In this document: in pieces, positions 1 through 64,000 of the stretch | Numbering within the stretch: the first letter of the stretch is position 1 | Layout: the number at the start of each line of letters is the position of its first letter | Source: Candidatus Micrarchaeia archaeon | GTDB taxonomy: Archaea > Micrarchaeota > Micrarchaeia > Burarchaeales > JACRGF01 | Direction: 5' to 3' | NCBI GenBank assembly: GCA_038870455.1 | Contig: JAWCPB010000002.1 | Location: 2,247 to 66,246 of the forward strand | Length of the DNA stretch: 64,000 bases | Translations under genes and position numbers: made by a program | Notes under the pieces: generated by a model | Seen by the model: only the letters and a program-made list of their open reading frames with translations | Databases searched by the model: none | Told to the model about the DNA's origin: nothing

Positions 1-618
1 GCCATCGCGGCAGGCATTCCCGCCCCGCGCGCCTATGTCATGGACGAGGATGCCCCGAATGCATTCGCCGCGGGCAGGGACCCGCAGCACGCCGTCGTGT
101 GCGTGACCACCGGCCTGCTCAAGAGGATGAACCGCCTCGAGCTCGAGGGCGTCCTCGCGCACGAGATCAGCCACATCCGCAATTACGACATCCGCTTCGC
201 CACGCTCGCGGTCGTGCTCGTTGGCGTTGTCTCCATGCTCAGCGACGTCTTCCTGCGGAGCGTTTTCAGGGGGGGCCTCGGCCGGGACAGGAAGGGCGGC
301 GGGGGGTTCGTCATCCTCCTCGTGCTCGCCGTCTTGTTCGCCGTTCTCTCGCCCTTCTTCGCCCAGCTCCTGCGCTTGGCGCTCTCTCGCCAGAGGGAGT
401 ACCTCGCCGATGCCAGCGGCGCGCAGCTCACGCGCTATCCCGAGGGGCTGGCGAGCGCGCTCGAGAAGATAGCCAAGGAGGGGAAGCGCGTTGAGGCCGC
501 AACCAATGCCACCGCACCGCTCTACATCTCCAACCCTCTCCAGGGAGGTTTTCTGGCAAGCCTTTTCTCCACACACCCGCCGATTGAGGAGAGGGTGAGG
601 CGCCTGAGGATGATGTAG
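1..618 (+). CDS. htpX: HtpX-like M48 zinc metalloprotease, C-terminal part (5' end lies outside the window)
   Basis: Frame 1 is open from base 1. Translation AIAAGIPAPRAYVMDEDAPNAFAAGRDPQHAVV..LAHEISHI carries the HExxH zinc motif (HEISH) and the conserved HtpX NAFA-G segment. TAG stop at 616-618. Confidence 0.8.
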   Translation, partial: AIAAGIPAPRAYVMDEDAPNAFAAGRDPQHAVVCVTTGLLKRMNRLELEGVLAHEISHIRNYDIRFATLAVVLVGVVSMLSDVFLRSVFRGGLGRDRKGGGGFVILLVLAVLFAVLSPFFAQLLRLALSRQREYLADASGAQLTRYPEGLASALEKIAKEGKRVEAATNATAPLYISNPLQGGFLASLFSTHPPIEERVRRLRMM

Positions 619-1179
619 CTACTTGTGGACCACCTTCAACAGGTCCGCTTTCGTGACGATGCCGATTACCTTCTCTTTCTTCACGATGAGCACAGCCGGA
701 GCATGGCGCAGCAGGGCGGACAGCACGGGCAGGGGCGTGGCCTCATCGACTCTCGGGGGCGGGTCGGCCATGACGTCGCCCACGCGCGACTTCGAGAGCA
801 GAGTCAGGTCGGCTCCCTCGCCCACCCTCTCGGTTATGACCGCCTCGCTGATCATCCCCACCACATTGTCTCCTTCGAGAACCGGCAGCTGGGAGATGTT
901 CAGCCTCTTCATCGTCCTCACCGCGTCGGCCACGCGGTCGCCCCTGCTCACCCCAACGACCTTGCCAGTCATGATGTCCTTGGCCAGCAGGGACTCCCTC
1001 TCCTCCATCCTCTCGAGCGCCTCGAAAATCTCCTTGGCCTTGCCGTACGATGGATCAACCTTCCCCGCCTCGATCTTTGCGATGAGGGACTGCGACACGT
1101 CGGCGAGCCTGGCGAGCTCGGTCTGCTTGAGCCCCAGCCTGACCCTCCAGCGCTTTATCTCTGCGAGCTCCGGGAGCAT
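619..1179 (-). CDS. HTH (XRE-type) plus tandem CBS-domain transcriptional regulator
   Basis: 186 aa. N-terminal helix-turn-helix (LKQTELARLADVSQSLIAKIEAG) is followed by two CBS-like repeats (DIMTGKVVGV..., VGDVMADPPP...VIGIVTKADLL). Divergent from the sulfur cluster across an AT-rich promoter island. Confidence 0.75.
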   Translation of the reverse strand: MLPELAEIKRWRVRLGLKQTELARLADVSQSLIAKIEAGKVDPSYGKAKEIFEALERMEERESLLAKDIMTGKVVGVSRGDRVADAVRTMKRLNISQLPVLEGDNVVGMISEAVITERVGEGADLTLLSKSRVGDVMADPPPRVDEATPLPVLSALLRHAPAVLIVKKEKVIGIVTKADLLKVVHK

Positions 1180-1213
1180 GACGGGATTTCTCCGGCAACC
1201 TTTTTCTCATTTC

Positions 1214-1260
1214 GGAATATTCCTTTTTGAATAATTTTTATATAAAATTATTTAAATTAG
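1214..1260. promoter_or_regulatory. Divergent promoter island: palindromic GGAATATTCC box (1214-1223) plus two TATA-like boxes (tttttatataaaa 1235-1247; ttatttaaatt 1249-1258)
   Basis: AT-rich island in about 65% GC DNA between a minus-strand regulator (start 1179) and the plus-strand TauE gene (GTG 1279). tttatttaaa-like elements recur about 25-40 bp upstream of many starts in this window. Confidence 0.5.
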
Positions 1261-1278
1261 AATATACGAAACTCGTGC

Positions 1279-2058
1279 GTGGTTGCGGACATCGCGCTTG
1301 TGCTGACCGGCCTCCTGGTCGGCTTCCTTGTGGGCCTGACGAGCATAGGCACGGGCCTCGTGGGCACACCCACCCTCATCCTGCTTGGCGTGCCGCCGGC
1401 CGCGGCCGTCTCGGCCGAAATCATCCAGGGGACCGTGATGAAGGCGGTTGCCGTGATAAAGCATTGGCGCAGGGGGCGCGTTTTTCATTCCCTCGCGCTC
1501 AAGATGGTCGCGCTCGGCATTCCGGGCGCTGCCGCAGGCTCTTGGCTCTCCTCGCGGCTTGACGCCGCTGCCCTGTCGCAGGCGGTCGCGCTCATTCTCA
1601 TCGGCGTGTCGCTTCTCGTTGTTCTTGAGGCGTGGGCGAGCCGCAGGCAGGGCCCCTGCCGTGAGACCTTCCGCCCTCTCCTGAAAAACCGCGCTCTCAA
1701 CGATGCGCTCCTAGTCCTGCTGGGTGGCTGCGTGGGCTTTCTCTCGGGCCTCACGAGCATCGGCTCGGGCACCTTCATCGTCCTCCTCTTCCTGCTCTTC
1801 CTCCGCATCCCCACAGGCTGCTCTGTCGGCACCGCGACTTCGGCCGGCCTCCTCATCCTTTCAGCCGCCGCACTGTCGCATGCCTCGCTTGGTTCTGTTG
1901 ACCTTTCGCTCACCGCAAAGCTTCTCGCCGGCTCGCTTCCGGGCGTGTGGCTGGGCACCCATCTGCTGTCAAGAGCCCCGGCCCACCACATCCGCATAGC
2001 GATTGCCGCGCTCACGCTCGCGGGCGGGCTGAGGATTTTGACGGGTGTGCACCTTTAA
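1279..2058 (+). CDS. TauE/SafE (DUF81) family sulfite/sulfonate exporter-type membrane protein
   Basis: 259 aa with a GTG start. Two halves of multi-TM repeats carry the family-typical GFLVGLTSIGTG and GFLSGLTSIGSG glycine motifs. Confidence 0.7.
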   Translation: MVADIALVLTGLLVGFLVGLTSIGTGLVGTPTLILLGVPPAAAVSAEIIQGTVMKAVAVIKHWRRGRVFHSLALKMVALGIPGAAAGSWLSSRLDAAALSQAVALILIGVSLLVVLEAWASRRQGPCRETFRPLLKNRALNDALLVLLGGCVGFLSGLTSIGSGTFIVLLFLLFLRIPTGCSVGTATSAGLLILSAAALSHASLGSVDLSLTAKLLAGSLPGVWLGTHLLSRAPAHHIRIAIAALTLAGGLRILTGVHL

Positions 2059-2092
2059 ATACCCGTGAGGGCATAACATTCCACTTATTCTG

Positions 2093-2962
2093 GTGGGAGC
2101 TTTGAAGCCCTACTATCTGGCAAAACCCCCGGAGACCCCCCTCGCCCAGAGGCGCGCGCGAATGCTCTCGAGGGAGGAAGGCGAGCGGATTCTGGCGATG
2201 TCCCCGCGGGCCATCTCCGAGCTCTTGCGCAAGCCCGCTCCAGAGTACATTGATGCGGCCGTGCTCAAGCCATCGCGCAAGGGAGTTCGGCTGCTCGGCG
2301 AGATGGCGAGAAGCGAGGCGGAGGCCAGAGAGTTCCTCACCGCGCTCAGGGACATCGCGCTCACGAGCGAGGAGTTCGACGGAGTGGCCAGAAAGGAGCT
2401 CGCCAAAACCGCAGTCTCGCAAAACGCTGACCCGGAAGCCGCCAAGGCGGCCTTCATCCTCGCCGAGAGGGCCGGCCTTGCGATCGGCGAGCGCATCCGG
2501 CGAATTATCGTCGGCAGGCTCATCCTCACAGCCCCCACCACCATTCTCTCCGCAGCGCTTTCTGTCTTGGCTTTCGGCACAGCAGCGCTCGCTCTCGTGT
2601 TTGGGCGCATTTCAGACCTCATCGTCGCTCCGATTGCTGGCTTTTCAGGCTGGATCGCTCTCAAAGCCGCGCGCGCGGCCGGAAGCCGCTTTGCCGACAG
2701 CATCCGTATGGCATTAACTTTGGGAAAAAGGCTCGCCGGCTATGCTGCGGAGCTCAGAGATGCCGAGATCGCCGAGGTGCTGGAAAGCTCGGCTTGGGAG
2801 CGAGCCTTGCGCGAGGGCGTTCCGGCTACCCCCGCAGAGCTCAAAAAAGTGCTAGGGGACACCGAGCCCAAGACAGGAACGAATGCGCCGGACGCGGCCA
2901 GCGCGTTGGAGCTCACCGAGGAGGACATCGGCCGAGTCCTTAACAGAAAAAAGCGCGACTGA
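2093..2962 (+). CDS. Hypothetical protein with central hydrophobic segments
   Basis: 289-aa ORF with cluster-like codon usage and no recognisable motif. TM-like stretch [28 protein letters not shown]. Confidence 0.4.
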   Translation: MGALKPYYLAKPPETPLAQRRARMLSREEGERILAMSPRAISELLRKPAPEYIDAAVLKPSRKGVRLLGEMARSEAEAREFLTALRDIALTSEEFDGVARKELAKTAVSQNADPEAAKAAFILAERAGLAIGERIRRIIVGRLILTAPTTILSAALSVLAFGTAALALVFGRISDLIVAPIAGFSGWIALKAARAAGSRFADSIRMALTLGKRLAGYAAELRDAEIAEVLESSAWERALREGVPATPAELKKVLGDTEPKTGTNAPDAASALELTEEDIGRVLNRKKRD

Positions 2963-2982
2963 AATCACCAATTATTCTTAGC

Positions 2983-3011
2983 GGAATAAATTATTCAACA
3001 ATTTATTTAAA
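2983..3011 (+). promoter_or_regulatory. GGAATA box (2983-2988) plus TATA-like tttatttaaa (3002-3011) upstream of the ThrC-like gene
   Basis: Same motif arrangement as at 1214, 6822 and 9488, about 35 bp upstream of the start at 3045. Confidence 0.45.
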
Positions 3012-3044
3012 CTCCGCCCGCCTAAAGCCTTCTCTCCTTCCGAG

Positions 3045-4301
3045 GTGTTTCTCATAGCCCGCTATAACCTCAAGTGCAGGGAGTGCGGAAAGGGGTATCC
3101 CGCGGCCGAGCGGACGGTTTGCGATGACTGCTTTGGCCCTGTCAAGGTGAATTTCGAGCTGGCCGAGGTGGGCAGGACCTTCACAAAGGAGAACATCGCC
3201 CGCCGCCCGCTCTCACTGTGGCGCTACTTCGAGCTGCTTCCTGTCGATGACAGGAGCCGCATCGTTGACCTTGGCGCTGGCTACACGCCGCTCATCCACG
3301 CGAAGAAGTTAGGGGATAAGCTTGGCCTCAGGAAGCTCTACATCAAGAACGACTCGGTGAACCCGACCTTTTCCTTCAAGGACAGGCCCGTGACGGTCGG
3401 CATCACCAAGGCCATTGAGTTCGGCAAGAAGGTCATCTCATGCGCCTCAACGGGAAACCTGGCGGCCGCCAGCGCGGCCCACGCCGCAAAAGCAGGCCTG
3501 CCGTGTTTTGTGTTCATCCCCGCCGACATCGAGCTCAACAAAATAGCCCAGATTTTCGCCTACGGCGCGCGCGTCATTGCAGTCAACGGCATCTACGATG
3601 TGGCGAACCGCCTCTCCAATGAGGCGGCTGACCGCTTCGGCTGGGCCGTGCTGAACGTGAACATCCGGCCTTATTACGCGGAGGGCGAGAAGACCATCGC
3701 GTTCGAAACGTGCGAGCAGCTGGGCTGGGAGCTGCCTGACGCAGTGGTAATCCCCATCGGCAGCGGCGGCCTGCTCTGCGAGGTGGAGAAGGCCTTCAGG
3801 GAGCTGCGGGAGCTGCGCCTTGTGGCGGACAAACCAGTTCGCTTCTACGGCGCGCAGGGCGAGGGCGCCGACGCAGTCATTCGGGCGGTCAAGAAGGGCG
3901 GGCCGGTCGTTCCCATCAAGAACCCCAGGACAATCGCAAAGAGCATAATGTTCGGCGCGCCCGGCGACGGCGAGCACGCGCTACGCATCATCAGGGAGAC
4001 GCGGGGAGGGGGCGAGAACCCGGATGACAAGGAGATTCTTGAGGGCATTCGCCTGCTCGCCCAGACCGAGGGCATTCTCACCGAGCCAGCGGGCGGCACA
4101 ACCATCGGCGCGCTGAAGAGGCTGGCCGAGGGAGGCGCGTTTGATGCGGGCGATGTCGTGGTCGCGTTCATCACGGGCAACGGCCTCAAGACGCAGGAGG
4201 CGATTCCGAAAGGAAAGGCATACAGGATCGAGCCGAGGATAGAAGAGGTCGAGAGGATACTGAGAAGGCTTGGGAGGGAGAGCCATGGCAAAGGGGATTA
4301 G
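3045..4301 (+). CDS. Threonine-synthase-like fold-type II PLP enzyme with N-terminal Cys4 zinc ribbon
   Basis: 418 aa. N-terminal CRECG...CDDCFG zinc ribbon. NPTFSFKDRPV PLP-lysine motif typical of ThrC. GSGG and GNL segments of the ThrC/CysK fold. Its 3' end overlaps the MoaD-like gene by 32 nt. Confidence 0.85.
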   Translation: MFLIARYNLKCRECGKGYPAAERTVCDDCFGPVKVNFELAEVGRTFTKENIARRPLSLWRYFELLPVDDRSRIVDLGAGYTPLIHAKKLGDKLGLRKLYIKNDSVNPTFSFKDRPVTVGITKAIEFGKKVISCASTGNLAAASAAHAAKAGLPCFVFIPADIELNKIAQIFAYGARVIAVNGIYDVANRLSNEAADRFGWAVLNVNIRPYYAEGEKTIAFETCEQLGWELPDAVVIPIGSGGLLCEVEKAFRELRELRLVADKPVRFYGAQGEGADAVIRAVKKGGPVVPIKNPRTIAKSIMFGAPGDGEHALRIIRETRGGGENPDDKEILEGIRLLAQTEGILTEPAGGTTIGALKRLAEGGAFDAGDVVVAFITGNGLKTQEAIPKGKAYRIEPRIEEVERILRRLGRESHGKGD

Positions 4302-4569
4302 GGTGAGATTCTCCAGCGCGCTCAAGCCGCAGACGGGCGAGGCCGAGACAACCCTGCCCAAGGCCGGCAGTGTCGGGGAGGTTCTCGCCCTGCTTGTCAA
4401 GAAGTACGGCGAGGGCTTCCAGAAGCGCGTTTTCGACGAAAGCGGGAGCGTGCGCAGGTTCATCAACATCTATGTCAACGGCGAAGACATCCGCTTCAAG
4501 AATGGTCTGGCCAGCAGGCTCAAGGCTGGCGACGAGGTGCTCATTCTCCCCGCAGTGAGCGGCGGGTGA
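4270..4569 (+). CDS. MoaD/ThiS-like ubiquitin-fold sulfur-carrier protein number 1 (C-terminal GG)
   Basis: 99 aa (about 94 from the second Met). Ends ...VLILPAVSGG followed by stop. The beta-grasp pattern (IRVRF..., FINIYVNGEDIRF) resembles MoaD/SAMP. Confidence 0.8.
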   Translation: MGGRAMAKGIRVRFSSALKPQTGEAETTLPKAGSVGEVLALLVKKYGEGFQKRVFDESGSVRRFINIYVNGEDIRFKNGLASRLKAGDEVLILPAVSGG

Positions 4570-4573
4570 GGTA

Positions 4574-5323
4574 TTGGAGCTAAGCGATTACGACCTCAAG
4601 AGGTACGACCGGCAGATGCGCATTCACGGCTGGGGTGAGGAGGGGCAGAAGAGAATAAAGGCCGCAAAGGTGGGCGTCATTGGCACGGGGGGGCTTGGCT
4701 CCCCCCTCACAACCTACCTCGCGGTGGCGGGCGTGGGCAAAATAATCGCGGCCGACCGCGATGTGGTTGAGCTGTCGAACCTGAACAGGCAGATACTACA
4801 CTGGGACAAGGACATCGGCAGGAAAAAGGCAGAGAGCGCTGCCGAAAAGCTCAAGCAGGTCAATCCCTCCATTGAGGTGGTCGTCGTCGGCGAGGATGTG
4901 ACCGCGGAGAACATCGATAGGATATTTGAGGGCGTCGATGTCGTTGTTGACGGGCTGGACAATTACCCAAGCCGTTTCGTGCTCAACGAGTTCGCCGTGC
5001 GCAAGCGCATTCCGTTCGTTCACGGCAGCGTGTGGGGCATGGAGGGACGCGTGACAACCGTGATCCCAGGCAAGTCGCCTTGCCTGCGGTGCATCGTGCC
5101 CGAGGCCCCGCCGCGCGAGGTTTTTCCAGTGCTCGGCACAATTCCGGCTCTCGTGGCTACCATTCAGGCTACAGAGGTGCTCAAGTGCATAACGAAAGTT
5201 GGCCTGCTACTGACGGGCAGGCTGCTCGTCTACAATGGCGAGCACATGACTTTCGACGAGATTCCCCTCGAGAGGGACCCGGATTGTCCGGTGTGCTCGG
5301 CCCTCTGGACGAGCGAGGGCTGA
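4574..5323 (+). CDS. E1-like ThiF/MoeB/HesA family adenylyltransferase number 1
   Basis: 249 aa. YDRQMRIHGWGEEGQKRIKAAKVGVIGTGGLGS nucleotide-binding start. CLRC...CPVC zinc motif. No rhodanese domain. TGA stop at 5321-5323 lies in the same frame as the downstream CysK. Confidence 0.85.
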   Translation: MELSDYDLKRYDRQMRIHGWGEEGQKRIKAAKVGVIGTGGLGSPLTTYLAVAGVGKIIAADRDVVELSNLNRQILHWDKDIGRKKAESAAEKLKQVNPSIEVVVVGEDVTAENIDRIFEGVDVVVDGLDNYPSRFVLNEFAVRKRIPFVHGSVWGMEGRVTTVIPGKSPCLRCIVPEAPPREVFPVLGTIPALVATIQATEVLKCITKVGLLLTGRLLVYNGEHMTFDEIPLERDPDCPVCSALWTSEG

Positions 5324-6262
5324 GGTGGTTCCACGGCAAGATACGAGAGCGTCCTTGAGGCGATTGGCGGCACGCCGCTCATTCGCCTCAACAGGATAAC
5401 CAAGGGCCTGAAGCCTGTCATCTATGGCAAGCTCGAAGCCCGTAATCCAGCCTACTCAGTCAAGGACCGCATCGCGCTCGCCATGATCGAGGCAGCCGAG
5501 AGGCAGGGCGTGCTCAAACGCGGCTCAATCATCGTTGAGCCCACGAGTGGCAACACGGGCATCGGCCTCGCCATGGTGTGCGCGGTCAAGGGCTATCGCC
5601 TAAAGCTCACCATGCCCGAGAGCATGAGCCTGGAAAGGCGTGCCCTGTTGCGCGCTTTCGGCGCCGAGCTCATCCTCACCCCTGCCAGCGAAGGCATGCG
5701 CGGCGCTGTGGCGGCTGCAGAGGAGCTTGCCAGACAAGACAGGCACGTGTTCATCCCGCAGCAGTTCAAGAACAAGGCCAACGTGGAGATCCACAGGAAG
5801 ACAACCGCAGAAGAGATATGGCGGGATACAGAAGGGAAAATCACTCACTTTGTGGCCGGCGTGGGCACGGGCGGCACCATCACCGGGGTCGGGCAGGTGC
5901 TGAAGAAACGAAAGCCTTCAGTGAAAATCTATGCTGTCGAGCCTGCAGCTTCGCCCGTGCTGTCAGGCGGCAAGCCGGGTCCTCATAAGATTCAGGGCAT
6001 CGGCGCCGGCTTTGTGCCGGACATTCTCGACAGGAGCATCACCGACAGGATCATCCAGGTCTCGAACGAGGACGCGTTCGCCACAGCAAGGAGGCTCATC
6101 AGGGAAGAGGGCCTCCTTGTAGGAATCTCGGCTGGCGCGAACACCTGGGCAGCCCTCCAGGCCGCGGTGGAGGCGGACAAGGGCGACGTTATCGTCGTAG
6201 TGCTGCCCGATACGGGCGAGAGGTATATAAGCACAGACCTCTTTGCCGAATACAGGGAATGA
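5324..6262 (+). CDS. cysK: Cysteine synthase (O-acetylserine sulfhydrylase, CysK type) number 1; start unresolved
   Basis: Near-colinear with E. coli CysK from [19 protein letters not shown] through [11 protein letters not shown] (PLP lysine), [10 protein letters not shown] and [10 protein letters not shown]. The first in-frame ATG (5483) would delete the catalytic lysine. No ATG/GTG/TTG lies between the upstream in-frame TGA (5321) and the conserved N-terminus. Confidence 0.8.
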
Positions 6263-6263
6263 C

Positions 6264-6809
6264 ATGGCGTTGGATTTCCTGAAAACGCTTCTCGAGGACT
6301 TCACCACCCCATTCAAGAGAGACCCAGCAGCCACCAATATCCTAGAAGTGGTTTTCCTCTACCCCGGCGTGCATGCGATCCTGCTCCACCGCATCGCCCA
6401 CAGGCTGTGGCTATGGCGCATACCATTCATCCCGCGCGCGCTCAGCCACCTCAACCGGTTTCTCACAGGCATCGAGATTCACCCCGGCGCGACCATAGGC
6501 AGGCGTTTTTTTATTGACCACGGTGCGGGCGTGGTCATAGGCGAGACGGCCGAAATAGGCGACGACTGCACCCTTTATCAGGGTGTGACGCTCGGCGGCA
6601 CGGGCCTGCAGAGGGGCAAGCGCCATCCAACAGTCGAAAAGGAGTGTGTCATAGGCGCCGGCGCCATTCTGCTGGGGCCCATCCGCATAGGTCATCACAG
6701 TCGCATTGGCGCGGGCAGCGTGGTCAACAAGTCCTTCCCGCCCTATTCAACAGTCGTTGGTGTGCCGGGACGTGCGGTGACCAAGAGCACCTTCATCTAC
6801 CAGATATAG
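6264..6809 (+). CDS. cysE: Serine O-acetyltransferase (short form)
   Basis: Left-handed beta-helix hexapeptide repeats ([41 protein letters not shown]...RHP) like CysE. ATG at 6264 sits 1 nt after the cysK stop. An alternative ATG lies at 6243. Confidence 0.8.
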
Positions 6810-6821
6810 CCAATTCTGATT

Positions 6822-6854
6822 GGAATAGTTTAGTCAAAAATTTATTTAAATAAG
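6822..6854 (+). promoter_or_regulatory. GGAATAG box (6822-6828) plus TATA-like tttatttaaataag (6841-6854) upstream of the ATP-grasp gene
   Basis: AT-rich island in the 64-bp cysE/ATP-grasp gap. A CCAAT..ATTGG inverted repeat lies immediately upstream. Confidence 0.45.
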
Positions 6855-6873
6855 AATACAAGAAATACTGGGC

Positions 6874-8097
6874 ATGGCTGTTGGCATACTCCACGCGCAG
6901 GGACTCCTTGAGTTTGATGATCCCGCAAACGTCATATCCGGCCGAGCCGACAGGTCCGGAGTAATCCTCGCGGGGTTGGAGGCCAAACTGCGTGCTAAAG
7001 GTGTGGAAGTTATCCGCATTTCCAGTGAGAGCCTGAAAGGCGAATTCACCTCACCCCCGAACCTCTCCGTGCTCTACGTATTCCCGCTGTGCGCCAAGTA
7101 TTTTGAAGACCTGCCCAAAAAAGTTCGGACGAAGCTTGAGGAATGGGATGAGCGGGGCCTGCTCTTCAACCCGCTCGGAGCGCTTATCGCCCAAACAGAC
7201 AAGCGCGCCACGACCGAGGCATTCAAAAAGCACGGGGTTGCCATTCCGGAGACGCTCATCTCGTCAAACAGCAACGAGCTGGCTGCGTTCGTGAAAAATC
7301 ACCGCGTAGCAATCCTCAAGCCCACACACGGTGCTGGCGGCGGCAACATCCTCTTCCTGGTCTGGAAGGACGGGACGGTGTACGCCCGCGTGCCGCAGGA
7401 TGGCCGCATCGTCGAGCTGCCGTGTGAGTTCAAGCACTACACCACTCGCCATTCAAGACTTTACTCCGCGCACACCCACGATGGGCGTGTGCACATCCAT
7501 GGCGAGGTTGTTGTGCAGGAGGTCATCCAGCCGGAAGGGCGCTGGAACGAGAGCGTGCTCAAGGTGTATGTCGTGGATGGCAGGGCCGCTTTCGGGGTGG
7601 AACTCACGCGCAGCGCGAGCACCCCGGAAGAATCCATAATCACGTATGCGAACGCGGAACACAGGCTGGTGGATGTCAAATCGATCCCAAAAGAGGCCGT
7701 GGAGCTGGCCGTCAAGGCCGCCGCTGCGCTGGGCCTGCGCGCCTGCCTCGTTGATCTGATTAAAAAGAATGGGGGCTGGGTGGCGCTCGAGACCAACGGA
7801 GACAACATCTACACCATCCACGATAGGGGGTACCGTTTTGCGCAGGGTTTCAAACCAGAGTTTGATTTTGATGAGCATCTGGCCTCTGCGTTGGCCGCCC
7901 GCGACACTCTTTCGGACCGCAAGCGCGCTCCGGACAACCGCAGGGACAAGCACGTCTGCGCTCCTCTTCCCGTCAGCCCGGATCCGTTCGCGCGCGCCAA
8001 GGGCGTGACCCTCCCGCGCCCAGGCCAGGCAGGAGAGGGCCGGCAGCCTCTCTCGCTCGCCCAGGCTGGAAAGCCTAATAAAATCACGGTGAAATAA
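6874..8097 (+). CDS. ATP-grasp family ligase (RimK/GshB-like fold) with low-complexity C-terminal tail
   Basis: 407 aa. VAILKPTHGAGGGNILFLV glycine-rich ATP-binding loop. Overall N-domain, central-domain and C-domain layout of ATP-grasp enzymes. Pro/Arg-rich tail of about 80 aa. Confidence 0.6.
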   Translation: MAVGILHAQGLLEFDDPANVISGRADRSGVILAGLEAKLRAKGVEVIRISSESLKGEFTSPPNLSVLYVFPLCAKYFEDLPKKVRTKLEEWDERGLLFNPLGALIAQTDKRATTEAFKKHGVAIPETLISSNSNELAAFVKNHRVAILKPTHGAGGGNILFLVWKDGTVYARVPQDGRIVELPCEFKHYTTRHSRLYSAHTHDGRVHIHGEVVVQEVIQPEGRWNESVLKVYVVDGRAAFGVELTRSASTPEESIITYANAEHRLVDVKSIPKEAVELAVKAAAALGLRACLVDLIKKNGGWVALETNGDNIYTIHDRGYRFAQGFKPEFDFDEHLASALAARDTLSDRKRAPDNRRDKHVCAPLPVSPDPFARAKGVTLPRPGQAGEGRQPLSLAQAGKPNKITVK

Positions 8098-8105
8098 GCG
8101 GTTGT

Positions 8106-9011
8106 ATGGCAGGAAAAAAAAGGCCGGGAATCCTCTCCGCGATTGGAAACACGCCGCTGGTTGAGCTCGTCAAACTCAATCCCTCGCGCCCGCGCGTGCG
8201 CATCCTCCTCAAGCTCGAGGGCCACAACCCCACGGGAAGCCTCAAGGATCGCATAGCCCTCTACATGATTGAGAAGGCGGAGGAAAGGGGCGAGCTGACA
8301 AAGGGGAAAACTGTTCTAGAGGCCACGAGTGGCAACACGGGCATCGGCCTCGCCATGGTGTGCGCCGCCAAGGGCTATCCCTTCGTGGCGTGCATGAGCG
8401 AGAGGGAGAGCGCGGAGAGGAGGAAGATAATGAAGGCTTTCGGCGCAGAGATCATCCTCACGCCCGCAGAGCAGGGAACAGACGGAGCGATAAGGAGGGC
8501 GGACGAGCTGGCCGCCGCCCACCCGGAAAAATACTTCGTGCCGCGCCAGCACAGCAATCCGGACAACGCGCTCGCGCACTATGAGACGACGGGCCCAGAA
8601 ATCTGGGCACAGGCGAAGGGGGATGTCGATGTCTTCATCGCGGGCATCGGCACAACGGGCACGCTCATGGGTGTCGGCAGGTTCCTCAAGGAAAAGAACC
8701 CGCACGTGAAAGTCATCGGCGTGGAGCCGGCAGAGAAGCACAGGCTGTACGGCCTGCGCAACCTCACCGCCGCCATGGTGCCGCCCATCTTCAACCCCTC
8801 CCTGCTTGATGACAAGGTGCGCGTGGCCGATGAGCACGCCTACAGACTGACGAGAGAGCTCGCGCGCGCCGAAGGCGTATTCGCCGGAATCAGCACGGGC
8901 GCGGTCGTGTGGGCCGCCCTGGAGGCCGCGAAGTCGCTCGGCAGGGGCACGATAGTCGCGCTCTCGCCCGACAGGGGCGACAAGTACCTGAGCATCCCGG
9001 ATTTATTCTGA
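8106..9011 (+). CDS. cysK: Cysteine synthase (CysK/CysM type) number 2
   Basis: 301 aa. IGNTPLVEL...NPTGSLKDRIA (PLP lysine), [20 protein letters not shown]. Own ATG 8 nt after the ATP-grasp stop. Confidence 0.85.
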   Translation: MAGKKRPGILSAIGNTPLVELVKLNPSRPRVRILLKLEGHNPTGSLKDRIALYMIEKAEERGELTKGKTVLEATSGNTGIGLAMVCAAKGYPFVACMSERESAERRKIMKAFGAEIILTPAEQGTDGAIRRADELAAAHPEKYFVPRQHSNPDNALAHYETTGPEIWAQAKGDVDVFIAGIGTTGTLMGVGRFLKEKNPHVKVIGVEPAEKHRLYGLRNLTAAMVPPIFNPSLLDDKVRVADEHAYRLTRELARAEGVFAGISTGAVVWAALEAAKSLGRGTIVALSPDRGDKYLSIPDLF

Positions 9012-9039
9012 AACTATTCTTTTTTGAAATCCCTCTCGG

Positions 9040-9477
9040 GTGATGGCATTCGGCGCACGAAACAATCTTGTTGGGCCTGTGGGCGGAGCATTCTACGGGC
9101 CTGGAGGGAATCCGCACTGCCGCCCGCGCAACTGGTTTGGACTGGGCGACGGAGCCAAGCGCAGGCTTTCCAGCTGCGTGGGGCGCGTTGGAGAAAACGG
9201 CTTCTGTCTGAGGGCTACTGAGGTGTTTCGCGATGCCGCATTATCCGAGAGGGAGGAGATTTTGCACGGCGCGCTCGAGGCGCTCAGGAGGGAAAAGGAG
9301 GAAAACGGGCGTGTTCCCAGGGAGCTCTTGAAAAAAATCGTCAGGCTCATCGAAATAGACGCCTGGGCCGCGCGCCGCGTGCTGCAGGACTTCATCGGCG
9401 CGCTGAGGGCCGAGCGCAGCGAGGCCCTACCGCTCTTTGTCAAGCTCAAGGACTACTCAAACGCGAAGGCAACGTGA
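9040..9477 (+). CDS. Hypothetical protein (C-terminal half helical); start uncertain
   Basis: 145-aa ORF in the operon gap between cysK number 2 and MoaD number 2. No motif recognised. No JAMM signature. Confidence 0.3.
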   Translation: MMAFGARNNLVGPVGGAFYGPGGNPHCRPRNWFGLGDGAKRRLSSCVGRVGENGFCLRATEVFRDAALSEREEILHGALEALRREKEENGRVPRELLKKIVRLIEIDAWAARRVLQDFIGALRAERSEALPLFVKLKDYSNAKAT

Positions 9478-9487
9478 TATTCTTTTC

Positions 9488-9517
9488 GGAATAAAACTTA
9501 TAGGAAATTATTTATAT
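9488..9517 (+). promoter_or_regulatory. GGAATA box (9488-9493, in tttcggaataaaa) plus TATA-like attatttatat (9507-9517) upstream of MoaD number 2
   Basis: Same tttcggaata sequence as at 1211-1219. Lies in the AT-rich island 9478-9520. Confidence 0.45.
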
Positions 9518-9549
9518 GCGCACGACGGAATATCCTCGGGTGGTTTCCT

Positions 9550-9825
9550 TTGGTGAAGATAAGGTTCTCTTCAGCGATCGCCGCTGCGGTGAGGGGCGAG
9601 GCGGAGGCCACGCTGGACTTCGAGGGGGACGTCGCGGCGCTGCTCGCGCTTCTCTCCCAGAAGTACGGCGAGGGCTTTCAGAAGCGCATTCTCTCGGGCG
9701 GAAGGATAAACGGCTTCGTCAGCGTGTATCTCAACGGCGAGGACATCCGCTTTCTCAAGGACGTTCAGACCCGGGTGCGGAACGGCGACACGATATACAT
9801 CACTCCGGCCGTGTCGGGGGGCTGA
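9550..9825 (+). CDS. MoaD/ThiS-like sulfur-carrier protein number 2 (C-terminal GG)
   Basis: 91 aa with a TTG/GTG start. Ends ...IYITPAVSGG plus TGA. Paralogous to carrier number 1 (shared YGEGFQKR, NGEDIRF). Confidence 0.8.
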   Translation: MVKIRFSSAIAAAVRGEAEATLDFEGDVAALLALLSQKYGEGFQKRILSGGRINGFVSVYLNGEDIRFLKDVQTRVRNGDTIYITPAVSGG

Positions 9826-9830
9826 GCCCC

Positions 9831-10625
9831 GTGCCGCTGAGCCTGACCGAGCTCAAGCGCTACTCGCGCCAGCTCATCCTGCCGAACTTCGGCGCGAGAG
9901 AGCAGCGGAGGCTGAAGAACGCGAGGGTGGTCGTCACGGGAGCCGGCGGCATCGGCTGTCCCGTGCTGCTCAACCTCGCCGCCAGCGGCGTGGGAAGCAT
10001 AACAATCATAGACAGCGACAGCATTGACCTCACGAACTTGAACAGGCAGTTCCTCTTCACGCCAGCGGATGTGGGAAGGCCAAAGGCGGTGGTGGCCGCA
10101 GAGCGCATCCGCGCGTTCAATCCGGACATCGAGGTCAGGCCCGTTGTGAAGGTCATCGACTACTCCAACGCGTTCGACCTCCTCAAGGGCTTTGACGCAA
10201 TCATCGACGGCACGGACAACTTCGCCGCGCGCTATGCGATAAACGACGCCGCCGTGCTCAACAGGACCCCGCTGTTTCACGCCGCCGTTCTGCAGTACGA
10301 GGGACGCGTCTTCACCGTCATTCCCGGAAAGAGCGCCTGCCTGCGCTGCGCCTTCCCGGTCATCCCGCCAAAGGGAAGCATCCCCACCTGCAGGGAGGCG
10401 GGAGTTCTCGGAAGCGTCATAAGCGTGCTGGCAGGCATCCAGGCCACTGAGGCGATCAAGCACCTGGCCGGCCAGGGCGCGCGCCTGACCGACAGGATGC
10501 TGGTTTTCGACGGCAGGACCATGTCTTTCGACGAATTCCGCTTCAGGAGGAGGAGGGAGTGCAGCGCGTGCGGCCAAAAGGGCTTCACTTCCTCGCCGGT
10601 GTATCAAGAGGTTTGTGACATATGA
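9831..10625 (+). CDS. E1-like ThiF/MoeB adenylyltransferase number 2
   Basis: GTG at 9831, 5 nt after the MoaD number 2 stop. LKRYSRQLIL...ARVVVTGAGGIGC. CLRC...CSAC zinc motif. The ORF-track 5' extension (9516) is probably spurious. Confidence 0.8.
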   Translation: MPLSLTELKRYSRQLILPNFGAREQRRLKNARVVVTGAGGIGCPVLLNLAASGVGSITIIDSDSIDLTNLNRQFLFTPADVGRPKAVVAAERIRAFNPDIEVRPVVKVIDYSNAFDLLKGFDAIIDGTDNFAARYAINDAAVLNRTPLFHAAVLQYEGRVFTVIPGKSACLRCAFPVIPPKGSIPTCREAGVLGSVISVLAGIQATEAIKHLAGQGARLTDRMLVFDGRTMSFDEFRFRRRRECSACGQKGFTSSPVYQEVCDI

Positions 10626-10861
10626 AACAGATCCACGAGCTTGACCTGAGGGGCGAGAGGTGCCCTGACACCTTCACCTACACGAAGATTCGGGCGGAGG
10701 AGCTGCGGGAAGAGGGCAGGGCCGGCGACATCCTCAAGGTGATTGTCGACAACGAGCTCAGCGCCAGGGACGTTCCGGCGAGCATGCAGCTCGAGGGGCA
10801 CAGGGTGATAGAGGTCAGGAAGGCGAACGGGCTGTGGGAGCTTTTTTTCGAGATTAAATAG
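10622..10861 (+). CDS. TusA-like sulfurtransferase (CPxx motif)
   Basis: 79 aa. LDLRGERCPDTFTYTKIRAEEL matches the TusA/SirA LDxxGxxCP...K pattern. ATGA overlap with the E1 number 2 stop. Confidence 0.65.
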   Translation: MKQIHELDLRGERCPDTFTYTKIRAEELREEGRAGDILKVIVDNELSARDVPASMQLEGHRVIEVRKANGLWELFFEIK

Positions 10862-11911
10862 GTGGTTGAAATCAGGGAATGGGATGATGCTCTTGGCCTG
10901 ACCCCGCGGCTTGACTGCGGCCTGTGCGGGCTGGACTGCGGCGCGCTGGCCCGCAGGGCGCTCGCAGGAGCGAGCGAGTTCTCGGAGTGCATTCCCGCCA
11001 GGCAGAGCCCGCAGGCCGCGCCCGCGTTCGCAGAGCTGAGGCGAAAGCACTCGCCCTCGCGCCTGCCGGAGCCGAGGAAGGACGTGCTTGTCGTGCGCCC
11101 ATGCATCGATGTCGCGAACAGGGTGAGCGGCGAGGCGAACATCCGCCACTGGTCGCCATCCCCCTACCCGCCCTTTGACTCGGTGTATCTGGAGCATGCG
11201 TTGCGCACCAGCGGAGCCTTTGGCAACGTCAAGTACTCGCCCTCGCTTGGCATCGCAAACCTTCTGCTCAGCGAAGGGAGAGGAGTTGTCTTCTCCCGCT
11301 CCGGAAAAGCCATCGCGCGCGCCGCTTTCGACCTCAATGACTTGGAGAAAACATTCTCACTCGTTTCCCTGGTCTCCTGGCCCGCCGCGGTCTGCGGCGA
11401 ATGCGGTTCTCTCGCAATCGACTGCGCCATAGGCGCGTGCAACGCCTGCGGCGCCTGCCACGCCTCGCGCGTTCCCCCCTCCACAAACCTGCAGTCATCT
11501 GTACCGAGCCGCCGCGCCACCCCAGCCGTTTCCCTCCTCTCGCCCGCGGCGAATCACGCGATTGAAGGGATCGGAGCAGAGCCTGCACTCGAGAGTGCCG
11601 AGAAAAGAGCGTTCGCGCTGCTGCTCGAGGGCGATGCCGGCGCGCTGTTCCTCCTTGGGCTCGCCAAGCAGCTTCGCTTTCTCGCAGACGGGCTGGCCAG
11701 GGCAGGAGGGGGCCGGCAGCTGAAGAAAATCGCCAGGGAGGCCTGGGAGGCTCTCGAGACGGGGGATAAGAAAAAGGCGGAGCACGCTGCCGGAGATGCC
11801 GCGCGGGCTTTAGCCGAGCTCAAGCGCGGCTTTTCAGAAGGCGGGCAGGTTTGGGCCGCCAAGGCCGCAGGGGCATCGCTTAAAATAGCACGCGCTGCAA
11901 CAAAGCTCTGA
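10862..11911 (+). CDS. Cys-rich protein with two putative Fe-S-cluster (PF04060-like) domains
   Basis: 349 aa with a GTG start directly after the TusA stop. LDCGLCGLDCGALARRALAG and CGECGSLAIDCAIGACNACGAC resemble the CxxCGxxxCxxxA Fe-S domain of corrinoid/Fe-S proteins. The rest is uncharacterised. Confidence 0.5.
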   Translation: MVEIREWDDALGLTPRLDCGLCGLDCGALARRALAGASEFSECIPARQSPQAAPAFAELRRKHSPSRLPEPRKDVLVVRPCIDVANRVSGEANIRHWSPSPYPPFDSVYLEHALRTSGAFGNVKYSPSLGIANLLLSEGRGVVFSRSGKAIARAAFDLNDLEKTFSLVSLVSWPAAVCGECGSLAIDCAIGACNACGACHASRVPPSTNLQSSVPSRRATPAVSLLSPAANHAIEGIGAEPALESAEKRAFALLLEGDAGALFLLGLAKQLRFLADGLARAGGGRQLKKIAREAWEALETGDKKKAEHAAGDAARALAELKRGFSEGGQVWAAKAAGASLKIARAATKL

Positions 11912-11920
11912 GGTGCGCGA

Positions 11921-13396
11921 ATGGCGCTGCGCGTGCACAACACCCTATCCAAGAGGCTCGAGGAATTTGTTCCGGGCGAGCCGGGCTTGGTGCGCATGTA
12001 CGTGTGCGGCCTGACCCCATACGACAGATTCCACCTCGGCCACGCGCGTACTTACGTTGCCTTTGACATCATAAGGCGGTACCTCGAGTTCGTCGGCTAT
12101 CGCGTGCTGCACGTTCAAAACATCACTGACGTGGATGACAAGATACTCAACCGTGCAAGGGAGCGCAGCGAGGAGCCTCTGGCGATGGCGGAGCACTTCA
12201 GCAAGCTCGCCATGCAGGAGTCCGACCTCCTCGGCATACGGAGGGCGCACCACTATCCCAAGGTCAGCGAGCACATTCCAGAAATAATCTCCCTCGTCGA
12301 ACGCATTGCCAGCAAGGGCTTTGCCTACGAGACAGAGGACGGCGTGTATTTCGACGTCGAAAAATTCCCTGGCTATGGCAAGCTCAGCGGGCAAAAGCTT
12401 GATGAGATAAAAGCTGGCGCGCGCATCGCCGTGGATGAGAGGAAGAGGCACCCGGCTGACTTCGCGCTTTGGAAGAAGTGGAAGCCCGGCGAGGCGCTCG
12501 CCTGGGACTCGCCCTGGGGGCGGGGCAGGCCGGGCTGGCACATCGAATGCTCCGCCATGAGCGCGAAGTACCTCGGCCAGTCGTTCGACATCCACGGCGG
12601 GGGCAGCGACCTCATCTTTCCCCATCACGAGAACGAAATCGCCCAGAGCGAGGCGGCGAGCGGAAAACAGTTTGCGCGCTACTGGCTTCACACAGGCTGG
12701 CTGACCGTGAAGAAGCAGAAGATGGCAAAGTCGCTCAAGAACTTCATCACGGTGGAGGGGGCGCTGGCCAAGTGGGAGCCCGAGGTGCTGCGGCTGTTTT
12801 TCGCCTCCACACACTACCGCTCCCCGCTCGACTTCAACGAGGGCTCGCTTGAGGCCGCGCGCGCGGGCTTGGCCACGCTGCGCAGCGCGCTGTACAACGC
12901 CGCAGAGGCAAGGCCCTCGAGGGGCCGCCCGGCAAAGTGGCTCGAGGAGGCTGTTGCCAAGCACAGGGAGGCCTTTCTGGCGGCCATGGACAACGACTTC
13001 GACACCAGCACCGCGCTCGCCCACCTGTTCGAGATCGCCAAGCACATAAACACGTACATCAACGAGGGGAAAATCGACAGCCACGTGCTCGAGCACGCGG
13101 TCGCCGAGTACAAGAGCCTCGCGGGCATACTCGGCCTGCTCGAGAGCCTTCCCAGGAAAATAGCGAGTGAAGAGGATACCGCCCGGCTCAGGGTGCTTGC
13201 GGCCTCGCTGGGCGTGGACAGTGAAAAAGCAGAGCGCCTCGGCTTCACCGAGCTCATGTCGCTCGTGATCGCCGAGAGGGAGAAGGCGAGGAAGGCAAAG
13301 GACTTCGCGAGGGGCGACGAGATCAGAAAGGCGCTGCGCGGCCTCGGCATAGCCATCGAGGACACTCCAAGGGGAACGGTCTGGCGGTTTGCATGA
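11921..13396 (+). CDS. cysS: Cysteinyl-tRNA synthetase
   Basis: 491 aa. HLGHARTY (HIGH), KMAKSLKN (KMSKS), class I fold and C-terminal anticodon-binding helices. Confidence 0.9.
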   Translation: MALRVHNTLSKRLEEFVPGEPGLVRMYVCGLTPYDRFHLGHARTYVAFDIIRRYLEFVGYRVLHVQNITDVDDKILNRARERSEEPLAMAEHFSKLAMQESDLLGIRRAHHYPKVSEHIPEIISLVERIASKGFAYETEDGVYFDVEKFPGYGKLSGQKLDEIKAGARIAVDERKRHPADFALWKKWKPGEALAWDSPWGRGRPGWHIECSAMSAKYLGQSFDIHGGGSDLIFPHHENEIAQSEAASGKQFARYWLHTGWLTVKKQKMAKSLKNFITVEGALAKWEPEVLRLFFASTHYRSPLDFNEGSLEAARAGLATLRSALYNAAEARPSRGRPAKWLEEAVAKHREAFLAAMDNDFDTSTALAHLFEIAKHINTYINEGKIDSHVLEHAVAEYKSLAGILGLLESLPRKIASEEDTARLRVLAASLGVDSEKAERLGFTELMSLVIAEREKARKAKDFARGDEIRKALRGLGIAIEDTPRGTVWRFA

Positions 13397-14418
13397 CTGC
13401 GCGTGAGAAGGAAAAGGAGGCTCTCTACTGGCGCGTGCTCAAGGGCGACGCGCTGCAGTGCACGCTGTGCCCTCACTGGTGCACAATTCTCGAGGGAAGA
13501 AGGGGAAGGTGCAGGGTCAGGGAGAACAGGCGCGGCAGGCTCTACTCGCTGGTCTACGGCAAGCCGTCGGCGATTCAGATAGACCCCATTGAGAAAAAAC
13601 CGAACTTTCACTTCCTGCCCGGCTCGCTGTCGTATTCCATTGGCACGGTGGGCTGCAACCTGAGGTGCGCCTTCTGCCAGAACTGGCAGCTTTCGCAGGC
13701 GAGCCCCGGCGACCTGCCGCATTATGATCTCCCACCACAGGCGGTTGTTGACGAGGCGCTGCGGTACGGCTGCGCCTCGATCGCCTATACCTACAACGAC
13801 CCAGTGGTGTTCATCGAATACGTCATGGACACGGCCAGGCTCGCCCGTCCGCGAGGGCTGCGGAGCGTTTTCGTCACGGCTGGCTTCATCAACCCGCAGC
13901 CGCTCGACGAACTGTGCGGGCTCATCGACAGCGCGCATGTCGATCTCAAGGGATTCAGCGAGCAGTTTTACAGGGAAGTGAGCGGTGCCCGCCTCGCCCC
14001 AGTGCTTGCCACGCTGAAGACGCTCAAGAAAAGGGGCATCTGGTTCGAGGTCATTCACCTCACCGTGCCGGGCCTCTCGGACGACCCTGATGAGATTCGC
14101 ATGATGTGCGAGTGGATGCGGGAGAACATCGGCACAGAAGTCCCGCTTCACTTCACCCAGTTCCACCCGGAGTACAAGATGCTGACCACGCCCGTCACCC
14201 CAGTCGCATCGCTCGAGCGCGCTCACGCCATCGCGAAAGACGTGGGCCTAGAGTATGTCTATGTCGGCAACGTTCCCGGCCACCCTCTCGAGAACACCTA
14301 CTGCCCGAAATGCAACAACCTCCTCATCGAGAGGTGGGGGTTCGAAATACTAAAGAATCTAATACCGGAAGGTATGTGTCCTTACTGCGGCAAAAAACTT
14401 GCTGGAGTATGGCGATAG
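13393..14418 (+). CDS. Radical SAM enzyme, AmmeMemoRadiSam-system type (PFL-activase-like)
   Basis: 341 aa. CNLRCAFCQN (CxxxCxxC). The LQCTLCPHWCTI N-terminal Cys cluster is typical of this family. 4-nt overlap with cysS. Confidence 0.75.
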   Translation: MTAREKEKEALYWRVLKGDALQCTLCPHWCTILEGRRGRCRVRENRRGRLYSLVYGKPSAIQIDPIEKKPNFHFLPGSLSYSIGTVGCNLRCAFCQNWQLSQASPGDLPHYDLPPQAVVDEALRYGCASIAYTYNDPVVFIEYVMDTARLARPRGLRSVFVTAGFINPQPLDELCGLIDSAHVDLKGFSEQFYREVSGARLAPVLATLKTLKKRGIWFEVIHLTVPGLSDDPDEIRMMCEWMRENIGTEVPLHFTQFHPEYKMLTTPVTPVASLERAHAIAKDVGLEYVYVGNVPGHPLENTYCPKCNNLLIERWGFEILKNLIPEGMCPYCGKKLAGVWR

Positions 14419-14537
14419 GCCAGGGTGGCAGAGCGGCTATGCAGCCGGCTGCAGACAACCTTTTGCCGGCGGTCCGGCAAAAGCGTTGACGGAAAAGCAG
14501 TCACCGGCGCAGGGGAGTTCAACTCTCCCCCCTGGCT
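14419..14537 (+). tRNA. tRNA-Cys (anticodon GCA) containing a 48-nt intron (14455-14502) at canonical position 37/38
   Basis: Perfect 7-bp acceptor stem (GCCAGGG / CCCTGGC). T-arm GGGAG-TTCAACT-CTCCC. D-arm GCA/AGCGGCT/TGC. Anticodon stem GCCGG/CCGGC once 14455-14502 is removed, giving loop CUGCAGA (GCA at 14451-14453). Discriminator U73, the tRNA-Cys identity element. The intron forms a BHB-like motif (bulges AG|A and UC|A flanking a CTGC/GCAG helix) plus a 10-bp internal hairpin. The gene starts 1 nt after the radical-SAM stop. Confidence 0.8.
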
Positions 14538-14646
14538 TTTAACTTCGCCAGAGAACGGAGCAGCGCGTGCAGCCTTGCTGAAGAGCGCGCCCTCAGCTTG
14601 AGCGGGCGGCGCATGGAAAAGAACAGGCGCGGCGCGCAGCCCCCTG

Positions 14647-14913
14647 TCAGGCCCATATCACCCTCCCGTAGTAGTTGGCTTCGGCTCTTGTCTTGTAGCA
14701 GACAAAGCACACGGCATAACCGTTCTCGTACATCATCTCGGCATAGCTCGTCTCGAGCCCGCACACCATGCAGCGGTCGCGCGGGATCTCCCAGCGTGGG
14801 TTTGGCGTGGAGGACAGCCTCTTTTCGGCAGGTGCCGTTTCCCTAGGCTCTTCCTCCGCAAGGAGGTTTTTGAGTGCCTGGATGAGGCCCGCGACAGAGA
14901 CCATGCTCCACAC
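14647..14913 (-). CDS. Small zinc-ribbon protein (CxxC...CxxC)
   Basis: 88 aa. RCMVCG...CFVCYKT four-Cys arrangement. Lies between the tRNA and the Lrp gene. Confidence 0.35.
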   Translation of the reverse strand: MWSMVSVAGLIQALKNLLAEEEPRETAPAEKRLSSTPNPRWEIPRDRCMVCGLETSYAEMMYENGYAVCFVCYKTRAEANYYGRVIWA

Positions 14914-15009
14914 CGCGCTGGCCTGGGCCTGCTTTTTATTTAAAAGTTTTCAAGAAAAATTTTGAAAAAAAGAAAAAATTGATAAACCCGACGCAACAAT
15001 TACAAAAAC

Positions 15010-15996
15010 ATGCCCGGCTCTCAGATGAAGCTCGATGCGCTCGACCGCCGCATTCTTTTCGAGCTCGACGGAAATTCCCGGATGCCGCTGACGCGCATGG
15101 CGAGGAGGCTGAAGACCTCCCCGCAGCTGGTCGCCTACAGAATCCGCTCGCTCGAGAAGAGAGGCGTCATAAAGGGCTACACCGCGCTCATCGACTACAA
15201 GAGCGCGGGTTACACCTTCTACACAGCCTACTACGCCCTGAAGAACATTTCCCCGCGTGTTGTGGCCAAATTCTGCAGGTTTCTGCTCGCCGAGCCCAAA
15301 GTGTGCATCCTCCTCGAATGCGAGGGGCGGTGGGATGTCATGGTTGGAATACTCGCCCGCGACCCCGTTGAGTTCTACAACATCCTGCTCGGCATCAGAA
15401 ACCGCTTCGGCGGCTACATCCTGGAGAGAACCATCGTGACGCACATCGGCGCGCGGCACTGCAGGAGGAAATACCTGTTGAGCAAGGAGTTCTCTGAGGG
15501 AGAGTTTGCCCACATCACGGGAGGAAAGCTTTCGCGCACCAGGCTTGTCAGCGGGGACGAGGAACTCCTGCGCGTGCTCACAAACAATGTCAGGGCCAGC
15601 GTGCTAGAGCTGGCTTCGGCGACAGGCGAGAGCCCTTATGCCGTGAGGAGGAGGCTCAAGCGCCTTGTCAGCGATAGGATTATACTGCGCACGGGTTTTC
15701 TGCCAGACCACGCGCGCTACGGCTATGCCTACAAGCGCGTACTGCTGTCGCTCCACCACACCACAGCCGGAAAGTTCGAGCTGCTGAAGAGCTTTTTCGT
15801 CCAGCATCCGAACGTGAAGAGGGTAACGAGCGCTTTCGGCAGGTACGACCTGATAGTCGATGGAGAGTTCGAGCACGAGAGGGAGTTCAGGGCTTTCATC
15901 ACCGAGCTGAGAACGAGGTTCGGCGGTGTGATTGCTCACTATGACACGCTCGAGGTGCTGAAAGTCCACCGGTTCCGCTTCTTCCCGTGCGCCTAG
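15010..15996 (+). CDS. Lrp/AsnC-family transcriptional regulator with two tandem HTH plus RAM (AsnC-type) modules
   Basis: 328 aa. LDALDRRILFELDGNSRMPLTRMARRLKTSPQLVAYRIRSLEKRGVIKGYTALID, then a second module LRVLTNNVRASVLELASATGESPYAVRRRLKRLVSDRIIL...YKRVLLSL. AT-rich promoter island at 14930-15005. Confidence 0.7.
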   Translation: MPGSQMKLDALDRRILFELDGNSRMPLTRMARRLKTSPQLVAYRIRSLEKRGVIKGYTALIDYKSAGYTFYTAYYALKNISPRVVAKFCRFLLAEPKVCILLECEGRWDVMVGILARDPVEFYNILLGIRNRFGGYILERTIVTHIGARHCRRKYLLSKEFSEGEFAHITGGKLSRTRLVSGDEELLRVLTNNVRASVLELASATGESPYAVRRRLKRLVSDRIILRTGFLPDHARYGYAYKRVLLSLHHTTAGKFELLKSFFVQHPNVKRVTSAFGRYDLIVDGEFEHEREFRAFITELRTRFGGVIAHYDTLEVLKVHRFRFFPCA

Positions 15997-15999
15997 CCC

Positions 16000-16209
16000 C
16001 TATTTTCGCTTGCCCGCCCTGCCCGCCTTGGCCTGCTGGTGGAGGGTGTAAAAAGCTGCCCCGATTGCCAGCCATATCACGGCCAGGTCGAGCCCTTTGA
16101 AGGTGTAGGGCGCATTGAGGCTGAACAGCCCGCTCAGCGCGATGACAACGCTGAGCGCCATGAAGCCCACGCGGAGCCACCACAGGTATTTCTCGGCCAT
16201 GCCCGGCAT
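16000..16209 (-). CDS. Small two-TM membrane protein (hypothetical)
   Basis: 69 aa with two hydrophobic helices and a basic C-terminus. Confidence 0.3.
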   Translation of the reverse strand: MPGMAEKYLWWLRVGFMALSVVIALSGLFSLNAPYTFKGLDLAVIWLAIGAAFYTLHQQAKAGRAGKRK

Positions 16210-16272
16210 TGGAGCGCTGTAAATTTAAACCTTACGCAAAGGGCTTTTAATCTCGGGCCGCGAAATAACGCC

Positions 16273-17265
16273 ATGGTTCTCCTGTCCATCGTGTTGGGCG
16301 TGCTCGCGCTCTACCTCATACTCAAGGGCTCGGAGTGGGTCACGGACTCCAGCGTGCACGTCGCCCAGAGGCTCAGCACCACAAACGTCGCGGTCGGCCT
16401 CATCCTCGTGGCGGCGCTGCTGTCGCTGCCCGAGCTCGTCGTCGCGCTGTCGAGCGTGGCCAAGGGGCACACCGACATGGGCATTGGCGTCACGCTCGGC
16501 TCGGTCATCGTAAACATCGGCCTCATCGTAGGAATAAGCGCGCTCATCAGGCCGCTGCGCGTATCGCGCGTCATGATCACGCGCGACGCGGTGTTCATGG
16601 TCGTCATCACCATCGTGGTCGCGGCCATCGCGCTCGAGGACCTCGAGCTCACGCGCGTTGACGGCTTCGTCCTCCTCCTGCTCTTCATCCCGTACTTCGT
16701 GAATGTGTACGAGCAGGAGCGCGTGCTCACCGCCAAGCAGAGGGTGGTCGAGACGCATAAGATAGTCAAGAGCCTGCATCTGTTCGGAAAGATGGGCTTC
16801 GGCAAGCTGGTCGTGCACGACGGCCTCAAGGTCTTCCTCGCTGGCGTGGCGCTGCTGCTGGTCGGGGCGGAGTTCTTCACCCAGTCCATGGTCGGCCTAG
16901 CGGGCTTCTTCAGGCTCTCCGATTTCGTGGTCGGCATCACGCTCGGCGCGCTCGGCCCGAGCCTGCCGAGCCTCGCGAGCGCCATTCAGGCTGAAAAGCG
17001 GGGTTACGAGGAGCTGGCCGTGAGCGAGACGATAGGAAGCAACATCTTCACCCTGCTCATCACGCTCGGGGCGATCGCGCTCGTCACCCCCCAGTCCATC
17101 AACTTCGTCACGGCGGTGGTCACCACGCCGGCCATTCTCCTGCTCAGCTTTCTGCTTCTCTTCTTCATGATAAGGGGCAGGATAGGCAGGCGCGCCGGCG
17201 CGGTGCTGCTGATGATATACCTCGCCGCCACCCTGCTGCAGCTCGTCGTGCCGAACCTCTTCTGA
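16273..17265 (+). CDS. Na+/Ca2+ exchanger (CaCA family, YrbG-like) membrane protein
   Basis: About 330 aa from the internal ATG. Two alpha-repeat regions (GLILVAALLSLPELVVALSS and GITLGALGPSLPSLASAIQA...GSNIFTLL) typical of cation/Ca2+ exchangers. The ORF-track start 16039 is probably too far upstream. Confidence 0.7.
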   Translation: MVLLSIVLGVLALYLILKGSEWVTDSSVHVAQRLSTTNVAVGLILVAALLSLPELVVALSSVAKGHTDMGIGVTLGSVIVNIGLIVGISALIRPLRVSRVMITRDAVFMVVITIVVAAIALEDLELTRVDGFVLLLLFIPYFVNVYEQERVLTAKQRVVETHKIVKSLHLFGKMGFGKLVVHDGLKVFLAGVALLLVGAEFFTQSMVGLAGFFRLSDFVVGITLGALGPSLPSLASAIQAEKRGYEELAVSETIGSNIFTLLITLGAIALVTPQSINFVTAVVTTPAILLLSFLLLFFMIRGRIGRRAGAVLLMIYLAATLLQLVVPNLF

Positions 17266-17274
17266 GGTGCTGCC

Positions 17275-17895
17275 ATGCAGAAAGTCGTCGCGCTTCTCTC
17301 GGGCGGCATCGACTCGCCTGTCGCGGCCTGGCTGGCCGCGCGCGCCGGCCTCGAGCCCGTGCTCGTGCATTTTGACAACAGGCCCTTTTCCTCGGGCGAC
17401 AGCCTAGTGTGCGTGCTCAAGGTCGCCGCCAGGCTGCGGGAAAAGCTCGGAAAACTTGAGGGCTATCTCATCCCGCACGGCGGCGATGTCGCCGCCTTCC
17501 TGCGCGCCTGCTCTCCACACAACACGTGCATCCACAGCAGGCGGCATATGCATCGCGTGGCGGCCCTGCTCGCCGCCAGGCTCGGCGCGTCCGCGCTCGT
17601 GGCCGGCGACTTCATCGCCTCGAAGGCCTCCCAGACTCCGCAGAACCTCGCCGTGCTCGACAGCGCCTCGTCCCTGCCTGTTCTCAGGCCGCTTGCCGGG
17701 CTCGGCAAGGAGGAGATAGAGCGCATGGCCAGGCTGCTGGGGACGTTTGAGCTCGCCTCGCTTCACCCGACCTGCACCGCAACGCCCGAAAAGCCAAGCA
17801 CAGGAGCGCGGCTGGAGGAGGTTCTTGCGGACGAGGCGAAGCTTGACGTTGGAAAAATGGCAGCGCGCTCTCTCGCGGCCGCGACGCCGTTGTGA
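17275..17895 (+). CDS. ThiI-like PP-loop ATP pyrophosphatase domain protein (no THUMP or rhodanese domain)
   Basis: 206 aa. VVALLSGGIDSPVAAWL (SGGxDS PP-loop). RPLAGLGKEEI resembles the ThiI RPLIGMDKxEI segment. Confidence 0.6.
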   Translation: MQKVVALLSGGIDSPVAAWLAARAGLEPVLVHFDNRPFSSGDSLVCVLKVAARLREKLGKLEGYLIPHGGDVAAFLRACSPHNTCIHSRRHMHRVAALLAARLGASALVAGDFIASKASQTPQNLAVLDSASSLPVLRPLAGLGKEEIERMARLLGTFELASLHPTCTATPEKPSTGARLEEVLADEAKLDVGKMAARSLAAATPL

Positions 17896-18173
17896 TGTCC
17901 ATGGAGCTTTTTGTACTCAAGCCGTGCAGGACAGGGCGGGACTACGAGCTGCACCCGAGGAAGAAGATGGAGGTGGACCTGAAGGGCGCGGCGGCCCTCC
18001 TCTCGCGCGCTGGTTTTGAAGTCGAGCTCGCCACGCCCCTCGTGCTTTTCCTCAGGCTCGGCGTGGTGGGGCTCGCCCTGTACAAGAGCGGGCGCGTTCT
18101 CGTCAGGGGGGCTGGCAGCGAACAGGCGGCCGGCGAAATAGGCAGGAGGCTGTACTCCTCGCTCGCGGGCTAG
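17892..18173 (+). CDS. Hypothetical small protein
   Basis: 93 aa. ATGA overlap with the ThiI-like gene. No motif recognised. Confidence 0.3.
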   Translation: MMSMELFVLKPCRTGRDYELHPRKKMEVDLKGAAALLSRAGFEVELATPLVLFLRLGVVGLALYKSGRVLVRGAGSEQAAGEIGRRLYSSLAG

Positions 18174-18853
18174 GCTAGCGGGAAGGGCGCGCTCACCAGC
18201 TCTGTCCGCAGCCCACGCGCGTTCATCTCTAGGAGAATCCTCTTTTCGGCATCCACCCAGACCTCGGCTTCCTGGACCGAGGCGTTTGCCGCTGCGGGGC
18301 TGGACGAGACGAGGATGTGAAAAGCCCTCCTGCCCTTTCTGTCAGCAACTTCTGAAACGGCATACGTCACCACCCGCTCCTCGGCCAGGCCAAGGCCCGC
18401 GATCTCGTTGCGCACTCTCACCCTCCAGCTCCAGTTGGGCGCGAGCGCGAGCATCCACTCCTCGAAGAAACCTCCTGAAAGGTTTCCCCACAGCAGCGAG
18501 CCGTTCGCCGCGAGGCAGCCCTCCCCGTCCGCCGGGGTCGTCTTGACCACGAGGCAGTTTTCAAACGCGCTCTCCACGCTGAACTCCGCGAGCGCGCTCT
18601 CCCGGCCAAACGAGAAATTATAGGCGAACCTCTCGCCCGGCGAGAGGTTGAGTGCAGCGTTCGGCCGCAGCGGCTCTGTGCTCACGCTCGTCCTGACCTC
18701 CCTGCCGGCGGGCCACAGCACGAAGGCTATCATGGCTAGCAGGATGAGCAGGATTAGCGCGAGAAAGAGCTTGGCGTAGTCCCACGGAGTTTCGAGGGAG
18801 AGGAAGGACTGCGCGCGCCGCTCTGCAGCCTTTTCCTTTCTTCTCCCCTTCAT
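18170..18853 (-). CDS. Membrane-anchored hypothetical protein (N-terminal TM, extracytoplasmic domain with N-glycosylation-type sequons)
   Basis: 227 aa. LFLALILLILLAMIAFVLW TM helix followed by a domain with NLS/NFS/NGS/NWS sequons. Confidence 0.45.
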   Translation of the reverse strand: MKGRRKEKAAERRAQSFLSLETPWDYAKLFLALILLILLAMIAFVLWPAGREVRTSVSTEPLRPNAALNLSPGERFAYNFSFGRESALAEFSVESAFENCLVVKTTPADGEGCLAANGSLLWGNLSGGFFEEWMLALAPNWSWRVRVRNEIAGLGLAEERVVTYAVSEVADRKGRRAFHILVSSSPAAANASVQEAEVWVDAEKRILLEMNARGLRTELVSAPFPLA

Positions 18854-20352
18854 CCTCTTCCTCTCCTCATCCTCTGCAGCAGCGCGAGGAGCCTCGCAAG
18901 CTCAGCTCTGCTTGTTTTTCCTTTTTTCCTGGCGGAAAGTGCGCGAATGATTCTGCCCGCTTCAGAAAGCAGCTCTCTCTTCGCATCCTCTTCCCTTCTT
19001 TTGGTTTGAACGCTTTTTTTGACGTCAATCTTTTTTTCTTCAACCGCGCGCTCTACCAGCGCGTGCCGTGGGGTCTGTGCTTCGGTTGTTGCCACTGGCC
19101 GGCCGCTGTCTGCAGGATTTTGTGCGATCTCCTCCGCGGCTTCCAACAGGCCTGTCTCAAAAGCACAGGTGGTCGCGTTTTGCTTTGCTGCCACATTCGT
19201 TTTCGCCTGCGGCAAGGCTGCCGCAGCGCGCGTTTTTTCTGCGGGAGCCAAATGGCGCGCATCCAGCTCGGCGTGCCCGGCCATGTTTGCGAGCATCGCG
19301 CTTGTTTCAACGCTCCTTTCGCTCGAGCGGGCGTGCGTCAGAGCATAGCGCGCGTTTGCCGCGCGTTCGGCCACGCTCGCGCGCTCGCTTGTTTCAACGC
19401 GGTTTTTTTTGTCCGAGCGAATGTGCGTTTGGGCGTTCGAACAGCGCGCCTCTTCCGCGCGTCCGGCCTGGCGGTTTTCCCGGCTCACGGCGACGACCTC
19501 TTCTCTCAGCGGCTGAACGTCCGCGAAAAGCGCGCGGGCGTTTTCGCCTGCTCGCGCCGTTCCCGTGCCATCCCCAAGCGCGCTTTCGGCAAACGCTGGC
19601 TCTCTGGTCGTGCGCTCCTTCTCAGCGAGCTCGTCAGATGCTTCCCTTCGCGCGCTCGAAGTGTCCGCTTCTGCCGCAGCATTTTCCTGCGCGAGGCCAA
19701 CATTCGCCGCCCGTGAGTCGCTGTTGCCAAACAGCAGGCCCCGCGCGTCTTCAATTCTTTTCACGGCGTTCGCTCGCGCCCTCTCCATCACCAGGCGGAT
19801 GCCTCTGCTCGCGTCGATTTCGACAAGGCGCTGCGTCACTGTGGGATGCGCGAGCATCCTGGCGAGCGCATTCGCCTGCGCGGCCCGCAGCTCTTCAGTG
19901 AACGCCTTGAGCTTGCACGTCCACACCTCTCCCTCAAAGTAGGACTGCGATTTGGGGCAGGCGAGCGTGATGTCGGCGCTGACGCCTTCATCGAATTTCA
20001 GCAGTAGCTCGACGGGTTTGCCTATGCGAATTTTTCCAAGGCCCGGGAACACCGCTCCGGCGGGCGTGTCGATGTATGGAAGGCCAAACGAGCCGTTGTC
20101 GCCGCGTATGTAGCCCTGCCATCCAGCCGCCTCCCGCTCGCGCACCCCATCGACGGCCTCAATCCACTCGCCGAGCGCGTTTTTACGGATTTCGAGGCGG
20201 TGCCCCAGCTCGCGCCTGAGCGCGTCGAGAACAGTCTCGCCTCTGAATGCTTTGAGGAAAAACTCGCTCCTGCCTCCTCCGCTGTCGAGCGTGAGCTTTA
20301 TGCGCACGCTTTCCCGCCGGCCGGCGTTCGCCCGAGCCACTCCCCTAAGCAT
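18850..20352 (-). CDS. Hypothetical protein with about 165-aa N-terminal domain and long Ala/Arg/Glu-rich low-complexity region
   Basis: 500 aa. 4-nt overlap with the downstream membrane protein. The middle 250 aa are highly biased (A, R, E, S). Confidence 0.4.
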   Translation of the reverse strand: MLRGVARANAGRRESVRIKLTLDSGGGRSEFFLKAFRGETVLDALRRELGHRLEIRKNALGEWIEAVDGVREREAAGWQGYIRGDNGSFGLPYIDTPAGAVFPGLGKIRIGKPVELLLKFDEGVSADITLACPKSQSYFEGEVWTCKLKAFTEELRAAQANALARMLAHPTVTQRLVEIDASRGIRLVMERARANAVKRIEDARGLLFGNSDSRAANVGLAQENAAAEADTSSARREASDELAEKERTTREPAFAESALGDGTGTARAGENARALFADVQPLREEVVAVSRENRQAGRAEEARCSNAQTHIRSDKKNRVETSERASVAERAANARYALTHARSSERSVETSAMLANMAGHAELDARHLAPAEKTRAAAALPQAKTNVAAKQNATTCAFETGLLEAAEEIAQNPADSGRPVATTEAQTPRHALVERAVEEKKIDVKKSVQTKRREEDAKRELLSEAGRIIRALSARKKGKTSRAELARLLALLQRMRRGRG

Positions 20353-20399
20353 TTTTTTCCTCCCACAAAAGCCAAACGAGTTTTTATGAATGGATTTAA

Positions 20400-20927
20400 A
20401 TGCCTTTGTTCCATCATATCACCATGTTCGCCAGAAAAAACGTTTTCGGTTTTGACTTCACAAGGAAAAACATTCTCGCGCTGCTGTTCCTTGCCGTGCT
20501 GCCGAACCTGTTCGGCTGGCTCGTGCTGCCCAGCACGCCGTGGGGGGGAAAGTTCCACGTCTTCCAGATAACGATTTTCCTTGCCGCCGCGCTGTTCGGC
20601 TGGTTCGGCGGGGCCGCCGCTGGAGTTTTCGGGGCCGTGGGCACAGCGCTCGCGCTCAACAACCCCTGGATTCTGGCCGGCAACGCAATCCTCGGCGGCG
20701 TGACGGGCTTCCTGCACACGCGCAGGAGCATGCGTCTCCTGTACGCGGTGCTCATCGCGTACGCCGTCCAGCTGCCGTGGCTTTACTGGAGCGACGTATA
20801 TCTCGCGCGCATGCCCGTTCCTGTCGTGCAGTCGATAGTCGTCGCGCTTTTCGTCAGCAACCTCGTCATGGCGCTTGCCGCAGAGGCCATTCTCCCTCTG
20901 ATAAGGCGCGGCCTCCACTTTCAGTGA
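20400..20927 (+). CDS. Polytopic membrane protein, ECF-transporter S-component/BioY-like (tentative)
   Basis: 175 aa with five or six TM helices and Gly-rich helices (AAALFGWFGGAAAGVFGAVGTALAL). Confidence 0.35.
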   Translation: MPLFHHITMFARKNVFGFDFTRKNILALLFLAVLPNLFGWLVLPSTPWGGKFHVFQITIFLAAALFGWFGGAAAGVFGAVGTALALNNPWILAGNAILGGVTGFLHTRRSMRLLYAVLIAYAVQLPWLYWSDVYLARMPVPVVQSIVVALFVSNLVMALAAEAILPLIRRGLHFQ

Positions 20928-20931
20928 GCTC

Positions 20932-21339
20932 ATGAGCACTCCCTCGCTAATTGTAAAAAGGGACGGCAGAATCATTCACCGCTCTCATGCAAGGGGGCTG
21001 AGGCCGCTCGCCCTGCTTTTCTTCAACGGACGAGACATCCTCGAGGGCGCGGACGTTTTCGACAAGGTCGTGGGGGAAGCGGCCGCCAGGCTTTTCGTGC
21101 TCGCCCGGGCCAGAAGTGTCGAGGCCGGCGTGGCGAGCGAGCCCGCGCTGGAGCGCCTCGCCAGGGCAGGGGTAAGGGCAAGCGCGCACAGGGTTGTCGA
21201 AGCGATTCTCCGCGCCGACGGGCGGGGTCGGTGCTCCATGGAAATTTTGAGCGGCGAGCATCCGGGCGATGACGAATTTGTTGCCGCGCTGTCAAAAATT
21301 TTTGCGGGTGAGGGACACGGAGTTCGAGCGCGCGCCTGA
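20932..21339 (+). CDS. Hypothetical protein (possibly DUF1893/TM1506-like)
   Basis: 135-aa ORF directly after the membrane protein. Assignment by weak recollection only. Confidence 0.3.
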   Translation: MSTPSLIVKRDGRIIHRSHARGLRPLALLFFNGRDILEGADVFDKVVGEAAARLFVLARARSVEAGVASEPALERLARAGVRASAHRVVEAILRADGRGRCSMEILSGEHPGDDEFVAALSKIFAGEGHGVRARA

Positions 21340-21721
21340 CGTGCAGGCCATCCTCGAGAGGCTGCTGCGCGGCCTCGAGCTGCCGCACATCAACGCATAC
21401 AGGCTGCTGTGCATGCGCTCAAGGGGCTCGCGGGCCGGCGCGCTCGCGCGCATCTGGTCGCTTCCCCAAGTCTGGCAGAAGGCGCTCGACATCAGGGCGT
21501 ATTACGTCATCGAGGTGCTGGCCGAGAGGTTCGACGCGCTGAGCCAAGAGGAGAAGGAGAAGGTGCTCATTCACGAGCTGCTGCACATTCCCAAGAGCTT
21601 CAGCGGCGCGCTGCTTCCCCACAGCTGCAGGTGGGCCAGGATTGACGACAGGAGGGTGAATGCGCTGTGGAGGCGGTACAGGGAGAACTCGGCGCAGTCG
21701 ATTGCGGAGCTGAGGGAGTGA
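21269..21721 (+). CDS. Predicted metal-dependent hydrolase with HExxH motif (SprT/DUF45-like); start uncertain
   Basis: VLIHELLHIP zinc-binding motif near the C-terminus. The 5' end overlaps the previous ORF, so the true start is probably downstream. Confidence 0.4.
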   Translation: MTNLLPRCQKFLRVRDTEFERAPDVQAILERLLRGLELPHINAYRLLCMRSRGSRAGALARIWSLPQVWQKALDIRAYYVIEVLAERFDALSQEEKEKVLIHELLHIPKSFSGALLPHSCRWARIDDRRVNALWRRYRENSAQSIAELRE

Positions 21722-21832
21722 GCGCGATGCATGAAGCGTGGGCTGTCAGTGACGGGGGCGGGCGGCCGTGCGCGGCTGTTTGTGTGAGCGCGGTGGCAGA
21801 GCGCGCGCCGGCTGGCGTGCGGTGATAGTTTC

Positions 21833-22384
21833 ATGGAAATAGAGTTGAGGAAAGCCGCTTATCTTCTCGCCCCGCGCATTGTCGCGCTCGTCACCACGCT
21901 GAGCGCGGACGGAAAGCCCAACGCGGCGCCGTATTCCTTCGTGGGCCCTATCAGCTTCACCCCACCGCTCGCCTATTTCGCTGCCGCGCCCGACAGGGTT
22001 TCGCTCGCGAACGCGCGCGCGACAGGAGAGTTCATCCTCAACCTGGTGGGCGAGGATTTCGGCCAGCAGGCGGTTTTCTGCGAGGAAAAGCTTGCGGACA
22101 GGAGCAGCCGTGTTGAGAAAAATAACCTCCATTGGGCCGCTGCAAAAGTCGTCCGCGTGCCGCGCATTGCCGAGGCGAAAACATTTCTCGAGTGCGCTGT
22201 GCACCGGATTATCGAAATTCCAGAGTCAGACCATGTGCTGGTTGTCGGCAAAGTCCTGCACGCGGAGTGCGCGCTGGCGAAAAACGGGAGGGCGGACCAC
22301 GATGCGCTGCGCTACCTCATGCATGTCGGGGGCAACGAGTTCAGGTCTGTCGGGAAAGGGCTCGTGCTGGAGAGGAGGAAGTAG
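21833..22384 (+). CDS. Flavin reductase-like FMN-binding split-barrel protein
   Basis: 183 aa. LAPRIVALVTTLSADGKPNAAPYSF...GDHVLVVGKV pattern of the NADH:FMN oxidoreductase (RutF/HpaC-like) family. Confidence 0.7.
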   Translation: MEIELRKAAYLLAPRIVALVTTLSADGKPNAAPYSFVGPISFTPPLAYFAAAPDRVSLANARATGEFILNLVGEDFGQQAVFCEEKLADRSSRVEKNNLHWAAAKVVRVPRIAEAKTFLECAVHRIIEIPESDHVLVVGKVLHAECALAKNGRADHDALRYLMHVGGNEFRSVGKGLVLERRK

Positions 22385-23092
22385 CTACTTGAAACCCTCA
22401 TAAACGTGTTCCTTCGGGTAGATGGCTATGCCCTCTTTAGTAAACCTCATGGGAATGAGACGCGGCTCGAAGTCGGTTCCGCGCAGCTTTGCCACCTCGA
22501 GCGCGCGCACGCGCGCATCGCCTTTCCTGATCGCGTACAGGTAGATGAGGCCGTCAGCGACAGTCTCTATGCCGAAGCGCGGCTTGGGCATGCCCTGGGG
22601 CGTGGTGGCGCACTCGCTGGTGAGCAGTACGGTGCAGCCCCATTTCCTGAGCTTGGCCAGCAGCCTCGTGACCTCCTGCCGCCTCTTGAAAGCGGTTTCG
22701 TACAGCAGGGCGAAGGATGTTATGCTGTCTATGACAACGCGCCGTATTCCAAGCTCGTCGATGACGTCGTGCACGATGACCTCCTGGGCCATGAAGTGGT
22801 CTATCTCCTGCGGGGGGTACTCGAGGAAAGCGATTTTCTTCTCCTTTTCAAGCTTCTCGAAGTCAAAGCCGAATCCCCTCATGTTCTCGTAGAACAGGCT
22901 CTTGGGCTCCTCGAACGAGATGTACATCCCGGGGTCGCCGTAGCTCCTCGCCCCGGCGTGCAGGAACTGGGCTGCGAAAGTGCTCTTTCCGCTCCCCGAG
23001 TCTCCGCTGACCATGACGATGGACTTTTCCCTGAAGCCTCCCTGGATGAGGTCGTCGAGCCCAACGATTCCGCTGCGCACTCTCTCTGCCAA
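22385..23092 (-). CDS. KaiC/RecA-superfamily ATPase (single KaiC-like domain)
   Basis: GIVGLDDLIQGGFREKSIVMVSGDSGSGKSTFAAQFL Walker A in the KaiC/Rad55 context. Probable TTG start at 23092, 8 nt downstream of the fn3-protein stop. The longer ORF-track N-extension would overlap the upstream gene. Confidence 0.7.
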   Translation of the reverse strand: MAERVRSGIVGLDDLIQGGFREKSIVMVSGDSGSGKSTFAAQFLHAGARSYGDPGMYISFEEPKSLFYENMRGFGFDFEKLEKEKKIAFLEYPPQEIDHFMAQEVIVHDVIDELGIRRVVIDSITSFALLYETAFKRRQEVTRLLAKLRKWGCTVLLTSECATTPQGMPKPRFGIETVADGLIYLYAIRKGDARVRALEVAKLRGTDFEPRLIPMRFTKEGIAIYPKEHVYEGFK

Positions 23093-23100
23093 GCGAACAC

Positions 23101-24963
23101 CTAAGCATATTGCAGGGCATTGAATGAAATGGCTTTCGCCTCGCCCGCGTTTCCCGCCCCGTCCCTGCAGACAATCCTGATGGAGTGCGGCCCGACCGCA
23201 ACATTCAGCGTGGCGTTGCTCGCGCTTCCGCTCACCACTTCCCCGATGTAGTGCGCCCGGCCGTCCAGCTCGTACTGGCACCACAGCGTCCTGCTGAGCG
23301 CGTCGCTCGCTGAGAAGGCCAGCGGCACGCCCCCGAAGTAACTCGCGCCGGCCACCGGTGAGTAGGCGACCACGCTCGGTGCGTCGGCATCGCTCGTCGC
23401 CTCGGCAGCGTTTCCCTCCAGCCCGAGGCTCCCGGCCCTGTCAAGCGCATAAACCCTGTAGCTGTACCTCTCCCCGTTCACAGCGCTCTCGTCCGAGAAG
23501 GCGGTCGTGTTGGCAAAGCCGATTCTCTCGTAGCTGTAGAATGGCATTCTCGCCCTGTAAATTTCGTAGCCAGCCACGCCGCTTCCCATGCCGTCGATGG
23601 GCCCGTCGCGCACGCTGCTCCACGAGAGCCTGATGCTGCCGCCCGGCGCGGCGCTCGCAATCAAGTCCTGCACCGGCGAAGGCCGCACGGTGTCCACGTA
23701 GATGGCGTCGCTGCCTGCCGGGCTGCTTCCGTAAGCGTTCCTGCACTCTGCGAAGACGGTTTTGAATCCGTCGCCTCCTGTCAGCTGCCAGACCCTGATT
23801 GGAACAAAAGGCTCCCACGCCGCTTCCGCCTTCGGCTCCCCTTCGTTCCACACCCTGCACTCGGACGCCCCGGCCGCCCTGACGTAGACCGCAACAACAG
23901 AGGTGTTCGCATAGGGCGCGCCGTTGTTTATGATTATCTCTGGCTTGAGCGGAGGCCCGTACCTCGCCGCGGGCGCCGTGGCGTTGAAGCGCACAACCGC
24001 CCTGCCCGCCCAGCCGGCCTCGTCCTGGCATTCGACGACATAGACGTGCTCGCCGTAGCCGGCCCTCACCTCGTGCTGTGTGGCCGCCCCTCTTTCAACC
24101 CGCCCGCTCCAGCCCACCTCGCCGTCCACCGTCGCGTTGCACCACAGCGCGGCGGACACGGCATCGTCAGCGGAGAACGAGGCGTTGAAAACAGCCGGAA
24201 AGGCTTCGCCCGCAACCGGCGAGATGATCGCCACAGAAGGCGCGTTCTCGTCGAGAATTATGCTCGCTGAAGCGGGCGCCGCCTCGTTGCCCGCCTCGTC
24301 CACGCACTGGAAGAATATCCTCTTCACCCCGTCCCCGGGAGCGAGCTCGAACTCCCTCGAGCCCGCGTACGGCTCGAAGGGCCCCCACACCCCGTTCTGG
24401 GAAAGCCTGCAGGCCGCCGCGCCGCTCGCGTACAGCGAAAGAGTGACTTTTTTGGAGCGCGCGTACGGCTCCCCGCCGTTTATGCTGACCTCGAGCGCTT
24501 CGGGCGGCGTGTAATCGGCCAGGATGCTGGCGTTCGCGCTTGCCGCGCTCTGCCTTCCGAGCGCGTCGAGCGCGAAAACTGCGTAATAGTGCAGCGCGCC
24601 CTCGGCCGTGCTGGCGTCCCTGAACCACGTCTGGTTGGCAGGCACGACGGCAACCCTCGCCCCGAGCTCGCCCACCGCGAGAGAACGATACACGGCATAT
24701 CCGGCGGCGCTTTTCGACGGGCTCCAGGCGACGAGAATGCTCTTGTTATCCGCCCTCGCGACCGCGCCGGTCGGAGGCTCCGGCGCGCGCGCCTCTTCAA
24801 TGCGGGGCTTGAGCAGGAGGGCGCCCAGCGCGGCAATGGCGACTACTGCGAGCGCGAGCGCAAGCCACGGAAAAACCTTTTCTCTCCTCCTGAAAGCTCG
24901 CGTCCTCCTCGCCCTGCGCGCCTTGTGTACGGCCCTAGCTCTCGCCGCTCGTCTGTGAGCCAA
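23101..24963 (-). CDS. Secreted/membrane-anchored surface protein with fibronectin type III-like repeats and many N-glycosylation sequons
   Basis: 620 aa. Arg-rich N-terminus followed by a signal-anchor (LALALAVVAIAALGALLL). Repeated beta-rich modules (AGYAVYRS..., YEIYRAR...YSYRVYALD fn3-like). Numerous NxS/T sequons. Confidence 0.6.
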   Translation of the reverse strand: MAHRRAARARAVHKARRARRTRAFRRREKVFPWLALALAVVAIAALGALLLKPRIEEARAPEPPTGAVARADNKSILVAWSPSKSAAGYAVYRSLAVGELGARVAVVPANQTWFRDASTAEGALHYYAVFALDALGRQSAASANASILADYTPPEALEVSINGGEPYARSKKVTLSLYASGAAACRLSQNGVWGPFEPYAGSREFELAPGDGVKRIFFQCVDEAGNEAAPASASIILDENAPSVAIISPVAGEAFPAVFNASFSADDAVSAALWCNATVDGEVGWSGRVERGAATQHEVRAGYGEHVYVVECQDEAGWAGRAVVRFNATAPAARYGPPLKPEIIINNGAPYANTSVVAVYVRAAGASECRVWNEGEPKAEAAWEPFVPIRVWQLTGGDGFKTVFAECRNAYGSSPAGSDAIYVDTVRPSPVQDLIASAAPGGSIRLSWSSVRDGPIDGMGSGVAGYEIYRARMPFYSYERIGFANTTAFSDESAVNGERYSYRVYALDRAGSLGLEGNAAEATSDADAPSVVAYSPVAGASYFGGVPLAFSASDALSRTLWCQYELDGRAHYIGEVVSGSASNATLNVAVGPHSIRIVCRDGAGNAGEAKAISFNALQYA

Positions 24964-25039
24964 AGAAATCGCCTTAATCTCTTTGCCAAGCTTAAAATAT
25001 GTTTTGCGCCATATCTAACTGCTTTTCGAAGGTGAGCCT

Positions 25040-27559
25040 TTGGCAGGCGTTGGCATTGAACTCAAGGTCGTCGAGGCGCTCCCGAACGATGTGGGGAGGG
25101 GGCTCGTGCGCATTGACAGCAGGGCGAGGAAGGAAATCGGCGCCACGACGGGCGACATAGTCGAGCTCAAGGGCAAGAGAAACACGGCGGCGGTGGTGTG
25201 GCAGGCGCATCCTCAGGACGAGGGGCTTAACATCATTCGCATGGACGGCTACCTGAGGCAGAACGCCGGCGTGGCCATAGGCGACAAGATTTTCGTGAGG
25301 AAGGCTGAGCTCAAGGAGGCCAAGAAGGTCATCCTGGCGCCCTCCCAGCCCATGAAGTACTCGCCGGGCTTCGACCAGTTCGTGAAGAAGAGGCTCATAG
25401 GGCGGGCGCTGACGAGGGGTGACACGATTTTTGTAGGGGTTTTCGGGACATCGTTCCCGCTCACCGCTGTCGTTGTGCAGCCCCAGGGCATCGTCATCGT
25501 CAACGAGGGCACGGACATCGTGCTCAAGACCGAGCCCATGAAGGAGGGCGGCCGCATTCCCAGCATTTCTTACGAGGACATAGGAGGGCTCAAGGAAGAG
25601 ATTCAGAAGATTCGCGAGATGGTGGAGCTTCCCATGCGTCATCCCGAGCTTTTCGAGCGGCTCGGCATCGAGGCGCCCAAGGGCGTGCTGATATACGGGC
25701 CTCCGGGCACGGGCAAGACGCTGCTCGCCAAAGCGGTCGCTTCAGAGAGCGAGGCCAACTTCATCTCCATCGGCGGGCCGGAGCTCGTGTCGAAGTTCGT
25801 GGGCGAGAGCGAGGAGAGGCTGCGCGCGCTGTTCAAGGAGGCTGAGGAGAACGCCCCCACCATCATCTTCATGGACGAGATCGACGCCATCGCGCCCAAG
25901 AGGGAGGAGGTCACGGGCGAGGTCGAGCGGCGTATGGTGAGCCAGCTGCTCTCGCTCATGGATGGTTTGAAAAGCCGCGGGCAAGTGATCGTCATCGGCG
26001 CCACCAACCGCCCCAACGCCATAGACCCTGCCCTGCGCAGGCCCGGGCGATTCGACCGCGAGATCGAAATCGGCGTGCCTGACCGCAATGCGCGCAAGGA
26101 AATACTGCAGATTCACACGCGCAACATGCCGTTGTACATAAACGACAAGCGCATCGTGCTCGAGAGCACGAAGATTGACGAGCGCAAGAAGGAGCGCCTG
26201 CGCGGGCTGTTCGAGGCCATCCCGGACAGCCTTGTCGACCTCCCAGACCTCAAGGAGCTCATCGAGAAGCACGAGGTTTCTGAGGCTCCCCTGAAGGCCA
26301 AGCTTCTCGAGCTCGTGGGCAGGGCGAAGAGCGACAGCGACATAGAGAAGGCTCTGTACGACATTCTTGGAGAGGGCGAGGGGAAGAAGCTGAGGCAGCT
26401 GCTGAGCGATGTGCTCGAGGCGCGGTACGATGCAGGCGTGGAGAAGGCGCTGCGCGAGGTGCTCAGCGAGGACGAGTACAAGAAGGTCAAGGACGAGCTG
26501 CTCGACCGTTTCATGGACGAGTTCGCTGCCGCCACACACGGCTACACCGGTGCCGACATCTCCTCGCTGTGCAAGGAGGCCGCCATGAAGGCACTGCGGC
26601 GCGTGCTGCCAAAGATCGACCTTGAGCAGGAGTTCGTTCCACCTAAGGTGCTCGAGGAGCTTAAGGTGACGCGCACGGATTTCACCAACGCCATGCGCGA
26701 GGTGCATCCAAGCGCGCTGCGCGAGGTTTTTGCCGAGGTCCCGAACGTCAGGTGGGTCGATGTGGGTGGGCTCGAGGAGGTCAAGAGGGAGCTGCGCGAG
26801 GCCGTCGAGCTTCCCATTCGCCACCCGGAGATCTTCTCGCGCATGGGCATCAGGCCGGTCAAGGGCATCCTCATGGTCGGCCTGCCGGGCACGGGCAAGA
26901 CGCTGCTCGCCAAAGCGGTCGCTACAGAGAGCGAGGCGAACTTCATCTCGGTCAAGGGGCCCGAATTTCTGTCTAAATGGGTGGGGGAATCGGAAAAGGC
27001 GGTGCGCGAGTTCTTCCGCAAGGCCAGGATGGCCGCGCCCTGCATCCTGTTCATCGACGAGATCGATGCCATCGCGGCCTACAGGGGAGCCGAGGAGGCC
27101 AGCTCGAGGGTCGGCGAGCGCATCGTCAACACGCTGCTCACCGAGATGGACGGCGTGCAGAACATCAAGAACGTCGTGGTGCTGGCGGCAACGAACCGCC
27201 CCGACATTCTCGACCCGGCGCTGCTGAGGGCCGGCCGCTTCGACAAGATCATCGAGATTCCGGCTCCGGACGAGCGCACGCGCCTCGAGATTTTCAAAGT
27301 TCACACGCGCAACATGCCGCTCGGCAAGGATGTCGATCTCAAGGAGCTGGCCAAGAAGACAAACGGCCTGACCGGCGCCGACATAGAGGGGATTTGCCGC
27401 GAGGCGGGCATGAACGCCATTCGCGAGAACATCGCCGCCACGGCGGTCGCGATGCGGCACTTCGAGGCCGCGCTCGCTTCCCTGCGGCCAACCGTCACCA
27501 AGGAGCATCTCGAGAGGATGCAGCGCTTCAAGGCCGGCGTTGAAAGCATGTACAGATGA
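25040..27559 (+). CDS. cdc48: CDC48/VCP-like AAA+ ATPase (two AAA domains) carrying an approximately 140-aa insertion in D1
   Basis: 839 aa. N-domain, then D1 ([27 protein letters not shown]) and D2 ([27 protein letters not shown]). Between IHTRNMPL and [21 protein letters not shown] there is a Lys/Glu-rich block (26125-26535) absent from canonical VAT/p97. Confidence 0.9.
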
Positions 27560-27965
27560 TGCGATGCTCGCGCGCCTCGGCATTTTTCTCAAGGCGTTGC
27601 TGCTCACCGTAGCGTTCGCGCTGCTCGCGTATGCGCTCATTCCCGGCGCGTCGCTCGACACCCTGCTGAAGCTTCTCGCGGCCGCGCTCGGCGCCTCGCT
27701 GCTTGCGCCCCTGCTCTATCCTCACGTGAGGGGGGTGAGGAAAGGCGATGCCGTGCTGGTTTTCGCGGAGGGCGAGAGCATCCCTTTCGTGGGCTTCACC
27801 GTCAGGAACGGCGTGGCGCTCGAGGCCGGTCGGGCGGGCAGCACGATCAAAGTGGGTTTTCCTGACGGTACAGAGATGGCGTGCGAGATAGTCGGCTATC
27901 CTGGCGTCTTCACGCCGGCCAGGGCGCGGGTGGCACAGAAGCCCTTTGAGATAAAGGTGGTGTAG
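27540..27965 (+). CDS. Small membrane protein, tentatively NfeD-like (N-terminal TM helices plus C-terminal beta-rich domain)
   Basis: 141 aa. Two hydrophobic helices, then [39 protein letters not shown]. Overlaps the cdc48 end by 20 nt. Confidence 0.3.
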
Positions 27966-27966
27966 C

Positions 27967-28614
27967 TTGCCCTTTGACTTTGAGGAGCTCCAACACATCG
28001 CGGTTTCTGTCGTTGCAATTTCCGCTGCCATCGCGATGGTTCAGGTCGGCCTACGAGGTTTTCTTTCCCTCTCTGTTGGTGAATCCATCTTTCTCTTCAC
28101 AATAATTTTCTTCACCACGGGGATAGGCTTTATCCTTCATGAGCTGGCCCACAAGTTCGCAGCCCAGCGGTTTGGCATTTACGCGGCCTACCGCGCCTGG
28201 CCGGCGGGCCTGCTGCTCATGCTGCTCTTTCCACTGCTGGGCCTTCGCTTTGTCTTCGCCGCGCCCGGCGCTACGTACATCTTCGCCTACCGCCTTTCGA
28301 GGAGGCAGAATGGCCTCGTCTCTCTCGCCGGCCCGCTGACCAACGCGCTGCTCGCGGCGGCTTTCTTCGTAGCCGCCTTCCTATACTTCGGCCTCGGGCT
28401 GCCAAACATCCTGCTCGTCCGCCTTCCCGCCCCGCTGGGCGCCTTTTCAGCCGTGGAGTTCTTCCTCACAGGCGCCGCCATCAACATGTGGCTGGGATTT
28501 TTCAACCTCCTCCCAATCTATCCTCTCGATGGCAGCAAGGTGCTGGCCTGGAACTGGATGGTTTGGGCGGCGCTGACCGGCACGCTTGGAGTTTTTCTAT
28601 TCTTCTTGTTCTGA
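27967..28614 (+). CDS. Site-2 protease family (peptidase M50) intramembrane metalloprotease
   Basis: 215 aa. HELAHKF (HExxH in a TM helix) and NLLPIYPLDGSKV (LDG motif). Confidence 0.8.
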   Translation: MPFDFEELQHIAVSVVAISAAIAMVQVGLRGFLSLSVGESIFLFTIIFFTTGIGFILHELAHKFAAQRFGIYAAYRAWPAGLLLMLLFPLLGLRFVFAAPGATYIFAYRLSRRQNGLVSLAGPLTNALLAAAFFVAAFLYFGLGLPNILLVRLPAPLGAFSAVEFFLTGAAINMWLGFFNLLPIYPLDGSKVLAWNWMVWAALTGTLGVFLFFLF

Positions 28615-28658
28615 CAGACCAGTTAGTTTTTTAAACTCCGGCAGGATAATCCCTGCGC

Positions 28659-28901
28659 GTGGGGGGCATGAGGGGACAGGTCTCGGCAGAGCTCATCATC
28701 GTCATCGCGGCGCTTCTCGCGGTCGCGATAATCCTTGTCGTGCAGCTTCAGAAGACGGCGCAGGAGGGAAGCCGGGCGGTGGGCAACCGCACCGCCCAGG
28801 TCATCGGACAGATCTGCGAGCTGGCGAGCTGTGAAAGCGATGCCGACTGTCCCTCCACCATGCGGTGCAATCCCGCCACAAAATGCTGTGAGACGCCGTG
28901 A
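28659..28901 (+). CDS. Class III signal peptide (archaeal type IV pilin-like) protein with Cys-rich C-terminus
   Basis: 80 aa. MRGQVSAELIIVIAALLAVAIILVV fits the prepilin-peptidase site (RGQ followed by a hydrophobic helix). C-terminus CELASCESDADCPSTMRCNPATKCCETP carries seven Cys. TATA-like ttttttaaact at 28631. Confidence 0.65.
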   Translation: MGGMRGQVSAELIIVIAALLAVAIILVVQLQKTAQEGSRAVGNRTAQVIGQICELASCESDADCPSTMRCNPATKCCETP

Positions 28902-28905
28902 TTGC

Positions 28906-29292
28906 TTGCGCGCGCAGGCGAGCCTCGAGTTCCTTTTTCTTCTCGCTGCCTTCCTTTCCTTTCTCGCGCTTCTTCTTCCGGCAATAAACGATTTTCAAAA
29001 GGCTGCGAGCGCCCGGCTTGATGCCGAGCTGGCCTTCCTCGCGGCCGGCGACGTCGCGAGCGCGGCGAGCGAGGTGTGTCAGGCAGGCGGGGGAAGTGCG
29101 CGGGAGGTTGAAGTGAAGCTGGGGCGTGAGGCGGAAATATACGGGGATAAAGAGTTTGTTGTTGTAAAGCTTCGGTCAAACAGTTCGTTCTCGCGCGCGG
29201 GCTGCGGTGTGGATGGCTCTGTTTCTGTCAATGGCACCGCGCGCCTGAAAGTCAGGAACGAGGGCGGGATAGCCAAGCTAGGCAATGCCTAG
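28906..29292 (+). CDS. Class III signal peptide (pilin-like) protein number 2
   Basis: Probable TTG start. LRAQASLEFLFLLAAFLSFLALLLPA fits the (K/R)(G/A)Q(A/S) plus hydrophobic class III signal. The long ORF-track 5' extension (28735) is unlikely. Confidence 0.5.
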   Translation: MRAQASLEFLFLLAAFLSFLALLLPAINDFQKAASARLDAELAFLAAGDVASAASEVCQAGGGSAREVEVKLGREAEIYGDKEFVVVKLRSNSSFSRAGCGVDGSVSVNGTARLKVRNEGGIAKLGNA

Positions 29293-29820
29293 CGCCGCCC
29301 CGACTTCCCTGGCGTTGAACGGTGGGGCGTTGATGATGGCCGACACGCCAGGCTGGATGACGAACGACACCGCCAGCAGCACGCCCGCGGTGAGGATGGC
29401 GACGGCCACGTTCCTTCTCTTCAGCTCTCTCACCTCGTCCATGTCGGCGGTTAGCGTGTCAAGCACCTTGAGCGCGAGGAAGAGCGAGGTGAGCGCCACG
29501 AGAAGGCTCCACACCAGTTTTACGAGCGCGAGTACAACCAGCAGGAGGATGAGGGGAGCGCTCAGCCCAGCCTTGAGCTGCGCCTCGAAGTCCATGAACC
29601 CTGTCTGGATGATGCCCGCCAGCGCGATGATGATGGCGGCGACAACGATCGCCACAGCGGCGTTTCCCTTCCTCAGCTCCTCCAGCTCATCGATTTCGGG
29701 CGTGAGGCGGTCGAACAGCTTAATGCCCAGGTAGATGGCCGAGGTGGCGTACACGAGGCCGAAGAAAAGCTCGAGCGCGCCCGCGGCGATCGCGGCGAGC
29801 ATCCCGACAGTCGAGGGCAT
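29278..29820 (-). CDS. DUF350-type membrane protein (two repeats)
   Basis: Internal ATG at 29820 gives about 180 aa. Two repeats each with TM helices flanking an acidic motif (DELEELRKGNAAVAIVVAA and DEVRELKRRNVAVAILTAG). Confidence 0.55.
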   Translation of the reverse strand: MPSTVGMLAAIAAGALELFFGLVYATSAIYLGIKLFDRLTPEIDELEELRKGNAAVAIVVAAIIIALAGIIQTGFMDFEAQLKAGLSAPLILLLVVLALVKLVWSLLVALTSLFLALKVLDTLTADMDEVRELKRRNVAVAILTAGVLLAVSFVIQPGVSAIINAPPFNAREVGAALGIA

Positions 29821-29870
29821 GCCAACACATGCACGTTGTGTTTTAAAAACGTTCAGCCCAAGTTTCACGC

Positions 29871-31049
29871 ATGCTTCAGATGGGTGTGGTGGGCGCGCCC
29901 AACAAGGGCAAGAGCACTTTCTTCGCAGCGGCGACGCTTGTCGATGTGCCGATCGCGGACTATCCATTCACCACGATAGAGGCGAACAGGGGTGTTACTT
30001 TCGTCAGGGCCGAATGCCCTCACAAGGCGCTGGGGCTGGCGGGCTGCAATGCAAGAAACAGCAGGTGCGTTGATGGCGTGCGCCTCATCCCCACCACGCT
30101 CATAGACGTTGCCGGCCTCGTGCCGGGCGCGCACCTCGGCCGGGGCATGGGCAACGCCTTTCTCAGCGACGTCGGCAAGGCGAATGCGCTCATCCAGGTT
30201 GTCGATGCCAGCGGCAGGACAGACCTGGAGGGGCGGCCGTGCGAGCGATGCGACCCCGGCGAGGAGGTGCGCATGCTCGAGGGCGAGGTGGCAGCCTGGA
30301 TTGCGAGCATTCTCAGGCGCGCCTGGCCGAAGATACGCGGGAAGGGGGCGGCCGAGCTTGAGGGAACGCTCAGCGGGCTGGGGATCGCGCGCAGCGACAT
30401 AGAGAAGGCGGCAGAGGCGTGCCACCTCTCCGTCATGGGCATCAACTGGAGCGAGGCCGACATTCTCGCCTTTGCGGCCGCGCTCAGGCAGGCCAGCAAG
30501 CCGGTCATCATAGCGGCAAACAAGATTGACCTCGATGGCGCCGCCGACAACCTGGCCGGGCTCCGCCGCGCCTTTCCCGATAAGAAAATCTTTCCCTGCT
30601 TCGCCGAGGGCGAGCTCGCCCTGCGCAGGGCCGCAGAAAAGGGGCTCGTCAAGTACGTTCCGGGAGACCCGGACTTTCGCATCACAGGAAGCGCGAGCGA
30701 GAGGCAGGTCGCCGCGCTCGAGAGCATCAGGTCCGTCATGAGGCGGCACGGCGGCACTGGCGTGCAGCCGCTCATCAACGAGGCCGCCTTCTCGCTCCTC
30801 AACCTCATCGTAGTCTATCCTGTCGAGGACGAGCACAAGCTTGCCGACCACTTCGGCAGCATCCTGCCCGACGCCCTGCTGCTGCCACGGGGCTCGACAG
30901 TGCTCGATCTCGCTGGCAAAATACACTCCGACCTCGCCGCTCACTTCATTCATGCGATTGACTGCAGGACACAGATGCGCGTGGGCAGGGAGCACGTGCT
31001 GCGCGATGGCGACGTTATAAAAATAGTCTCAGGCAAAGCCTCAAAATAG
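29871..31049 (+). CDS. Obg-like GTPase of the DRG/YchF type with C-terminal TGS domain
   Basis: 392 aa. GVVGAPNKGKST (G1), YPFTT (G2), DVAGLV (G3), ANKID (G4). C-terminal REHVLRDGDVIKIV TGS-like segment. Confidence 0.75.
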   Translation: MLQMGVVGAPNKGKSTFFAAATLVDVPIADYPFTTIEANRGVTFVRAECPHKALGLAGCNARNSRCVDGVRLIPTTLIDVAGLVPGAHLGRGMGNAFLSDVGKANALIQVVDASGRTDLEGRPCERCDPGEEVRMLEGEVAAWIASILRRAWPKIRGKGAAELEGTLSGLGIARSDIEKAAEACHLSVMGINWSEADILAFAAALRQASKPVIIAANKIDLDGAADNLAGLRRAFPDKKIFPCFAEGELALRRAAEKGLVKYVPGDPDFRITGSASERQVAALESIRSVMRRHGGTGVQPLINEAAFSLLNLIVVYPVEDEHKLADHFGSILPDALLLPRGSTVLDLAGKIHSDLAAHFIHAIDCRTQMRVGREHVLRDGDVIKIVSGKASK

Positions 31050-31082
31050 CTTTTTAAACTCTATACCCGAATAAGGCTGGGG

Positions 31083-31436
31083 GTGGTGTTGATGGCTGTA
31101 AGGAAAGCAGCGAGACCAGCTAAGCCGGTCAAGCCCGAGGTCGATGTCAGGACGATGAGTTTCGTGGCGTACATACTCGGCTGGCTGACAGGGCTTATCG
31201 TGTTCCTCATCGCCAAAGACAATGAGGAGCTGAAGTTCCACGGCATGCAGAGCATCCTGCTCAACGTCGCAACCATCGTGGTGGGCATGGTGCTTTCGAT
31301 CGTGTTGATCGGAATACTCGTGTTCCCGCTTGGATGGCTGTACGGCATTTACATCGGCTACAAGGCCTACCAGGGAGAGAGGGTGCTCGTGCCGGTGCTT
31401 GGAGAGTACGCGGAAAAGTTTGCGAAAGGGGGTTAG
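31083..31436 (+). CDS. DUF4870-type small membrane protein
   Basis: 117 aa. VAYILGWLTGLIVFLIAKDNEELKFHGMQSILLNV matches the DUF4870 pattern. Confidence 0.5.
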   Translation: MVLMAVRKAARPAKPVKPEVDVRTMSFVAYILGWLTGLIVFLIAKDNEELKFHGMQSILLNVATIVVGMVLSIVLIGILVFPLGWLYGIYIGYKAYQGERVLVPVLGEYAEKFAKGG

Positions 31437-32218
31437 GCCCCCTTCAGTTTTCTGACGAGCGCGGAGACCTCCCTCAGCCATTTTTTTTCAGTTCTCTCCG
31501 CGAGCGCGAGCTGGATGAAGGCGCTTCCAACGACAGCGCCGTCCGCACCGGCTTTCCTCAGCGCTTCGATGTGCTGTCGCCGGCTTATGCCGAAGCCCAC
31601 GCACAGGGGAACGCTCGGCGCGGCGGCCTTGGCGCGCTCGACGGCTTCCACGGTGATGCGCTTCAGGCTGCTCCTGGCTCCCGTCACGCCATAGTGCGCC
31701 ATGAGGTACAGGAAGCCGGTCGTGTGCCCGGCAATTTCCTTAATCCTCTCGCTGGGCGTGTTGGGCGCGATGATGAAACACGTCTTCACCCCTTTTTTTG
31801 CGCACGCGCGCTCTAAAGGCCCGCTCTCGTCTATGGGCAGGTCTGCGACCAACAGCGCCTCAGCGCCCGTCTCACTGGCTTTTGCCGCGAACTCCTCGAG
31901 CCCCATCTTGTAAATCAGGTTGTAGTATGTGAGCACTAAGCTCGGCGCCTTAATCCGCATTTCCTTCATCGCCCGCAGGCAGGCTCCAGGATTCGCTCCT
32001 TTGGACAACGCGGCCTGCCCGGCGGCTTGAATGGTGGGCCCGTCGGCGATTGGGTCTGTGAAGGGAATGCCGAACTCGATGATGTCCGCGCCCGCTCTCT
32101 CGAGCGCGGCGATGGCTCTCTTGCTGGCAGGCATGGATGGAAATCCGACCGGCCAGTACGCCACGAGCGCGATGTCGCCCTTCGCCCTTGCTCTCGCGAA
32201 CGCCTCTTCCAGGCTCAT
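31433..32218 (-). CDS. trpA: Tryptophan synthase alpha subunit
   Basis: [28 protein letters not shown]...[21 protein letters not shown]...CVGFGIS. ATG at 32218 overlaps the trpB stop (ATGA). Confidence 0.85.
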
Positions 32219-33408
32219 CGCCTCACCAGTCTCTGCATGGCTATGCCCATGTCCTTGTCCCCCCGTCCGCTCAGGCACACGGCAACGATGCCGTCCCTGG
32301 GCATGCCGCGCGCGATGCGGACAGCGTGGGCGAGCGCGTGCGCGCTCTCAAGCGCCGGGATGATGCCCTCCGTTTCTGAGAGCAGGGCGAACGCGGCAAG
32401 CGCCTGCTTGTCAGTGACCGCCACATAGCTCGCCCTGCGGCTTTCGCGGAGCAGGGCGTGCTCGGGCCCCACGCCAGGATAATCCAGTCCCGCGCTGACG
32501 CTGTGCGTGTCGAGAATAAGCCCCCACTTGTCCTGCAGCACGTAGCTGAGCGCGCCGTGCAGCACTCCCTCGCGCCCTGCGCACAGGCTCGCGGCGTGCC
32601 GGCCGCTCGCCAGCCCCTCGCCACCCGCCTCCACGCCGTGCAGCGCCACGCTGCCGTCTTCGATGAATGGATGAAAGAATCCAGCGGCGTTGCTGCCTCC
32701 TCCCACGCACGCCACGAGCGCGTCAGGCAGCCTTCCCTCCGCCTCGAGAATCTGCTCGCGCGCCTCCCTGCCTATGACGCTCTGGAAGTCCCGCACGATT
32801 CTCGGATAAGGATGCGGCCCCACCACCGAGCCGAGCAGGTAGTGCGTGTTGCCGATGTTTGTTATCCAGTCCCTGATGGCCTCGTTTATGGCATCCTTGA
32901 GCGTGCGTGCCCCGCTGCCAACGGGCCTCACGGTGGCTCCGAGCAGCTTCATCCTGAACACGTTCAGCTCCTGCCTCTTGACATCCACCTCGCCCATGTA
33001 AACGACGCACCGCAGGCCCAGCATGGCGGCCGCCGCGGCGGTGGCCACGCCATGCTGTCCGGCGCCCGTCTCGGCTATGACGCGCTGCTTGCCCATGTAC
33101 TTGGCCAGCAGCGCCTGGCCTATGCAGTTGTTGGCTTTGTGCGCGCCCAGATGGCACAGGTCCTCCCTCTTCAAGTAGATGCGCGCCCCGCCGACCTTTT
33201 TGGTGAGGTTGGCGGCGTAATAGAGGGGCGTGGGCCTGCCCACCCACTCCCTGAGCGCTGCCTTGAGCGTCCTCTGCTGCGTTTCATCGCGCATGAACTT
33301 TGCATACGCTGTCTCAAGCTCCCTGAGCGCTGGAATGAGCACTTCCGGAACGAATTTTCCTCCGTATTTGCCAAATCTTCCCCTGTCGTCAGGCCAGTCG
33401 TACGCCAT
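32215..33408 (-). CDS. trpB: Tryptophan synthase beta subunit
   Basis: [13 protein letters not shown]..., HLGAHKANN (PLP lysine), GSGSNAAG-like loops. ATG at 33408. The ORF-track N-extension is unlikely. Confidence 0.9.
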
Positions 33409-33413
33409 CCAAA

Positions 33414-33707
33414 TCACAGCCGATACACTTGAACGTGCGGCACTCCTTGAATCAGCACAACATCGCTTTTTTTCGCGAGCCCGCTTTCTATAACGAGCGC
33501 GACCGACTTTTTCCCAACTGCATTCACGCTCGATGCCCTGCCGAGCTCTGCGCGCGCGGCCTTCTCCTCCCCTCTCTTCCCGTAGAAGCCCGCGAACTTC
33601 TTGAGGTCGAGCACCCTCCCCCCTTCCCTGAAAACCATTCCAACAACCTCGTCGTCGCACAGCGCGAGGATGCGCGCTCCTCCCTTTGAATGAACGCGGA
33701 AGAGCAT
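33414..33707 (-). CDS. DUF424-family archaeal small protein
   Basis: 97 aa. [25 protein letters not shown]...[15 protein letters not shown] is typical of DUF424. Confidence 0.55.
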
Positions 33708-33731
33708 GGGAGGAATTGGCTGGGAGGATGT

Positions 33732-35300
33732 TTAAGCTTTTCGCGCCGGCGCGGTCGCGGCCCTGGCATCTGTGCTCAGGGCGAACACGGCCGCGCTCGA
33801 GAAGAGCCAGCCGTACCAGAAAAGCCAGAACCCACCTATCAGGTCAAGCCTGATGAACGAGATGGCCGCGAATAGCAGCAGCACGCCGGACAGCGCGCTC
33901 TCCCACTTTGTCTTCGCCACCGCGTCCGCCCAGCTCATGCTGTGCGCCGCCTGCCTCGTCATGACGAACCGCGTGGGCAGGCCGAGCAGCGCGACCGCGA
34001 TGGCCCTCGCCCTCGTCAGCGCCACTGCGAAGTTTATGAACATCACCATGAGCCCGAGGCGGTAGCTTCCGAAGTAGAGCTTGGCGCCAGCGACCACCAT
34101 GGCTATGATGGCCACCATGTAGGTGAGCGCGATGAAGTGCGCGAACTCAGGGATGAGCGCGAAGGAAAAGAATATCGTCGTGCTGAGGTTGAGCACCACG
34201 AAGGCGAGCGTCAGCAGCGCGTAGAATATGAAGAGGTAGGAGAGGTAGGCGAAGGAAAAGACCTGCGAGGCGTAGTGCAGCTGCTTGGCCAGCGGAATGC
34301 GTGCGATGTTTTTGAGGTAAGTCCATACCAGCCAGGTGTTGCCTATCGTGTACCTCCACTGCTGCGCCAGGAAGGTGGCGAAGCTCTCGATGGGCTCGCC
34401 GAGCGCGTACGCGCGCGGGTTGAATGCCCCTCCCATGCCCCGCAGGTCGGCCAGGAAGGAGAAGGCCGTGTCCTCAGTTGGCGAGGCCGGGAACCCGCCT
34501 ATCTTCTCCACCGCGCTCTTCCTTATGACGCCCGCGCTTCCGCAGAACATCCCGCTGCGATCGGCGCCCCTCACGGGCTGGACGAAATTATAGAAAAAGC
34601 TGTAGTAGGCGTTCACCGTGTTGGCAAACAGCGAGCCCGGCGCGTACTCCTTCCTCGTCTGCACGCTGGCGAGAGACGGGTCTGCCAGCAGGAAGCCGAT
34701 GTTCTCCTTGAGGAAGGCCGGGTTGACCAGCACGTCATCAGCATCGAAAAGCGCGATGAACTCTTCCTTTATGCTCGGAAGGAGTTTGTTGAGCGCGTAG
34801 CTCTTGAGCTTCACGGGATTGTGGATGAATGCATAGCGGATGCCGTGCCTGCGGCAGAAGCCCGCCAGCGCCGTGTCCGGCCTGTCCGAGTTGTCTATGA
34901 CATAATACGCAAGTTTTTCCCTCGGCCAATCCACCGCGAGCAGCGAGCGCAGCGTCTTCTCAACAGTTTCTAACTTCTCGTTTCTCGCCGGAACGACGAC
35001 CGCCACGCGCGGCAGCGAGCGAACGGGCGGGATTCTGACGCGCGCGGCCGAAAAAGAGGCGAGGTAATAATAGCAGCCGGCTATGTTGAACAGCGCATTG
35101 ACGGCAAGCAGCAGCACAAACACGCCGCCGAGCACCTTCTCGGCAGGCGAGCCCAGCACGAACAGCACGAGGTAGCACCCATAGCCCACCCCAACTAGTG
35201 AGATGGCCGTTATCAGGGAAGTGAGTGCATACCTTTTCCAAGCCGGGGTCTCCATGCCGGTTTTTTGGCAGGCTAATTTTATAAAGAGCCCCCTCAGCAC
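33732..35300 (-). CDS. Membrane-bound family-2 glycosyltransferase (cellulose-synthase-like/processive GT2)
   Basis: 522 aa. [31 protein letters not shown] and FDADD GT-A motifs, flanked by multiple TM helices. Confidence 0.75.
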
Positions 35301-35304
35301 ACCA

Positions 35305-36078
35305 TTACCTTAGCCCGGCCGCCCATCGCAGCGCGCAGGCCAGAAGCCCCGCATACTCCTTCACGCCCGTGAACAGCGAGGAGGTTTTGCTCGCACTCTT
35401 CGGCTCAATGGCGTAACTCACGCTGACCGGCGTGCTCTCAACGCGCAGCCCGCTCTCGAGGGCGTTGAACAGCATGCCCAGATCGGCATCAAAGCCGTCC
35501 TCCTCGAACCTCACCCTGTTTTTTCTGAGCGCGCGAAACCCGCACAGCGGGTCCCTGACGTGCGGCGCCCGCAACCCAACGATTGCGCGGATGAGCGCGT
35601 TGGCGAGCCTCCTGTGGAGCGGCAGCGCCGCCCTTCTGGCGAACCTGTCCCCGACCACAAGGTCAGCGCCATTCAGTTTCTGCAGCAGGGCCGGTATCTC
35701 GTAGGGAGAATGCTGGTTGTCGCCGTCCATGAGCACTATTTTCTCGGTGGGCGCGGTGCGCAGGCCGCTCCTCACCGCGGCTCCTTTTCCGAGGTTCCTC
35801 CAGTGCCTGACCACCCTGAAGCCAAATCGCTTTCCAATTTTTGCCGTCCTGTCGGTCGAGCCGTCGTCCACTATGATGACGTTCCGCGTCACCTTCCTCA
35901 GCCTCTCCAGGAGAAGCGGGAGGTTGGCGCTCTCGTTGTAGGCCGGAATGACCACGGTGTAATCGAAGGGGTCGCTCCTGTCCTCATTCGCCCTCTCCCT
36001 GTGCAGCTCGCTGGGCGGCGCGACAACCACTCTCTCAAGCAGCTCGCCGACAACAGCGCGGGCCCTTTTCCTCCTCAT
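35305..36078 (-). CDS. Family-2 glycosyltransferase, dolichyl-phosphate sugar synthase (Dpm1-like)
   Basis: 257 aa. YTVVIPAYNESANL...VIIVDDGSTDRTAKI...MDGDNQH. Confidence 0.8.
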   Translation of the reverse strand: MRRKRARAVVGELLERVVVAPPSELHRERANEDRSDPFDYTVVIPAYNESANLPLLLERLRKVTRNVIIVDDGSTDRTAKIGKRFGFRVVRHWRNLGKGAAVRSGLRTAPTEKIVLMDGDNQHSPYEIPALLQKLNGADLVVGDRFARRAALPLHRRLANALIRAIVGLRAPHVRDPLCGFRALRKNRVRFEEDGFDADLGMLFNALESGLRVESTPVSVSYAIEPKSASKTSSLFTGVKEYAGLLACALRWAAGLR

Positions 36079-38253
36079 TCACTCACTTCGAAATGCATGC
36101 ATGAATCCATTGTCGTAAATCCTGTCGAGGCCTGGAAGGTCCCTGCTCTCGTGCAGGTCGTCGAGCACGAGCAGGGTGATGTTGTATGCCGCCAGGGGGC
36201 TTATATTCTTTTGCTCGTAGTAATCGGTGGCGGCCCGCCACTTCGCGTAGTCAGCCCACTCGACGTACAGGTCCGCCAGCACAGGCCTCTTGCCGTGGTA
36301 CGCCGCGAGGTGGCCGAAATAAGGATTGATGGCAACACGCTCATTGCCTGTCGTGTATCGCGCGATGTATCTCATGGGCTGGAGGCAGTAATCATTGGCC
36401 TGTCCCCACGTGCACCACCACTTTGTTCCTGAGCTGATGAGCGGCGTGGTGAGGTAGTTCGCGGCGACTATGGCGAGCACGAGCGCGAGCAGGCCGGGCG
36501 TCATGATTCTGCGCAGGATGAGGGGCACGCCCGTGGCGATTGCGAAAGCAAACAGCAGGTTCGCCCTGAACGAGATGAACGCGTTCGCGTAGAAGAAGAG
36601 GAGTATGGCGAGCGCGGGAAGAAAAACACCCCTCCACAACCCGTAAAGCGCCGCGATGAGCGCGAGCACGAGCACGAACTGGAAGTCGAACTGCAGGCCC
36701 TCGAGCCCGAAGGAAAGCAGATAGCCCCACCGCTGGGGGACGATCTCGCTCGGCAGCCCGTTCGCCAGAAAAATGGAGAGCAGGAACGGCGTTGACAGCA
36801 GGGCGGCTACTGCGAGCACAACCGCGCTCCTCCTCGCCCACTTCCAGTCGAACCGGTATTCCCTGCTCATGAAAGAAAAGAACGGAAACAGCACGAGCGA
36901 GGTCGGATGCGCGATGAGGGACAGCGCGAGCGCGCCAGCCGACAGCGCCGCGTTGCGCTCAAGCAGGAAAACGGCGATGTTGAGGAAACCGTAGGCGTAC
37001 AGGTGGAGGGTGATGCCTGTCGCGGTGTAGAGCGTCGCCCACTCCGAGAGGAACAGCGCGCTCGCGAGAATCCGCTCGTGCATCCTCCACCTTTCGAACA
37101 CCGCGTACAGCGTGAGGGCGAAAAAAGCGGCGACCAGGAGATTGAGCGGCAGCTGGATGTCCGCGATGTCGTGCGCGCCGGAGAGCCTCGCGGCTTGGGC
37201 GGCGAACTCCATGAAACCCGGCGGGTAGGTGAAGGGCCTTCCCAGGTAGCTGAGCTCGTCGAAGTAGTCCGTCGTGCCGCGCTGCAGCGCGGCCTGCGCC
37301 TGCCTGTAATAATAGGAGCCCCACACGTCCTCTTTCCCTACGAGCGCGGTGAGGATGGCGACATAGAGCGCGAACGCGGCGGCGAAGACAAACGCCTGCT
37401 TCAACAGGCTCGCCTGCCCGCCCGCGCCCGTTTTTGTTCCCCTCCTCCACTCCCATGCCACGACCGAAAGCGCGGCGCCCGCAGCCACCCACCCGAGCCC
37501 CCACCATGCGAGGCGGAAGTGTAGCGTCAGCACGGCCGCAAGGAAAATAAAGAACGCGAACGCTTTTTCAACCGGCTCCCGCCTGCTCACGAAAAGGAAA
37601 GCGAATGCCAGCGCTAAAACTGCAAGAAGCGCATAATCGTATTCTCCCGGCACAGTCACGGCAGCGCGCAGCACTTCCCTCTGCAGCAGTTCGACCCTCA
37701 CCTCCCTTCTTCCGGCCGCAACAGGATACACCCTCTCCTTCAAGGCAAAGCTTCCGTTGAGCCTGACGAGCGGCGTCGCAATCTCCCTGTCATCAACAAA
37801 AATCCGCGCGCGCTTCCACCCGTTCGTCCTACCCTCTCCGCTCACCTCAATGAAAATCGTCCCGTTCGCGGCGTACGCGTGCACTTCCCTCACGCTCACC
37901 CACTCGCCCGGCTCCCCCTCCGCCACGGCATAGTCAAAGCGCAGGAGGAGGCTTCCGCACTCCACCTCAACTCTCCCGCCGCATTCCTCATAGGAAACGT
38001 TGTTCTCCCCCTGCCTCAGCACCGCTTCCCTGCCGCACACCGAGCACTCCATGGGCCTTGATGCATACACCGTGAAGTTTCCGCCGCTCACCGCTTCTTT
38101 TCTCTCCAGCAGGAATATCTCCGGAGGGGGCTCGATTCCTGTGGCGAGGTTGAAGTAGATGGAGTGCATTTTCGTGAAGTGATAGGCCGCGAACGCCGCA
38201 AAGGACAGGAAGAGGATCGCCGCCAGGGCGAGAGCCTCGCGCTCTCTTTTCAT
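36079..38253 (-). CDS. Large polytopic membrane protein, putative GT-C-type glycosyltransferase (tentative)
   Basis: 724 aa. N-terminal TM, an approximately 200-aa extracytoplasmic domain, about 13 TM helices and a C-terminal soluble domain. Co-directional and contiguous with the two GT2 genes. No AglB WWDYG motif was seen. Confidence 0.35.
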   Translation of the reverse strand: MKREREALALAAILFLSFAAFAAYHFTKMHSIYFNLATGIEPPPEIFLLERKEAVSGGNFTVYASRPMECSVCGREAVLRQGENNVSYEECGGRVEVECGSLLLRFDYAVAEGEPGEWVSVREVHAYAANGTIFIEVSGEGRTNGWKRARIFVDDREIATPLVRLNGSFALKERVYPVAAGRREVRVELLQREVLRAAVTVPGEYDYALLAVLALAFAFLFVSRREPVEKAFAFFIFLAAVLTLHFRLAWWGLGWVAAGAALSVVAWEWRRGTKTGAGGQASLLKQAFVFAAAFALYVAILTALVGKEDVWGSYYYRQAQAALQRGTTDYFDELSYLGRPFTYPPGFMEFAAQAARLSGAHDIADIQLPLNLLVAAFFALTLYAVFERWRMHERILASALFLSEWATLYTATGITLHLYAYGFLNIAVFLLERNAALSAGALALSLIAHPTSLVLFPFFSFMSREYRFDWKWARRSAVVLAVAALLSTPFLLSIFLANGLPSEIVPQRWGYLLSFGLEGLQFDFQFVLVLALIAALYGLWRGVFLPALAILLFFYANAFISFRANLLFAFAIATGVPLILRRIMTPGLLALVLAIVAANYLTTPLISSGTKWWCTWGQANDYCLQPMRYIARYTTGNERVAINPYFGHLAAYHGKRPVLADLYVEWADYAKWRAATDYYEQKNISPLAAYNITLLVLDDLHESRDLPGLDRIYDNGFMHAFRSE

Positions 38254-39452
38254 GCCTTCTCCTCGCTCATGAACTCCCTCAGCAGGCTCGTGGCGTAGCA
38301 GCCGGCCGGGAGGGAAAAGCGGAACTCCACCATTCCCTTTCCTTCCTCGGCCGCAAACCCAGTGTAGGGCGCGAGAACCACCCTGCGCGCTCCTCGGCTG
38401 CTTGCCTCAGGCAGGGAGCGGATGCGGAAGTCGGCCGCGCCCACCCCCTCTTGCTCGAGAATGCTTTTCTCCCTTTCATTTGGCTTGGTGTCAAAGCCTA
38501 TCACCTTGCCCACGATGAACTTCCCCCTTGCGGATTTTTTTTCAATCTCCGGAAAGCCCATGCTCCCTTCCCCGCAAAAATATTCGCCTCCTTCCCTCCT
38601 CACCTCGCCCTCGCTTATTCTCTGGCTCAGCGCGAGGTTGAACAGCCAGGCCTGGTATGCGTGCACGAACATGAGCAGGAGCCCGCGGGGAAGCGCGCGC
38701 AGCGCGCCGGCCCAGTCCCTTGGGTTGGAGGCAAGCCTGTGCAGGAGGGCGCGCTCGTACTTGAGGTGGCGGGGAAAATAGGAGAGAGCGCGCGCGAAGT
38801 CATTCTCTGCTGAAAGCGTTTTCCTCGCTTCCCTCGCGGCCGCGTCCTCCTCCTCCCCCTGGAAGCACAGGTAGTTGAGCACAGCAGCGCGCAGATTCCC
38901 CTTCACGAGCTCCCTGCCGACCAGGTGCGTGTTGCCCCTGAGCGCGCCGAACCTCTGGGCGCCGAAATAGTTTGGGAACAGCCCGCCGAGCTCGTCGTCT
39001 ATCGCGCGGGTTTTTTCCAACGCGTTTTTCCCGGTTCCCCTTACGACGATGCGAAAGCGGTTTCCCAGCAGCTCGCCCACGCCCACTTTCTCCCCCTTCC
39101 ACGCCCCGAGTATGTCGATGTCCTTGAGCCGCATCCCAACCAGTTTTTCTGGCTCGACGCCCCACACGCTGCACAGCTGCGTGCTCACGGCCACCCTGTC
39201 CTTCGTGCCCGCGCACGAGAAGCGCCGTCTTCCCACACCAAGCCTCCTCGCCATCTCAGCCAGCGCCTGTTCGGTGTTCCAGTTTCTTTTCTGCAGCACG
39301 AAGCGCGTGAATTCCCCGGAGCCGTTTTTTTTCACGCGCTTTCCCTCTTCCAGCACCTTCCCTTCTCGCGTTATCTCCTCCACGACAAAGTCTTCCGGCG
39401 CTTCCTTAATCCTTCCCCCGATTCCAGGGGTTCTTGAGCGGAATGCCCACAC
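38250..39452 (-). CDS. truD: tRNA pseudouridine synthase D (TruD/Pus7 family)
   Basis: 400 aa. PEDFVVEE signature and FSCAGTKDRVAVSTQ (catalytic Asp in GTKD). Confidence 0.8.
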   Translation of the reverse strand: MWAFRSRTPGIGGRIKEAPEDFVVEEITREGKVLEEGKRVKKNGSGEFTRFVLQKRNWNTEQALAEMARRLGVGRRRFSCAGTKDRVAVSTQLCSVWGVEPEKLVGMRLKDIDILGAWKGEKVGVGELLGNRFRIVVRGTGKNALEKTRAIDDELGGLFPNYFGAQRFGALRGNTHLVGRELVKGNLRAAVLNYLCFQGEEEDAAAREARKTLSAENDFARALSYFPRHLKYERALLHRLASNPRDWAGALRALPRGLLLMFVHAYQAWLFNLALSQRISEGEVRREGGEYFCGEGSMGFPEIEKKSARGKFIVGKVIGFDTKPNEREKSILEQEGVGAADFRIRSLPEASSRGARRVVLAPYTGFAAEEGKGMVEFRFSLPAGCYATSLLREFMSEEKA

Positions 39453-39514
39453 GCGCTTCTTTTCTCGCGGGAGTATGAAAAAGCTTTTTATATCCCTCGC
39501 TGCAAGCGCTATGC

Positions 39515-40078
39515 GTGTGGGGGGTTACGCGCGAGCTGCTGGCGGAGAACAAGCTTTTCTTCCTGCGCCTCGTGCTTTCTGTCACTCTCTGTACGGGCGG
39601 CGTGCTCGTGCTCATAGCCTCGTGGTACGCCTCCTCTCAGATAGCCAACGCCTATCCCACCGAGCCCATCTCAGCCCTGCCCATTCCGCAGCTTGTCTAT
39701 AACGCCGCGCTGCCCGCCGGCTCCGGCCTCGGCCTCTTCCTGCTCGGGCTCATAGCCCGCTTCGCCACGAGGGGCTCCCTGCCATGGCTGGTCATGGCCG
39801 CCCTCGTGTGGGCTCTCAGCGGATACAACCTGTACTCCATCGGACTCTACCGCCCGCAGGCTCCCTTCAGCGAGTACCTCTCCCAGACCGTCACCTTCCT
39901 CCTGCTCGGCCTCGTGCTCTTCGGCGTGGCGGTGCTCGTGTCGTGGCACGGTGAGGTCGTCGCCCTCGTGGCCCGCCACCGTGCGAGGGAGAAGGAGGCT
40001 CCGCGCAGGAAGGAGGAGAAGCCGAAAGCCTCCGAACGCACGCCCGCGCACGCGCGTTCAGAAGAGGAAAACGAGTAA
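39515..40078 (+). CDS. Hypothetical membrane protein with basic/acidic C-terminal tail
   Basis: 187 aa with four predicted TM helices. Confidence 0.4.
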   Translation: MWGVTRELLAENKLFFLRLVLSVTLCTGGVLVLIASWYASSQIANAYPTEPISALPIPQLVYNAALPAGSGLGLFLLGLIARFATRGSLPWLVMAALVWALSGYNLYSIGLYRPQAPFSEYLSQTVTFLLLGLVLFGVAVLVSWHGEVVALVARHRAREKEAPRRKEEKPKASERTPAHARSEEENE

Positions 40079-40105
40079 ATAACTTGTTCTGCAGAACCAC
40101 TCCTC

Positions 40106-42142
40106 ATGGCCGTCCTGGTCATAACCGAAAAGCCGCGCGTGGCAGAGCGCATGGCGAGCGCGCTCGCCCAAGGCCCCATCCAGAGGAAGAGCCTTGGCGG
40201 GCTTTCCTACTACGTCTGCCGGAGGGGAGGGCAGGAGATCGTCATCGCCCCTGCGGTGGGCCACGTCTATGCGCTGAGGCAGGTCGCGAAGGGCAGCGGC
40301 TACCCCGTGTTCGACATAGAGTGGGCGCCCGCCTTTGAGGTGGAGAAGAAGGCCGCCTACACGAAAAGATACATCGCCCTGCTCTCCTCGCTCGCCAAGA
40401 AGGCAGACTCCTTTGTCGTGGCGTGCGATTATGACATAGAAGGCTCGCTCATCGGCTTTAACGTGCTGCGCTTCGCCTGCGGCACCCAGCAGGGAAGCCG
40501 CATGAAGTTCAGCGCGCTGACTCCCGATGACCTGGTGGCCGCTTGGGAGGGGCGCGGGCCGCTCGACTACCAGAACGCGTGGGCGGGCGAGGCGCGCCAC
40601 ATTCTCGACTGGCTTTGGGGAATCAACCTGTCGCGCGCGCTCATGCACGCCATGAGGAGCGCCGGCGTCTTCAAAGTGCTCAGCATCGGCCGCGTCCAGG
40701 GACCGGCGCTCGCCATCCTCGCAGCGCGCGAGAGGGAGATCGCAGCTTTCAAGCCCACTCCCTATTGGGAGGTGAGCGCGGTCATCAAGGACGTGCGCTT
40801 CCTGCACGAGCGAGGCCGTTTTATGAGTCTCGAGGAGGCCGAGGGCGCGCTTGAGAGAAGCGACCGCAGCGGGGCGATCACCTCAATCTCGAAAAAAGAG
40901 TTTTCCGTTCCGCCCGAGCCGCCGTTCGACCTCACTTCCCTGCAGCTCGCCGCCTATTCCGCATTCGGCTTCGCGCCCGCCCAGACGCTCGAGCTCGCCC
41001 AGTCGCTTTACGAGGCCTCGCTCATCTCCTACCCGCGCACGTCCTCGCAGAAGCTTCCGCCGAAGCTCAACCTCCAAAAAATAATGGGGGAGCTTGCCAA
41101 ACAACCGGCCTACTCCCGGCTCGCGGCCTCCCTCATTCAACAAAAGCGCTTCGTCCCGAGGGAGGGAAAGAAGAGCGACCCGGCTCACCCGGCAATCTAT
41201 CCCACCGGGCTGGCTCCGGGAAAGCTCGCCGAGCGCGAGGCCAGGCTGTACGACCTCATAGTCAAGCGTTTTCTCGCGTGCTTCGCAGAGCCTGCGGTGC
41301 GCGAGAGCCAGAGGATAACCGCGAGGCTGGGAAGCGAGTGCTTCAACGCGGCCGGCACGCGGACTGTTCAAGAGGGCTGGCTTGCGTTCTACGCGCCTTA
41401 CGCGAAGCTGGAGGAAGCTTCCTTGCCCGAGTTCAAGGAAGGCGAGGCCGTGCAGGCAGAGGGCGTTTCCCTTCAGGAGAAGGCCACGCAGCCGCCCAGG
41501 CGTTTCACTCCCGCGAGCATCATCGAGGTGCTCGAGAGGAGGAACCTGGGCACCAAGGCGACGCGCGCGGGCATCATCGAGACGCTGTACGCGCGTGGCT
41601 ACACTGAGGAAAAGAACATCCGCGTCACTCCGTTCGGCCTCGCCGTGGCGGACGCGCTTGCCAAGAACTGCCCGGAGATTCTCGACGAGAAGCTCACGCG
41701 CGGGCTCGAGGAGAAGATGAGCGCCATTCAGGAGGGGAAGGCGAGCGGGGAGGAGGTGATCGCCGAAGGCAAGTCGCTCCTGCGGCACATTCTCGTCGAG
41801 TTCAAGGCGCGTGAGGCCGACATCGGCAGGGAGCTCTTCGCCGCGCTCAAGCAGACCGAGGAGCAGCAGAGCCTGCTCGGTCCTTGCCTGGCGTGCAGGG
41901 CCGGCAGCCTGCGCGTGCTGCGCTCGCGGGCTGGAAAAATGTTCGTGGGCTGCTCGCGCTATCCCGCCTGCAGGAACGCTTATCCGCTTCCCCAGGGCGC
42001 GCGCATCAAGCCCCTCGGCAGGGCGTGCGAGCACTGCGGCACGCCGCTGATAAGGGTTTTCAGAAAGGGAAGGCGGCCTTTCGAGATGTGCCTCCTCCCG
42101 ACTTGCGAGAGCAAGCAGGGCTGGGGGAAGAAAAGCGAGTGA
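40106..42142 (+). CDS. DNA topoisomerase IA with C-terminal zinc ribbons
   Basis: 678 aa. TOPRIM (VLVITEKP...CDYDIEGSL). Topo IA core with ISYPRTSS-like catalytic-Tyr region. C-terminal CLACRAGSL...CSRYPACRN and CEHCGTPL...CLLPTC zinc ribbons. Confidence 0.85.
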   Translation: MAVLVITEKPRVAERMASALAQGPIQRKSLGGLSYYVCRRGGQEIVIAPAVGHVYALRQVAKGSGYPVFDIEWAPAFEVEKKAAYTKRYIALLSSLAKKADSFVVACDYDIEGSLIGFNVLRFACGTQQGSRMKFSALTPDDLVAAWEGRGPLDYQNAWAGEARHILDWLWGINLSRALMHAMRSAGVFKVLSIGRVQGPALAILAAREREIAAFKPTPYWEVSAVIKDVRFLHERGRFMSLEEAEGALERSDRSGAITSISKKEFSVPPEPPFDLTSLQLAAYSAFGFAPAQTLELAQSLYEASLISYPRTSSQKLPPKLNLQKIMGELAKQPAYSRLAASLIQQKRFVPREGKKSDPAHPAIYPTGLAPGKLAEREARLYDLIVKRFLACFAEPAVRESQRITARLGSECFNAAGTRTVQEGWLAFYAPYAKLEEASLPEFKEGEAVQAEGVSLQEKATQPPRRFTPASIIEVLERRNLGTKATRAGIIETLYARGYTEEKNIRVTPFGLAVADALAKNCPEILDEKLTRGLEEKMSAIQEGKASGEEVIAEGKSLLRHILVEFKAREADIGRELFAALKQTEEQQSLLGPCLACRAGSLRVLRSRAGKMFVGCSRYPACRNAYPLPQGARIKPLGRACEHCGTPLIRVFRKGRRPFEMCLLPTCESKQGWGKKSE

Positions 42143-42168
42143 ATGGGATGGTGTACAAGCGCATCAGA

Positions 42169-43401
42169 AGTTTTTTCCTCAGCGGCTTCTTTGTCGCTAA
42201 CGCCATCGCCCTGACCGGCACGGCCGCGTTCATGTTCCTCTCCTACCTCTATCACTTCGCTATGGTGAGGCTGCTCGAGCCGGCGACTTACGGCGAGCTC
42301 AGCGTGCTCGTGGGCGTCATATCCATTCTCCTCATGCCCGCCCAGACCATTCAGACGGTCTTCGCGCGCGAGGTGGCAAAGCTGGACGCCCAGAGGAGGT
42401 TCGCTGAAGGCTTTGCCGTGGCGCGCGCGCACATGCGTGATGTTTTTGTGTGGGGCGCCGCTGCCGCGCTCGCCGGCATCATCCTTTTGGAGCTCGCCAA
42501 GCCTTTTTTCGCGAGCGGCTTCGTTTTTTTCCTTCAGCTCATCCTGCTATTCGTTCCCGTGTGGTACGCGCTGTACGTGGCGCGAGGCTTTCTGCAGGGA
42601 AAGGAGTGGGTGCTGGCCGTCTCGTCGGTCCTGGTAGCCGAGCCCTTCCTCAAGGTGCTGCTTGCCGTCGTGTTCGTGTGGCTCGGCTGGGGGCTGTTGG
42701 GCGCGCTCGTGCCCATCGAGCTCGCGGCGCTCATCCTGCTGCTTCCGCTCGCCTGGTACTTTCTCGCCAGCCATCCGCGCGCCAAGCCCGTTCCCATCCG
42801 CTTCGGGCCTTCCTTCAAGCCCGTGCTCGCCACGAACGTCCTGCTCATGAGCCTGCTCTACCTCGACCTCTTCGCGGTCGCCTTTTTCAGGGGAAGCGCC
42901 GATGCCGGCTACTATAACGTGGCCGGCATCACCTCGCGCATCCTCTATTTCGTGGCCGGCGGCCTTCTTCTCGTATTCCTGCCCAAGTCCAGCAAGCTCG
43001 GCCTTGGCCAGGCCCGCGAGCTCGGCTGGCTCCTGCTCAAGACGCTGGCCTTCCTCGTCCCGGCCTTTCTCGTGTTCATTCTCTTCCCGCAGGAGTTCAT
43101 TTTCCTCTTTTACACCCCCAAGTACCACCCCGCCGTGCTTCCGTTCGTCATTCTGTCGGTGGGCCTCTTCCTTTTCTCCTCTTTCTATCTCGTGCTCAAC
43201 CTCCTGTGGAGCCAGCACAGGGAACGCTTCGCTCTTCTCCTGAGCGCCGCCGCCCTGCTCATCGACGCGCTGCTCCTCGGCCTGCTCGTTCCCCCGCTCG
43301 GCATGGCCGGCGCAGCCCTCTCGACAACCATAGCCAGCGCCCTGCTCTTCGTTTCCGGCGCGCTGTATCTCGCCGGCCACCTCAGGCAAGGAAAAAACTA
43401 A
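42169..43401 (+). CDS. MOP-superfamily flippase (Wzx/RfbX-like polysaccharide biosynthesis protein)
   Basis: About 410 aa from the internal ATG. 12 or more TM helices and a YYNVAGITSRILYF-like motif. The ORF-track start 41884 overlaps the topoisomerase. Confidence 0.6.
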   Translation, partial: SFFLSGFFVANAIALTGTAAFMFLSYLYHFAMVRLLEPATYGELSVLVGVISILLMPAQTIQTVFAREVAKLDAQRRFAEGFAVARAHMRDVFVWGAAAALAGIILLELAKPFFASGFVFFLQLILLFVPVWYALYVARGFLQGKEWVLAVSSVLVAEPFLKVLLAVVFVWLGWGLLGALVPIELAALILLLPLAWYFLASHPRAKPVPIRFGPSFKPVLATNVLLMSLLYLDLFAVAFFRGSADAGYYNVAGITSRILYFVAGGLLLVFLPKSSKLGLGQARELGWLLLKTLAFLVPAFLVFILFPQEFIFLFYTPKYHPAVLPFVILSVGLFLFSSFYLVLNLLWSQHRERFALLLSAAALLIDALLLGLLVPPLGMAGAALSTTIASALLFVSGALYLAGHLRQGKN

Positions 43402-43426
43402 TTAATCCCCCGCCCGATACTCACGC

Positions 43427-44278
43427 ATGGCAGAGCTCTTCCTCGCCTTTTCGAACGCGAAGGACCTGCTCCCTCGCGCGAAGTCCATAGACTTCAAGCT
43501 CTTCCCGGACGGCGAGAGTTACGTGCGCATTCCGGTAAAGGTTTCTGGGAGGGATGTTCTTCTTGCAGAACGCTGCTGGCCCGAGCAGGACGCCGCCCTC
43601 ATCCGCCTTCTCCTCGCCCTTTCGCAGCTCAAGGCGATGGGCGCGCGCCGCATCCGCTGCCTCGTTCCCTATCTTCCTTACGCCAGACAGGACAAGCGTT
43701 TTCTCGAAGGAGAGGCGCTGAGCGCGCAGACGATCTGCAGGCTCCTCAGGCTCGCCGGCTGCAGCGAGCTCGTCACGTTCGACTGCCACTTCCTGAAAAA
43801 AGAGGGGACGTTCGCCTTTGCGGGCCTGCGCATCCGAAACATCTCGCTCGCCAAGCCCCTGCTCGCCCTTTTGAGGAGGAAGGCGGGCAGGCCGGTTGTC
43901 ATCTCGCCTGACGTGGGCGCGTCCTACATGGTCGAGGAGGAAAAAGAAAAGAGCGTGATGGAAAAAGTTAGAGGGGGCTACACGAAAGGGAGGCTGGCCT
44001 ACAGGCGGATCGCGCGCATGGAGGCAAAGTCTGATGTGCGCGGGCGCGACGTCATCCTCATCGACGACATGGTAAGCACGGGCAGCACGATGGTCAAGGC
44101 CGTGCGGGCGCTCAGGAAAGCCGGCGCCGGGCGCGTGCTCTGCGCAGCCTCGCACGGGCTGTTTTTGGGCGGCTCGCTGCGCAGGCTGCGCGCGGCGGGC
44201 GCGGCCGAGGTTGTCGTCAGCGACAGCATCCCGGGCCCTGCGGCGCGGCTGCGCCTGCGGGAGGTGTGGTCTCCATGA
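43427..44278 (+). CDS. prs: Ribose-phosphate pyrophosphokinase
   Basis: 283 aa. KLFPDGESYVRI..., VPYLPYARQDKR, VILIDDMVSTGSTM PRPP-binding loop. Confidence 0.85.
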   Translation: MAELFLAFSNAKDLLPRAKSIDFKLFPDGESYVRIPVKVSGRDVLLAERCWPEQDAALIRLLLALSQLKAMGARRIRCLVPYLPYARQDKRFLEGEALSAQTICRLLRLAGCSELVTFDCHFLKKEGTFAFAGLRIRNISLAKPLLALLRRKAGRPVVISPDVGASYMVEEEKEKSVMEKVRGGYTKGRLAYRRIARMEAKSDVRGRDVILIDDMVSTGSTMVKAVRALRKAGAGRVLCAASHGLFLGGSLRRLRAAGAAEVVVSDSIPGPAARLRLREVWSP

Positions 44279-44856
44279 CAATACATGCCAAGGTAGATGG
44301 GCTCATCCAGAAGATTTCAGAGAAATGCAGGAGGATCAGCGCGGAGAGCATGGAGGAGTTCGTCGCGGCGGTCGTCGGCGCGAAACGCGTTTTCGTCATG
44401 GGCATGGGCAGGAGCGGGCTCGTGGCGCGTGCTTTCGCCATGCGCCTCATGCACCTGCGCCTCACCGTCTTCGTGGTTGGCGAGACGACCACGCCCGCAA
44501 TTGGAAAAGGCGACCTGCTGGTCGTTGTCAGTGGCTCGGGCAGCACCAGCAGCGTGGTGGCGATAGCGAAGAAGGCCAGGGAGCTTGGGGCGCGTATCGC
44601 CTCCCTAACCTCCTACCCGGATTCTGCGGTGGGCAGGCTGAGCGATGTCATTGTGAAGATAGAGGGCAGGCTTCCCGAAAAACGGCACGACTATCCCTCG
44701 CGCCAGCTTGCGGGCGAGCACGAGCCGCTCACTCCCATGGGCACGCTGTTCGAGCTGGCGGCAATGGTTTTCCTGGACACCGTCGTAGAGGAGCTCATGC
44801 TCAGGCTGGGAAGAAGCGAGGAGGAAATGAGGCGGACGCACACCCAGCTCGAGTGA
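44266..44856 (+). CDS. SIS-domain protein, probable 6-phospho-3-hexuloisomerase
   Basis: 196 aa. RVFVMGMGRSGLVARAFAMRLMHL...LLVVVSGSGSTSS SIS motifs. Size and layout match PHI. Confidence 0.55.
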   Translation: MVSMTIHAKVDGLIQKISEKCRRISAESMEEFVAAVVGAKRVFVMGMGRSGLVARAFAMRLMHLRLTVFVVGETTTPAIGKGDLLVVVSGSGSTSSVVAIAKKARELGARIASLTSYPDSAVGRLSDVIVKIEGRLPEKRHDYPSRQLAGEHEPLTPMGTLFELAAMVFLDTVVEELMLRLGRSEEEMRRTHTQLE

Positions 44857-44859
44857 AAG

Positions 44860-45423
44860 GTGCTTCTCTTGCTCGAGCAGTTTGCGGTTGTTTTCCTCAC
44901 GGTCGCTCTCGCGGAGTTCGGGGACAAGACGCAGCTCGCCGCGCTCGCGCTCGCGGCAAAATACAGGAAGCCCCTTCAAATCGCAGCGGGCTCCGCGCTC
45001 GCTTTTCTTGCCGCAACCGCGCTCGCCGTCGCGATAGGCGGGAGCTGGGGCGCCAACCTGCCAGCGCACATCATCAAAAGCGTTTCGGGCCTCGCGTTCA
45101 TCGCCTTCGGCGTTCATTCCCTGCTGAGCAGGGAGAGGGAGGAGAGGGCAAGCGTTCATGCGGGCGGGAGCGCTTTCCTCGCCTCGCTCTTCCTGATCTT
45201 CACCATGGAGATCGGCGACAAGACGAACATCGCCAACATTTTCTTCGCCTCGCTCTACAATCCCATCGTTGTTCTCGCTGCTGCGCTCACCGCGGAAGTC
45301 TTCCTCACGCTGCTCGCCGTCTTCCTCGCTCACGCTCTCTCCAAGAAAATCAGCCGCGAAAAGACGCGCGTCGCATCCGCGCTTCTCTTCATTCTCATCG
45401 GAGCCGCCGTGCTTATCTTCTAG
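44860..45423 (+). CDS. UPF0016/GDT1-family cation (Ca2+/Mn2+) transporter
   Basis: 187 aa. Two E-x-G-D-K-T motifs (LAEFGDKTQLA, MEIGDKTNIA) at the start of each three-TM repeat. Confidence 0.75.
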   Translation: MLLLLEQFAVVFLTVALAEFGDKTQLAALALAAKYRKPLQIAAGSALAFLAATALAVAIGGSWGANLPAHIIKSVSGLAFIAFGVHSLLSREREERASVHAGGSAFLASLFLIFTMEIGDKTNIANIFFASLYNPIVVLAAALTAEVFLTLLAVFLAHALSKKISREKTRVASALLFILIGAAVLIF

Positions 45424-45442
45424 CCGAACTCGCTGCGCGCGC

Positions 45443-47065
45443 TCAGCCTTTCGCTTTTTTCATCGCTTCCTTCAAAAACGCGACGAACAGCGGCGCGGGC
45501 CTCTCGAGCCTGCTCTTGAACTCGGGGTGCGCCTGCGTGGCGACCCCCCACCCGCTCGGCCATTCAACGAGCTCGACTATGTCCGACTTGCCCTCGTGCG
45601 TTCCGCTCACCACGAGCCCGCTCTCCTCCAGCACCCTGACGTAGGCGGGGTTCACCTCGTAGCGATGGCGGTGCCTTTCGGTTATGAGTTCCTTGCCGTA
45701 TGCCGCGAACGCCCTCGTCCCCCTCTTGAGCCTGCACGGATAGCTGCCGAGGCGCATGGTCGCGCCCTTCTCCGTGATCCGCCTCTGCTCGGGCAGGAGA
45801 TCGATGACTGGATGCTTCGTGCTGGCATCGAACTCGGTCGAGTTCGCGCCCCGCAGGCCGGCCACGTTCCTCGCCCACTCGACCACGGCGAGCTGGAGCC
45901 CCAGGCACAGGCCGAGGAAGGGAAGCCCCTTTTCCCTGGCATAGCGGATGCACTCGATTTTCCCCTCAACGCCCCTCTCGCCGAACCCCCCCGGGACGAT
46001 AATCCCGTGCGCGTCGTCAAGCGCGTTCAGCCCAATCTTCTTTTCCTCAATGTCCGTGGTCTCCACCCACTTAATCCTCACTCCGCAGTCGAGGTGCGCG
46101 CCCGCATGCACGAGCGCTTCCTTGACGCTCACGTACGCGTCGCGCAGCGCGGTGTATTTCCCCGTGAGCGCGACGGTCACGCTCGCCTTCGGCCTGCTTA
46201 TCCTCTCGGTGAGAGCGCTCCATGCCTTGAGGTCGCTTTCCTTCAGCTTGAGCCCGAGCCTGTCCGCGATGAGCTTCGACACGCCCTGCTTTTCGAACAG
46301 CAGCGGCACCTCATAGACCCCCTCCACATCCGCGTCGTCTATGATCGCCTCGGGCGGCACCCCGCAGAAGAGGGATAATTTTTTCCTCGACTCCGCCGTG
46401 AGTGGCTGCACTTCCCTGCAGATTATCATCTGCGGGATGATCCCCATGCTGGCCAGCAGCTTGTTGGCGTGCTGCGTTGGCTTTGTCTTCTGCTCACCGA
46501 GCGCCTCTATGGTCGGGACGTAGGTGAGCTGGACGAACAGCACCTCCTCCTCGCCCGCGAGCTGCCTCATCGCCTCCAGGAAATAGCCGTTCTCGAGGTC
46601 GCCGACCGTGCCCCCCACCTCGACGAGCACCACGTCAGCGTCGAAAGCGTCGCCGACGTCCCTCACCCACTTTTTAATCTCGTTGGTGAGGTGTGGCACG
46701 AACTGCACGTCGTACCCGAGGTAGCCGCCTCTCCGCTCCTTCTCGATCACCAGCTTGAATATCTTTCCTCCCGTGAGGTTGTTGCTGTTGTTCAGGTCGA
46801 TGTTGAGGAACCTCTCGTAAGTCCCCAGGTCCATGTCGCACTCCGTGCCGTCATCGAGCACGAACACCTCGCCGTGCCTGTACGGGTTCATCGTGCCGCA
46901 ATCCACGTTCAGGTAGCCGTCGAACTTGACGGGCGCGACCCTGAGGCCCTTGCTCTGGAGGATGCGCCCGATGGAGGAGGTGACGATGCCTTTGCCGAGC
47001 CCGCTGAGCAGCGAGCCCACGACAACAATGTACTTGCGCTTTTTCGACCCCCCATCGGTCTGCAT
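45443..47065 (-). CDS. pyrG: CTP synthase
   Basis: 540 aa. YIVVVGSLLSGLGKGI N-terminal synthetase motif. C-terminal glutaminase domain GLCLGLQ...HPEF. Confidence 0.95.
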   Translation of the reverse strand: MQTDGGSKKRKYIVVVGSLLSGLGKGIVTSSIGRILQSKGLRVAPVKFDGYLNVDCGTMNPYRHGEVFVLDDGTECDMDLGTYERFLNIDLNNSNNLTGGKIFKLVIEKERRGGYLGYDVQFVPHLTNEIKKWVRDVGDAFDADVVLVEVGGTVGDLENGYFLEAMRQLAGEEEVLFVQLTYVPTIEALGEQKTKPTQHANKLLASMGIIPQMIICREVQPLTAESRKKLSLFCGVPPEAIIDDADVEGVYEVPLLFEKQGVSKLIADRLGLKLKESDLKAWSALTERISRPKASVTVALTGKYTALRDAYVSVKEALVHAGAHLDCGVRIKWVETTDIEEKKIGLNALDDAHGIIVPGGFGERGVEGKIECIRYAREKGLPFLGLCLGLQLAVVEWARNVAGLRGANSTEFDASTKHPVIDLLPEQRRITEKGATMRLGSYPCRLKRGTRAFAAYGKELITERHRHRYEVNPAYVRVLEESGLVVSGTHEGKSDIVELVEWPSGWGVATQAHPEFKSRLERPAPLFVAFLKEAMKKAKG

Positions 47066-47119
47066 AGGGGTTTTTATTACAAAGTCCTTAATAAGCTTGT
47101 TCGTTCACGTCGTGGTGCG

Positions 47120-47833
47120 ATGGCCGAGGTCTGTCTCTTCGTGTGCCAGAAGAAGAAAAATCCCGCGCTCAGGCTCAAGAAGTTTCCGTTCATCAAGCTC
47201 AGCCGCTCGACGCTCGTCTTCCCGGCGGAGGCGAGGAGCGAGCTCGCCGCGCTCTCCTCGCAGGGCTCCTGGGTGCTCGAGGGGAGCTTTCCGGACGAGA
47301 AGCTGGAGGAGGCGAACGCGCGGTGGCTGGCCGAGAAGTGCATCACCCTCGAGCTCGAGGGCGAGAGGTTCGTCTCCCCGCTGCTTAAGGAGCTCGCCAC
47401 GCTCGAGGCCTGGCGCGCGCACGGTGTTGCCGAGGGCGAGGAGCGCGAGTACGCGGCCCGCAGAGCCGGTTTCCTCAGCGAGTGGTCTTCCCTCTCAAAG
47501 AGGCTTTTTTCAACAAAATCAGTCGAGCAGCTCTCCTCTCGTGTGAGCTCACTGGCCGAGTTCAGGCCCTCGCCCTCTCCTTTCGCCGGAAAGCGCGACA
47601 ACCTCACCCACACGATCAGCGAGAGGTTCGAGCGCTTTCGCGAGGAGGCGCTCGCCCTCCTGCGCAGGCCACGCGAGCTGGCTGAAGTCGCTTCGCTGGC
47701 GGGGATGAGCAAGAGCAGCGTCAGGCGGTGGCTCAAGCGCATGGAGAGGGCGGGCCTCATCGCGCGGACGAGGAGGCGCCACGGCGTCGGCCGCCCGCGC
47801 GACGTCTATTACCGCTCGATGCACATTGTTTAA
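47120..47833 (+). CDS. Hypothetical protein with C-terminal winged-HTH (putative transcriptional regulator)
   Basis: About 237 aa from the internal ATG. C-terminal LAEVASLAGMSKSSVRRWLKRMERAGLIARTRR. The upstream part of the ORF-track entry 46469.. is antisense to pyrG and is rejected. Confidence 0.4.
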   Translation: MAEVCLFVCQKKKNPALRLKKFPFIKLSRSTLVFPAEARSELAALSSQGSWVLEGSFPDEKLEEANARWLAEKCITLELEGERFVSPLLKELATLEAWRAHGVAEGEEREYAARRAGFLSEWSSLSKRLFSTKSVEQLSSRVSSLAEFRPSPSPFAGKRDNLTHTISERFERFREEALALLRRPRELAEVASLAGMSKSSVRRWLKRMERAGLIARTRRRHGVGRPRDVYYRSMHIV

Positions 47834-47859
47834 AAATCATTGGCCACTAATCTGCTTCG

Positions 47860-48060
47860 ATGGGCGAGACCACCAAAATGCTCGTGAACGCCGCACGCGT
47901 GCTCGTCGCGATAGGCGCGGGCATCCTGCTGGCCTGGTCGTGGCAGGAGTACCGCCCCATGGACAGGGAGAACTGGGGCATGCTCTTTGTGGTCTGGCTC
48001 GTGGCAACCATCGTGGTCTATCTGCTTCTGCACAAGCTGGCGAAAACCGGCCCTGACTAG
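47860..48060 (+). CDS. Small two-TM membrane protein
   Basis: 66 aa with two hydrophobic helices. Confidence 0.3.
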   Translation: MGETTKMLVNAARVLVAIGAGILLAWSWQEYRPMDRENWGMLFVVWLVATIVVYLLLHKLAKTGPD

Positions 48061-48584
48061 ACCTCCTCGCATTCGGCGAGCCAGCCCAGCGCCTTCGCCC
48101 TCATCGCCGCATTCACTTCAACGAGCACCACGCCCTCGTTGGGCTGGCCGTAAATCACAATGGTCTCATCGGGCGCGCGCGCGAGCGCGACGAGCGCGGC
48201 CAAGTCCTCCTCCCCCTTCACGAAAATATTCCCCCTCCTATCTTTGAGCGCGGAAAGCAGCGCCCTCTCCATCTCCCCGCTTATCGTGCCCGCCTCGTTC
48301 CTCACCCGCTTTGCCTTCCTCACGTGCCTCTCGATTTCCCCCCTCACCTCCTCGCTGACCGGCACGCGCAGGTTCTTGTAGTCGTAGACAAAAACGTCAG
48401 GCCGCAGGCCGTTCTTGAACAGCATGTAGCCCACGGTGTCCCCAACGGCGACAACCAGTTTGGGCTTTCTCGCCCTGAGCCTCTCCAGTGCTGCCCTTTC
48501 TGTCAGCAGCTCGCCCACTGGTTTGTGCAGCAGCTCCCTAAGGCTCTCGGGAAGCTTCTTTGCCTTCACGCGTGCCTTTCTCAA
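48057..48584 (-). CDS. DUF359 (COG1909) family protein, candidate archaeal GTP-dependent dephospho-CoA kinase
   Basis: 175 aa. LVVAVGDTVGYML...VFVYDYKNLR resembles the DUF359 core. Function inferred from the family only. Confidence 0.45.
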   Translation of the reverse strand: MRKARVKAKKLPESLRELLHKPVGELLTERAALERLRARKPKLVVAVGDTVGYMLFKNGLRPDVFVYDYKNLRVPVSEEVRGEIERHVRKAKRVRNEAGTISGEMERALLSALKDRRGNIFVKGEEDLAALVALARAPDETIVIYGQPNEGVVLVEVNAAMRAKALGWLAECEEV

Positions 48585-48605
48585 CCCGATTAAATAGCTT
48601 TTGTC

Positions 48606-50117
48606 TTACAGGAAATCGGAGAGCTTTGCCTGTCCCCTCTTCACCGGCCTTGCTTCCCTCGCCGCGCCCGCCTGCAGCCTCCTCATTATTCTCCTCATTT
48701 TTCTTTCCTTGCTTCGCGCGCTCCACCAGAACGCCTCGTCCCTCGTCCCCTTGGTCAGCAGCACGATCACCTCGCCCGCCTTCGCCCTGCCGGCTCTTCC
48801 CCTCCTCTGAATGCTTCTTATCTCGCTGGGGATGGGTTCGTAGAACACGACCGCATCGACGCTCGGGATGTCCAGCCCCTCCTCTCCGATCGAGCTCGCC
48901 ACCAGCACACTGTGCTCGCCCGCCCTGAACCGCTCGATGGTTTCCCGCTGCTCTTTTTCGCCGACCCCCTCGCGCTTTCCCACAAAAGGCGCGGCATTCA
49001 CCCCAACCCCGCGCAGTTCCTCGACTATCCTCTTCACCTGGTCTCTGTACTGCGTGAACACGATGAGCGTCTTTCCCTGCCCGGCCCTGTCTGCAACAAT
49101 TTCCTTGAGCCTGGCCATCTTCGGGTGCTCGCCGAGCTCTCCGGCCCTCTCGACCGCCCTCCTCACCCTGGCGTCGGCGAGCAGCCTGGCCACGGCCTTG
49201 CTCTTGCTCTCCCGCTCGGCCATTTTCCTGAAGAATTCCTTGAACGCGAAAGGGCTCTGCGTCTCGAGCAGCTCGAGCGCGAGCACGAGGTTGAACAGCA
49301 TCGCCACCGCAGACAGCGCCTGGAACCTCCGCCCGCTGTCGTCCTTAAGTATTTTTTCCCGCAGCTCGAGCAGCTCTTTTTTCGAAGGGCATTTTTTCCT
49401 CGCGTGCCAGTAGCCGAGCCTCTTGAGCTTGGCCACGCCTTCAGCGACAACCCCCTCGAGATCCTCCCTCGCGGCCTCGAACGCTTTGGGCAGCTCCACC
49501 TCGACCACGCTCACCTCAAGCGGCTTCACGTAAGGCGCGACATCAGCGTCCGCCTCCGTTCTTATTTCAAAGTGCTCCGCCCCGAGCGCGGCCGCCACCT
49601 CCCTTATCTTCTCCTCCCGTCCGCCTGGCGATGCCGTGAGCCCGAGCGCGCGCACTCCCGCTCTCCTGCACTCCTGGGCCAGCGTGGTGTATGCATAGTC
49701 GCCCACCGTCCTGTGCGCCTCATCAAACACCACGATGGCAAAATCCTCCACCCTCATCCTGCCCGCCCGTAGGTCGTTGTGGGCCGTCTGCGGAGTCGCG
49801 GCGATGACCCTCCCGCTCTCCCAGCTTCTCTTCTCAGCCCCTTTTTCCCCAGTCAGCAGCACAACCTCGTCCTGCCCGAGCGTGGTCAGCTCCAGCATTG
49901 TCCTCGCATGCTGCTCGGCCAGCGGCCGCGTGGGCGCAAGGATGAGCGCCCGCCCTCTCTCCCCCAAAACCTTTTCCATAACCAGAATGGCTATCAGCGT
50001 CTTTCCCAATCCGGTGGGCAGCACGACGAGCGAGCTTCCCCTCTCAGCCACTTTTCCCGCAATCGCCCGCTGGTACTCCCTGGGCTCGATTTTGTCTCTT
50101 CTCAAGAGCCACGCCAC
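48606..50117 (-). CDS. Superfamily-2 helicase of the Hef/FANCM/RIG-I-like type (helicase core only, basic C-terminal tail)
   Basis: 503 aa. [11 protein letters not shown]...VLPTGLGKT (motif I), DEAH, SAT-like and HRxGRxxR motifs. Confidence 0.75.
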
Positions 50118-50223
50118 GCTCTTCTTTTCCCTTCCTCCCCTATTTATTCCCAGCCCCTCGGGTGCAGCAAGCTATTTAAATGTGCGGAACCCAAGGAGAG
50201 AACCTTTTTCGTGGGTGGTGTGT

Positions 50224-50421
50224 ATGCCTGAACTCCCCTTAGCTCCCGTAGAACGCCTGATCAGGAAGGCCGGCGCCGACAGGGTTTCCGAGGATGCCGC
50301 GGCCGCACTCGCCAGCATTCTCGAGGACTATGCCGCGGTCATCAGCGCGCGCGCCGTAAAGCTCTGCAAGCACGCAGGCCGCAAGACAGTCACGGCGGAC
50401 GACATCAAGCTCGCCAAGTGA
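50224..50421 (+). CDS. Archaeal histone (histone-fold, HMf family)
   Basis: 65 aa. [69 protein letters not shown]-like ctatttaaatg at 50172-50182. Confidence 0.85.
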
Positions 50422-50422
50422 G

Positions 50423-51808
50423 TCAAAAGAAAAGGTCCCTCTCGCCCGCCTCAATGCGCTTGAGCCTTTTCAAAAACTCTTCCCGCTTCGTCTCTTCCAC
50501 CTCTGAGGTCATCCTCCTGATGAGTTCCTCGCCCTCTTCCTTCAGCTCTGGCGTGGCGTAGTCCATCAGGAATTCTTTGAAAGTCAGCAGCGCGTTGGGC
50601 GTGCACAGCCTGTTTATCTGGCCTGTCTTGGCGAGTTTCATGAAAGCCTGTCCTGTTCTCTTGCTCCTGTAGCACGCCGTGCAGAAGGAGGGCAGAAAGC
50701 CCTTGGCGCACACATCGGCCAGCACCTCGTGCAGGCTGCGGTGGTCGCTCAATGCAAACTGCTCGCCCACCATGCTCTTCTTACTGTAGCCGCCTGGCGA
50801 TGTCCTCGAGCCGGCGCTCGCCTGGCTTATGCCAATCGCAAAAGCCTTCTCCCTGACCTCAGGCCTCTCTCTCGTGGAGATGATCATGCCGGTGTAGGGC
50901 ACGGCGATGCGGTACACAGCGATGATCTTCAGGAAATCTCTGTCGCTCACCGGAAAAGGCGGTTCGAAAGAGATTCCTGCGGCCGGCCTTATCCTCGGCA
51001 CGCTTATGGTGTGCGGCCCCACACCGTACTTCTCATCCATCCACTGCGCGTGCGCGATGAGCGCGAGCACATCAAACTTGTAGTCGTACAGCCCGAGCAG
51101 CACGCCCACACCATAGTCGTCTATGCCGGCCTCGAACGCCCTGCAGTGTGCGGTGAGCTGCCTCTCATAGTCCCTCTTCAATCCCTTGTGCACTCTCTCA
51201 TAAGTCGGCCGGTGGTATGTCTCCTGAAAGAGCTGGTATGTGCCAATGCCGGCCGCCTTCAGCTTTCTGTAATTCTCTGTTGTCGTGGCCGCGATGTTCA
51301 CGTTCACCCTGCGTATCTCCCCCTTCCTTTCCTTCGTTGCATAAACCGTTCGAATCGCATCCACGATGTAGTCGATAGGTGCTTTCTCGGCGTCCTCGCC
51401 AGACTCGAGCAGGAGCCTTTTGTGCCCCATGCGGATGAGCGCGCGCGTTTCCTCGGCGATTTCCTCTAGCGACAGCCGCTTTCTCTCAATGCTGGTGTTC
51501 AACGCGCTGAATCCGCAGTACGCGCACGCGTTCTTGCAGTAGTTGCTGAGATAGAGCGGAGCAAACCACACCAGCCTGTTGCCATAAATCCCGCGCTTTA
51601 TTTTTGAGGACAACGCGAACATCTTGGCAAGCCCGGCCTCGCTCTCTACATTGAGCAGCCTGGCCACCTCATACAGCTCCAGGCCATTTTTCTCAGCCCC
51701 TTTTGCCAGTATTTCCTGCAGCTCGCGCTCGCTGGGCTCGCCCGCAGCCTCCTCCAGTATTCCGGTTATTCTCTGCTCGCTCACAGCCTCAAACAAATTC
51801 ATGGCCAT
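50423..51808 (-). CDS. Radical SAM enzyme of the HydG/ThiH type (CX3CX2C plus C-terminal CX2CX22C)
   Basis: About 460 aa from MAMNLFEAV (ATG at 51808). CKNACAYCG radical-SAM motif. C-terminal FCTACYRSKRTGQAFMKLAKTGQINRLC matches the CX2CX22C auxiliary-cluster motif of HydG. Confidence 0.7.
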   Translation of the reverse strand: MAMNLFEAVSEQRITGILEEAAGEPSERELQEILAKGAEKNGLELYEVARLLNVESEAGLAKMFALSSKIKRGIYGNRLVWFAPLYLSNYCKNACAYCGFSALNTSIERKRLSLEEIAEETRALIRMGHKRLLLESGEDAEKAPIDYIVDAIRTVYATKERKGEIRRVNVNIAATTTENYRKLKAAGIGTYQLFQETYHRPTYERVHKGLKRDYERQLTAHCRAFEAGIDDYGVGVLLGLYDYKFDVLALIAHAQWMDEKYGVGPHTISVPRIRPAAGISFEPPFPVSDRDFLKIIAVYRIAVPYTGMIISTRERPEVREKAFAIGISQASAGSRTSPGGYSKKSMVGEQFALSDHRSLHEVLADVCAKGFLPSFCTACYRSKRTGQAFMKLAKTGQINRLCTPNALLTFKEFLMDYATPELKEEGEELIRRMTSEVEETKREEFLKRLKRIEAGERDLFF

Positions 51809-52866
51809 CACGCGCACACTGGCGCGGCGAACTTCGGCATCAGGTCTTTGGCGTATCCCCGGCACACCCTGCGCCCGATCCGCTCAACAAAAGCGAGCGC
51901 CTCGCCCGTCAACCTTTCGATATCTTCCTGCGCCCCAAACCTGTTGGGGTAAATCGCGTAGTCCGCGCTGTATTCCCTCGGGGTTATGTTTATCATCAGA
52001 GAGTTCGCCCCAGCGAACAGCGCCTTTCTCCTCGCGCCCGCATCCAGCGTCTCGAACGCGGTGGTCACGGGAATCCTCACCCTCTTGTAGAGCAGCCTTG
52101 CCACGGCAATCGTCCTCAGTGCCAGCCCAACATCCCCGCCCCGCTCGCCGGCCAGCGGGGTTGGCGGCGATGGCACGAAAGGCCCCACGCTCACCATGTT
52201 TGCCCCGAATTCGCCGAGCGCCAGCACATCGCGCGCCAGCCCGCCAATGCTCTGGCCGGGCAGCCCGATCATGAATCCCGTCGCAATCAGGTAGCGCAGT
52301 CGCCTCATGAACTTCAGATGCTCAATCCTCCTATCAAAGCTCGTTCCCGGCCTCATCTTTTCGAAAAGCGCGCGCGCCGTTGTCTCGAACCTGTACAGCA
52401 CGCCGGCAGCGCCCGCCCGCTTGAGCTCGGCGTACTCGCTCTCGCTCCTGTCCCCGATGCTGTAGAAAAGGATGACGTTGCAGCGTTTTTTTATCCCATG
52501 CGCGATGTCGCACAGCGTGCCGATGTCATAGCTCGGGTCCTCGCCCGACTGCAGCACGACCATCTTGTACCCGAGTTCCTTGACGGCCCAAACGACGTGC
52601 TCAATGATGTCCTCGGCTTTCATGCGATACCTTCTCACGCGCGACTCCCTCCTTATGCCGCAGTAGAGGCAGTTGTTCCTGCACCAGTTGCTGAACTCGA
52701 GCACTCCATGCACGCACGTGGCCTTACCGACGAACTTTTCTCTCGCCGCGTCAGCGCGCGCGAACAGCTCGCCAGCCTCGCGCTCGTCGGCAGCGAGCAG
52801 CCTTGCCACAGCCTCCGGGCTCCGTTCCCCGCGCTCGAGCGACTCGAGGGCTTCGAGAAAACGCAT
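51808..52866 (-). CDS. Radical SAM enzyme of the HydE/BioB/PylB type
   Basis: 352 aa. CRNNCLYCG. TIM-barrel radical-SAM core with GxIxGxxE-like motifs. Stop overlaps the downstream HydG-like start by 1 nt. Confidence 0.7.
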   Translation of the reverse strand: MRFLEALESLERGERSPEAVARLLAADEREAGELFARADAAREKFVGKATCVHGVLEFSNWCRNNCLYCGIRRESRVRRYRMKAEDIIEHVVWAVKELGYKMVVLQSGEDPSYDIGTLCDIAHGIKKRCNVILFYSIGDRSESEYAELKRAGAAGVLYRFETTARALFEKMRPGTSFDRRIEHLKFMRRLRYLIATGFMIGLPGQSIGGLARDVLALGEFGANMVSVGPFVPSPPTPLAGERGGDVGLALRTIAVARLLYKRVRIPVTTAFETLDAGARRKALFAGANSLMINITPREYSADYAIYPNRFGAQEDIERLTGEALAFVERIGRRVCRGYAKDLMPKFAAPVCA

Positions 52867-53432
52867 GCAGCTACAATGGCACAGCGCCTATAAAACTCTT
52901 TCTCGCCCAGTTCATTTTTGCCGGCTTTTCTCCAGCAGAATCCGAAACGATTTCCATGCCTTTGCGTGCGGGCAGGAGAACAGCACGACCTCATCCTCGC
53001 GCTCGACCCGCATCAGCCTTTTCACCGCATTCACCTCCTTTTCGGAAAACCCGTAGCGGGGCGCGTTTTTGAGAAGCATGAAGCTCGTCATCCCGGTTTT
53101 TTCGCGCACGACTTCCAGCAACGCCTTCCAAGATTCTTCGTCCAACCTTCTGGCTCCCGCAAGCACCCAGCGTAAGCCACCCATTATTGCCCTTGATGAT
53201 TCTGCACCTTGTTCCGTTGAACTCGAGCTTTTCGAGCCCGCGCACCGTAACCCCGCGCACGAGCGAACACGTTTTGTACGCCGCCGGCCTGCTTCTCCTC
53301 TCGTGCTCCCTCATGAACGTCCTTTGCTGCTCGAGCCACCGTTCCCCCACCGCGCGGGCGTCCACGCAGTGTTTTGGTCTCAGCCAAAGCGTTTTCACAA
53401 TCGTTTTTTGTCCCCGTTTATTAAATCATGCC

Positions 53433-54053
53433 TTACTCGGCGTTCTTCACCACAAACCAGATGCGCTGGAGCACGGTGATGCACGCCAGCAGCGATGCGG
53501 CAGCCAACGCATACGTGAGATAGATCGGCTGCACGAACCATGCAGCCATTCCAGCAAAAACCAGAATCAGCCTCTCGGGCCTCTCGAGCACGCCACCCAT
53601 CCTCCCCAGCTTTTTCTCATCCGTGACCGCCCTTCGGTGGTGCGCGTAAGCCCGCACATAGCTCGTCATGGCAGTTCCAGCAAAAAGGAGGATGGCAATC
53701 CATGCATGCGCCGGCAGCATCCAATCGGCCACGAGGTTGGAGAACATCAATCCAAAAAGCAAGAGGGCCTCAACCACCCTGTCCATGAGCCCATCCAGAA
53801 ATGCGCCCAGCCTTGTGACCGCACCGCTCATGCGCGCCACCCCGCCGTCAATCGCATCGATGACTGCAGAAAGAGCAAACAGCACGATGCCTGCGGCCAG
53901 CTGGCCATAGACCAGCGCAATAAAGCCCGCCAGCGCAGGCACCACACTCAGCAGCGTCCACTGGTTTGGCGTGAGCGGCCAGCCCGCAAAGAATATGCCC
54001 AGCCTGTTTGAAATGCGTTCAACGAAGTCAGGCAGTTCTGTTTTCACACCCAC
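53433..54053 (-). CDS. CDP-alcohol phosphatidyltransferase (archaetidylinositol-phosphate synthase-like)
   Basis: 206 aa. DAIDGGVARMSGAVTRLGAFLDGLMDRV matches DGx2ARx8Gx3Dx3D. Adjacent to the IPS gene. Confidence 0.75.
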   Translation of the reverse strand: MGVKTELPDFVERISNRLGIFFAGWPLTPNQWTLLSVVPALAGFIALVYGQLAAGIVLFALSAVIDAIDGGVARMSGAVTRLGAFLDGLMDRVVEALLLFGLMFSNLVADWMLPAHAWIAILLFAGTAMTSYVRAYAHHRRAVTDEKKLGRMGGVLERPERLILVFAGMAAWFVQPIYLTYALAAASLLACITVLQRIWFVVKNAE

Positions 54054-54062
54054 ACAATCGCC

Positions 54063-55157
54063 TCATCGCTCGCGCAGGCCGGCGATGAACTCCTCAAGCC
54101 TCTCCCTCGCCTCTGTGTCAGTGAATTGCTGCGGGGGATGTTTCATGAAGTAAGAAGAGGCCGAAATGAGAGCGCCGCCTATTCCCCTCTCAAGCGCCAG
54201 CTTTGCGCACCTTATCGCATCAACAACGATTCCCGCGCTGTTCGGCGAATCCTCCACGTCGAGCCTGCACTCGAGGCTGATGGGCACGTCTCCAAACTTT
54301 CTTCCCTCAATGCGAATAAAAGCCAATTTCTTGTCCTTGAGCCAAGGCACGTAATCGCTGGGGCCGATGTGAATGTCCTCGGAGTCAAGAGGCACTGGAA
54401 ACTGGCTCTGCACCGCGCTTGTCTTGCTTATCTTCTTGCTCTTCAGCCTCTGCCTCTCTAGCATGTTGAGGAAGTCGGTGTTGCCCCCCACATTCAGCTG
54501 GTAGGTGCGTTCAACTTTCACGCCCCTCTCAAGGAAGAGGCGAGCGAGCGTGCGATGCAGGATTGTCGCACCCACCTGGCTCTTAATGTCGTCGCCAACA
54601 ACCGGCAGCCCTTTTTCCTCAAACCTCTTCGCCCACGCCTCATCGCTTGCTATAAACACGGGCATGCAGTTGATGAACGCGCACCCTGCATCCAGTGCGG
54701 CCCGCGCATAGTACCGCACGGCCTCCTCACTGCCCACAGGCAGGTAATTGATGAGCATGTCGGCTTCAGCCTCGCGCAGCGCCTCGGCCACATCAACGGG
54801 CTTCTGGGCCGGGTCGACCAAGAAGCTGCCTCTCGTTGTTTCCGCAACGCCATCCAGCACGGGCCCCTTCTGCACAATCACGCCAGTCTTTGGGATGTTT
54901 TTGCAGAAGATCTGCGTGCAGTTCGGGGGAGAAAAAATCGCCTCACTCACGTCCCTGCCGACCTTCCGCTTGTCCACATCGAAAGCCGCCACAACCCGTA
55001 TGTCGCCTATGCGGTACCCCCCGAGCACATTGTGCATGAGGCCCGGCACGCTCTCGTCGTTGCTGCTCACGTGCCTGTAATAGGTCAGCCCCTGCACGAG
55101 CGAGCTCGCGCAGTTCCCCAGACCCGCAATGGCTATCCTGATATTCCTCCTTGTCAT
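54063..55157 (-). CDS. myo-Inositol-1-phosphate synthase (archaeal type)
   Basis: 364 aa. [21 protein letters not shown]-binding start. Conserved NGSPQNTFVPG-like core region. Confidence 0.8.
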
Positions 55158-55208
55158 ATTTAATCCCTGTTAAACATTATTTAATAAGAATTAAATAAAA
55201 AGCTTTGC

Positions 55209-55520
55209 ATGGCAGACAAAACGCTCCCTGAGAAAAGGCTGGCGCGCGCCCTGACCACGGAGAACCTTTGGCTTTACGTGCTCTCCCTCCTGCGAAGGCG
55301 GGAGAGGTACGCCTATACCCTGAGGGACGACATCGAAAGCGAGTTCGGCTGGAAGCCGGGCCTCATTCTGAGCTATGTTGTTCTCTACAAGCTGCAGGCA
55401 GAGGGGCTCATCGCGGGCAGGCAGAGGGGCAGGAGGAAGTATTACATGATTACGGAAAAGGGACGGGCTGCACTCTCGCGCGCAAAGCGCGCGCTCTCAT
55501 CACTTTCAAAAGGCTTATAA
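55209..55520 (+). CDS. PadR-family transcriptional regulator
   Basis: 103 aa. LYVLSLLRRRERYAYTLRDDI...ILSYVVLYKLQAEGLIAG winged-helix pattern. AT-rich promoter island at 55150-55205. Confidence 0.7.
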   Translation: MADKTLPEKRLARALTTENLWLYVLSLLRRRERYAYTLRDDIESEFGWKPGLILSYVVLYKLQAEGLIAGRQRGRRKYYMITEKGRAALSRAKRALSSLSKGL

Positions 55521-55542
55521 TTCATTCCGCCGAAAGCGCTTC

Positions 55543-56037
55543 ATGAAGGCGCAGGCGGCCATGGAGTACCTCATGTCCTATGGCTGGGCCATCGTCATCA
55601 TTGTCGTCGCGCTGGCCGTGCTCGTCTATCTCGGCGTTTTCAGCGCGGGCGGAAAGACGCCCGACATCTGCTCTTTTCCGCCGGGCATTCAGTGCAGGAG
55701 CTTCAGGCTCGAGGTGGATGGTTCGCTCAACACAACAATCTACAATGGCCTCAGCGACAAAATCATCGTCACGGGCGTGGCCTGCACGGCCGAGCAGCCC
55801 ACCGCCCAGGGCGAGCCACCGGTCTGGGAGAGCACCAATGCGAGCATCGATGCCGGCTACGCCGGCCCTGTGAATTTCGCTGCCTGCAGACTCGGCGACG
55901 GCACGACAGCGACAGGCAAGCTGGGCGATACCTATAGAGGGCGGCTTTACATCCGCTACCATCTCCAAAGCGAGGGAAGCGCCTCCCCCCGGGTGATTAG
56001 GGGCGACATCAGCGCGGGCATGCAGCCGGCGACCTAG
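55543..56037 (+). CDS. Class III signal peptide (archaeal type IV pilin/archaellin-like) protein
   Basis: 164 aa. MKAQAAMEYLMSYGWAIVIIVVALAVLVYLGVF fits the KAQAAxEYL plus hydrophobic N-terminus of archaeal pilins. Confidence 0.7.
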   Translation: MKAQAAMEYLMSYGWAIVIIVVALAVLVYLGVFSAGGKTPDICSFPPGIQCRSFRLEVDGSLNTTIYNGLSDKIIVTGVACTAEQPTAQGEPPVWESTNASIDAGYAGPVNFAACRLGDGTTATGKLGDTYRGRLYIRYHLQSEGSASPRVIRGDISAGMQPAT

Positions 56038-56630
56038 CCTCTGGTGCGCGTCAGGCATCCTCTCGCTATCTCCTCATACTTGCTCTTGGGAGCCACGCGC
56101 GCGATGGTTGCGGCCGCCTCTTCAAGAAACCGCTTGAGGAAAGCATCCTTCTCAGCGTCCATGCCGATTTTTGTGGCGGCGATGACGCACTCGAGCGCGA
56201 GCGCGGGCGCGCGCGAGAGCAGGGTGGGCTTGCCAACGCCATCCACAACGTCTGCCGTTATCGTTCCCCGTCCGCTGCCGTCCTCCTTGAACGCGAGCAC
56301 CTTGCACTGCCAGTAGGATGGCGCGCAGGAGAGCGCGGGCGCGTCGATGTCTGTCTTGCGGAATCGCTCTTTCCCGGCCTTGTCCGTGTCGAAAATGTGC
56401 GTATAGAATTCCTCAACGTCTTCGACAAAATTCAGCACGAAACATCTTCTTGCTTGAATGTTGGCGTAGGTCTGCGTCTCCCTGTAGGGGCGCACGACTA
56501 TCGTCTTCAAGTCGCTCGAGTGAAAGCCCATGGGCGCGGCGTTCGCCAGCCCTTCTGGCGAGTAGGTGCTCACAATTCCCTCATAAATCCAGTCCCTTTC
56601 CATGCCGGCTTGCTTGAGGTCAACCCTCAT
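56034..56630 (-). CDS. DUF447-family protein (split-barrel-like, uncharacterised)
   Basis: 198 aa. Assignment by family recollection. First gene of a minus-strand block continuing into pterin genes. Confidence 0.4.
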   Translation of the reverse strand: MRVDLKQAGMERDWIYEGIVSTYSPEGLANAAPMGFHSSDLKTIVVRPYRETQTYANIQARRCFVLNFVEDVEEFYTHIFDTDKAGKERFRKTDIDAPALSCAPSYWQCKVLAFKEDGSGRGTITADVVDGVGKPTLLSRAPALALECVIAATKIGMDAEKDAFLKRFLEEAAATIARVAPKSKYEEIARGCLTRTRG

Positions 56631-57955
56631 CCACTCTTCCTCACGAACTTCACTGCCTCACGCATTTTTCTCCTCGCCTCTTCCGCTGCCCGCAGCACGC
56701 GCGCCTCCATCGCGCTCTTCTCCCCCGGCTCTTCTTCTCCAGCCAATTTTTTAATTTTCGTATAGGCGCTTTCGCGGAACCTCGGCAGAAGAGGAACCGC
56801 GCGCCCGTCAAGCAGGAGCCGGCATTCTTTTCCCGCCGCTTTTCCAACAACAGCCGCCTTCACCCCGGCCCGCTTGAGCCTTTCGAGCGCAAGCTCCGGC
56901 TTTCGCGTAAATGCAAGAAGCGAGTCCAGCGACACACCAAGGTAATCAATGCCCTGTTCCTCCAAAAGGGCGAGCACCCGCGCGTTCACCATTTCCCTCA
57001 CCTGCTTCTCTTCCAACATAAGCCCCACGCCGCTCGCCCTGCACACCTCAGCCGCATCGCCCCTCAGCCCCCCGTTCGTCACATCGAGCATGGCGTGAAT
57101 GCCGGGACAGCCGGCGAGCGCTCTGCAGGCCCTGATGAAGTTGATGTTGAGCGTCTTGGCGACAACATCGTGGTGCCCCGAGAAAATCGCCGCCGTGCAC
57201 ACCGTGCCGCCACCCGCGCCCTCCGTCATCACAATGGCATCGCCGGGCTTCACGTTTGCTCTCGCAAACAGGTTTCTGCCCGCCACCCCAACCGCCCCCA
57301 CGCACGACACCATCCTGTCTCCTATGACCATGTCGCCGCCAACGCGGAGCGTGCTGCCCGCAACGAGCGGCACGCCCGTCAGCTCGCTCACCGTCCCGAT
57401 GCCTGCTGAAAAATCGAACAGCTTGCCGACATCGCCGTCATCGGCCAGATGCAGGTCTGTGAAGAGCGCGACCGGCCTTGCCCCCTTCACGAGCACATCG
57501 CGCAGGGCGGCCCTCGTGACGTGAAAGCCTGCCAGAAAGGGCCATTCGCTGAGGCGCGAGTGCGTTCCATCCACCGACACGACAATCGTGTTGCGGCCGG
57601 CCTTCACCGCTCCCGCGTCATCCAGCGCGCCCGGTCCGAGCGCCGTTTTTCCGCTGGCGAATCCAGCGAGCAGCCTGTGCACGAAAAAATCGCCCGTTCC
57701 CCTGCTGCCCACGCCCATCGCGCCCATGCTGACTCCGCTCCTCGGGCAGGAGAGCAGGCGTGCGAGCCAGGAGCTGCGCGGTTTTTTGTTCGACAGCACC
57801 ACTTCGTCAAACACGGCCGCCGCAATGGCACTCGCCCGCGCGCGGTCGATGCCCTTTATCGCTGCGATGAGCCTGGCCATGCCGGCCTCCGCCTTCGCCC
57901 TCTCCTCCCCTTTCGCGAGGGCCCTTCTCGCAAAACCCTCAAGATCCACGCACAC
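56627..57955 (-). CDS. AIR-synthase-related (PurM-like superfamily) protein with N-terminal extension
   Basis: 442 aa. PurM N-domain signature (DDAGAV...IVVSVDGTH) and C-domain. No HypE PRIC terminus. Confidence 0.6.
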   Translation of the reverse strand: MCVDLEGFARRALAKGEERAKAEAGMARLIAAIKGIDRARASAIAAAVFDEVVLSNKKPRSSWLARLLSCPRSGVSMGAMGVGSRGTGDFFVHRLLAGFASGKTALGPGALDDAGAVKAGRNTIVVSVDGTHSRLSEWPFLAGFHVTRAALRDVLVKGARPVALFTDLHLADDGDVGKLFDFSAGIGTVSELTGVPLVAGSTLRVGGDMVIGDRMVSCVGAVGVAGRNLFARANVKPGDAIVMTEGAGGGTVCTAAIFSGHHDVVAKTLNINFIRACRALAGCPGIHAMLDVTNGGLRGDAAEVCRASGVGLMLEEKQVREMVNARVLALLEEQGIDYLGVSLDSLLAFTRKPELALERLKRAGVKAAVVGKAAGKECRLLLDGRAVPLLPRFRESAYTKIKKLAGEEEPGEKSAMEARVLRAAEEARRKMREAVKFVRKSG

Positions 57956-58610
57956 ACCTCACAAAACCCTTCCACCCGCGCCGCGTTGCCAGATTGAATA
58001 CATCAGCCCTCTCCCTTCTCAGCAGGCCGATGAGCCTCCTCGCCACGCCGTGCTTTGTGCCCCTGAAGTCAATCCCGACAAAACCGATGGGGCTCGCGCC
58101 AAAAGCCCGTGCCAGGAAGACGCACCTGTCCCCGTCAGTGAATCCACCAAAGTTGTACACGCGCCCTTTTGGTTCCACCTGCGTTGTGCCGATGAGCTTG
58201 CACCCTCGCAATAACCGCAGCGCCCCACTCAGTTTGCCGATGTTGTCACCGTGTGCGTGAATCACTATAACAGCGCCTCTCTCGCCCGCCTCCCTTATTG
58301 CCTCCATCCTTCCGTCCAAGTCCGTGCATACAACATCTGGAACAATGCCATTTTCCAGCAGCGTTTGGGTCGCGCCGTCCGCGGCAATCACCACGCAGGG
58401 ATGGACGAGCATTATGCTGTTTCTCATTCCGCGCGCGTTCCCAAAAACGATTGCCGGCTTGCCTTGAAGGAACAGCAACAACTCCTTCCCACCTCTCACC
58501 ATCTTTGTAAGCGCATCGCGCGCCCTCTCATCCCTATCGAAATTCAGGCGAAGGGGAGCGAGCTGCCTCTTTATCCTCTCATATTCCTTCATCCATGCAC
58601 CGAGCTCCAT
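57939..58610 (-). CDS. mptE: 6-Hydroxymethyl-7,8-dihydropterin pyrophosphokinase, archaeal type (DUF115)
   Basis: AIVFGNARGMRNSI...VVCTDLDG...IVIHAHGDN is typical of DUF115/MptE. ATG (MELGAW) at 58610. The longer ORF-track start would overlap the upstream gene by 116 nt. Confidence 0.65.
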   Translation of the reverse strand: MELGAWMKEYERIKRQLAPLRLNFDRDERARDALTKMVRGGKELLLFLQGKPAIVFGNARGMRNSIMLVHPCVVIAADGATQTLLENGIVPDVVCTDLDGRMEAIREAGERGAVIVIHAHGDNIGKLSGALRLLRGCKLIGTTQVEPKGRVYNFGGFTDGDRCVFLARAFGASPIGFVGIDFRGTKHGVARRLIGLLRRERADVFNLATRRGWKGFVRCVRGS

Positions 58611-60087
58611 AGATTCCCCACTCCATCGGCTCGTCCTGCACATAGCTCTTGCGCAGCAGGAGACACAGCTCCGCCTTCGCCAGCTCCCTGCCAAGATAAA
58701 CCGCGTGTTCTTTGGAGATTTTCACCCTCCCGTCCCTAGCGATTGCGATTCCAACCTCCCTCGCGTTTTTCCCAGTAAAGAGAATCCTCCGCCCGCCTTC
58801 TTCCCACACCGCGTTTATTCTGTCCGAGAGGAATATTCTGAAGCTTCCTCTGTCGTACTTCGGCCTGGCCTCCTCCGCCTCGACAACTTCGTCGGCGGAA
58901 ATCGCCACGCTCGGCAGCTCTCTCTTTTCCTTGAGCGCCAGCACGCTGAACCCCAAGTCTTTCGGAACCGCTCTTCTCTCCCTCGCCACGCACAGCAGCC
59001 TCGCCGCAGCAGCCAGCTCCCTCACACTCCCTCTTGCCTTTGGGCTTTTCTCAGGCGCAAACAGAAACTCAACGCCAATCTCGCTGGCAAAGCCCGCAAG
59101 CAGCGCGTTCATCCCCACGCTGTCCGCATCGAATAGTTCAACGACATTTCCAACGCCCATCATGAGCGGCACGCCCGGATTCCTCTGTCTGAAATGATGA
59201 TAGGCGAGCAGCGAGTCGGCAAAGCCCGCGCCCACGGGCTCGAGAATGGAGTCGGCGATGAACTTCTCGAAACCCATCTTCTTCAGCTTCTGCCCGGCCT
59301 CCTCAAGCCACTCCACTTTTTCCCAAATTCCTTTCGCAATCCTCCCGCCTTTTCCCGGAATCACCACGCACGGGATGCCGAGCGAGGGCGCGAGCTCTAT
59401 GCTGTCGAGCGTGAGGCTGAGGAGAAGGTCCGCCCCCGCATCCGCCGCAGCCGCAAGCTCCTTCTCGTGCATCGAATCCACGCTCACCGGAAGCCCGCTT
59501 TTCCCAGCCGCTTTCACCAGCCTTTCAATCTCCCCGGAATTATCCTCGTTGGCAACCATCCCGATGTCTATCACGCTCGCGCCCTCCCGTTTGAAGTACT
59601 CGGCCCGCGCGGCCACCTCCTCATCGCTCATTCTCGGGGCGTCGACGATCTCGCCGATCACGCGCATTGTTCCTCCAATCCGCAGCCTGCCCCACACATT
59701 CCCTTTTCTCTCGGCCTCTGCGACAACCCGCGCGGCTTCCTCGGCCATCTCCCTTGCGTGCAGCTTCTCTGCCGGAACATCTTTGGACAGCGCGAGCCCT
59801 CTCGCAATCACCCACGGCAGGTCGCCGATGTGTGTGGGACCACGGAAGCATGGAATTCCCACGCGCCTCTCAAGCTCGCGCACATCAAAATTCACTCCGC
59901 CCGGCAGAATCACGCGCTCGTAGTTACTCAAATCAATCAGTCTGAGCTGTTCCTCAACGAGCGCCAGCGGAAGCAGCGCCGCCACTCCCCACTCGCACAC
60001 AAGGTAATCAACGCCCGGAACGGGCCTGGCCGCGCGCGCGGCGTCCCTGGCGGTCACGGCGAGCGTCCTTCCCATGCCCCCCCACAA
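58579..60087 (-). CDS. Dihydropteroate-synthase-like pterin-binding protein (H4MPT-pathway type) with N-terminal extra domain
   Basis: 502 aa. Pterin-binding TIM-barrel segment RIGGTMRVIGEIVDAP...GASVIDIG. Confidence 0.6.
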   Translation of the reverse strand: MWGGMGRTLAVTARDAARAARPVPGVDYLVCEWGVAALLPLALVEEQLRLIDLSNYERVILPGGVNFDVRELERRVGIPCFRGPTHIGDLPWVIARGLALSKDVPAEKLHAREMAEEAARVVAEAERKGNVWGRLRIGGTMRVIGEIVDAPRMSDEEVAARAEYFKREGASVIDIGMVANEDNSGEIERLVKAAGKSGLPVSVDSMHEKELAAAADAGADLLLSLTLDSIELAPSLGIPCVVIPGKGGRIAKGIWEKVEWLEEAGQKLKKMGFEKFIADSILEPVGAGFADSLLAYHHFRQRNPGVPLMMGVGNVVELFDADSVGMNALLAGFASEIGVEFLFAPEKSPKARGSVRELAAAARLLCVARERRAVPKDLGFSVLALKEKRELPSVAISADEVVEAEEARPKYDRGSFRIFLSDRINAVWEEGGRRILFTGKNAREVGIAIARDGRVKISKEHAVYLGRELAKAELCLLLRKSYVQDEPMEWGIYGARCMDEGI

Positions 60088-60098
60088 ACTCTTTATTC

Positions 60099-61046
60099 GT
60101 GCTTTATTCTATTAATCTTGTGGGAGTGGTTGTCAGGACCGGCAGCAGGCTGCACTTCGGCTTGTTTGACCTGAACGGCGAGCGCGGGCGCTGCGACGGC
60201 GGCGCGGGCGTTTATCTGGAGAAGCCTGGGGTGGAGGTTGAGGCCGAGGAAAGCAAGCGCACCGAAGTCATTGCGGAGGAAAGGGTTGCAGAGATACTCG
60301 CGGCCGCACGCGCATTTGCCCCTCACCGCATCATCGTCCGCCGCTCCATTCCTCCTCACGTCGGCCTCGGCTCAACCACTCAGCTCCTGCTCGCTGTGGC
60401 AAAAGCCTGCGCGCCACACAGGCGCGCGCCAGAGCTTGCGCGAGTGGTCGGCAGGGGGGGCACGAGCGGCATCGGCACATGGGGCTTTGCCAAAGGAGGC
60501 CTCATTTTCGATGCCGGCCATGCCTTTCCAAGTGAAAAAAAGTCGTTTCTACCCTCGGCCGCCTCGCGCGCCCCTCCTCCCCCCCTGCTGGCGCGCATTC
60601 CCCTTCCCCGAAACTGGCTTTTTGTATGCAGCGTTCCTTCACCAAAACGCATTCACGGGAAGCTGGAGAAAAAAATTTTCGCGCGCTACTGCCCGATTCC
60701 AAGCAGGGAGGTTGAGCGCGCTTTTGCAGCCGCTTTTTCCCAAATTGCTCCAGGCGCGCTCGAGCGAGACATCAGTTTGTTCGGCGAAGGCATCGTCGCG
60801 CTTCAATCCATCGGCTTCAAGAAAATAGAGTGGAGGTTTCAAGAGAAAGCAACACGCGAAGCTTTTACCTTGCTGCAGAAAGAATGCGCGGGCGCAGGCC
60901 TCTCCTCCTTCGGCCCCCTCGTTTTCGGCGTGACCGACTCGGCGAAGCAGGCCAGAGGGCTTGCTTCTTTCCTGCCAAACGCCTTCGTCTCGAGGGTGAG
61001 GAACAAGGGCGCATCCATCGCACACTTCAGCAGCTCTCCTGCTTAA
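60099..61046 (+). CDS. mptG: beta-Ribofuranosylaminobenzene 5'-phosphate synthase (GHMP-kinase fold)
   Basis: 315 aa. RTGSRLHFGLFDLNGERGRCDGGAGV..., PPHVGLGSTTQ, VGRGGTSGIGTWGF, FGKREVDIF-like and YCPIP segments match archaeal beta-RFAP synthase. Confidence 0.8.
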   Translation: MLYSINLVGVVVRTGSRLHFGLFDLNGERGRCDGGAGVYLEKPGVEVEAEESKRTEVIAEERVAEILAAARAFAPHRIIVRRSIPPHVGLGSTTQLLLAVAKACAPHRRAPELARVVGRGGTSGIGTWGFAKGGLIFDAGHAFPSEKKSFLPSAASRAPPPPLLARIPLPRNWLFVCSVPSPKRIHGKLEKKIFARYCPIPSREVERAFAAAFSQIAPGALERDISLFGEGIVALQSIGFKKIEWRFQEKATREAFTLLQKECAGAGLSSFGPLVFGVTDSAKQARGLASFLPNAFVSRVRNKGASIAHFSSSPA

Positions 61047-61477
61047 GCCAACCCGCTCTCTGCGAGAAGGCGCTCGATGCGCTCGGCCAGCGCGCGCAGT
61101 GCCTTCGCCTTCGGTTCCAGCCCAATCCTCTCCACCGCACCCTGCGCCTCGATGGAGCCGAGCGCTGTGCGCGCATCGTAATACAGCGCGCGCATCAGCT
61201 CGTATGCTTTCTCGCCAACCTCATCCTCCCTGCCGAGAAATTGCGAGGCTTCGTCTGCAACCCTCTCCATGAGCGCCGCATCCTCCTTGTAATCAACTTT
61301 GGCGAGTGCGTCGAGAATGTGGAAAGGGGAGCGGGACAGCCCCTGGAGGAGAGCCTCCACAGAGCTTTTGTGCGCGCTCTTGGCCACCTGCAGGCCGAGG
61401 ACGGTTTTGCCTCTCTCCAGTATGCTGGGAAATTCTGCCGGCCGTCCGCCCCCCAGCCTCTGCACACCTTTCTTCAT
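61043..61477 (-). CDS. Hypothetical helical protein
   Basis: 144-aa ORF between mptG and the ASKHA-like gene. Confidence 0.35.
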   Translation of the reverse strand: MKKGVQRLGGGRPAEFPSILERGKTVLGLQVAKSAHKSSVEALLQGLSRSPFHILDALAKVDYKEDAALMERVADEASQFLGREDEVGEKAYELMRALYYDARTALGSIEAQGAVERIGLEPKAKALRALAERIERLLAESGLA

Positions 61478-61480
61478 CTT

Positions 61481-62452
61481 TCACACCACAAAATCAAGTA
61501 TGCTGCCGCTCGCGCCATCAATCTCCATGCAATCAAATAATGGATGGAATTCCCCACCGGCGATGCCGTCCGCCAGCATGGCCGCACCGATCGCCGCAGG
61601 CTTTCTTCCATGCCAATAACCTTGGAGGTCGAAGAAGGAAAAGCCTGCCCCAAGCACCTCGAGCTTCTCCTTTGCTTTGCCCGCGAGCGCGCCTGAGAGA
61701 ACGACTTCCTTTGCATCGAGGGCAACGCGCAATCTCGCAAGGTCCTTGAGCACCCCCTCCCAGTAGGCCCTCTCTGCATCGCGGCAGGCTCGCCTCGCAT
61801 CAATCACGCCGCCGGAGAAAACAAATCGTTTGCCCGCCATCCGCCCGCCAGCCATTTTCCCAACCAGCTCCGAATCAACCGCGCCCCTCGCTCGCCAGCC
61901 CATGCTCGCGCAACTTCCTCCAACCCCGTCGATTATCCTGCCTTCCTCCACCGTAAGAAACGCGTTGAAAAAGCTCCCGAGCTCGGCGAAAAGGAAAGTC
62001 GTCTCGTCGAATCTGATGCTTTTTTTGCGGGCAAGGGTAGCGATCGCACAAGCGCACGCCGCCACCTTGTCCGGCGTCCCCAAGTCGAGCTTGTTTATTT
62101 TCCTCCAATCGGGCACTGTGGGGAGATGCTTGGCCCCCGGCAGCACGTATGCATTGATCCCTCTCTGCTTCAGCTCGCGCAACAGCGCGGTGAGCCCGAG
62201 AATGCTCTCGCGCTCTCTCTTGAAGGCGAGGAGGCGAAAGTCGCGGGCGGTGAGCTTGCTCACATGGGTGAGGGGAAGCCCATAACCGGAAGGGGCAGCA
62301 ACGACATCAGCAGCGGCAACGAGGTCAGCGATTCGTCGTGTTCTCCTCTTTGCCTCGGCGCTCCCCATCTCCCTATAGGCAGATAGTTTGCCATCTGTGA
62401 GGAAAGCAATCGACCACCGCGAGCTTCCGGCATCAATGCCTGCCGACAACAC
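61481..62452 (-). CDS. ASKHA (actin-like ATPase) superfamily protein, DUF1464-like
   Basis: 323 aa. N-terminal GIDAGSS phosphate-1 motif and later Gly-rich segments (GGVIDA) typical of sugar-kinase/Hsp70/actin fold ATPases. Confidence 0.5.
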   Translation of the reverse strand: MLSAGIDAGSSRWSIAFLTDGKLSAYREMGSAEAKRRTRRIADLVAAADVVAAPSGYGLPLTHVSKLTARDFRLLAFKRERESILGLTALLRELKQRGINAYVLPGAKHLPTVPDWRKINKLDLGTPDKVAACACAIATLARKKSIRFDETTFLFAELGSFFNAFLTVEEGRIIDGVGGSCASMGWRARGAVDSELVGKMAGGRMAGKRFVFSGGVIDARRACRDAERAYWEGVLKDLARLRVALDAKEVVLSGALAGKAKEKLEVLGAGFSFFDLQGYWHGRKPAAIGAAMLADGIAGGEFHPLFDCMEIDGASGSILDFVV

Positions 62453-62486
62453 GGTTTAAGTAATTGCGCTCCCGATTTAAATACCT

Positions 62487-63434
62487 GTGAGAGACACAGA
62501 GTCCATGCAGGCGTTGCCCGATATTCACGCTTGGCCCCCTGCCTTCAGGGTGCCGCTCACGCGCGCCGGCGTGACGGGCATAAAGAAGGCGCTCGTGCAG
62601 GAGAACGAGGAAGGGAAAAAAACAGTTCTGTACGCCAGCATCGACGCTTTTGTCGACGTGGTGGGCGGGCAGAGGGGCGCGCACTTCAGCCGGCACAACG
62701 AGGTCATCAACGAGTGCGTCGAGCGCGCAGCTTCGGAGAATGTCGCCGATGTTGAGACGCTGTGCTCCGAGATATCAAAGAGGCTGTTGGAGAGGAACGA
62801 GCACGCCACGCGCGCCGAAGTGCGCCTGGCCGCCGACCTCATCCTGCCGAGGCAGGCGCCGGCCAGCGGCTCACCCGTCCAGGAGAACTACCGCATTCTC
62901 GCGAAAGCCGTTTCGTGGGCGGAGGACGGGGCAGTCAGGACGAGGAAATCAATCGGCATAGAAGCCACCGGCATGACCGTGTGCCCGTGCGGCCTCGAGC
63001 TGGCCAGAGAGCACGCGCGCGGCAAGCTCCTCAAGGAGGGTTTTGATGAGAAACAAGCGGAGCTGGCGCTCGCGTCCATCCCGCTCGCGAGCCACAACCA
63101 GAGGTGCAGGGCGACGCTCATCGTTGAGACGGGCGAGGGCGAGCGCGTTGATGCCCAAGACCTCGTGGAAATCGCCGAGGCCAGCATGTCTTCGCCCGCG
63201 TTCGACGTGCTCAAGAGGGAGGACGAGCTCAAGGTCATAGTCGAGGCGCACGCCAGGCCTGCCTTTGTTGAAGATGTTGTTCGCAACATGCTCAGCGGCC
63301 TGCTCGCGGCCTATCCGAACCTGGCGCCTGACGCGCTGGTCACAGCCCGGTGCGAGAGCGCCGAGAGCATTCACGCGCACAACGCGTTTGCAGAAAAAAT
63401 CGTTTCGCTCGGAGAGCTGAGGGAAGGGACGTGA
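62487..63434 (+). CDS. mptA: GTP cyclohydrolase MptA/FolE2 (type IB-like, archaeal)
   Basis: 315 aa. GMTVCPCGLELA metal-binding motif and HNQRCRATL segment typical of the MptA/FolE2 family. Confidence 0.75.
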   Translation: MRDTESMQALPDIHAWPPAFRVPLTRAGVTGIKKALVQENEEGKKTVLYASIDAFVDVVGGQRGAHFSRHNEVINECVERAASENVADVETLCSEISKRLLERNEHATRAEVRLAADLILPRQAPASGSPVQENYRILAKAVSWAEDGAVRTRKSIGIEATGMTVCPCGLELAREHARGKLLKEGFDEKQAELALASIPLASHNQRCRATLIVETGEGERVDAQDLVEIAEASMSSPAFDVLKREDELKVIVEAHARPAFVEDVVRNMLSGLLAAYPNLAPDALVTARCESAESIHAHNAFAEKIVSLGELREGT

Positions 63435-63868
63435 GGGTTGTCGTCTCAGGCGTTTATTTCAGCGCGGCGCACTTCGTGATGACGGCCGGCGAGCGCGAGG
63501 CCATCCACGGGCACAACTATGAAATAGAGGCGGAAGTCGAGGGGAAAATGGGCAGAGAGGGTTACGTCGTTGACTTCCGCGAGCTCAGGCGCCTGCTGCG
63601 CGAGGCCGCAGCGCCGCTCGACCACAAGTTCCTGCTGCCGGAGAAAAGCAGGAGCGTAAAGGCGAGGAGGAAAAGCGGCGAGGTTGAGGTGGCCGCGTGC
63701 GGAAAAAGATTCGTTTTCCCAGAGGGTGACGTGGCCTTCCTGCCGCTCAGCGCGATCACTGCCGAGCAGCTCGCGAGGTTTTTTTACGGGAGAATAAAGG
63801 GGAAGGTGGGCGGGGCGCTCTCAATCCGCGTCTTCGAAAGCCCTCACGCGAGCGCAGTCTATCCATAG
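63431..63868 (+). CDS. 6-Pyruvoyl-tetrahydropterin synthase family protein (QueD/PTPS-III-like, Glu-containing active-site variant)
   Basis: GTG start overlapping the mptA stop (GTGA). SGVYFSAAHF...EREAIHGHNYEIE HGH zinc motif without the upstream Cys. Confidence 0.7.
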   Translation: MRVVVSGVYFSAAHFVMTAGEREAIHGHNYEIEAEVEGKMGREGYVVDFRELRRLLREAAAPLDHKFLLPEKSRSVKARRKSGEVEVAACGKRFVFPEGDVAFLPLSAITAEQLARFFYGRIKGKVGGALSIRVFESPHASAVYP

Positions 63869-63952
63869 CCTTAAATACCGCCTTTGCCAAAAGAACACTA
63901 TGGTGCTCTCTTGCTGCAATCCGGTATTAAAAAAGAGAAGTTCCGCGCGCTG

Positions 63953-63976
63953 TGCGTGAGGTTGGGCCTCACGCAC
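63953..63976. terminator. Perfect 10-bp inverted repeat GTGCGTGAGG-ttgg-CCTCACGCAC (possible transcript-end hairpin)
   Basis: Read directly. Lies in the 3' intergenic tail after the PTPS-like gene. Confidence 0.25.
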
Positions 63977-64000
63977 ACCCGCCACAAGGAAACGTCTCTG

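Follow-up and report, generated by a model that had tools for sequence, protein, structure and literature searches.

A TusA-family protein and a cysteine-rich archaeal protein as a candidate sulfur-loading pair for a MoaD-like carrier in a Micrarchaeon

Known systems of sulfur delivery are the IscS-TusA relay of E. coli and the rhodanese domains of MoeZ, MOCS3 and Uba4, which supply MoaD/Urm1-type carriers. The components of these systems are a cysteine-persulfide carrier, TusA, an E1 of the ThiF/MoeB type and a carrier that ends in Gly-Gly, and the product is a carrier thiocarboxylate. Cysteine is synthesized by mycobacterial CysO-CysM-MoeZ, and pairs of ThrC-like and MoaD-like proteins perform carrier-dependent homocysteine synthesis. 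To our knowledge, most archaeal E1s lack the rhodanese domain that is used in bacteria and eukaryotes. The sulfur donors of archaea have been described as "largely unknown" (PMC11323500), and the sulfur loading of archaeal ubiquitin-like carriers, of SepCysS and of tRNA-thiolating enzymes is an acknowledged gap.

The window studied here, a stretch of 64,000 nucleotides from a Candidatus Micrarchaeia archaeon, has the TusA-family protein, the ThiF/MoeB-type E1 and the Gly-Gly carrier of the first group, and the same product would be expected. As in the cysteine and homocysteine systems, MoaD-like carriers, E1s, a CysM-like and a ThrC-like enzyme are encoded in one island (Table 1). Unlike in IscS-TusA and MoeZ, a cysteine desulfurase is not detectable when the entire 64-kb window is searched by tblastn with three such enzymes (all E>1); an earlier sequence-only reading had noted this absence for the vicinity. 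Neither E1 has a rhodanese domain, as that reading also stated, since both consist of a ThiF domain only (249 and 264 aa). Further, a protein with several predicted Fe-S clusters is translationally coupled to TusA, and the pathway of the window makes cysteine, so that cysteine cannot be its sulfur source. The locus also differs from CysO-CysM-MoeZ in that no JAMM/Mec+ protease is recognized in the window, and TusA and the additional protein are found instead. We refer to this cysteine-rich protein as X, and to the loci of its relatives as L001 and so on.

Table 1. Features of the island around TusA and X. Positions are those of the window.
Feature	Position	Strand	Evidence or remark
Upstream second module (ThrC-like, first MoaD-like carrier, first E1)	3045-5323	+	
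ThrC-like PLP enzyme, N-terminal Cys4 ribbon	3045-4301	+	TIGR00260, 285.8 bits (cut-off 167)
First MoaD-like carrier, C-terminal SGG	4270/4285-4569	+	PF02597, E=1.2e-14
First E1	4574-5323	+	PF00899, E=2e-75
CysK	about 5351-6262	+	TIGR01139, 457.2 bits (cut-off 351)
Serine O-acetyltransferase CysE	6243-6809	+	TIGR01172, 233.7 bits (cut-off 210.65)
CysK/CysM-subfamily PLP enzyme (CysM-like)	8106-9011	+	TIGR01136, 376.6 bits (cut-off 344)
Second MoaD/ThiS-like sulfur carrier (MoaD2), 91 aa, ends Gly-Gly (...SGG)	9550-9825	+	PF02597, E=1.3e-9
Second E1, ThiF/MoeB-type adenylyltransferase, 264 aa, GTG start	9831-10625	+	PF00899, E=3.2e-83
TusA/SirA-family sulfur carrier, 79 aa, ATG start	10622-10861	+	PF01206
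Protein X, 349 aa, GTG start adjoining the stop of TusA	10862-11911	+	Fe-S/TBP-like archaeal family
X residues 15-45, predicted PF04060-type [4Fe-4S] domain, C19/C22/C26/C43	10904-10996	+	PF04060, family profile
X residues about 75-175, single TBP-like fold	11084-11386	+	AlphaFold, Foldseek, family profile
X residues 176-203, Cys-rich motif C178-x2-C181-x6-C188-x4-C193-x2-C196-x2-C199	11387-11470	+	
X residues 223-348, C-terminal helical bundle	11528-11905	+	Six helices, pLDDT 90-98
Cysteinyl-tRNA synthetase (CysS)	11921-13396	+	PF01406, E=3.8e-127; same position in L001

MoaD2, the second E1, TusA, X, CysS and a radical-SAM enzyme are encoded in the same direction, and each gap is at most 9 nt or replaced by an overlap. 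MoaD2 is followed by the E1 after 5 nt, the E1 and TusA share an ATGA (ATG at 10622-10624, TGA at 10623-10625), and the TAG of TusA is joined without a gap to the GTG of X. The ATGA and the immediate GTG had both been read correctly from the sequence. Downstream, 9 nt separate X from CysS, which overlaps the radical-SAM gene by 4 nt. The CysM-like enzyme lies upstream of this run; among equivalogs CysM comes nearest to it (349.8 bits, cut-off 394), and it probably consumes the thiocarboxylate of the carrier. This gene order is kept in L001, the locus of a Micrarchaeia homologue 70% identical to X, where the CysM-like enzyme and TusA are each 86% identical and syntenic with those of the window. 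The window also encodes ThrC, TauE, a ThiI-like protein, and CysK and CysE, the classical genes of sulfide-dependent cysteine synthesis.

The second E1 had been given a start at 9516. We set it at the GTG instead, because the longer reading frame overlaps the MoaD2 gene. This E1 has a cysteine in the crossover loop (Cys187) and another in the C-terminal tail (Cys262); both are kept in L001, and the first E1 has no equivalent of either. MoaD2 matches the MoaD_arch and SAMP1 models, below their cut-offs.

A search with PF01206 supports the proposal of a TusA-like protein: the match has an E-value of 1.3e-15 (57.4 bits, cut-off 28.6) and covers profile positions 1-68 of 70. The catalytic Cys-Pro of the family is present as well, with RGERC14PD in the window aligning to LGLRC19PE of E. 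coli TusA (the RCP motif). Cys19, the persulfide-accepting residue of the E. coli protein, thus corresponds to Cys14. No specific equivalog was matched among the NCBIfam models (YedF 34.2 bits, cut-off 79; TusA 20.6, cut-off 78). The protein is a generic member of PF01206, with a predicted role as persulfide carrier. Its relatives in the PDB are TM0983 and YeeD/TsuB, the latter a TusA relative that handles and decomposes thiosulfate.

The gene of X is real, as a homologue of 70% identity, a family of 76 members and an AlphaFold model with a pLDDT of 92.6 all attest. The identical NCBI entry is "hypothetical protein QXH27_00580" of Candidatus Micrarchaeia archaeon. The family (76 clusters at 50% identity) is unnamed, all members of named source come from archaea, and no characterized member was found. 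Searches of Pfam, NCBIfam and the PDB returned no match of X to a known unrelated family, and the informative neighbours are related to sulfur, in line with the earlier proposal. A corrinoid activator, or another known family, was rejected as no characterized family is matched over the full length. According to the model and the profiles X consists of a predicted N-terminal [4Fe-4S] domain, a single TBP-like fold, a Cys-rich motif and a helical bundle. The pattern in which cysteines are lost together across the family defines three metal or redox sites, and the cofactors of X are predictions from these cysteine patterns only.

The sequence-only reading had described X as a double PF04060-like Fe-S protein. 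This was wrong, as there is only one such stretch, residues 15-45. Even here the window protein itself, with 19.3 bits (E=9.4e-4), does not reach the Pfam cut-off of 23. The homology is supported through the family, because 41 of 77 members match PF04060 (best 5.1e-11) and the family profile finds the large subunit of the corrinoid/FeS protein (2h9a_A), in its [4Fe-4S] domain, at E=3.9e-10. RnfB (8ahx_B) is found by the profile at E=1.2e-5. Residues 1-60 are homologous to AcsC/CdhE (2h9a, 4djd) and RnfB, with the four cysteines aligned and a similar preceding helix. Unlike in these proteins, what follows residue 60 is unrelated: a TIM-barrel corrinoid domain, ferredoxin repeats and a membrane anchor are all missing from X. 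C19, C22, C26 and C43 are conserved in 100% of the members that have the domain. Their spacing is C-x2-C-x3-C-x16-C in both Micrarchaeia proteins, compared with C-x2-C-x4-C-x16-C in the family, i.e. the window protein has a deletion of one residue between the second and third cysteine.

At residues 178-200, where a second PF04060 copy would have to lie, no match was obtained (E up to 0.1). This is a different motif appended to the TBP-like fold, and a putative Fe-S or Zn site. C178 and C181 are conserved in 96% and 99% of the family, and C188, C193, C196 and C199 in 59-84%; the latter four are jointly lost in 8-9 members, which suggests that they form one separate metal site. The CxxCG and CxxC pairs of the motif are also typical of Zn ribbons. 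A ferredoxin of the 2x[4Fe-4S] type (CxxCxxCxxxCP) was rejected: the window protein has C-x4-C-x2-C-x2-C, many relatives instead carry C-x4-C-x2-C-x4/5-C-P, and no family member matches Fer4.

The central domain has the fold of a TBP repeat, and its sequence is weakly similar to TBP. All top 40 Foldseek hits of the model are TBPs (probability about 1.0, best E=0.035, rmsd 2.6-3.5 Å over 93 columns), and the family profile matches TBP of M. jannaschii with E=1.1e-4. X itself is not a TBP, as the model contains one repeat and the DNA-binding saddle is made of two in tandem. A further difference from TBP is the decoration of the repeat with Cys81 in a Pro-Cys motif, always Cys where the position is present, and the Cys-rich motif that follows. 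S126, G130, G148 and R153 are conserved too, and together C81, C178 and C181 form an almost invariant trio. A pair at C111/C125 is found in 74-76% of the family and is E111 and Y125 in the window. MoeB homologues with a C-terminal TBP domain and unknown function exist (Brindefalk et al. 2013, PMC3597702). The archaeal proteins with a single TBP domain have the fold in common with X, and the MoeB fusions, whose domain may or may not be of the same subfamily, link it to E1-type enzymes.

A domain homologous to a DNA-binding repeat could also mean that X senses or regulates the status of sulfur, cysteine or Fe-S. The clusters would sense the redox state or sulfide, and the signal would reach DNA or a partner enzyme through the TBP-like domain, which might act as a dimer, or through the C-terminal bundle. 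IscR and SufR are Fe-S sensors of a kind whose genes typically adjoin isc and suf genes, and in L008 an ArsR-type HTH gene lies between SufS and X. The bundle is weakly similar to the regulatory protein PhoU (Foldseek to 4q25, E=1.2), and two of 77 members, the window protein not among them, match PF01895 (best 1.2e-6). Moreover, two members carry the JGI/IMG name "ArsR family metal-binding transcriptional regulator", but the basis of this label could not be traced. Against the sensor stand the single repeat, the lack of an HTH in all 77 members, and the presence of a separate HTH-CBS regulator in the window and six other loci. The gapless junction to TusA, and the 8-10 nt between SufS and a downstream X in L010, L011 and L034, look rather like those of subunits or pathway partners. 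TBP-like folds also serve roles other than DNA binding (PMC3597702). In all we regard a sensor as distinctly unlikely.

The neighbourhoods of the relatives independently support a role of X in sulfur trafficking. Of about 34 loci, 14 encode a SufS-type cysteine desulfurase within two genes of X. They come from several archaeal lineages, including Bathyarchaeia, Hydrothermarchaeota, Theionarchaea and unclassified archaea, between which X is only 36-52% identical. In seven loci SufS is immediately upstream on the same strand (8-120 nt), and in five it is convergent with X (0-85 nt). The gene order is SepCysS-SepRS-SufS-X in L009 and ThiI-SufS-X in L015, while in L017 the X homologue P0012 is followed by an unknown gene and CysRS, with ThiI also present. 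A further sulfur-transfer neighbourhood is L012, where MoaD and MoaE are encoded near X. TusA takes the upstream place, elsewhere often held by SufS, only in the Micrarchaeia. This adjacency is found in two contigs so closely related that it counts as one evolutionary event.

About 20 of the loci have no sulfur neighbours; among them are a P0011-like subgroup, an Asgard member and a subgroup whose proteins lack the N-terminal FeS domain. As these are more than half, and as the second motif could be a structural Zn ribbon, X might be a generic small redox or Zn-binding protein, its proximity to sulfur genes meaning nothing for the carrier. This we consider very improbable. With one to three desulfurase genes per genome, which is our estimate, it is very unlikely that chance placed SufS beside X in six or more divergent lineages and in two arrangements. 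In addition, the two Micrarchaeia proteins share all 11 cysteines strictly, and the gapless TusA-X junction is kept in L001.

Adjacency to a desulfurase is a hallmark of scaffolds and acceptors, as in NifS-NifU, IscS-IscU and SufS-SufU/SufE. X could thus be a scaffold or carrier for Fe-S cluster assembly, like NifU, IscU or SufU, that receives its sulfur from SufS or TusA. Clusters would then be built on the Cys-rich and TBP-like part, and the PF04060 cluster would be a permanent redox centre like the central [2Fe-2S] of NifU. The 14 loci in which X directly adjoins a desulfurase, or nearly so, favour this, and neither SufE, SufU nor IscU was seen in them. Fe-S enzymes are also nearby (NadA in L034, IlvD in L013), and X has a modular build: one cluster domain that looks stable, and further cysteine sites. 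However, no Pfam, NCBIfam, PDB or fold match connects X to SufE/CsdE, SufU/IscU or NifU, or to any other known scaffold. The relatives share with these proteins the position beside a SufS/CsdA-type desulfurase, often apparently co-transcribed, while the X of the window does not, and X differs from them by about 11-13 conserved cysteines in three groups and by a putative electron-transfer domain. The X of the window sits in an operon of carrier, E1 and cysteine synthesis, and no SufBC-type genes were seen adjoining it there. Further, CysRS, SepRS-SepCysS and ThiI among the neighbours speak for sulfur transfer rather than for the assembly of clusters. A scaffold is therefore unlikely.

Our main reading is that TusA and X together make up the module that loads sulfur in a carrier-protein route to cysteine, and probably homocysteine, in this Micrarchaeon; we put its probability at roughly 40%. 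That the pair supplies sulfur to the E1-activated carrier had been proposed from the sequence, and of this proposal the assignment of TusA holds and the sulfur-related neighbours of part of the relatives strengthen it. We infer that X acts as a redox partner on persulfide sulfur bound to proteins, which in the window would be on its way from TusA to the thiocarboxylate of the MoaD-like carrier. The persulfide would form on Cys14 of TusA. Its sulfur would come from thiosulfate, polysulfide or sulfide, since cysteine cannot be the sulfur source of its own synthesis. From TusA it would pass to the E1, with Cys187 or Cys262 as a possible acceptor, or directly to the adenylated C-terminus of MoaD2, giving an acyl-persulfide or acyl-disulfide. 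Electrons would enter X through the [4Fe-4S] domain, presumably of low potential as in the corrinoid-FeS protein and RnfB, and a predicted second metal centre (C81, C178 and C181, in and after the TBP-like domain) may then reductively resolve the persulfide or acyl-disulfide. This would release the thiocarboxylate of MoaD2, or sulfur at the level of sulfide, and the thiocarboxylate would be consumed by the CysM-like and ThrC-like PLP enzymes.

For the reductive step, ferredoxin:thioredoxin reductase and disulfide reductases of the HdrB type offer an analogy of mechanism only. The trio together with the C111/C125 pair of about 75% of the members would fit a cluster beside a redox-active dithiol. 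However, X has no sequence similarity to these enzymes and lacks their CCG and CPC/CHC motifs, and the pair is missing in the window. Several observations speak against the main reading: the roughly 20 loci that lack sulfur neighbours, the single event behind the TusA adjacency, the score and deletion of the PF04060 domain, the Zn-ribbon-like pairs of the second motif, and the missing C111/C125 pair. Further, adenylates of the MoaD type can react with sulfide in vitro with no helper (PMC11323500). Free sulfide may also be used directly, because CysE and CysK are encoded in the same island.

X might also work in the opposite direction. It would capture inorganic sulfur, by oxidation of sulfide or cleavage of thiosulfate or polysulfide, and load it as persulfide on TusA or SufS, from which the E1 would be supplied, and X would be the entry point of sulfur and not the resolving reductase. 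Since cysteine is the product of the operon, and a desulfurase is absent from the window, the sulfur must be inorganic. The thiosulfate-decomposing YeeD/TsuB among the TusA relatives and a TauE/SafE anion permease in the same island also agree with an entry point. In L009, where the SufS-like enzyme belongs to a cysteine-forming SepRS/SepCysS cluster, sulfur taken from cysteine would be circular. The sequence, however, gives no indication of direction. PF04060 clusters of characterized proteins donate electrons at low potential, in better agreement with reduction than with the oxidation of sulfide, and the partner in most loci is a bona fide SufS-type desulfurase that loads itself from cysteine. 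We thus consider capture by X quite improbable.

In the SufS-linked relatives X would do the same job, namely reductive resolution, on the persulfide of SufS. More generally, the family may represent the missing archaeal adaptor and reductant of sulfur trafficking. It would pair with SufS in Bathyarchaeia, Hydrothermarchaeota and Theionarchaea and with TusA in Micrarchaeia, feed sulfur at the level of sulfide to E1-activated carriers of the MoaD/SAMP type, SepCysS and ThiI, and replace the rhodanese domains and SufE/SufU acceptors of bacteria and eukaryotes. This generalization is tentative, and we hold it to be somewhat doubtful. X is now a defined and structurally modelled family, with a clear architecture and three conserved groups of cysteines. 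Its genomic links to SufS, SepRS/SepCysS, ThiI and CysRS, and here to TusA-E1-MoaD, are independent of lineage, which makes it a testable candidate for the missing factor of archaeal sulfur delivery. Even as a regulator or a scaffold, X would add a new partner to those of the archaeal cysteine desulfurases.

Two plus-strand ORFs, of 79 codons (TusA) and 349 codons (a Cys-rich protein, here X), follow the second ThiF-type adenylyltransferase of the window (E1#2), both in the ORF list and in the raw sequence. The ATG of TusA lies within the TGA of E1#2, in a shared ATGA at 10622-10625; the stop of TusA is TAG (10859-10861), and X begins with GTG (10862) as the very next codon, as the sequence-only reading had described. 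The ORF listed for E1#2 (9516-10625) runs over a MoaD/ThiS-like gene in a different frame. This gene, the MoaD-like carrier MoaD2, has 91 codons and a C-terminal Gly-Gly, and the true start of E1#2 is GTG 9831, 5 nt past the MoaD2 stop. The cysteinyl-tRNA synthetase gene (CysRS) begins 9 nt 3' of X and shares its last 4 nt with the radical-SAM gene. X is identical to 'hypothetical protein QXH27_00580' of a Candidatus Micrarchaeia archaeon MAG at NCBI.

Features of the sulfur-amino-acid island (nucleotide positions in the window; genes assigned from NCBIfam and Pfam) and of protein X (residues)
Feature	Position	Strand	Basis
HTH-CBS regulator	619-1179	-	NCBIfam/Pfam
TauE/SafE-family anion permease	1279-2058	+	E=3.4e-43
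ThrC-like PLP enzyme, N-terminal Cys4 ribbon	3045-4301	+	NCBIfam/Pfam
MoaD-like carrier #1 (MoaD1), ends SGG	4270/4285-4569	+	NCBIfam/Pfam
E1#1 (minimal)	4574-5323	+	NCBIfam/Pfam
CysK	about 5351-6262	+	NCBIfam/Pfam
CysE	6243-6809	+	NCBIfam/Pfam
ATP-grasp enzyme	6874-8097	+	NCBIfam/Pfam
CysM-like enzyme	8106-9011	+	NCBIfam/Pfam
145-aa protein without family match	9040-9477	+	Pfam/NCBIfam
MoaD-like carrier #2 (MoaD2)	9550-9825	+	NCBIfam/Pfam
E1#2	9831-10625	+	NCBIfam/Pfam
TusA	10622-10861	+	PF01206
X	10862-11911	+	Pfam (sub-threshold PF04060)
CysRS	11921-13396	+	NCBIfam/Pfam
Radical-SAM enzyme, AmmeMemoRadiSam-type	13393-14418	+	TIGR04337, 392.7 bits
Stand-alone ThiI PP-loop protein	17275-17895	+	E=2.4e-41
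X: corrinoid-FeS-protein/RnfB-type [4Fe-4S] domain	residues ~1-60		profile search; predicted cluster
X: single TBP-like repeat	residues ~75-175		AlphaFold2, Foldseek
X: Cys-rich motif	residues 176-203		sequence
X: six-helix bundle	residues 223-348		AlphaFold2 model

Together these genes form a sulfur-amino-acid island. Since the island itself makes cysteine, the sulfur that loads the carriers cannot sensibly derive from cysteine. A tblastn comparison of the 64-kb window with three desulfurases, two SufS-type and one NifS-type, found no cysteine desulfurase (all E>1), in agreement with the earlier statement that none is nearby.

What is unusual about TusA is its context; the protein itself is an ordinary representative of a known family. 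Its PF01206 match spans the whole protein (E=1.3e-15, 57.4 bits, cut-off 28.6). It scores under the cut-offs of the YedF and TusA equivalog models of NCBIfam, and has the Cys14-Pro motif, so it was correctly called TusA-like; its 'RGERC14P' lines up with Cys19 of E. coli TusA, the residue that carries the persulfide. Among PDB entries it is related to TM0983 and to YeeD/TsuB, which handles thiosulfate.

The two E1 enzymes, E1#1 of the upstream module (249 aa) and E1#2 (264 aa), contain the ThiF domain alone in Pfam and NCBIfam, and the claim that neither has a rhodanese domain therefore holds. E1#2 has a Cys in the crossover loop (PTC187REAG) and another three residues from the C-terminus, both kept in its 81%-identical homologue in L001, a related contig with the same gene order. 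In E1#1 the loop is shortened by six residues and the tail Cys is absent. Given these differences, the sulfur-transfer chemistry may differ between the two enzymes.

Several further features of the island should be mentioned. Upstream of CysK, the ThrC-like enzyme, MoaD1 and E1#1 form a second carrier module (3045-5323), which may be a carrier-dependent homocysteine route. The stop of E1#1, TGA at 5321-5323, is in frame with the downstream CysK, whose conserved N-terminus starts at about 5342-5351; ATG, GTG and TTG are absent across 5324-5483, and the junction sequence resembles a flexible linker. This could reflect a start codon outside the canonical set, read-through of the TGA to make an E1-CysK fusion, a nonsense mutation of recent origin, or an error in the assembly. 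In L001 the MoaD1-E1#1-CysK-CysE block is missing, and the ThrC-like gene (91% identical) lies directly 5' of the ATP-grasp gene. The ATP-grasp enzyme (RimK/LysX/GshB-like) has weak family matches and is 55% identical to the protein in the same place in L001, and the ORF that separates the CysM-like gene from MoaD2 (145 aa) has a 57%-identical counterpart in the same position. The overlap of the radical-SAM gene with CysRS is also kept there; AMMECR1 and Memo genes were not recognised among the inspected neighbours of the radical-SAM gene. The TauE/SafE permease and the stand-alone ThiI flank the island, and a stand-alone ThiI is also found near the X homologue of another locus (L017).

What kind of protein is X? 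The sequence-only reading was essentially right in its observations, except that it described X as a double PF04060-like protein: there is a single match, at residues 15-45, below threshold (19.3 bits, cut-off 23, Pfam scan). A PDB sequence search with X alone gave no match. Word-indexed homology search with X returned itself and P0002 alone, its 70%-identical homologue in L001 (a JGI metagenome contig), and the same type of search with a 57-sequence alignment added no further relatives. When 1.84 billion representatives were searched exhaustively with HMMER, 76 proteins emerged at E≤1e-3, 25 of them at E≤1e-10. Their lengths are mostly 320-436 aa, and the shorter members look like fragments. 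Their database names are 'hypothetical', '(Fe-S)-binding protein' and, in IMG, 'ArsR family metal-binding transcriptional regulator'. All named hosts are archaea: Micrarchaeia, Bathyarchaeia, Hydrothermarchaeota, Hadarchaeota, Theionarchaea, an unclassified Euryarchaeota archaeon and the Asgard class Ranarchaeia. PF04060 is matched by 41 of the 77 members (best 5.1e-11) and PhoU by two; Pfam gave no other domain in the family.

With the 77-sequence alignment AlphaFold2 models X at pLDDT 92.6 and pTM 0.92, while from two sequences residues 1-219 stay below pLDDT 35. In Foldseek searches of the PDB the central domain matches TBP only (probability ~1.0, best E=0.035, rmsd 2.6-3.5 Å over 93 columns), and the C-terminal bundle gives a very weak PhoU match. 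The family profile, searched against PDB sequences, finds the [4Fe-4S] domain of the corrinoid/FeS protein large subunit (E=3.9e-10), RnfB (E=1.2e-5) and the TBP of M. jannaschii (E=1.1e-4). X thus has one domain in common with both the corrinoid/FeS protein and RnfB, yet lies outside both families, and it has the fold of TBP but is not a member of the TBP family. Its combination of domains was not found among solved or described proteins.

DUF39 and NIL-ferredoxin are families of methanogen homocysteine synthesis, and X has no such Pfam match. Other identities were also rejected: a corrinoid/FeS protein or its activator (the similarity is limited to the N-terminal domain of 60 residues), TBP proper (a single repeat only), PhoU (similarity weak and sporadic), and SufE, SufU, IscU, NifU or ferredoxin (no match). 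No description of the X family was found in the literature on PF04060, ArsR metal binding, TusA/CysO/thiocarboxylate and desulfurase acceptors, subscription journals being outside the coverage. None of the 77 members is fused to a ThiF/E1 domain. Brindefalk et al. report MoeB homologues with a C-terminal TBP domain of unknown function (PMC3597702). These fusions, whose TBP domain may or may not be of the X subfamily, are a possible 'Rosetta-stone' link between the TBP fold and E1 enzymes.

The cysteines of X fall into three groups in the family alignment. C19, C22, C26 and C43 are 100% conserved where the N-terminal domain is present. The second group consists of C81 (100%), C178 (96%) and C181 (99%); a pair at 111/125 (74-76%) goes with it and is lost as a whole in 11 members, the window protein (E111, Y125) among them. 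The third group, C188, C193, C196 and C199, is conserved at 59-84%, and 8-9 members drop the entire block. This pattern of joint loss suggests two metal sites, one formed by the third group and the other by the second group, which would supply three protein ligands; the 111/125 pair would be an accessory dithiol. A Zn ribbon could account for the CxxCG/CxxC pairs as well. All 11 cysteines are common to both Micrarchaeia proteins, and in both one residue is deleted from the PF04060 motif, giving CxxCxxxC. X might serve as an Fe-S scaffold, which we regard as unlikely.

Next, we compared the gene neighbourhoods of X relatives at ~34 distinct loci, taken from a genome-collection scan (L003-L014), a metagenome scan (L021-L031) and individual member look-ups. 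All-against-all ORF clustering gave one recurrent neighbour, a SufS-family cysteine desulfurase with the RSGHHCA motif (426-485 bits on TIGR01979, cut-off 475), which lies at most two genes from X in 14 loci. In seven of them (L009, L010, L011, L013, L015, L018, L034) it immediately precedes X on the same strand, 8-120 nt away; in five (L003, L004, L005, L006, L033) it is convergent and 0-85 nt downstream, and in two (L002, L008) one gene lies between. The hosts are Bathyarchaeia, Hydrothermarchaeota, Theionarchaea and unclassified archaea, and X is only 36-52% identical between groups. Since archaeal genomes have an estimated one to three desulfurase genes each, this recurrence is far beyond chance, though not every locus is independent of the others.

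Further neighbours agree with this: SepCysS (TIGR02539, 406 bits) and SepRS (TIGR00470, 514 bits) ahead of SufS and X (L009), ThiI/THUMP-SufS-X (L015), X-unknown-CysRS with a ThiI gene nearby (L017), NadA-SufS-X (L034), and MoaD and MoaE upstream of X (L012). Sulfur genes were not found among the neighbours of the P0011-like subgroup (L019, L021-L026, L029/L030), for which the metagenome scan gave mostly short contigs whose neighbour genes, for a 231-aa protein of unknown function and a NOG1 GTPase, were uninformative; sulfur neighbours are likewise absent for the members without the N-terminal domain (L032, L035) and for the Asgard member. These three groups speak against a general rule. That the neighbourhood of X carries no meaning at all is very improbable.

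Adjacency to TusA, ThiF or MoaD in the manner of the window is restricted to the window and L001, where TusA fills the upstream same-strand slot often held by SufS elsewhere. TusA and SufS are each expected to bear a Cys persulfide. We read the system as a probable sulfur relay of a known kind in which one component, the Fe-S/TBP-like protein, has not been described before; that X itself functions in sulfur relay we put at a probability of about 0.4. The proposal that TusA and X deliver sulfur to the carrier is supported in part, and the SufS-linked relatives now add independent comparative evidence.

It should be kept in mind that our observations concern gene order, domain content, conservation and co-occurrence, and that the whole of the following chemistry we infer. 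Cys14 of TusA would be loaded with sulfane sulfur from an inorganic source, while MoaD2 would be adenylated by E1#2. The persulfide might then attack directly, or via Cys187 or Cys262 of E1#2, a step that would parallel the known acyl-disulfide mechanism of ThiF Cys184. X would receive low-potential electrons via its PF04060 cluster, and its second centre would resolve the acyl-persulfide or disulfide to the thiocarboxylate, to be used by the CysM-like and ThrC-like enzymes. A flow in the reverse direction, in which sulfide or thiosulfate is captured onto TusA, appears distinctly unlikely. X can be tested as a concrete candidate for the sulfur donor or adaptor in the thiocarboxylation of archaeal carriers, and also as a candidate partner of archaeal SufS.

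In L009, a Bathyarchaeia MAG contig, SepCysS, SepRS, the SufS-like gene and the X homologue are co-directional (5816-11245). A desulfurase-like enzyme in this tRNA-dependent cysteine cluster is odd, since the use of cysteine sulfur to make cysteine is circular; the cluster bears on the in-vivo sulfur donor of SepCysS.

Further, an HTH-CBS gene is repeatedly found close to X, SufS or the cysteine clusters, both in the window and at six other loci (L001, L008, L010, L011, L012, L014). Its product is a candidate regulator of these sulfur gene clusters, sensing an adenosyl ligand. X could itself be a sensor or regulator, which is distinctly improbable, and the presence of this other candidate slightly weakens the idea. 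Most of the recurrent genes encode an HTH_3 domain, while the L008 copy has an HrcA-type wHTH.

Follow-up and report, generated by a model that had tools for sequence, protein, structure and literature searches.

The genome of a Micrarchaeota archaeon encodes, side by side, a HydG and an unusual HydE that hint at an undescribed way of building the metal centre of [NiFe] hydrogenases. We give a probability of about 0.5 to the reading that this pair is a HydF-independent, two-enzyme Fe-CO/CN module, probably serving a [NiFe] hydrogenase encoded elsewhere; we infer the target from the neighborhoods of related loci and the chemistry from active-site residues. To our knowledge, the Hyp pathway is regarded as the universal [NiFe] maturation route, and the source of the CO ligand of these enzymes in anaerobes is still unsettled. 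A HydG-based route in hyp-like operons, if true, would be a second, chemically distinct solution—one that connects the maturation of both great hydrogenase families—and would give the CO ligand of the anaerobic [NiFe] enzyme in these lineages an identified source. Genome-reduced CPR and DPANN organisms could then mature hydrogenases with few genes, and thousands of "H-cluster maturase" annotations would point to the wrong hydrogenase; we flag what would be a systematic misannotation of the pair's relatives as [FeFe] maturases. We found no prior description of a link between HydG/HydE and [NiFe] maturation in the searchable (non-paywalled) full-text literature.

A HydG/HydE-like gene pair in Micrarchaeota

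The pair lies in a 64-kb stretch of DNA (hereafter, the window) from a metagenome-assembled genome of the Micrarchaeota (DPANN), which is not a methanogen. The features discussed here are as follows:

50423..51808, minus strand: hydG, 461 aa, assigned by its TIGR03955 match, alignment to 4WCX, and retained ligands
51806..51810, minus strand: TGATG stop/start overlap coupling hydE to hydG, read from the sequence
51808..52866, minus strand: hydE-like paralogue ("type II"), 352 aa, without a HypC domain and with the clade-specific C-terminal tail VCRGYAKDLMPKFAAPVCA
52912..53398, minus strand: small gene (about 150 aa) with no assigned function, split by two 1-nt deletions as aligned to a close relative (locus L001)

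What kind of enzyme is the HydG? A first-pass annotation, made from the letters alone, had called it a HydG-type tyrosine lyase, and the family scores bear this out: it reaches 540.2 bits against the NCBIfam HydG model TIGR03955, above the equivalog cutoff of 312.15, and has the C-terminal CX2CX22C motif, while the ThiH model, with a cutoff of 380, gives 309 bits. Thermoanaerobacter italicus HydG (4WCX) aligns with it over the full length at 532 bits. The N-terminal CX3CX2C (NYCKNACAYC, aligned to C104/C108/C111 of 4WCX), the cysteines of the C-terminal motif (C394/C397/C420), and the histidine ligand of the dangler iron (H266; both in 4WCX chain numbering) are all kept. Although the open reading frame list gave 50423-51865(-), the true start is the ATG at 51808, and the resulting 461 aa equal the length of a 98%-identical homologue (P0001). 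Because the cluster ligands are fully conserved, the predicted chemistry is orthodox: the protein is probably a tyrosine lyase of the radical-SAM type, assembling an Fe(CO)2(CN)(Cys) synthon on its C-terminal cluster. Its dN/dS of 0.05-0.07 indicates purifying selection. NCBI labels this HydG, as well as many HypC-fused relatives of its partner, as H-cluster maturases.

The partner had been described as HydE/BioB/PylB-like. It is closest to HydE, at 233.8 bits with TIGR03956—slightly below the cutoff of 254.6—and 245 bits with the structures of Thermotoga maritima HydE (TmHydE); PylB (140 bits, cutoff 348), BioB (81, cutoff 225), and HmdB (69, cutoff 321) fall far lower. NCBI names a 100%-identical protein (P0254) merely "radical SAM protein." The radical-SAM motif and the upper substrate-site residues Q107, S108, R159, E161, M224, T269, and M291 (TmHydE numbering) are kept. 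Lower down, the dimerization-pocket residues of TmHydE are swapped (R54H, T134F, and R155G). Of the four residues that line the proposed Fe(I) dimerization pocket, three are lost; in TmHydE, R54, T134, and R155 touch CN ligands in the proposed dimerization site (PMC11826987). The auxiliary-cluster cysteines of the TmHydE type are likewise missing. The gene is under purifying selection (dN/dS 0.09-0.16) and overlaps hydG by 1 nt: in ...GTGTGCGCGTGATGGCC..., the hydE TGA stop and the hydG ATG start share one A, which agrees with the translational coupling noted at first pass.

The surroundings of the pair hold no hydrogenase genes. That hydF and hydA are absent nearby, as the first-pass annotation had stated, was confirmed by Pfam and NCBIfam scans of about 60 open reading frames, a six-frame search for the H-cluster motif, and phmmer searches with HydA, HydF, NiFe, and Hyp seeds, all of them negative in the 64-kb window. 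Searches of the same 64 kb for NiFe small and large subunits, HypA-F, HycI, NikR_C, and Zip were negative too, and the sole GTPase in it (29871-31049) is YchF/Obg-like. No thi or bio genes adjoin the pair, and neither hmd nor hcg was seen.

Two HydE clades and their gene neighborhoods

How does the HydE-like protein relate to other HydEs, and what do their genes adjoin? We compared 80 related loci plus others, counting neighbors over 64 nonredundant loci with 10-kb flanks; the HydE and HydG trees were built by neighbor joining (NJ), the only tree method used. The HydE tree parts canonical HydE, including TmHydE, from all other sequences (NJ bootstrap 100/100), and these others include the window clade (the window and loci L001/L012, L002, L013, and L092). 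Canonical HydE is linked to HydF/HydA. In the second clade, an N-terminal HypC domain is fused to nearly every member, and HydF hardly ever lies nearby. The window protein nests within this HypC-fused, NiFe-linked clade (100/100), a clade of HydE paralogues that we define here as "type II." Its identity is 39-49% to fused forms generally (35-37% to a few) and 28-39% to canonical HydE.

Residues divide the two clades in the same way. R54, T134, and R155 are present in 13/13 canonical, HydF/HydA-linked HydEs; other residues stand in their place throughout the 50 type II sequences and the window clade. The window protein carries the type II signature H54/F134/G155/S226/V267/S289/L290 (TmHydE numbering; F or I is allowed at 134 and G or A at 155), differing at position 199 alone among the eight signature positions listed. 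Members of the window clade have nevertheless diverged from the fused forms: neither the window protein nor its counterparts in L001, L002, L013, and L092 have an N-terminal HupF/HypC domain (MC(Y/L)(A/T)IP start), no in-frame sequence lies upstream of the window gene, and a C-terminal tail with two cysteines spaced C-X16-C is a gain unique to this clade.

Among the HypC-fused loci, NiFe subunits occur within 10 kb in 19/49, HydF in 1/49, and HydA in 0/49, the other 30 having no hydrogenase within that distance. Unfused loci have HydF/HydA in 12/15 and NiFe genes in 0/15, and the remaining 3 are those of the window clade (Fisher P = 1.7e-9 and P = 0.003 for the locus counts). The NiFe genes near type II loci belong to [NiFe] group 3 and often stand with hypA, hypB, or hycI. 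Pfam confirmed the NiFe large subunits, HycI, HypA, HypB, and one true HydF in the flanks, and the four cysteine ligands are kept in all NiFe large subunits examined. Two loci (L029 and L076) have the operon hypA-hypB-[hypC::hydE]-hydG, and in a third (L020) HypC, HydE, and HydG form a triple fusion. Escherichia coli HypD and HypE seeds matched nothing in the flanks of 92 loci and the window; over the same flanks, a HypF seed gave two weak matches (E = 2e-5 and 1.5e-4), which we do not take as HypF. The DPANN genomes with HydF (L088 and L090) pair it with canonical HydE. A [NiFe] group-3 hydrogenase as the target, which these related loci suggest, was not considered in the first-pass annotation.

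The window clade itself has no hydrogenase, hypA, hypB, hycI, or hypC genes within its available sequence, and the ±10-kb flanks of four close relatives contain neither hydF nor hydA. Micrarchaeota commonly have group-3b-type NiFe hydrogenases, without hyp genes nearby; about 15 accessions of NiFe large subunits included none near the HydG accessions MEM4389714/MEM3030250 or those of the relatives, MCX8194882/MCX8175097. HydG is useless for assigning the target hydrogenase, since its tree interleaves HydF-linked and NiFe-linked contexts and no group-specific positions distinguish the two.

Proposed role and alternatives

What might the pair make? HydG would cleave tyrosine to yield the Fe(CO)2(CN)(cysteine) synthon, which the type II HydE would convert to a mononuclear Fe-CO/CN species—a product suggested by the retention of the upper SAM/substrate site together with the loss of R54/T134/R155 from the lower pocket. 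This species may then be passed to a hydrogenase large subunit, via Cys2 of HypC in the fused forms. In this Micrarchaeota genome, the recipient would most likely be a [NiFe] group-3b-type enzyme encoded elsewhere. The synthon has two CO and one CN, whereas the [NiFe] site has one CO and two CN, which means that the proposal has to assume an additional ligand exchange.

More broadly, and with a confidence that stops a little short of even, we propose that HydG and HypC-fused HydE form a radical-SAM, tyrosine-derived Fe-CO/CN route for [NiFe] hydrogenases that would take the place of HypD/HypE/HypF in CPR bacteria, DPANN archaea, Omnitrophota, Elusimicrobia, anammox Planctomycetes, and other lineages, with the window pair as a HypC-less Micrarchaeota offshoot. 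Most archaeal genomes seem to be without "proper" maturase sets (PMC11216029), and such a route would bear on why.

Could the pair instead serve ordinary [FeFe] maturation, building the [2Fe] subcluster for a minimal group A1/E hydrogenase encoded elsewhere, with HydF also elsewhere or dispensable in DPANN? Active minimal [FeFe] hydrogenases are indeed known from Micrarchaeota, and partial sets of maturases occur in a few archaeal genomes (PMC11216029). The window covers about 6% of a genome of roughly 1 Mb, nothing sets its HydG apart from the HydF-linked ones, its HydE-like protein retains the upper active site, and NCBI's H-cluster maturase labels would also fit. We nonetheless consider this reading rather unlikely, as the HydE-like protein stands outside the canonical clade (100/100) and under the HydE equivalog cutoff, three-quarters of the residues of the proposed dimerization pocket are gone, hydA is near none of the clade's 49 loci while NiFe genes are near 19, and L088 and L090 show HydF-bearing DPANN genomes using canonical HydE. 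The doubt cast on orthodox [FeFe] maturation by the first-pass annotation survives in spirit, in that this HydE belongs to a HydF-independent clade with a remodeled lower pocket. Its comparison with the Hmd FeGP cofactor and hcg genes finds no support. That comparison had been framed around an archaeon with tetrahydromethanopterin (H4MPT) genes; the host is a DPANN archaeon, the HmdB/HcgA scores are 29-69 bits against 321, and the neighboring H4MPT-like genes are an ordinary archaeal pterin biosynthesis cluster, syntenic with the pair yet unrelated to it.

The HmdB/HcgA scores and the pterin genes, along with the unseen hcg and hmd genes, weigh against the wider idea that the pair makes a different organometallic or tyrosine-derived product, such as an FeGP-like cofactor, or just free CO/cyanide for another acceptor. 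In its favor are the lack of any hydrogenase in the 64 kb and in the flanking DNA of four close relatives, the lost HypC domain, and the two-cysteine tail of the window clade; the closest relatives of both proteins, however, are hydrogenase-linked, and we judge it improbable. Still further down lies a misreading of housekeeping ThiH (thiamine) and BioB (biotin), the outcome that the first-pass annotation had set against its own interpretation. Both proteins do have the Radical_SAM plus BATS architecture, and JGI calls some HydG homologues "2-iminoacetate synthase" and some HydE homologues "biotin synthase." We reject this identity, which has hardly any probability left, on family scores (HydG far above and ThiH and BioB below their cutoffs) and domain content, the CX2CX22C domain being absent from ThiH; nor are thi or bio genes adjacent.

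How does the HydF-independent module that we favor compare with known systems? Like the HydG/HydE/HydF system of H-cluster maturation, it has a HydG that is a full member by score, metal ligands, and C-terminal domain, and an adjoining, coupled partner with the HydE fold, SAM-cluster motif, and upper-site residues. It differs in that the 64 kb contain neither HydF nor HydA, in its separate, below-cutoff HydE clade with a changed S3/dimerization pocket, and in type II relatives that adjoin [NiFe], not [FeFe], genes. The resemblance to the HypC/HypD/HypE/HypF assembly of Fe(CN)2CO comes from related loci, where HydE paralogues carry a HypC domain with its N-terminal cysteine (MCYAIPG/MCLTIPG) and repeatedly lie beside hypA, hypB, hycI, and the structural genes of the hydrogenase, where classical hyp operons have hypD-hypE. 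In contrast to Hyp assembly, HypD, HypE, and HypF were not found in any flank, tyrosine, cleaved by a radical SAM enzyme, would replace carbamoyl phosphate as the source of CO and cyanide, and the window protein itself has no HypC domain. HcgA (HmdB), which acts with other Hcg proteins on the FeGP cofactor of [Fe]-hydrogenase, is likewise a BioB/HydE-like radical SAM enzyme for an archaeal Fe-CO cofactor, but its model gives the HydE-like protein 69 bits and HydG 29 bits against the cutoff of 321, in a nonmethanogen host with no hmd/hcg seen. The HypC-fused proteins are probably the same family as the hypC-like "fam002" of CPR bacteria (Jaffe et al. 2020, PMC7304191), which adjoins their hyd1 and hyd2 NiFe group 3b hydrogenases; that paper reports the hypC homology alone, mentioning neither the radical SAM/HydE domain nor the adjacent HydG.

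A split gene upstream of the pair

Two small overlapping open reading frames upstream of hydE had been suggested to be one frameshifted gene, and comparison with relatives upholds this. In L001 (a 98% relative) and L092 (an 86% relative), a single intact frame of 157 and 145 aa, respectively, occupies the same position and is homologous across both window frames. Against L001, the window has 1-nt deletions near 53180 and near 53166/7, as well as a 15-nt in-frame insertion at about 53269-53283. Either the gene has decayed to a pseudogene or the split is an assembly error. It has no Pfam or NCBIfam match and no similarity to HypC; its candidacy as a detached HypC domain was rejected (BLASTP E = 7). 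Its dN/dS, 0.27 in the N-terminal part and 0.72 in the C-terminal part, indicates relaxed constraint.

The HydG and HydE-like pair and its neighborhood

What enzymes does the pair encode, and which genes accompany them? The relevant features of the window are:

50423-51808, (-): hydG, 461 aa; NCBIfam HydG equivalog
51808-52866, (-): hydE-like gene, 352 aa, directly upstream of hydG; HydE is its top NCBIfam family
56034-63434: pterin biosynthesis cluster (DUF447, AIRS-like, MptE-like, pterin-binding protein with DUF4346, unannotated 315-aa protein, DUF1464, FolE2-type GTP cyclohydrolase)

The first-pass annotation of a HydG-type enzyme with a CX2CX22C motif was borne out. The protein scores 540 bits against the NCBIfam HydG equivalog (cutoff 312) and 309 bits against ThiH (cutoff 380), aligns over its full length with Thermoanaerobacter italicus HydG 4WCX (532 bits), and in that comparison retains CX3CX2C, the CX2CX22C auxiliary-cluster motif, and the dangler-iron histidine. 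A longer, GTG-initiated ORF is not the hydG gene, because the 98%-identical homologue P0001 is likewise 461 aa. The neighbor, previously called HydE/BioB/PylB-like, is best matched by the HydE family at 233.8 bits, slightly below the cutoff of 254.6; PylB (140 bits), BioB (81), and HmdB (69) score far lower, and the top solved relative is T. maritima HydE (TmHydE; 245 bits). The ThiH and BioB scores rule out a housekeeping ThiH/BioB pair. The reported 1-nt overlap of the two genes can be read in the sequence, within TGATG. Both genes are under strong purifying selection (dN/dS 0.05-0.16) within the clade formed by the window and its close relatives. As sequence the pair is already known: the genes are annotated in public MAGs, an NCBI protein encoded on a Micrarchaeia contig of 76,451 bp matches the window HydE at 100% identity, and the nearest proteins and contigs to the window belong to Micrarchaeota/Micrarchaeia MAGs.

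Pfam and NCBIfam scans covered ~60 ORFs, a search for H-cluster motifs took in all six frames, and phmmer was run on the window with seeds for HydA, HydF, the NiFe small and large subunits, HypA-F, and HycI. These searches found no hydA, hydF, NiFe hydrogenase, or hyp genes within the 64 kb, in agreement with the earlier observation that hydF and hydA are not nearby; the sole GTPase (29871-31049) is YchF/Obg-like. The supposed tetrahydromethanopterin genes, at 56-63 kb, turned out to be a pterin biosynthesis cluster of a generic archaeal kind, also kept in the relatives L001 and L092. Synteny of ino1, archaetidylinositol-phosphate synthase, histone, and Hef helicase genes extends to L001, L012, and L092 and is broken in L002 and L013; these neighbors thus have no functional tie to the pair.

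A HydE clade tied to [NiFe] hydrogenases

How is HydE organized in related loci? Our sample comprised metagenome loci and 80 species-representative loci, the latter with HydG homologues that show 52-98% identity, all annotated by seed searches and Pfam with flanks of at most 10 kb. HydG loci fall into two kinds. In type I, the canonical form, HydG is accompanied by HydF and a HydE of ~350-370 aa, and in some cases also by HydA. In type II the HydE beside HydG has ~400-440 aa and carries an N-terminal HupF/HypC domain, which begins MCYAIPG or MCLTIPG and scores above the Pfam gathering threshold.

Genes near HydE in 64 non-redundant loci with full-length HydE
HydE form; loci; NiFe subunits within 10 kb; HydF and HydA
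HypC-fused; 49; 19; HydF 1, HydA 0
Unfused; 15; 0; HydF and/or HydA 12

The other 3 of the 15 unfused loci are the window clade. Across the 64 loci, the contrast is significant for HydF/HydA (Fisher test, p=1.7e-9) and for NiFe subunits (p=0.003). The NiFe large subunits beside type II HydEs match PF00374 and retain all four active-site cysteines, and further neighbors include the HycI protease (9 loci), HypA (6), and HypB (2). In L029 (7519-11359) and L076 (835-4780), the operon reads hypA-hypB-[hypC::hydE]-hydG, the order of a classical hyp operon but with HydE and HydG at the usual places of hypD/hypE. A Falkowbacteria MAG (CAVZGV010000006.1; L020:8681-11338, +) encodes an 886-aa HypC + HydE + HydG fusion (PF01455, two Radical_SAM, BATS), flanked by NiFe hydrogenase beta, gamma, small, and large subunits. 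Across 92 loci and the window, E. coli HypD and HypE seeds had no match, and the HypF seed had just two weak ones (E 2e-5 and 1.5e-4), not counted as HypF. Type II HydE is linked, statistically and by synteny, to the genes of [NiFe] hydrogenase and of Hyp nickel insertion.

Two further arrangements were seen in these loci. At L078:11360-13708 (+), a 783-aa fusion protein adds DUF362 and 4Fe-4S ferredoxin domains to HypC-HydE. A recurrent unannotated protein of ~129 aa (L095:11262-11651, -; L033:12891-13280; L055:2880-3314; L038:7127-7528) adjoins short-small-subunit NiFe hydrogenases and also occurs near HydE/HydG loci.

HydE active site and a proposed maturation route

In a neighbor-joining (NJ) tree, canonical HydEs including TmHydE separate from all others with bootstrap 100/100, and the window clade (window, L001, L002, L013) falls on the HypC-fused, NiFe-linked side. 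Its HydEs share mostly 39-49% identity with fused forms (35-37% with a few) vs. 28-39% with canonical ones; they differ from type II relatives in lacking the HypC domain and in having a conserved two-cysteine C-terminal tail. Both clades share the upper active-site residues Q107, S108, R159, E161, M224, T269, and M291 (TmHydE numbering). R54, T134, and R155, each invariant in canonical HydE (13/13), are replaced in 50/50 type II sequences.

Residues at three TmHydE positions
Position; canonical; type II; window clade
R54; R; H; H
T134; T; F, I or Y; F
R155; R; G, A or S; G

A computational study has these three residues and T269 touching the CN ligands of two Fe(I) units, at the proposed HydE dimerization site (PMC11826987). 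That site is the S3 pocket, whose importance was established by mutagenesis (PMC10114646). For HydG, type I and type II contexts are interleaved in the NJ tree and no alignment position separates them; HydG is therefore a single enzyme serving both settings. The window couples an orthodox HydG to a HydE paralogue from a HydF-independent clade.

We propose that HydG would supply the Fe(CO)2(CN)(Cys) synthon and that type II HydE would perform HydE-like radical chemistry on its cysteine ligand, leaving the product undimerized. The mononuclear Fe-CO/CN unit could then pass to the [NiFe] large subunit, through HypC Cys2 in proteins that have the domain, so that HydG and type II HydE would stand in for HypD, HypE, and HypF. 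One gap in this scheme is that the synthon has 2 CO and 1 CN vs. 1 CO and 2 CN at the [NiFe] site. Judged from NJ trees and flanks of at most 10 kb, there is a substantial chance that the finding points to a new maturation pathway. In the searchable literature we found no description of the two-clade HydE split, the HypC fusion, or the [NiFe]-cluster link; Jaffe et al. 2020 went no further than pointing out a "hypC-like" family next to CPR 3b hydrogenases (PMC7304191).

In the window's own genome, a [NiFe] hydrogenase is a candidate target only. Micrarchaeota commonly carry NiFe hydrogenases of group-3b type, without nearby hyp genes where examined, and one micrarchaeal hydrogenase locus shares two neighbors with a nanoarchaeal HydE/HydG locus:

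L095:3220-4590 (Micrarchaeota): NikR_C protein and Zip metal transporter, adjoining a minimal NiFe hydrogenase
L007:11389-12605 (Nanoarchaeota): close homologues of both (Zip E=3e-58), adjoining HypC-HydE/HydG

The main rival, plain [FeFe] maturation for a minimal DPANN hydrogenase, is possible but doubtful. Minimal [FeFe] hydrogenases are known in Micrarchaeota, and Greening et al. 2024 (PMC11216029) reported maturases missing from most archaeal [FeFe]-hydrogenase genomes, with incomplete sets in a few. However, the window HydE sits outside the canonical clade with altered pocket residues, hydA adjoins none of the 49 HypC-fused loci, and the DPANN loci that do have HydF (L088, L090) carry canonical HydE. 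That the pair makes some other product we consider improbable.

The small upstream gene and other features

The suspicion that the two small ORFs upstream are one frameshifted gene held up. L001 and L092, the 98% and 86% relatives, have a single ORF (157 or 145 aa) between the phosphatidyltransferase gene and hydE, homologous to both. Compared with L001, two single nucleotides are missing from the window gene, a G from a GGGG run (~53180) and a C (~53166/7), and both losses shift the frame in the same direction; the gene also carries a 15-nt in-frame insertion. It has no family match or HypC similarity, is weakly constrained (dN/dS 0.27 and 0.72), and either is decaying or reflects an error of assembly; we saw no evidence tying it to HydE/HydG function.

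Elsewhere in the window, 3045-10861 is a dense sulfur-related cluster of three PLP (PALP) enzymes, two ThiF-family E1-like proteins, an ATP-grasp protein, and a hexapeptide transferase, in which a 79-aa ORF follows the second ThiF; it may be a sulfur-carrier/cysteine pathway. Directly 3' of a ThiF-like gene and ahead of cysS, 10862-11911 (+) encodes a 349-aa protein that has no family match; CGLCGLDCG and CGECGSLAIDCAIGACNACGAC contain some of its 11 cysteines. The gene for a third radical SAM protein, with 14 Cys in 341 aa, lies at 13393-14418 (+) and shares 4 nt with the end of cysS. PF18894, a putative phage metallopeptidase domain, is present in the ORF at 21269-21721 (+). The 164-aa protein at 55543-56037 (+), without a family match and likewise unannotated in L092, has the look of an archaeal class III (pilin-like) signal peptide (MKAQAAMEYLMSYGWAIVIIVV...). 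For the Hef-like helicase at 48606-50117 (-; 503 aa), the match to the 781-position Hef profile is confined to the helicase part, and the nuclease domain is missing; separate ERCC4 proteins are present in the Micrarchaeota loci L094 and L095.
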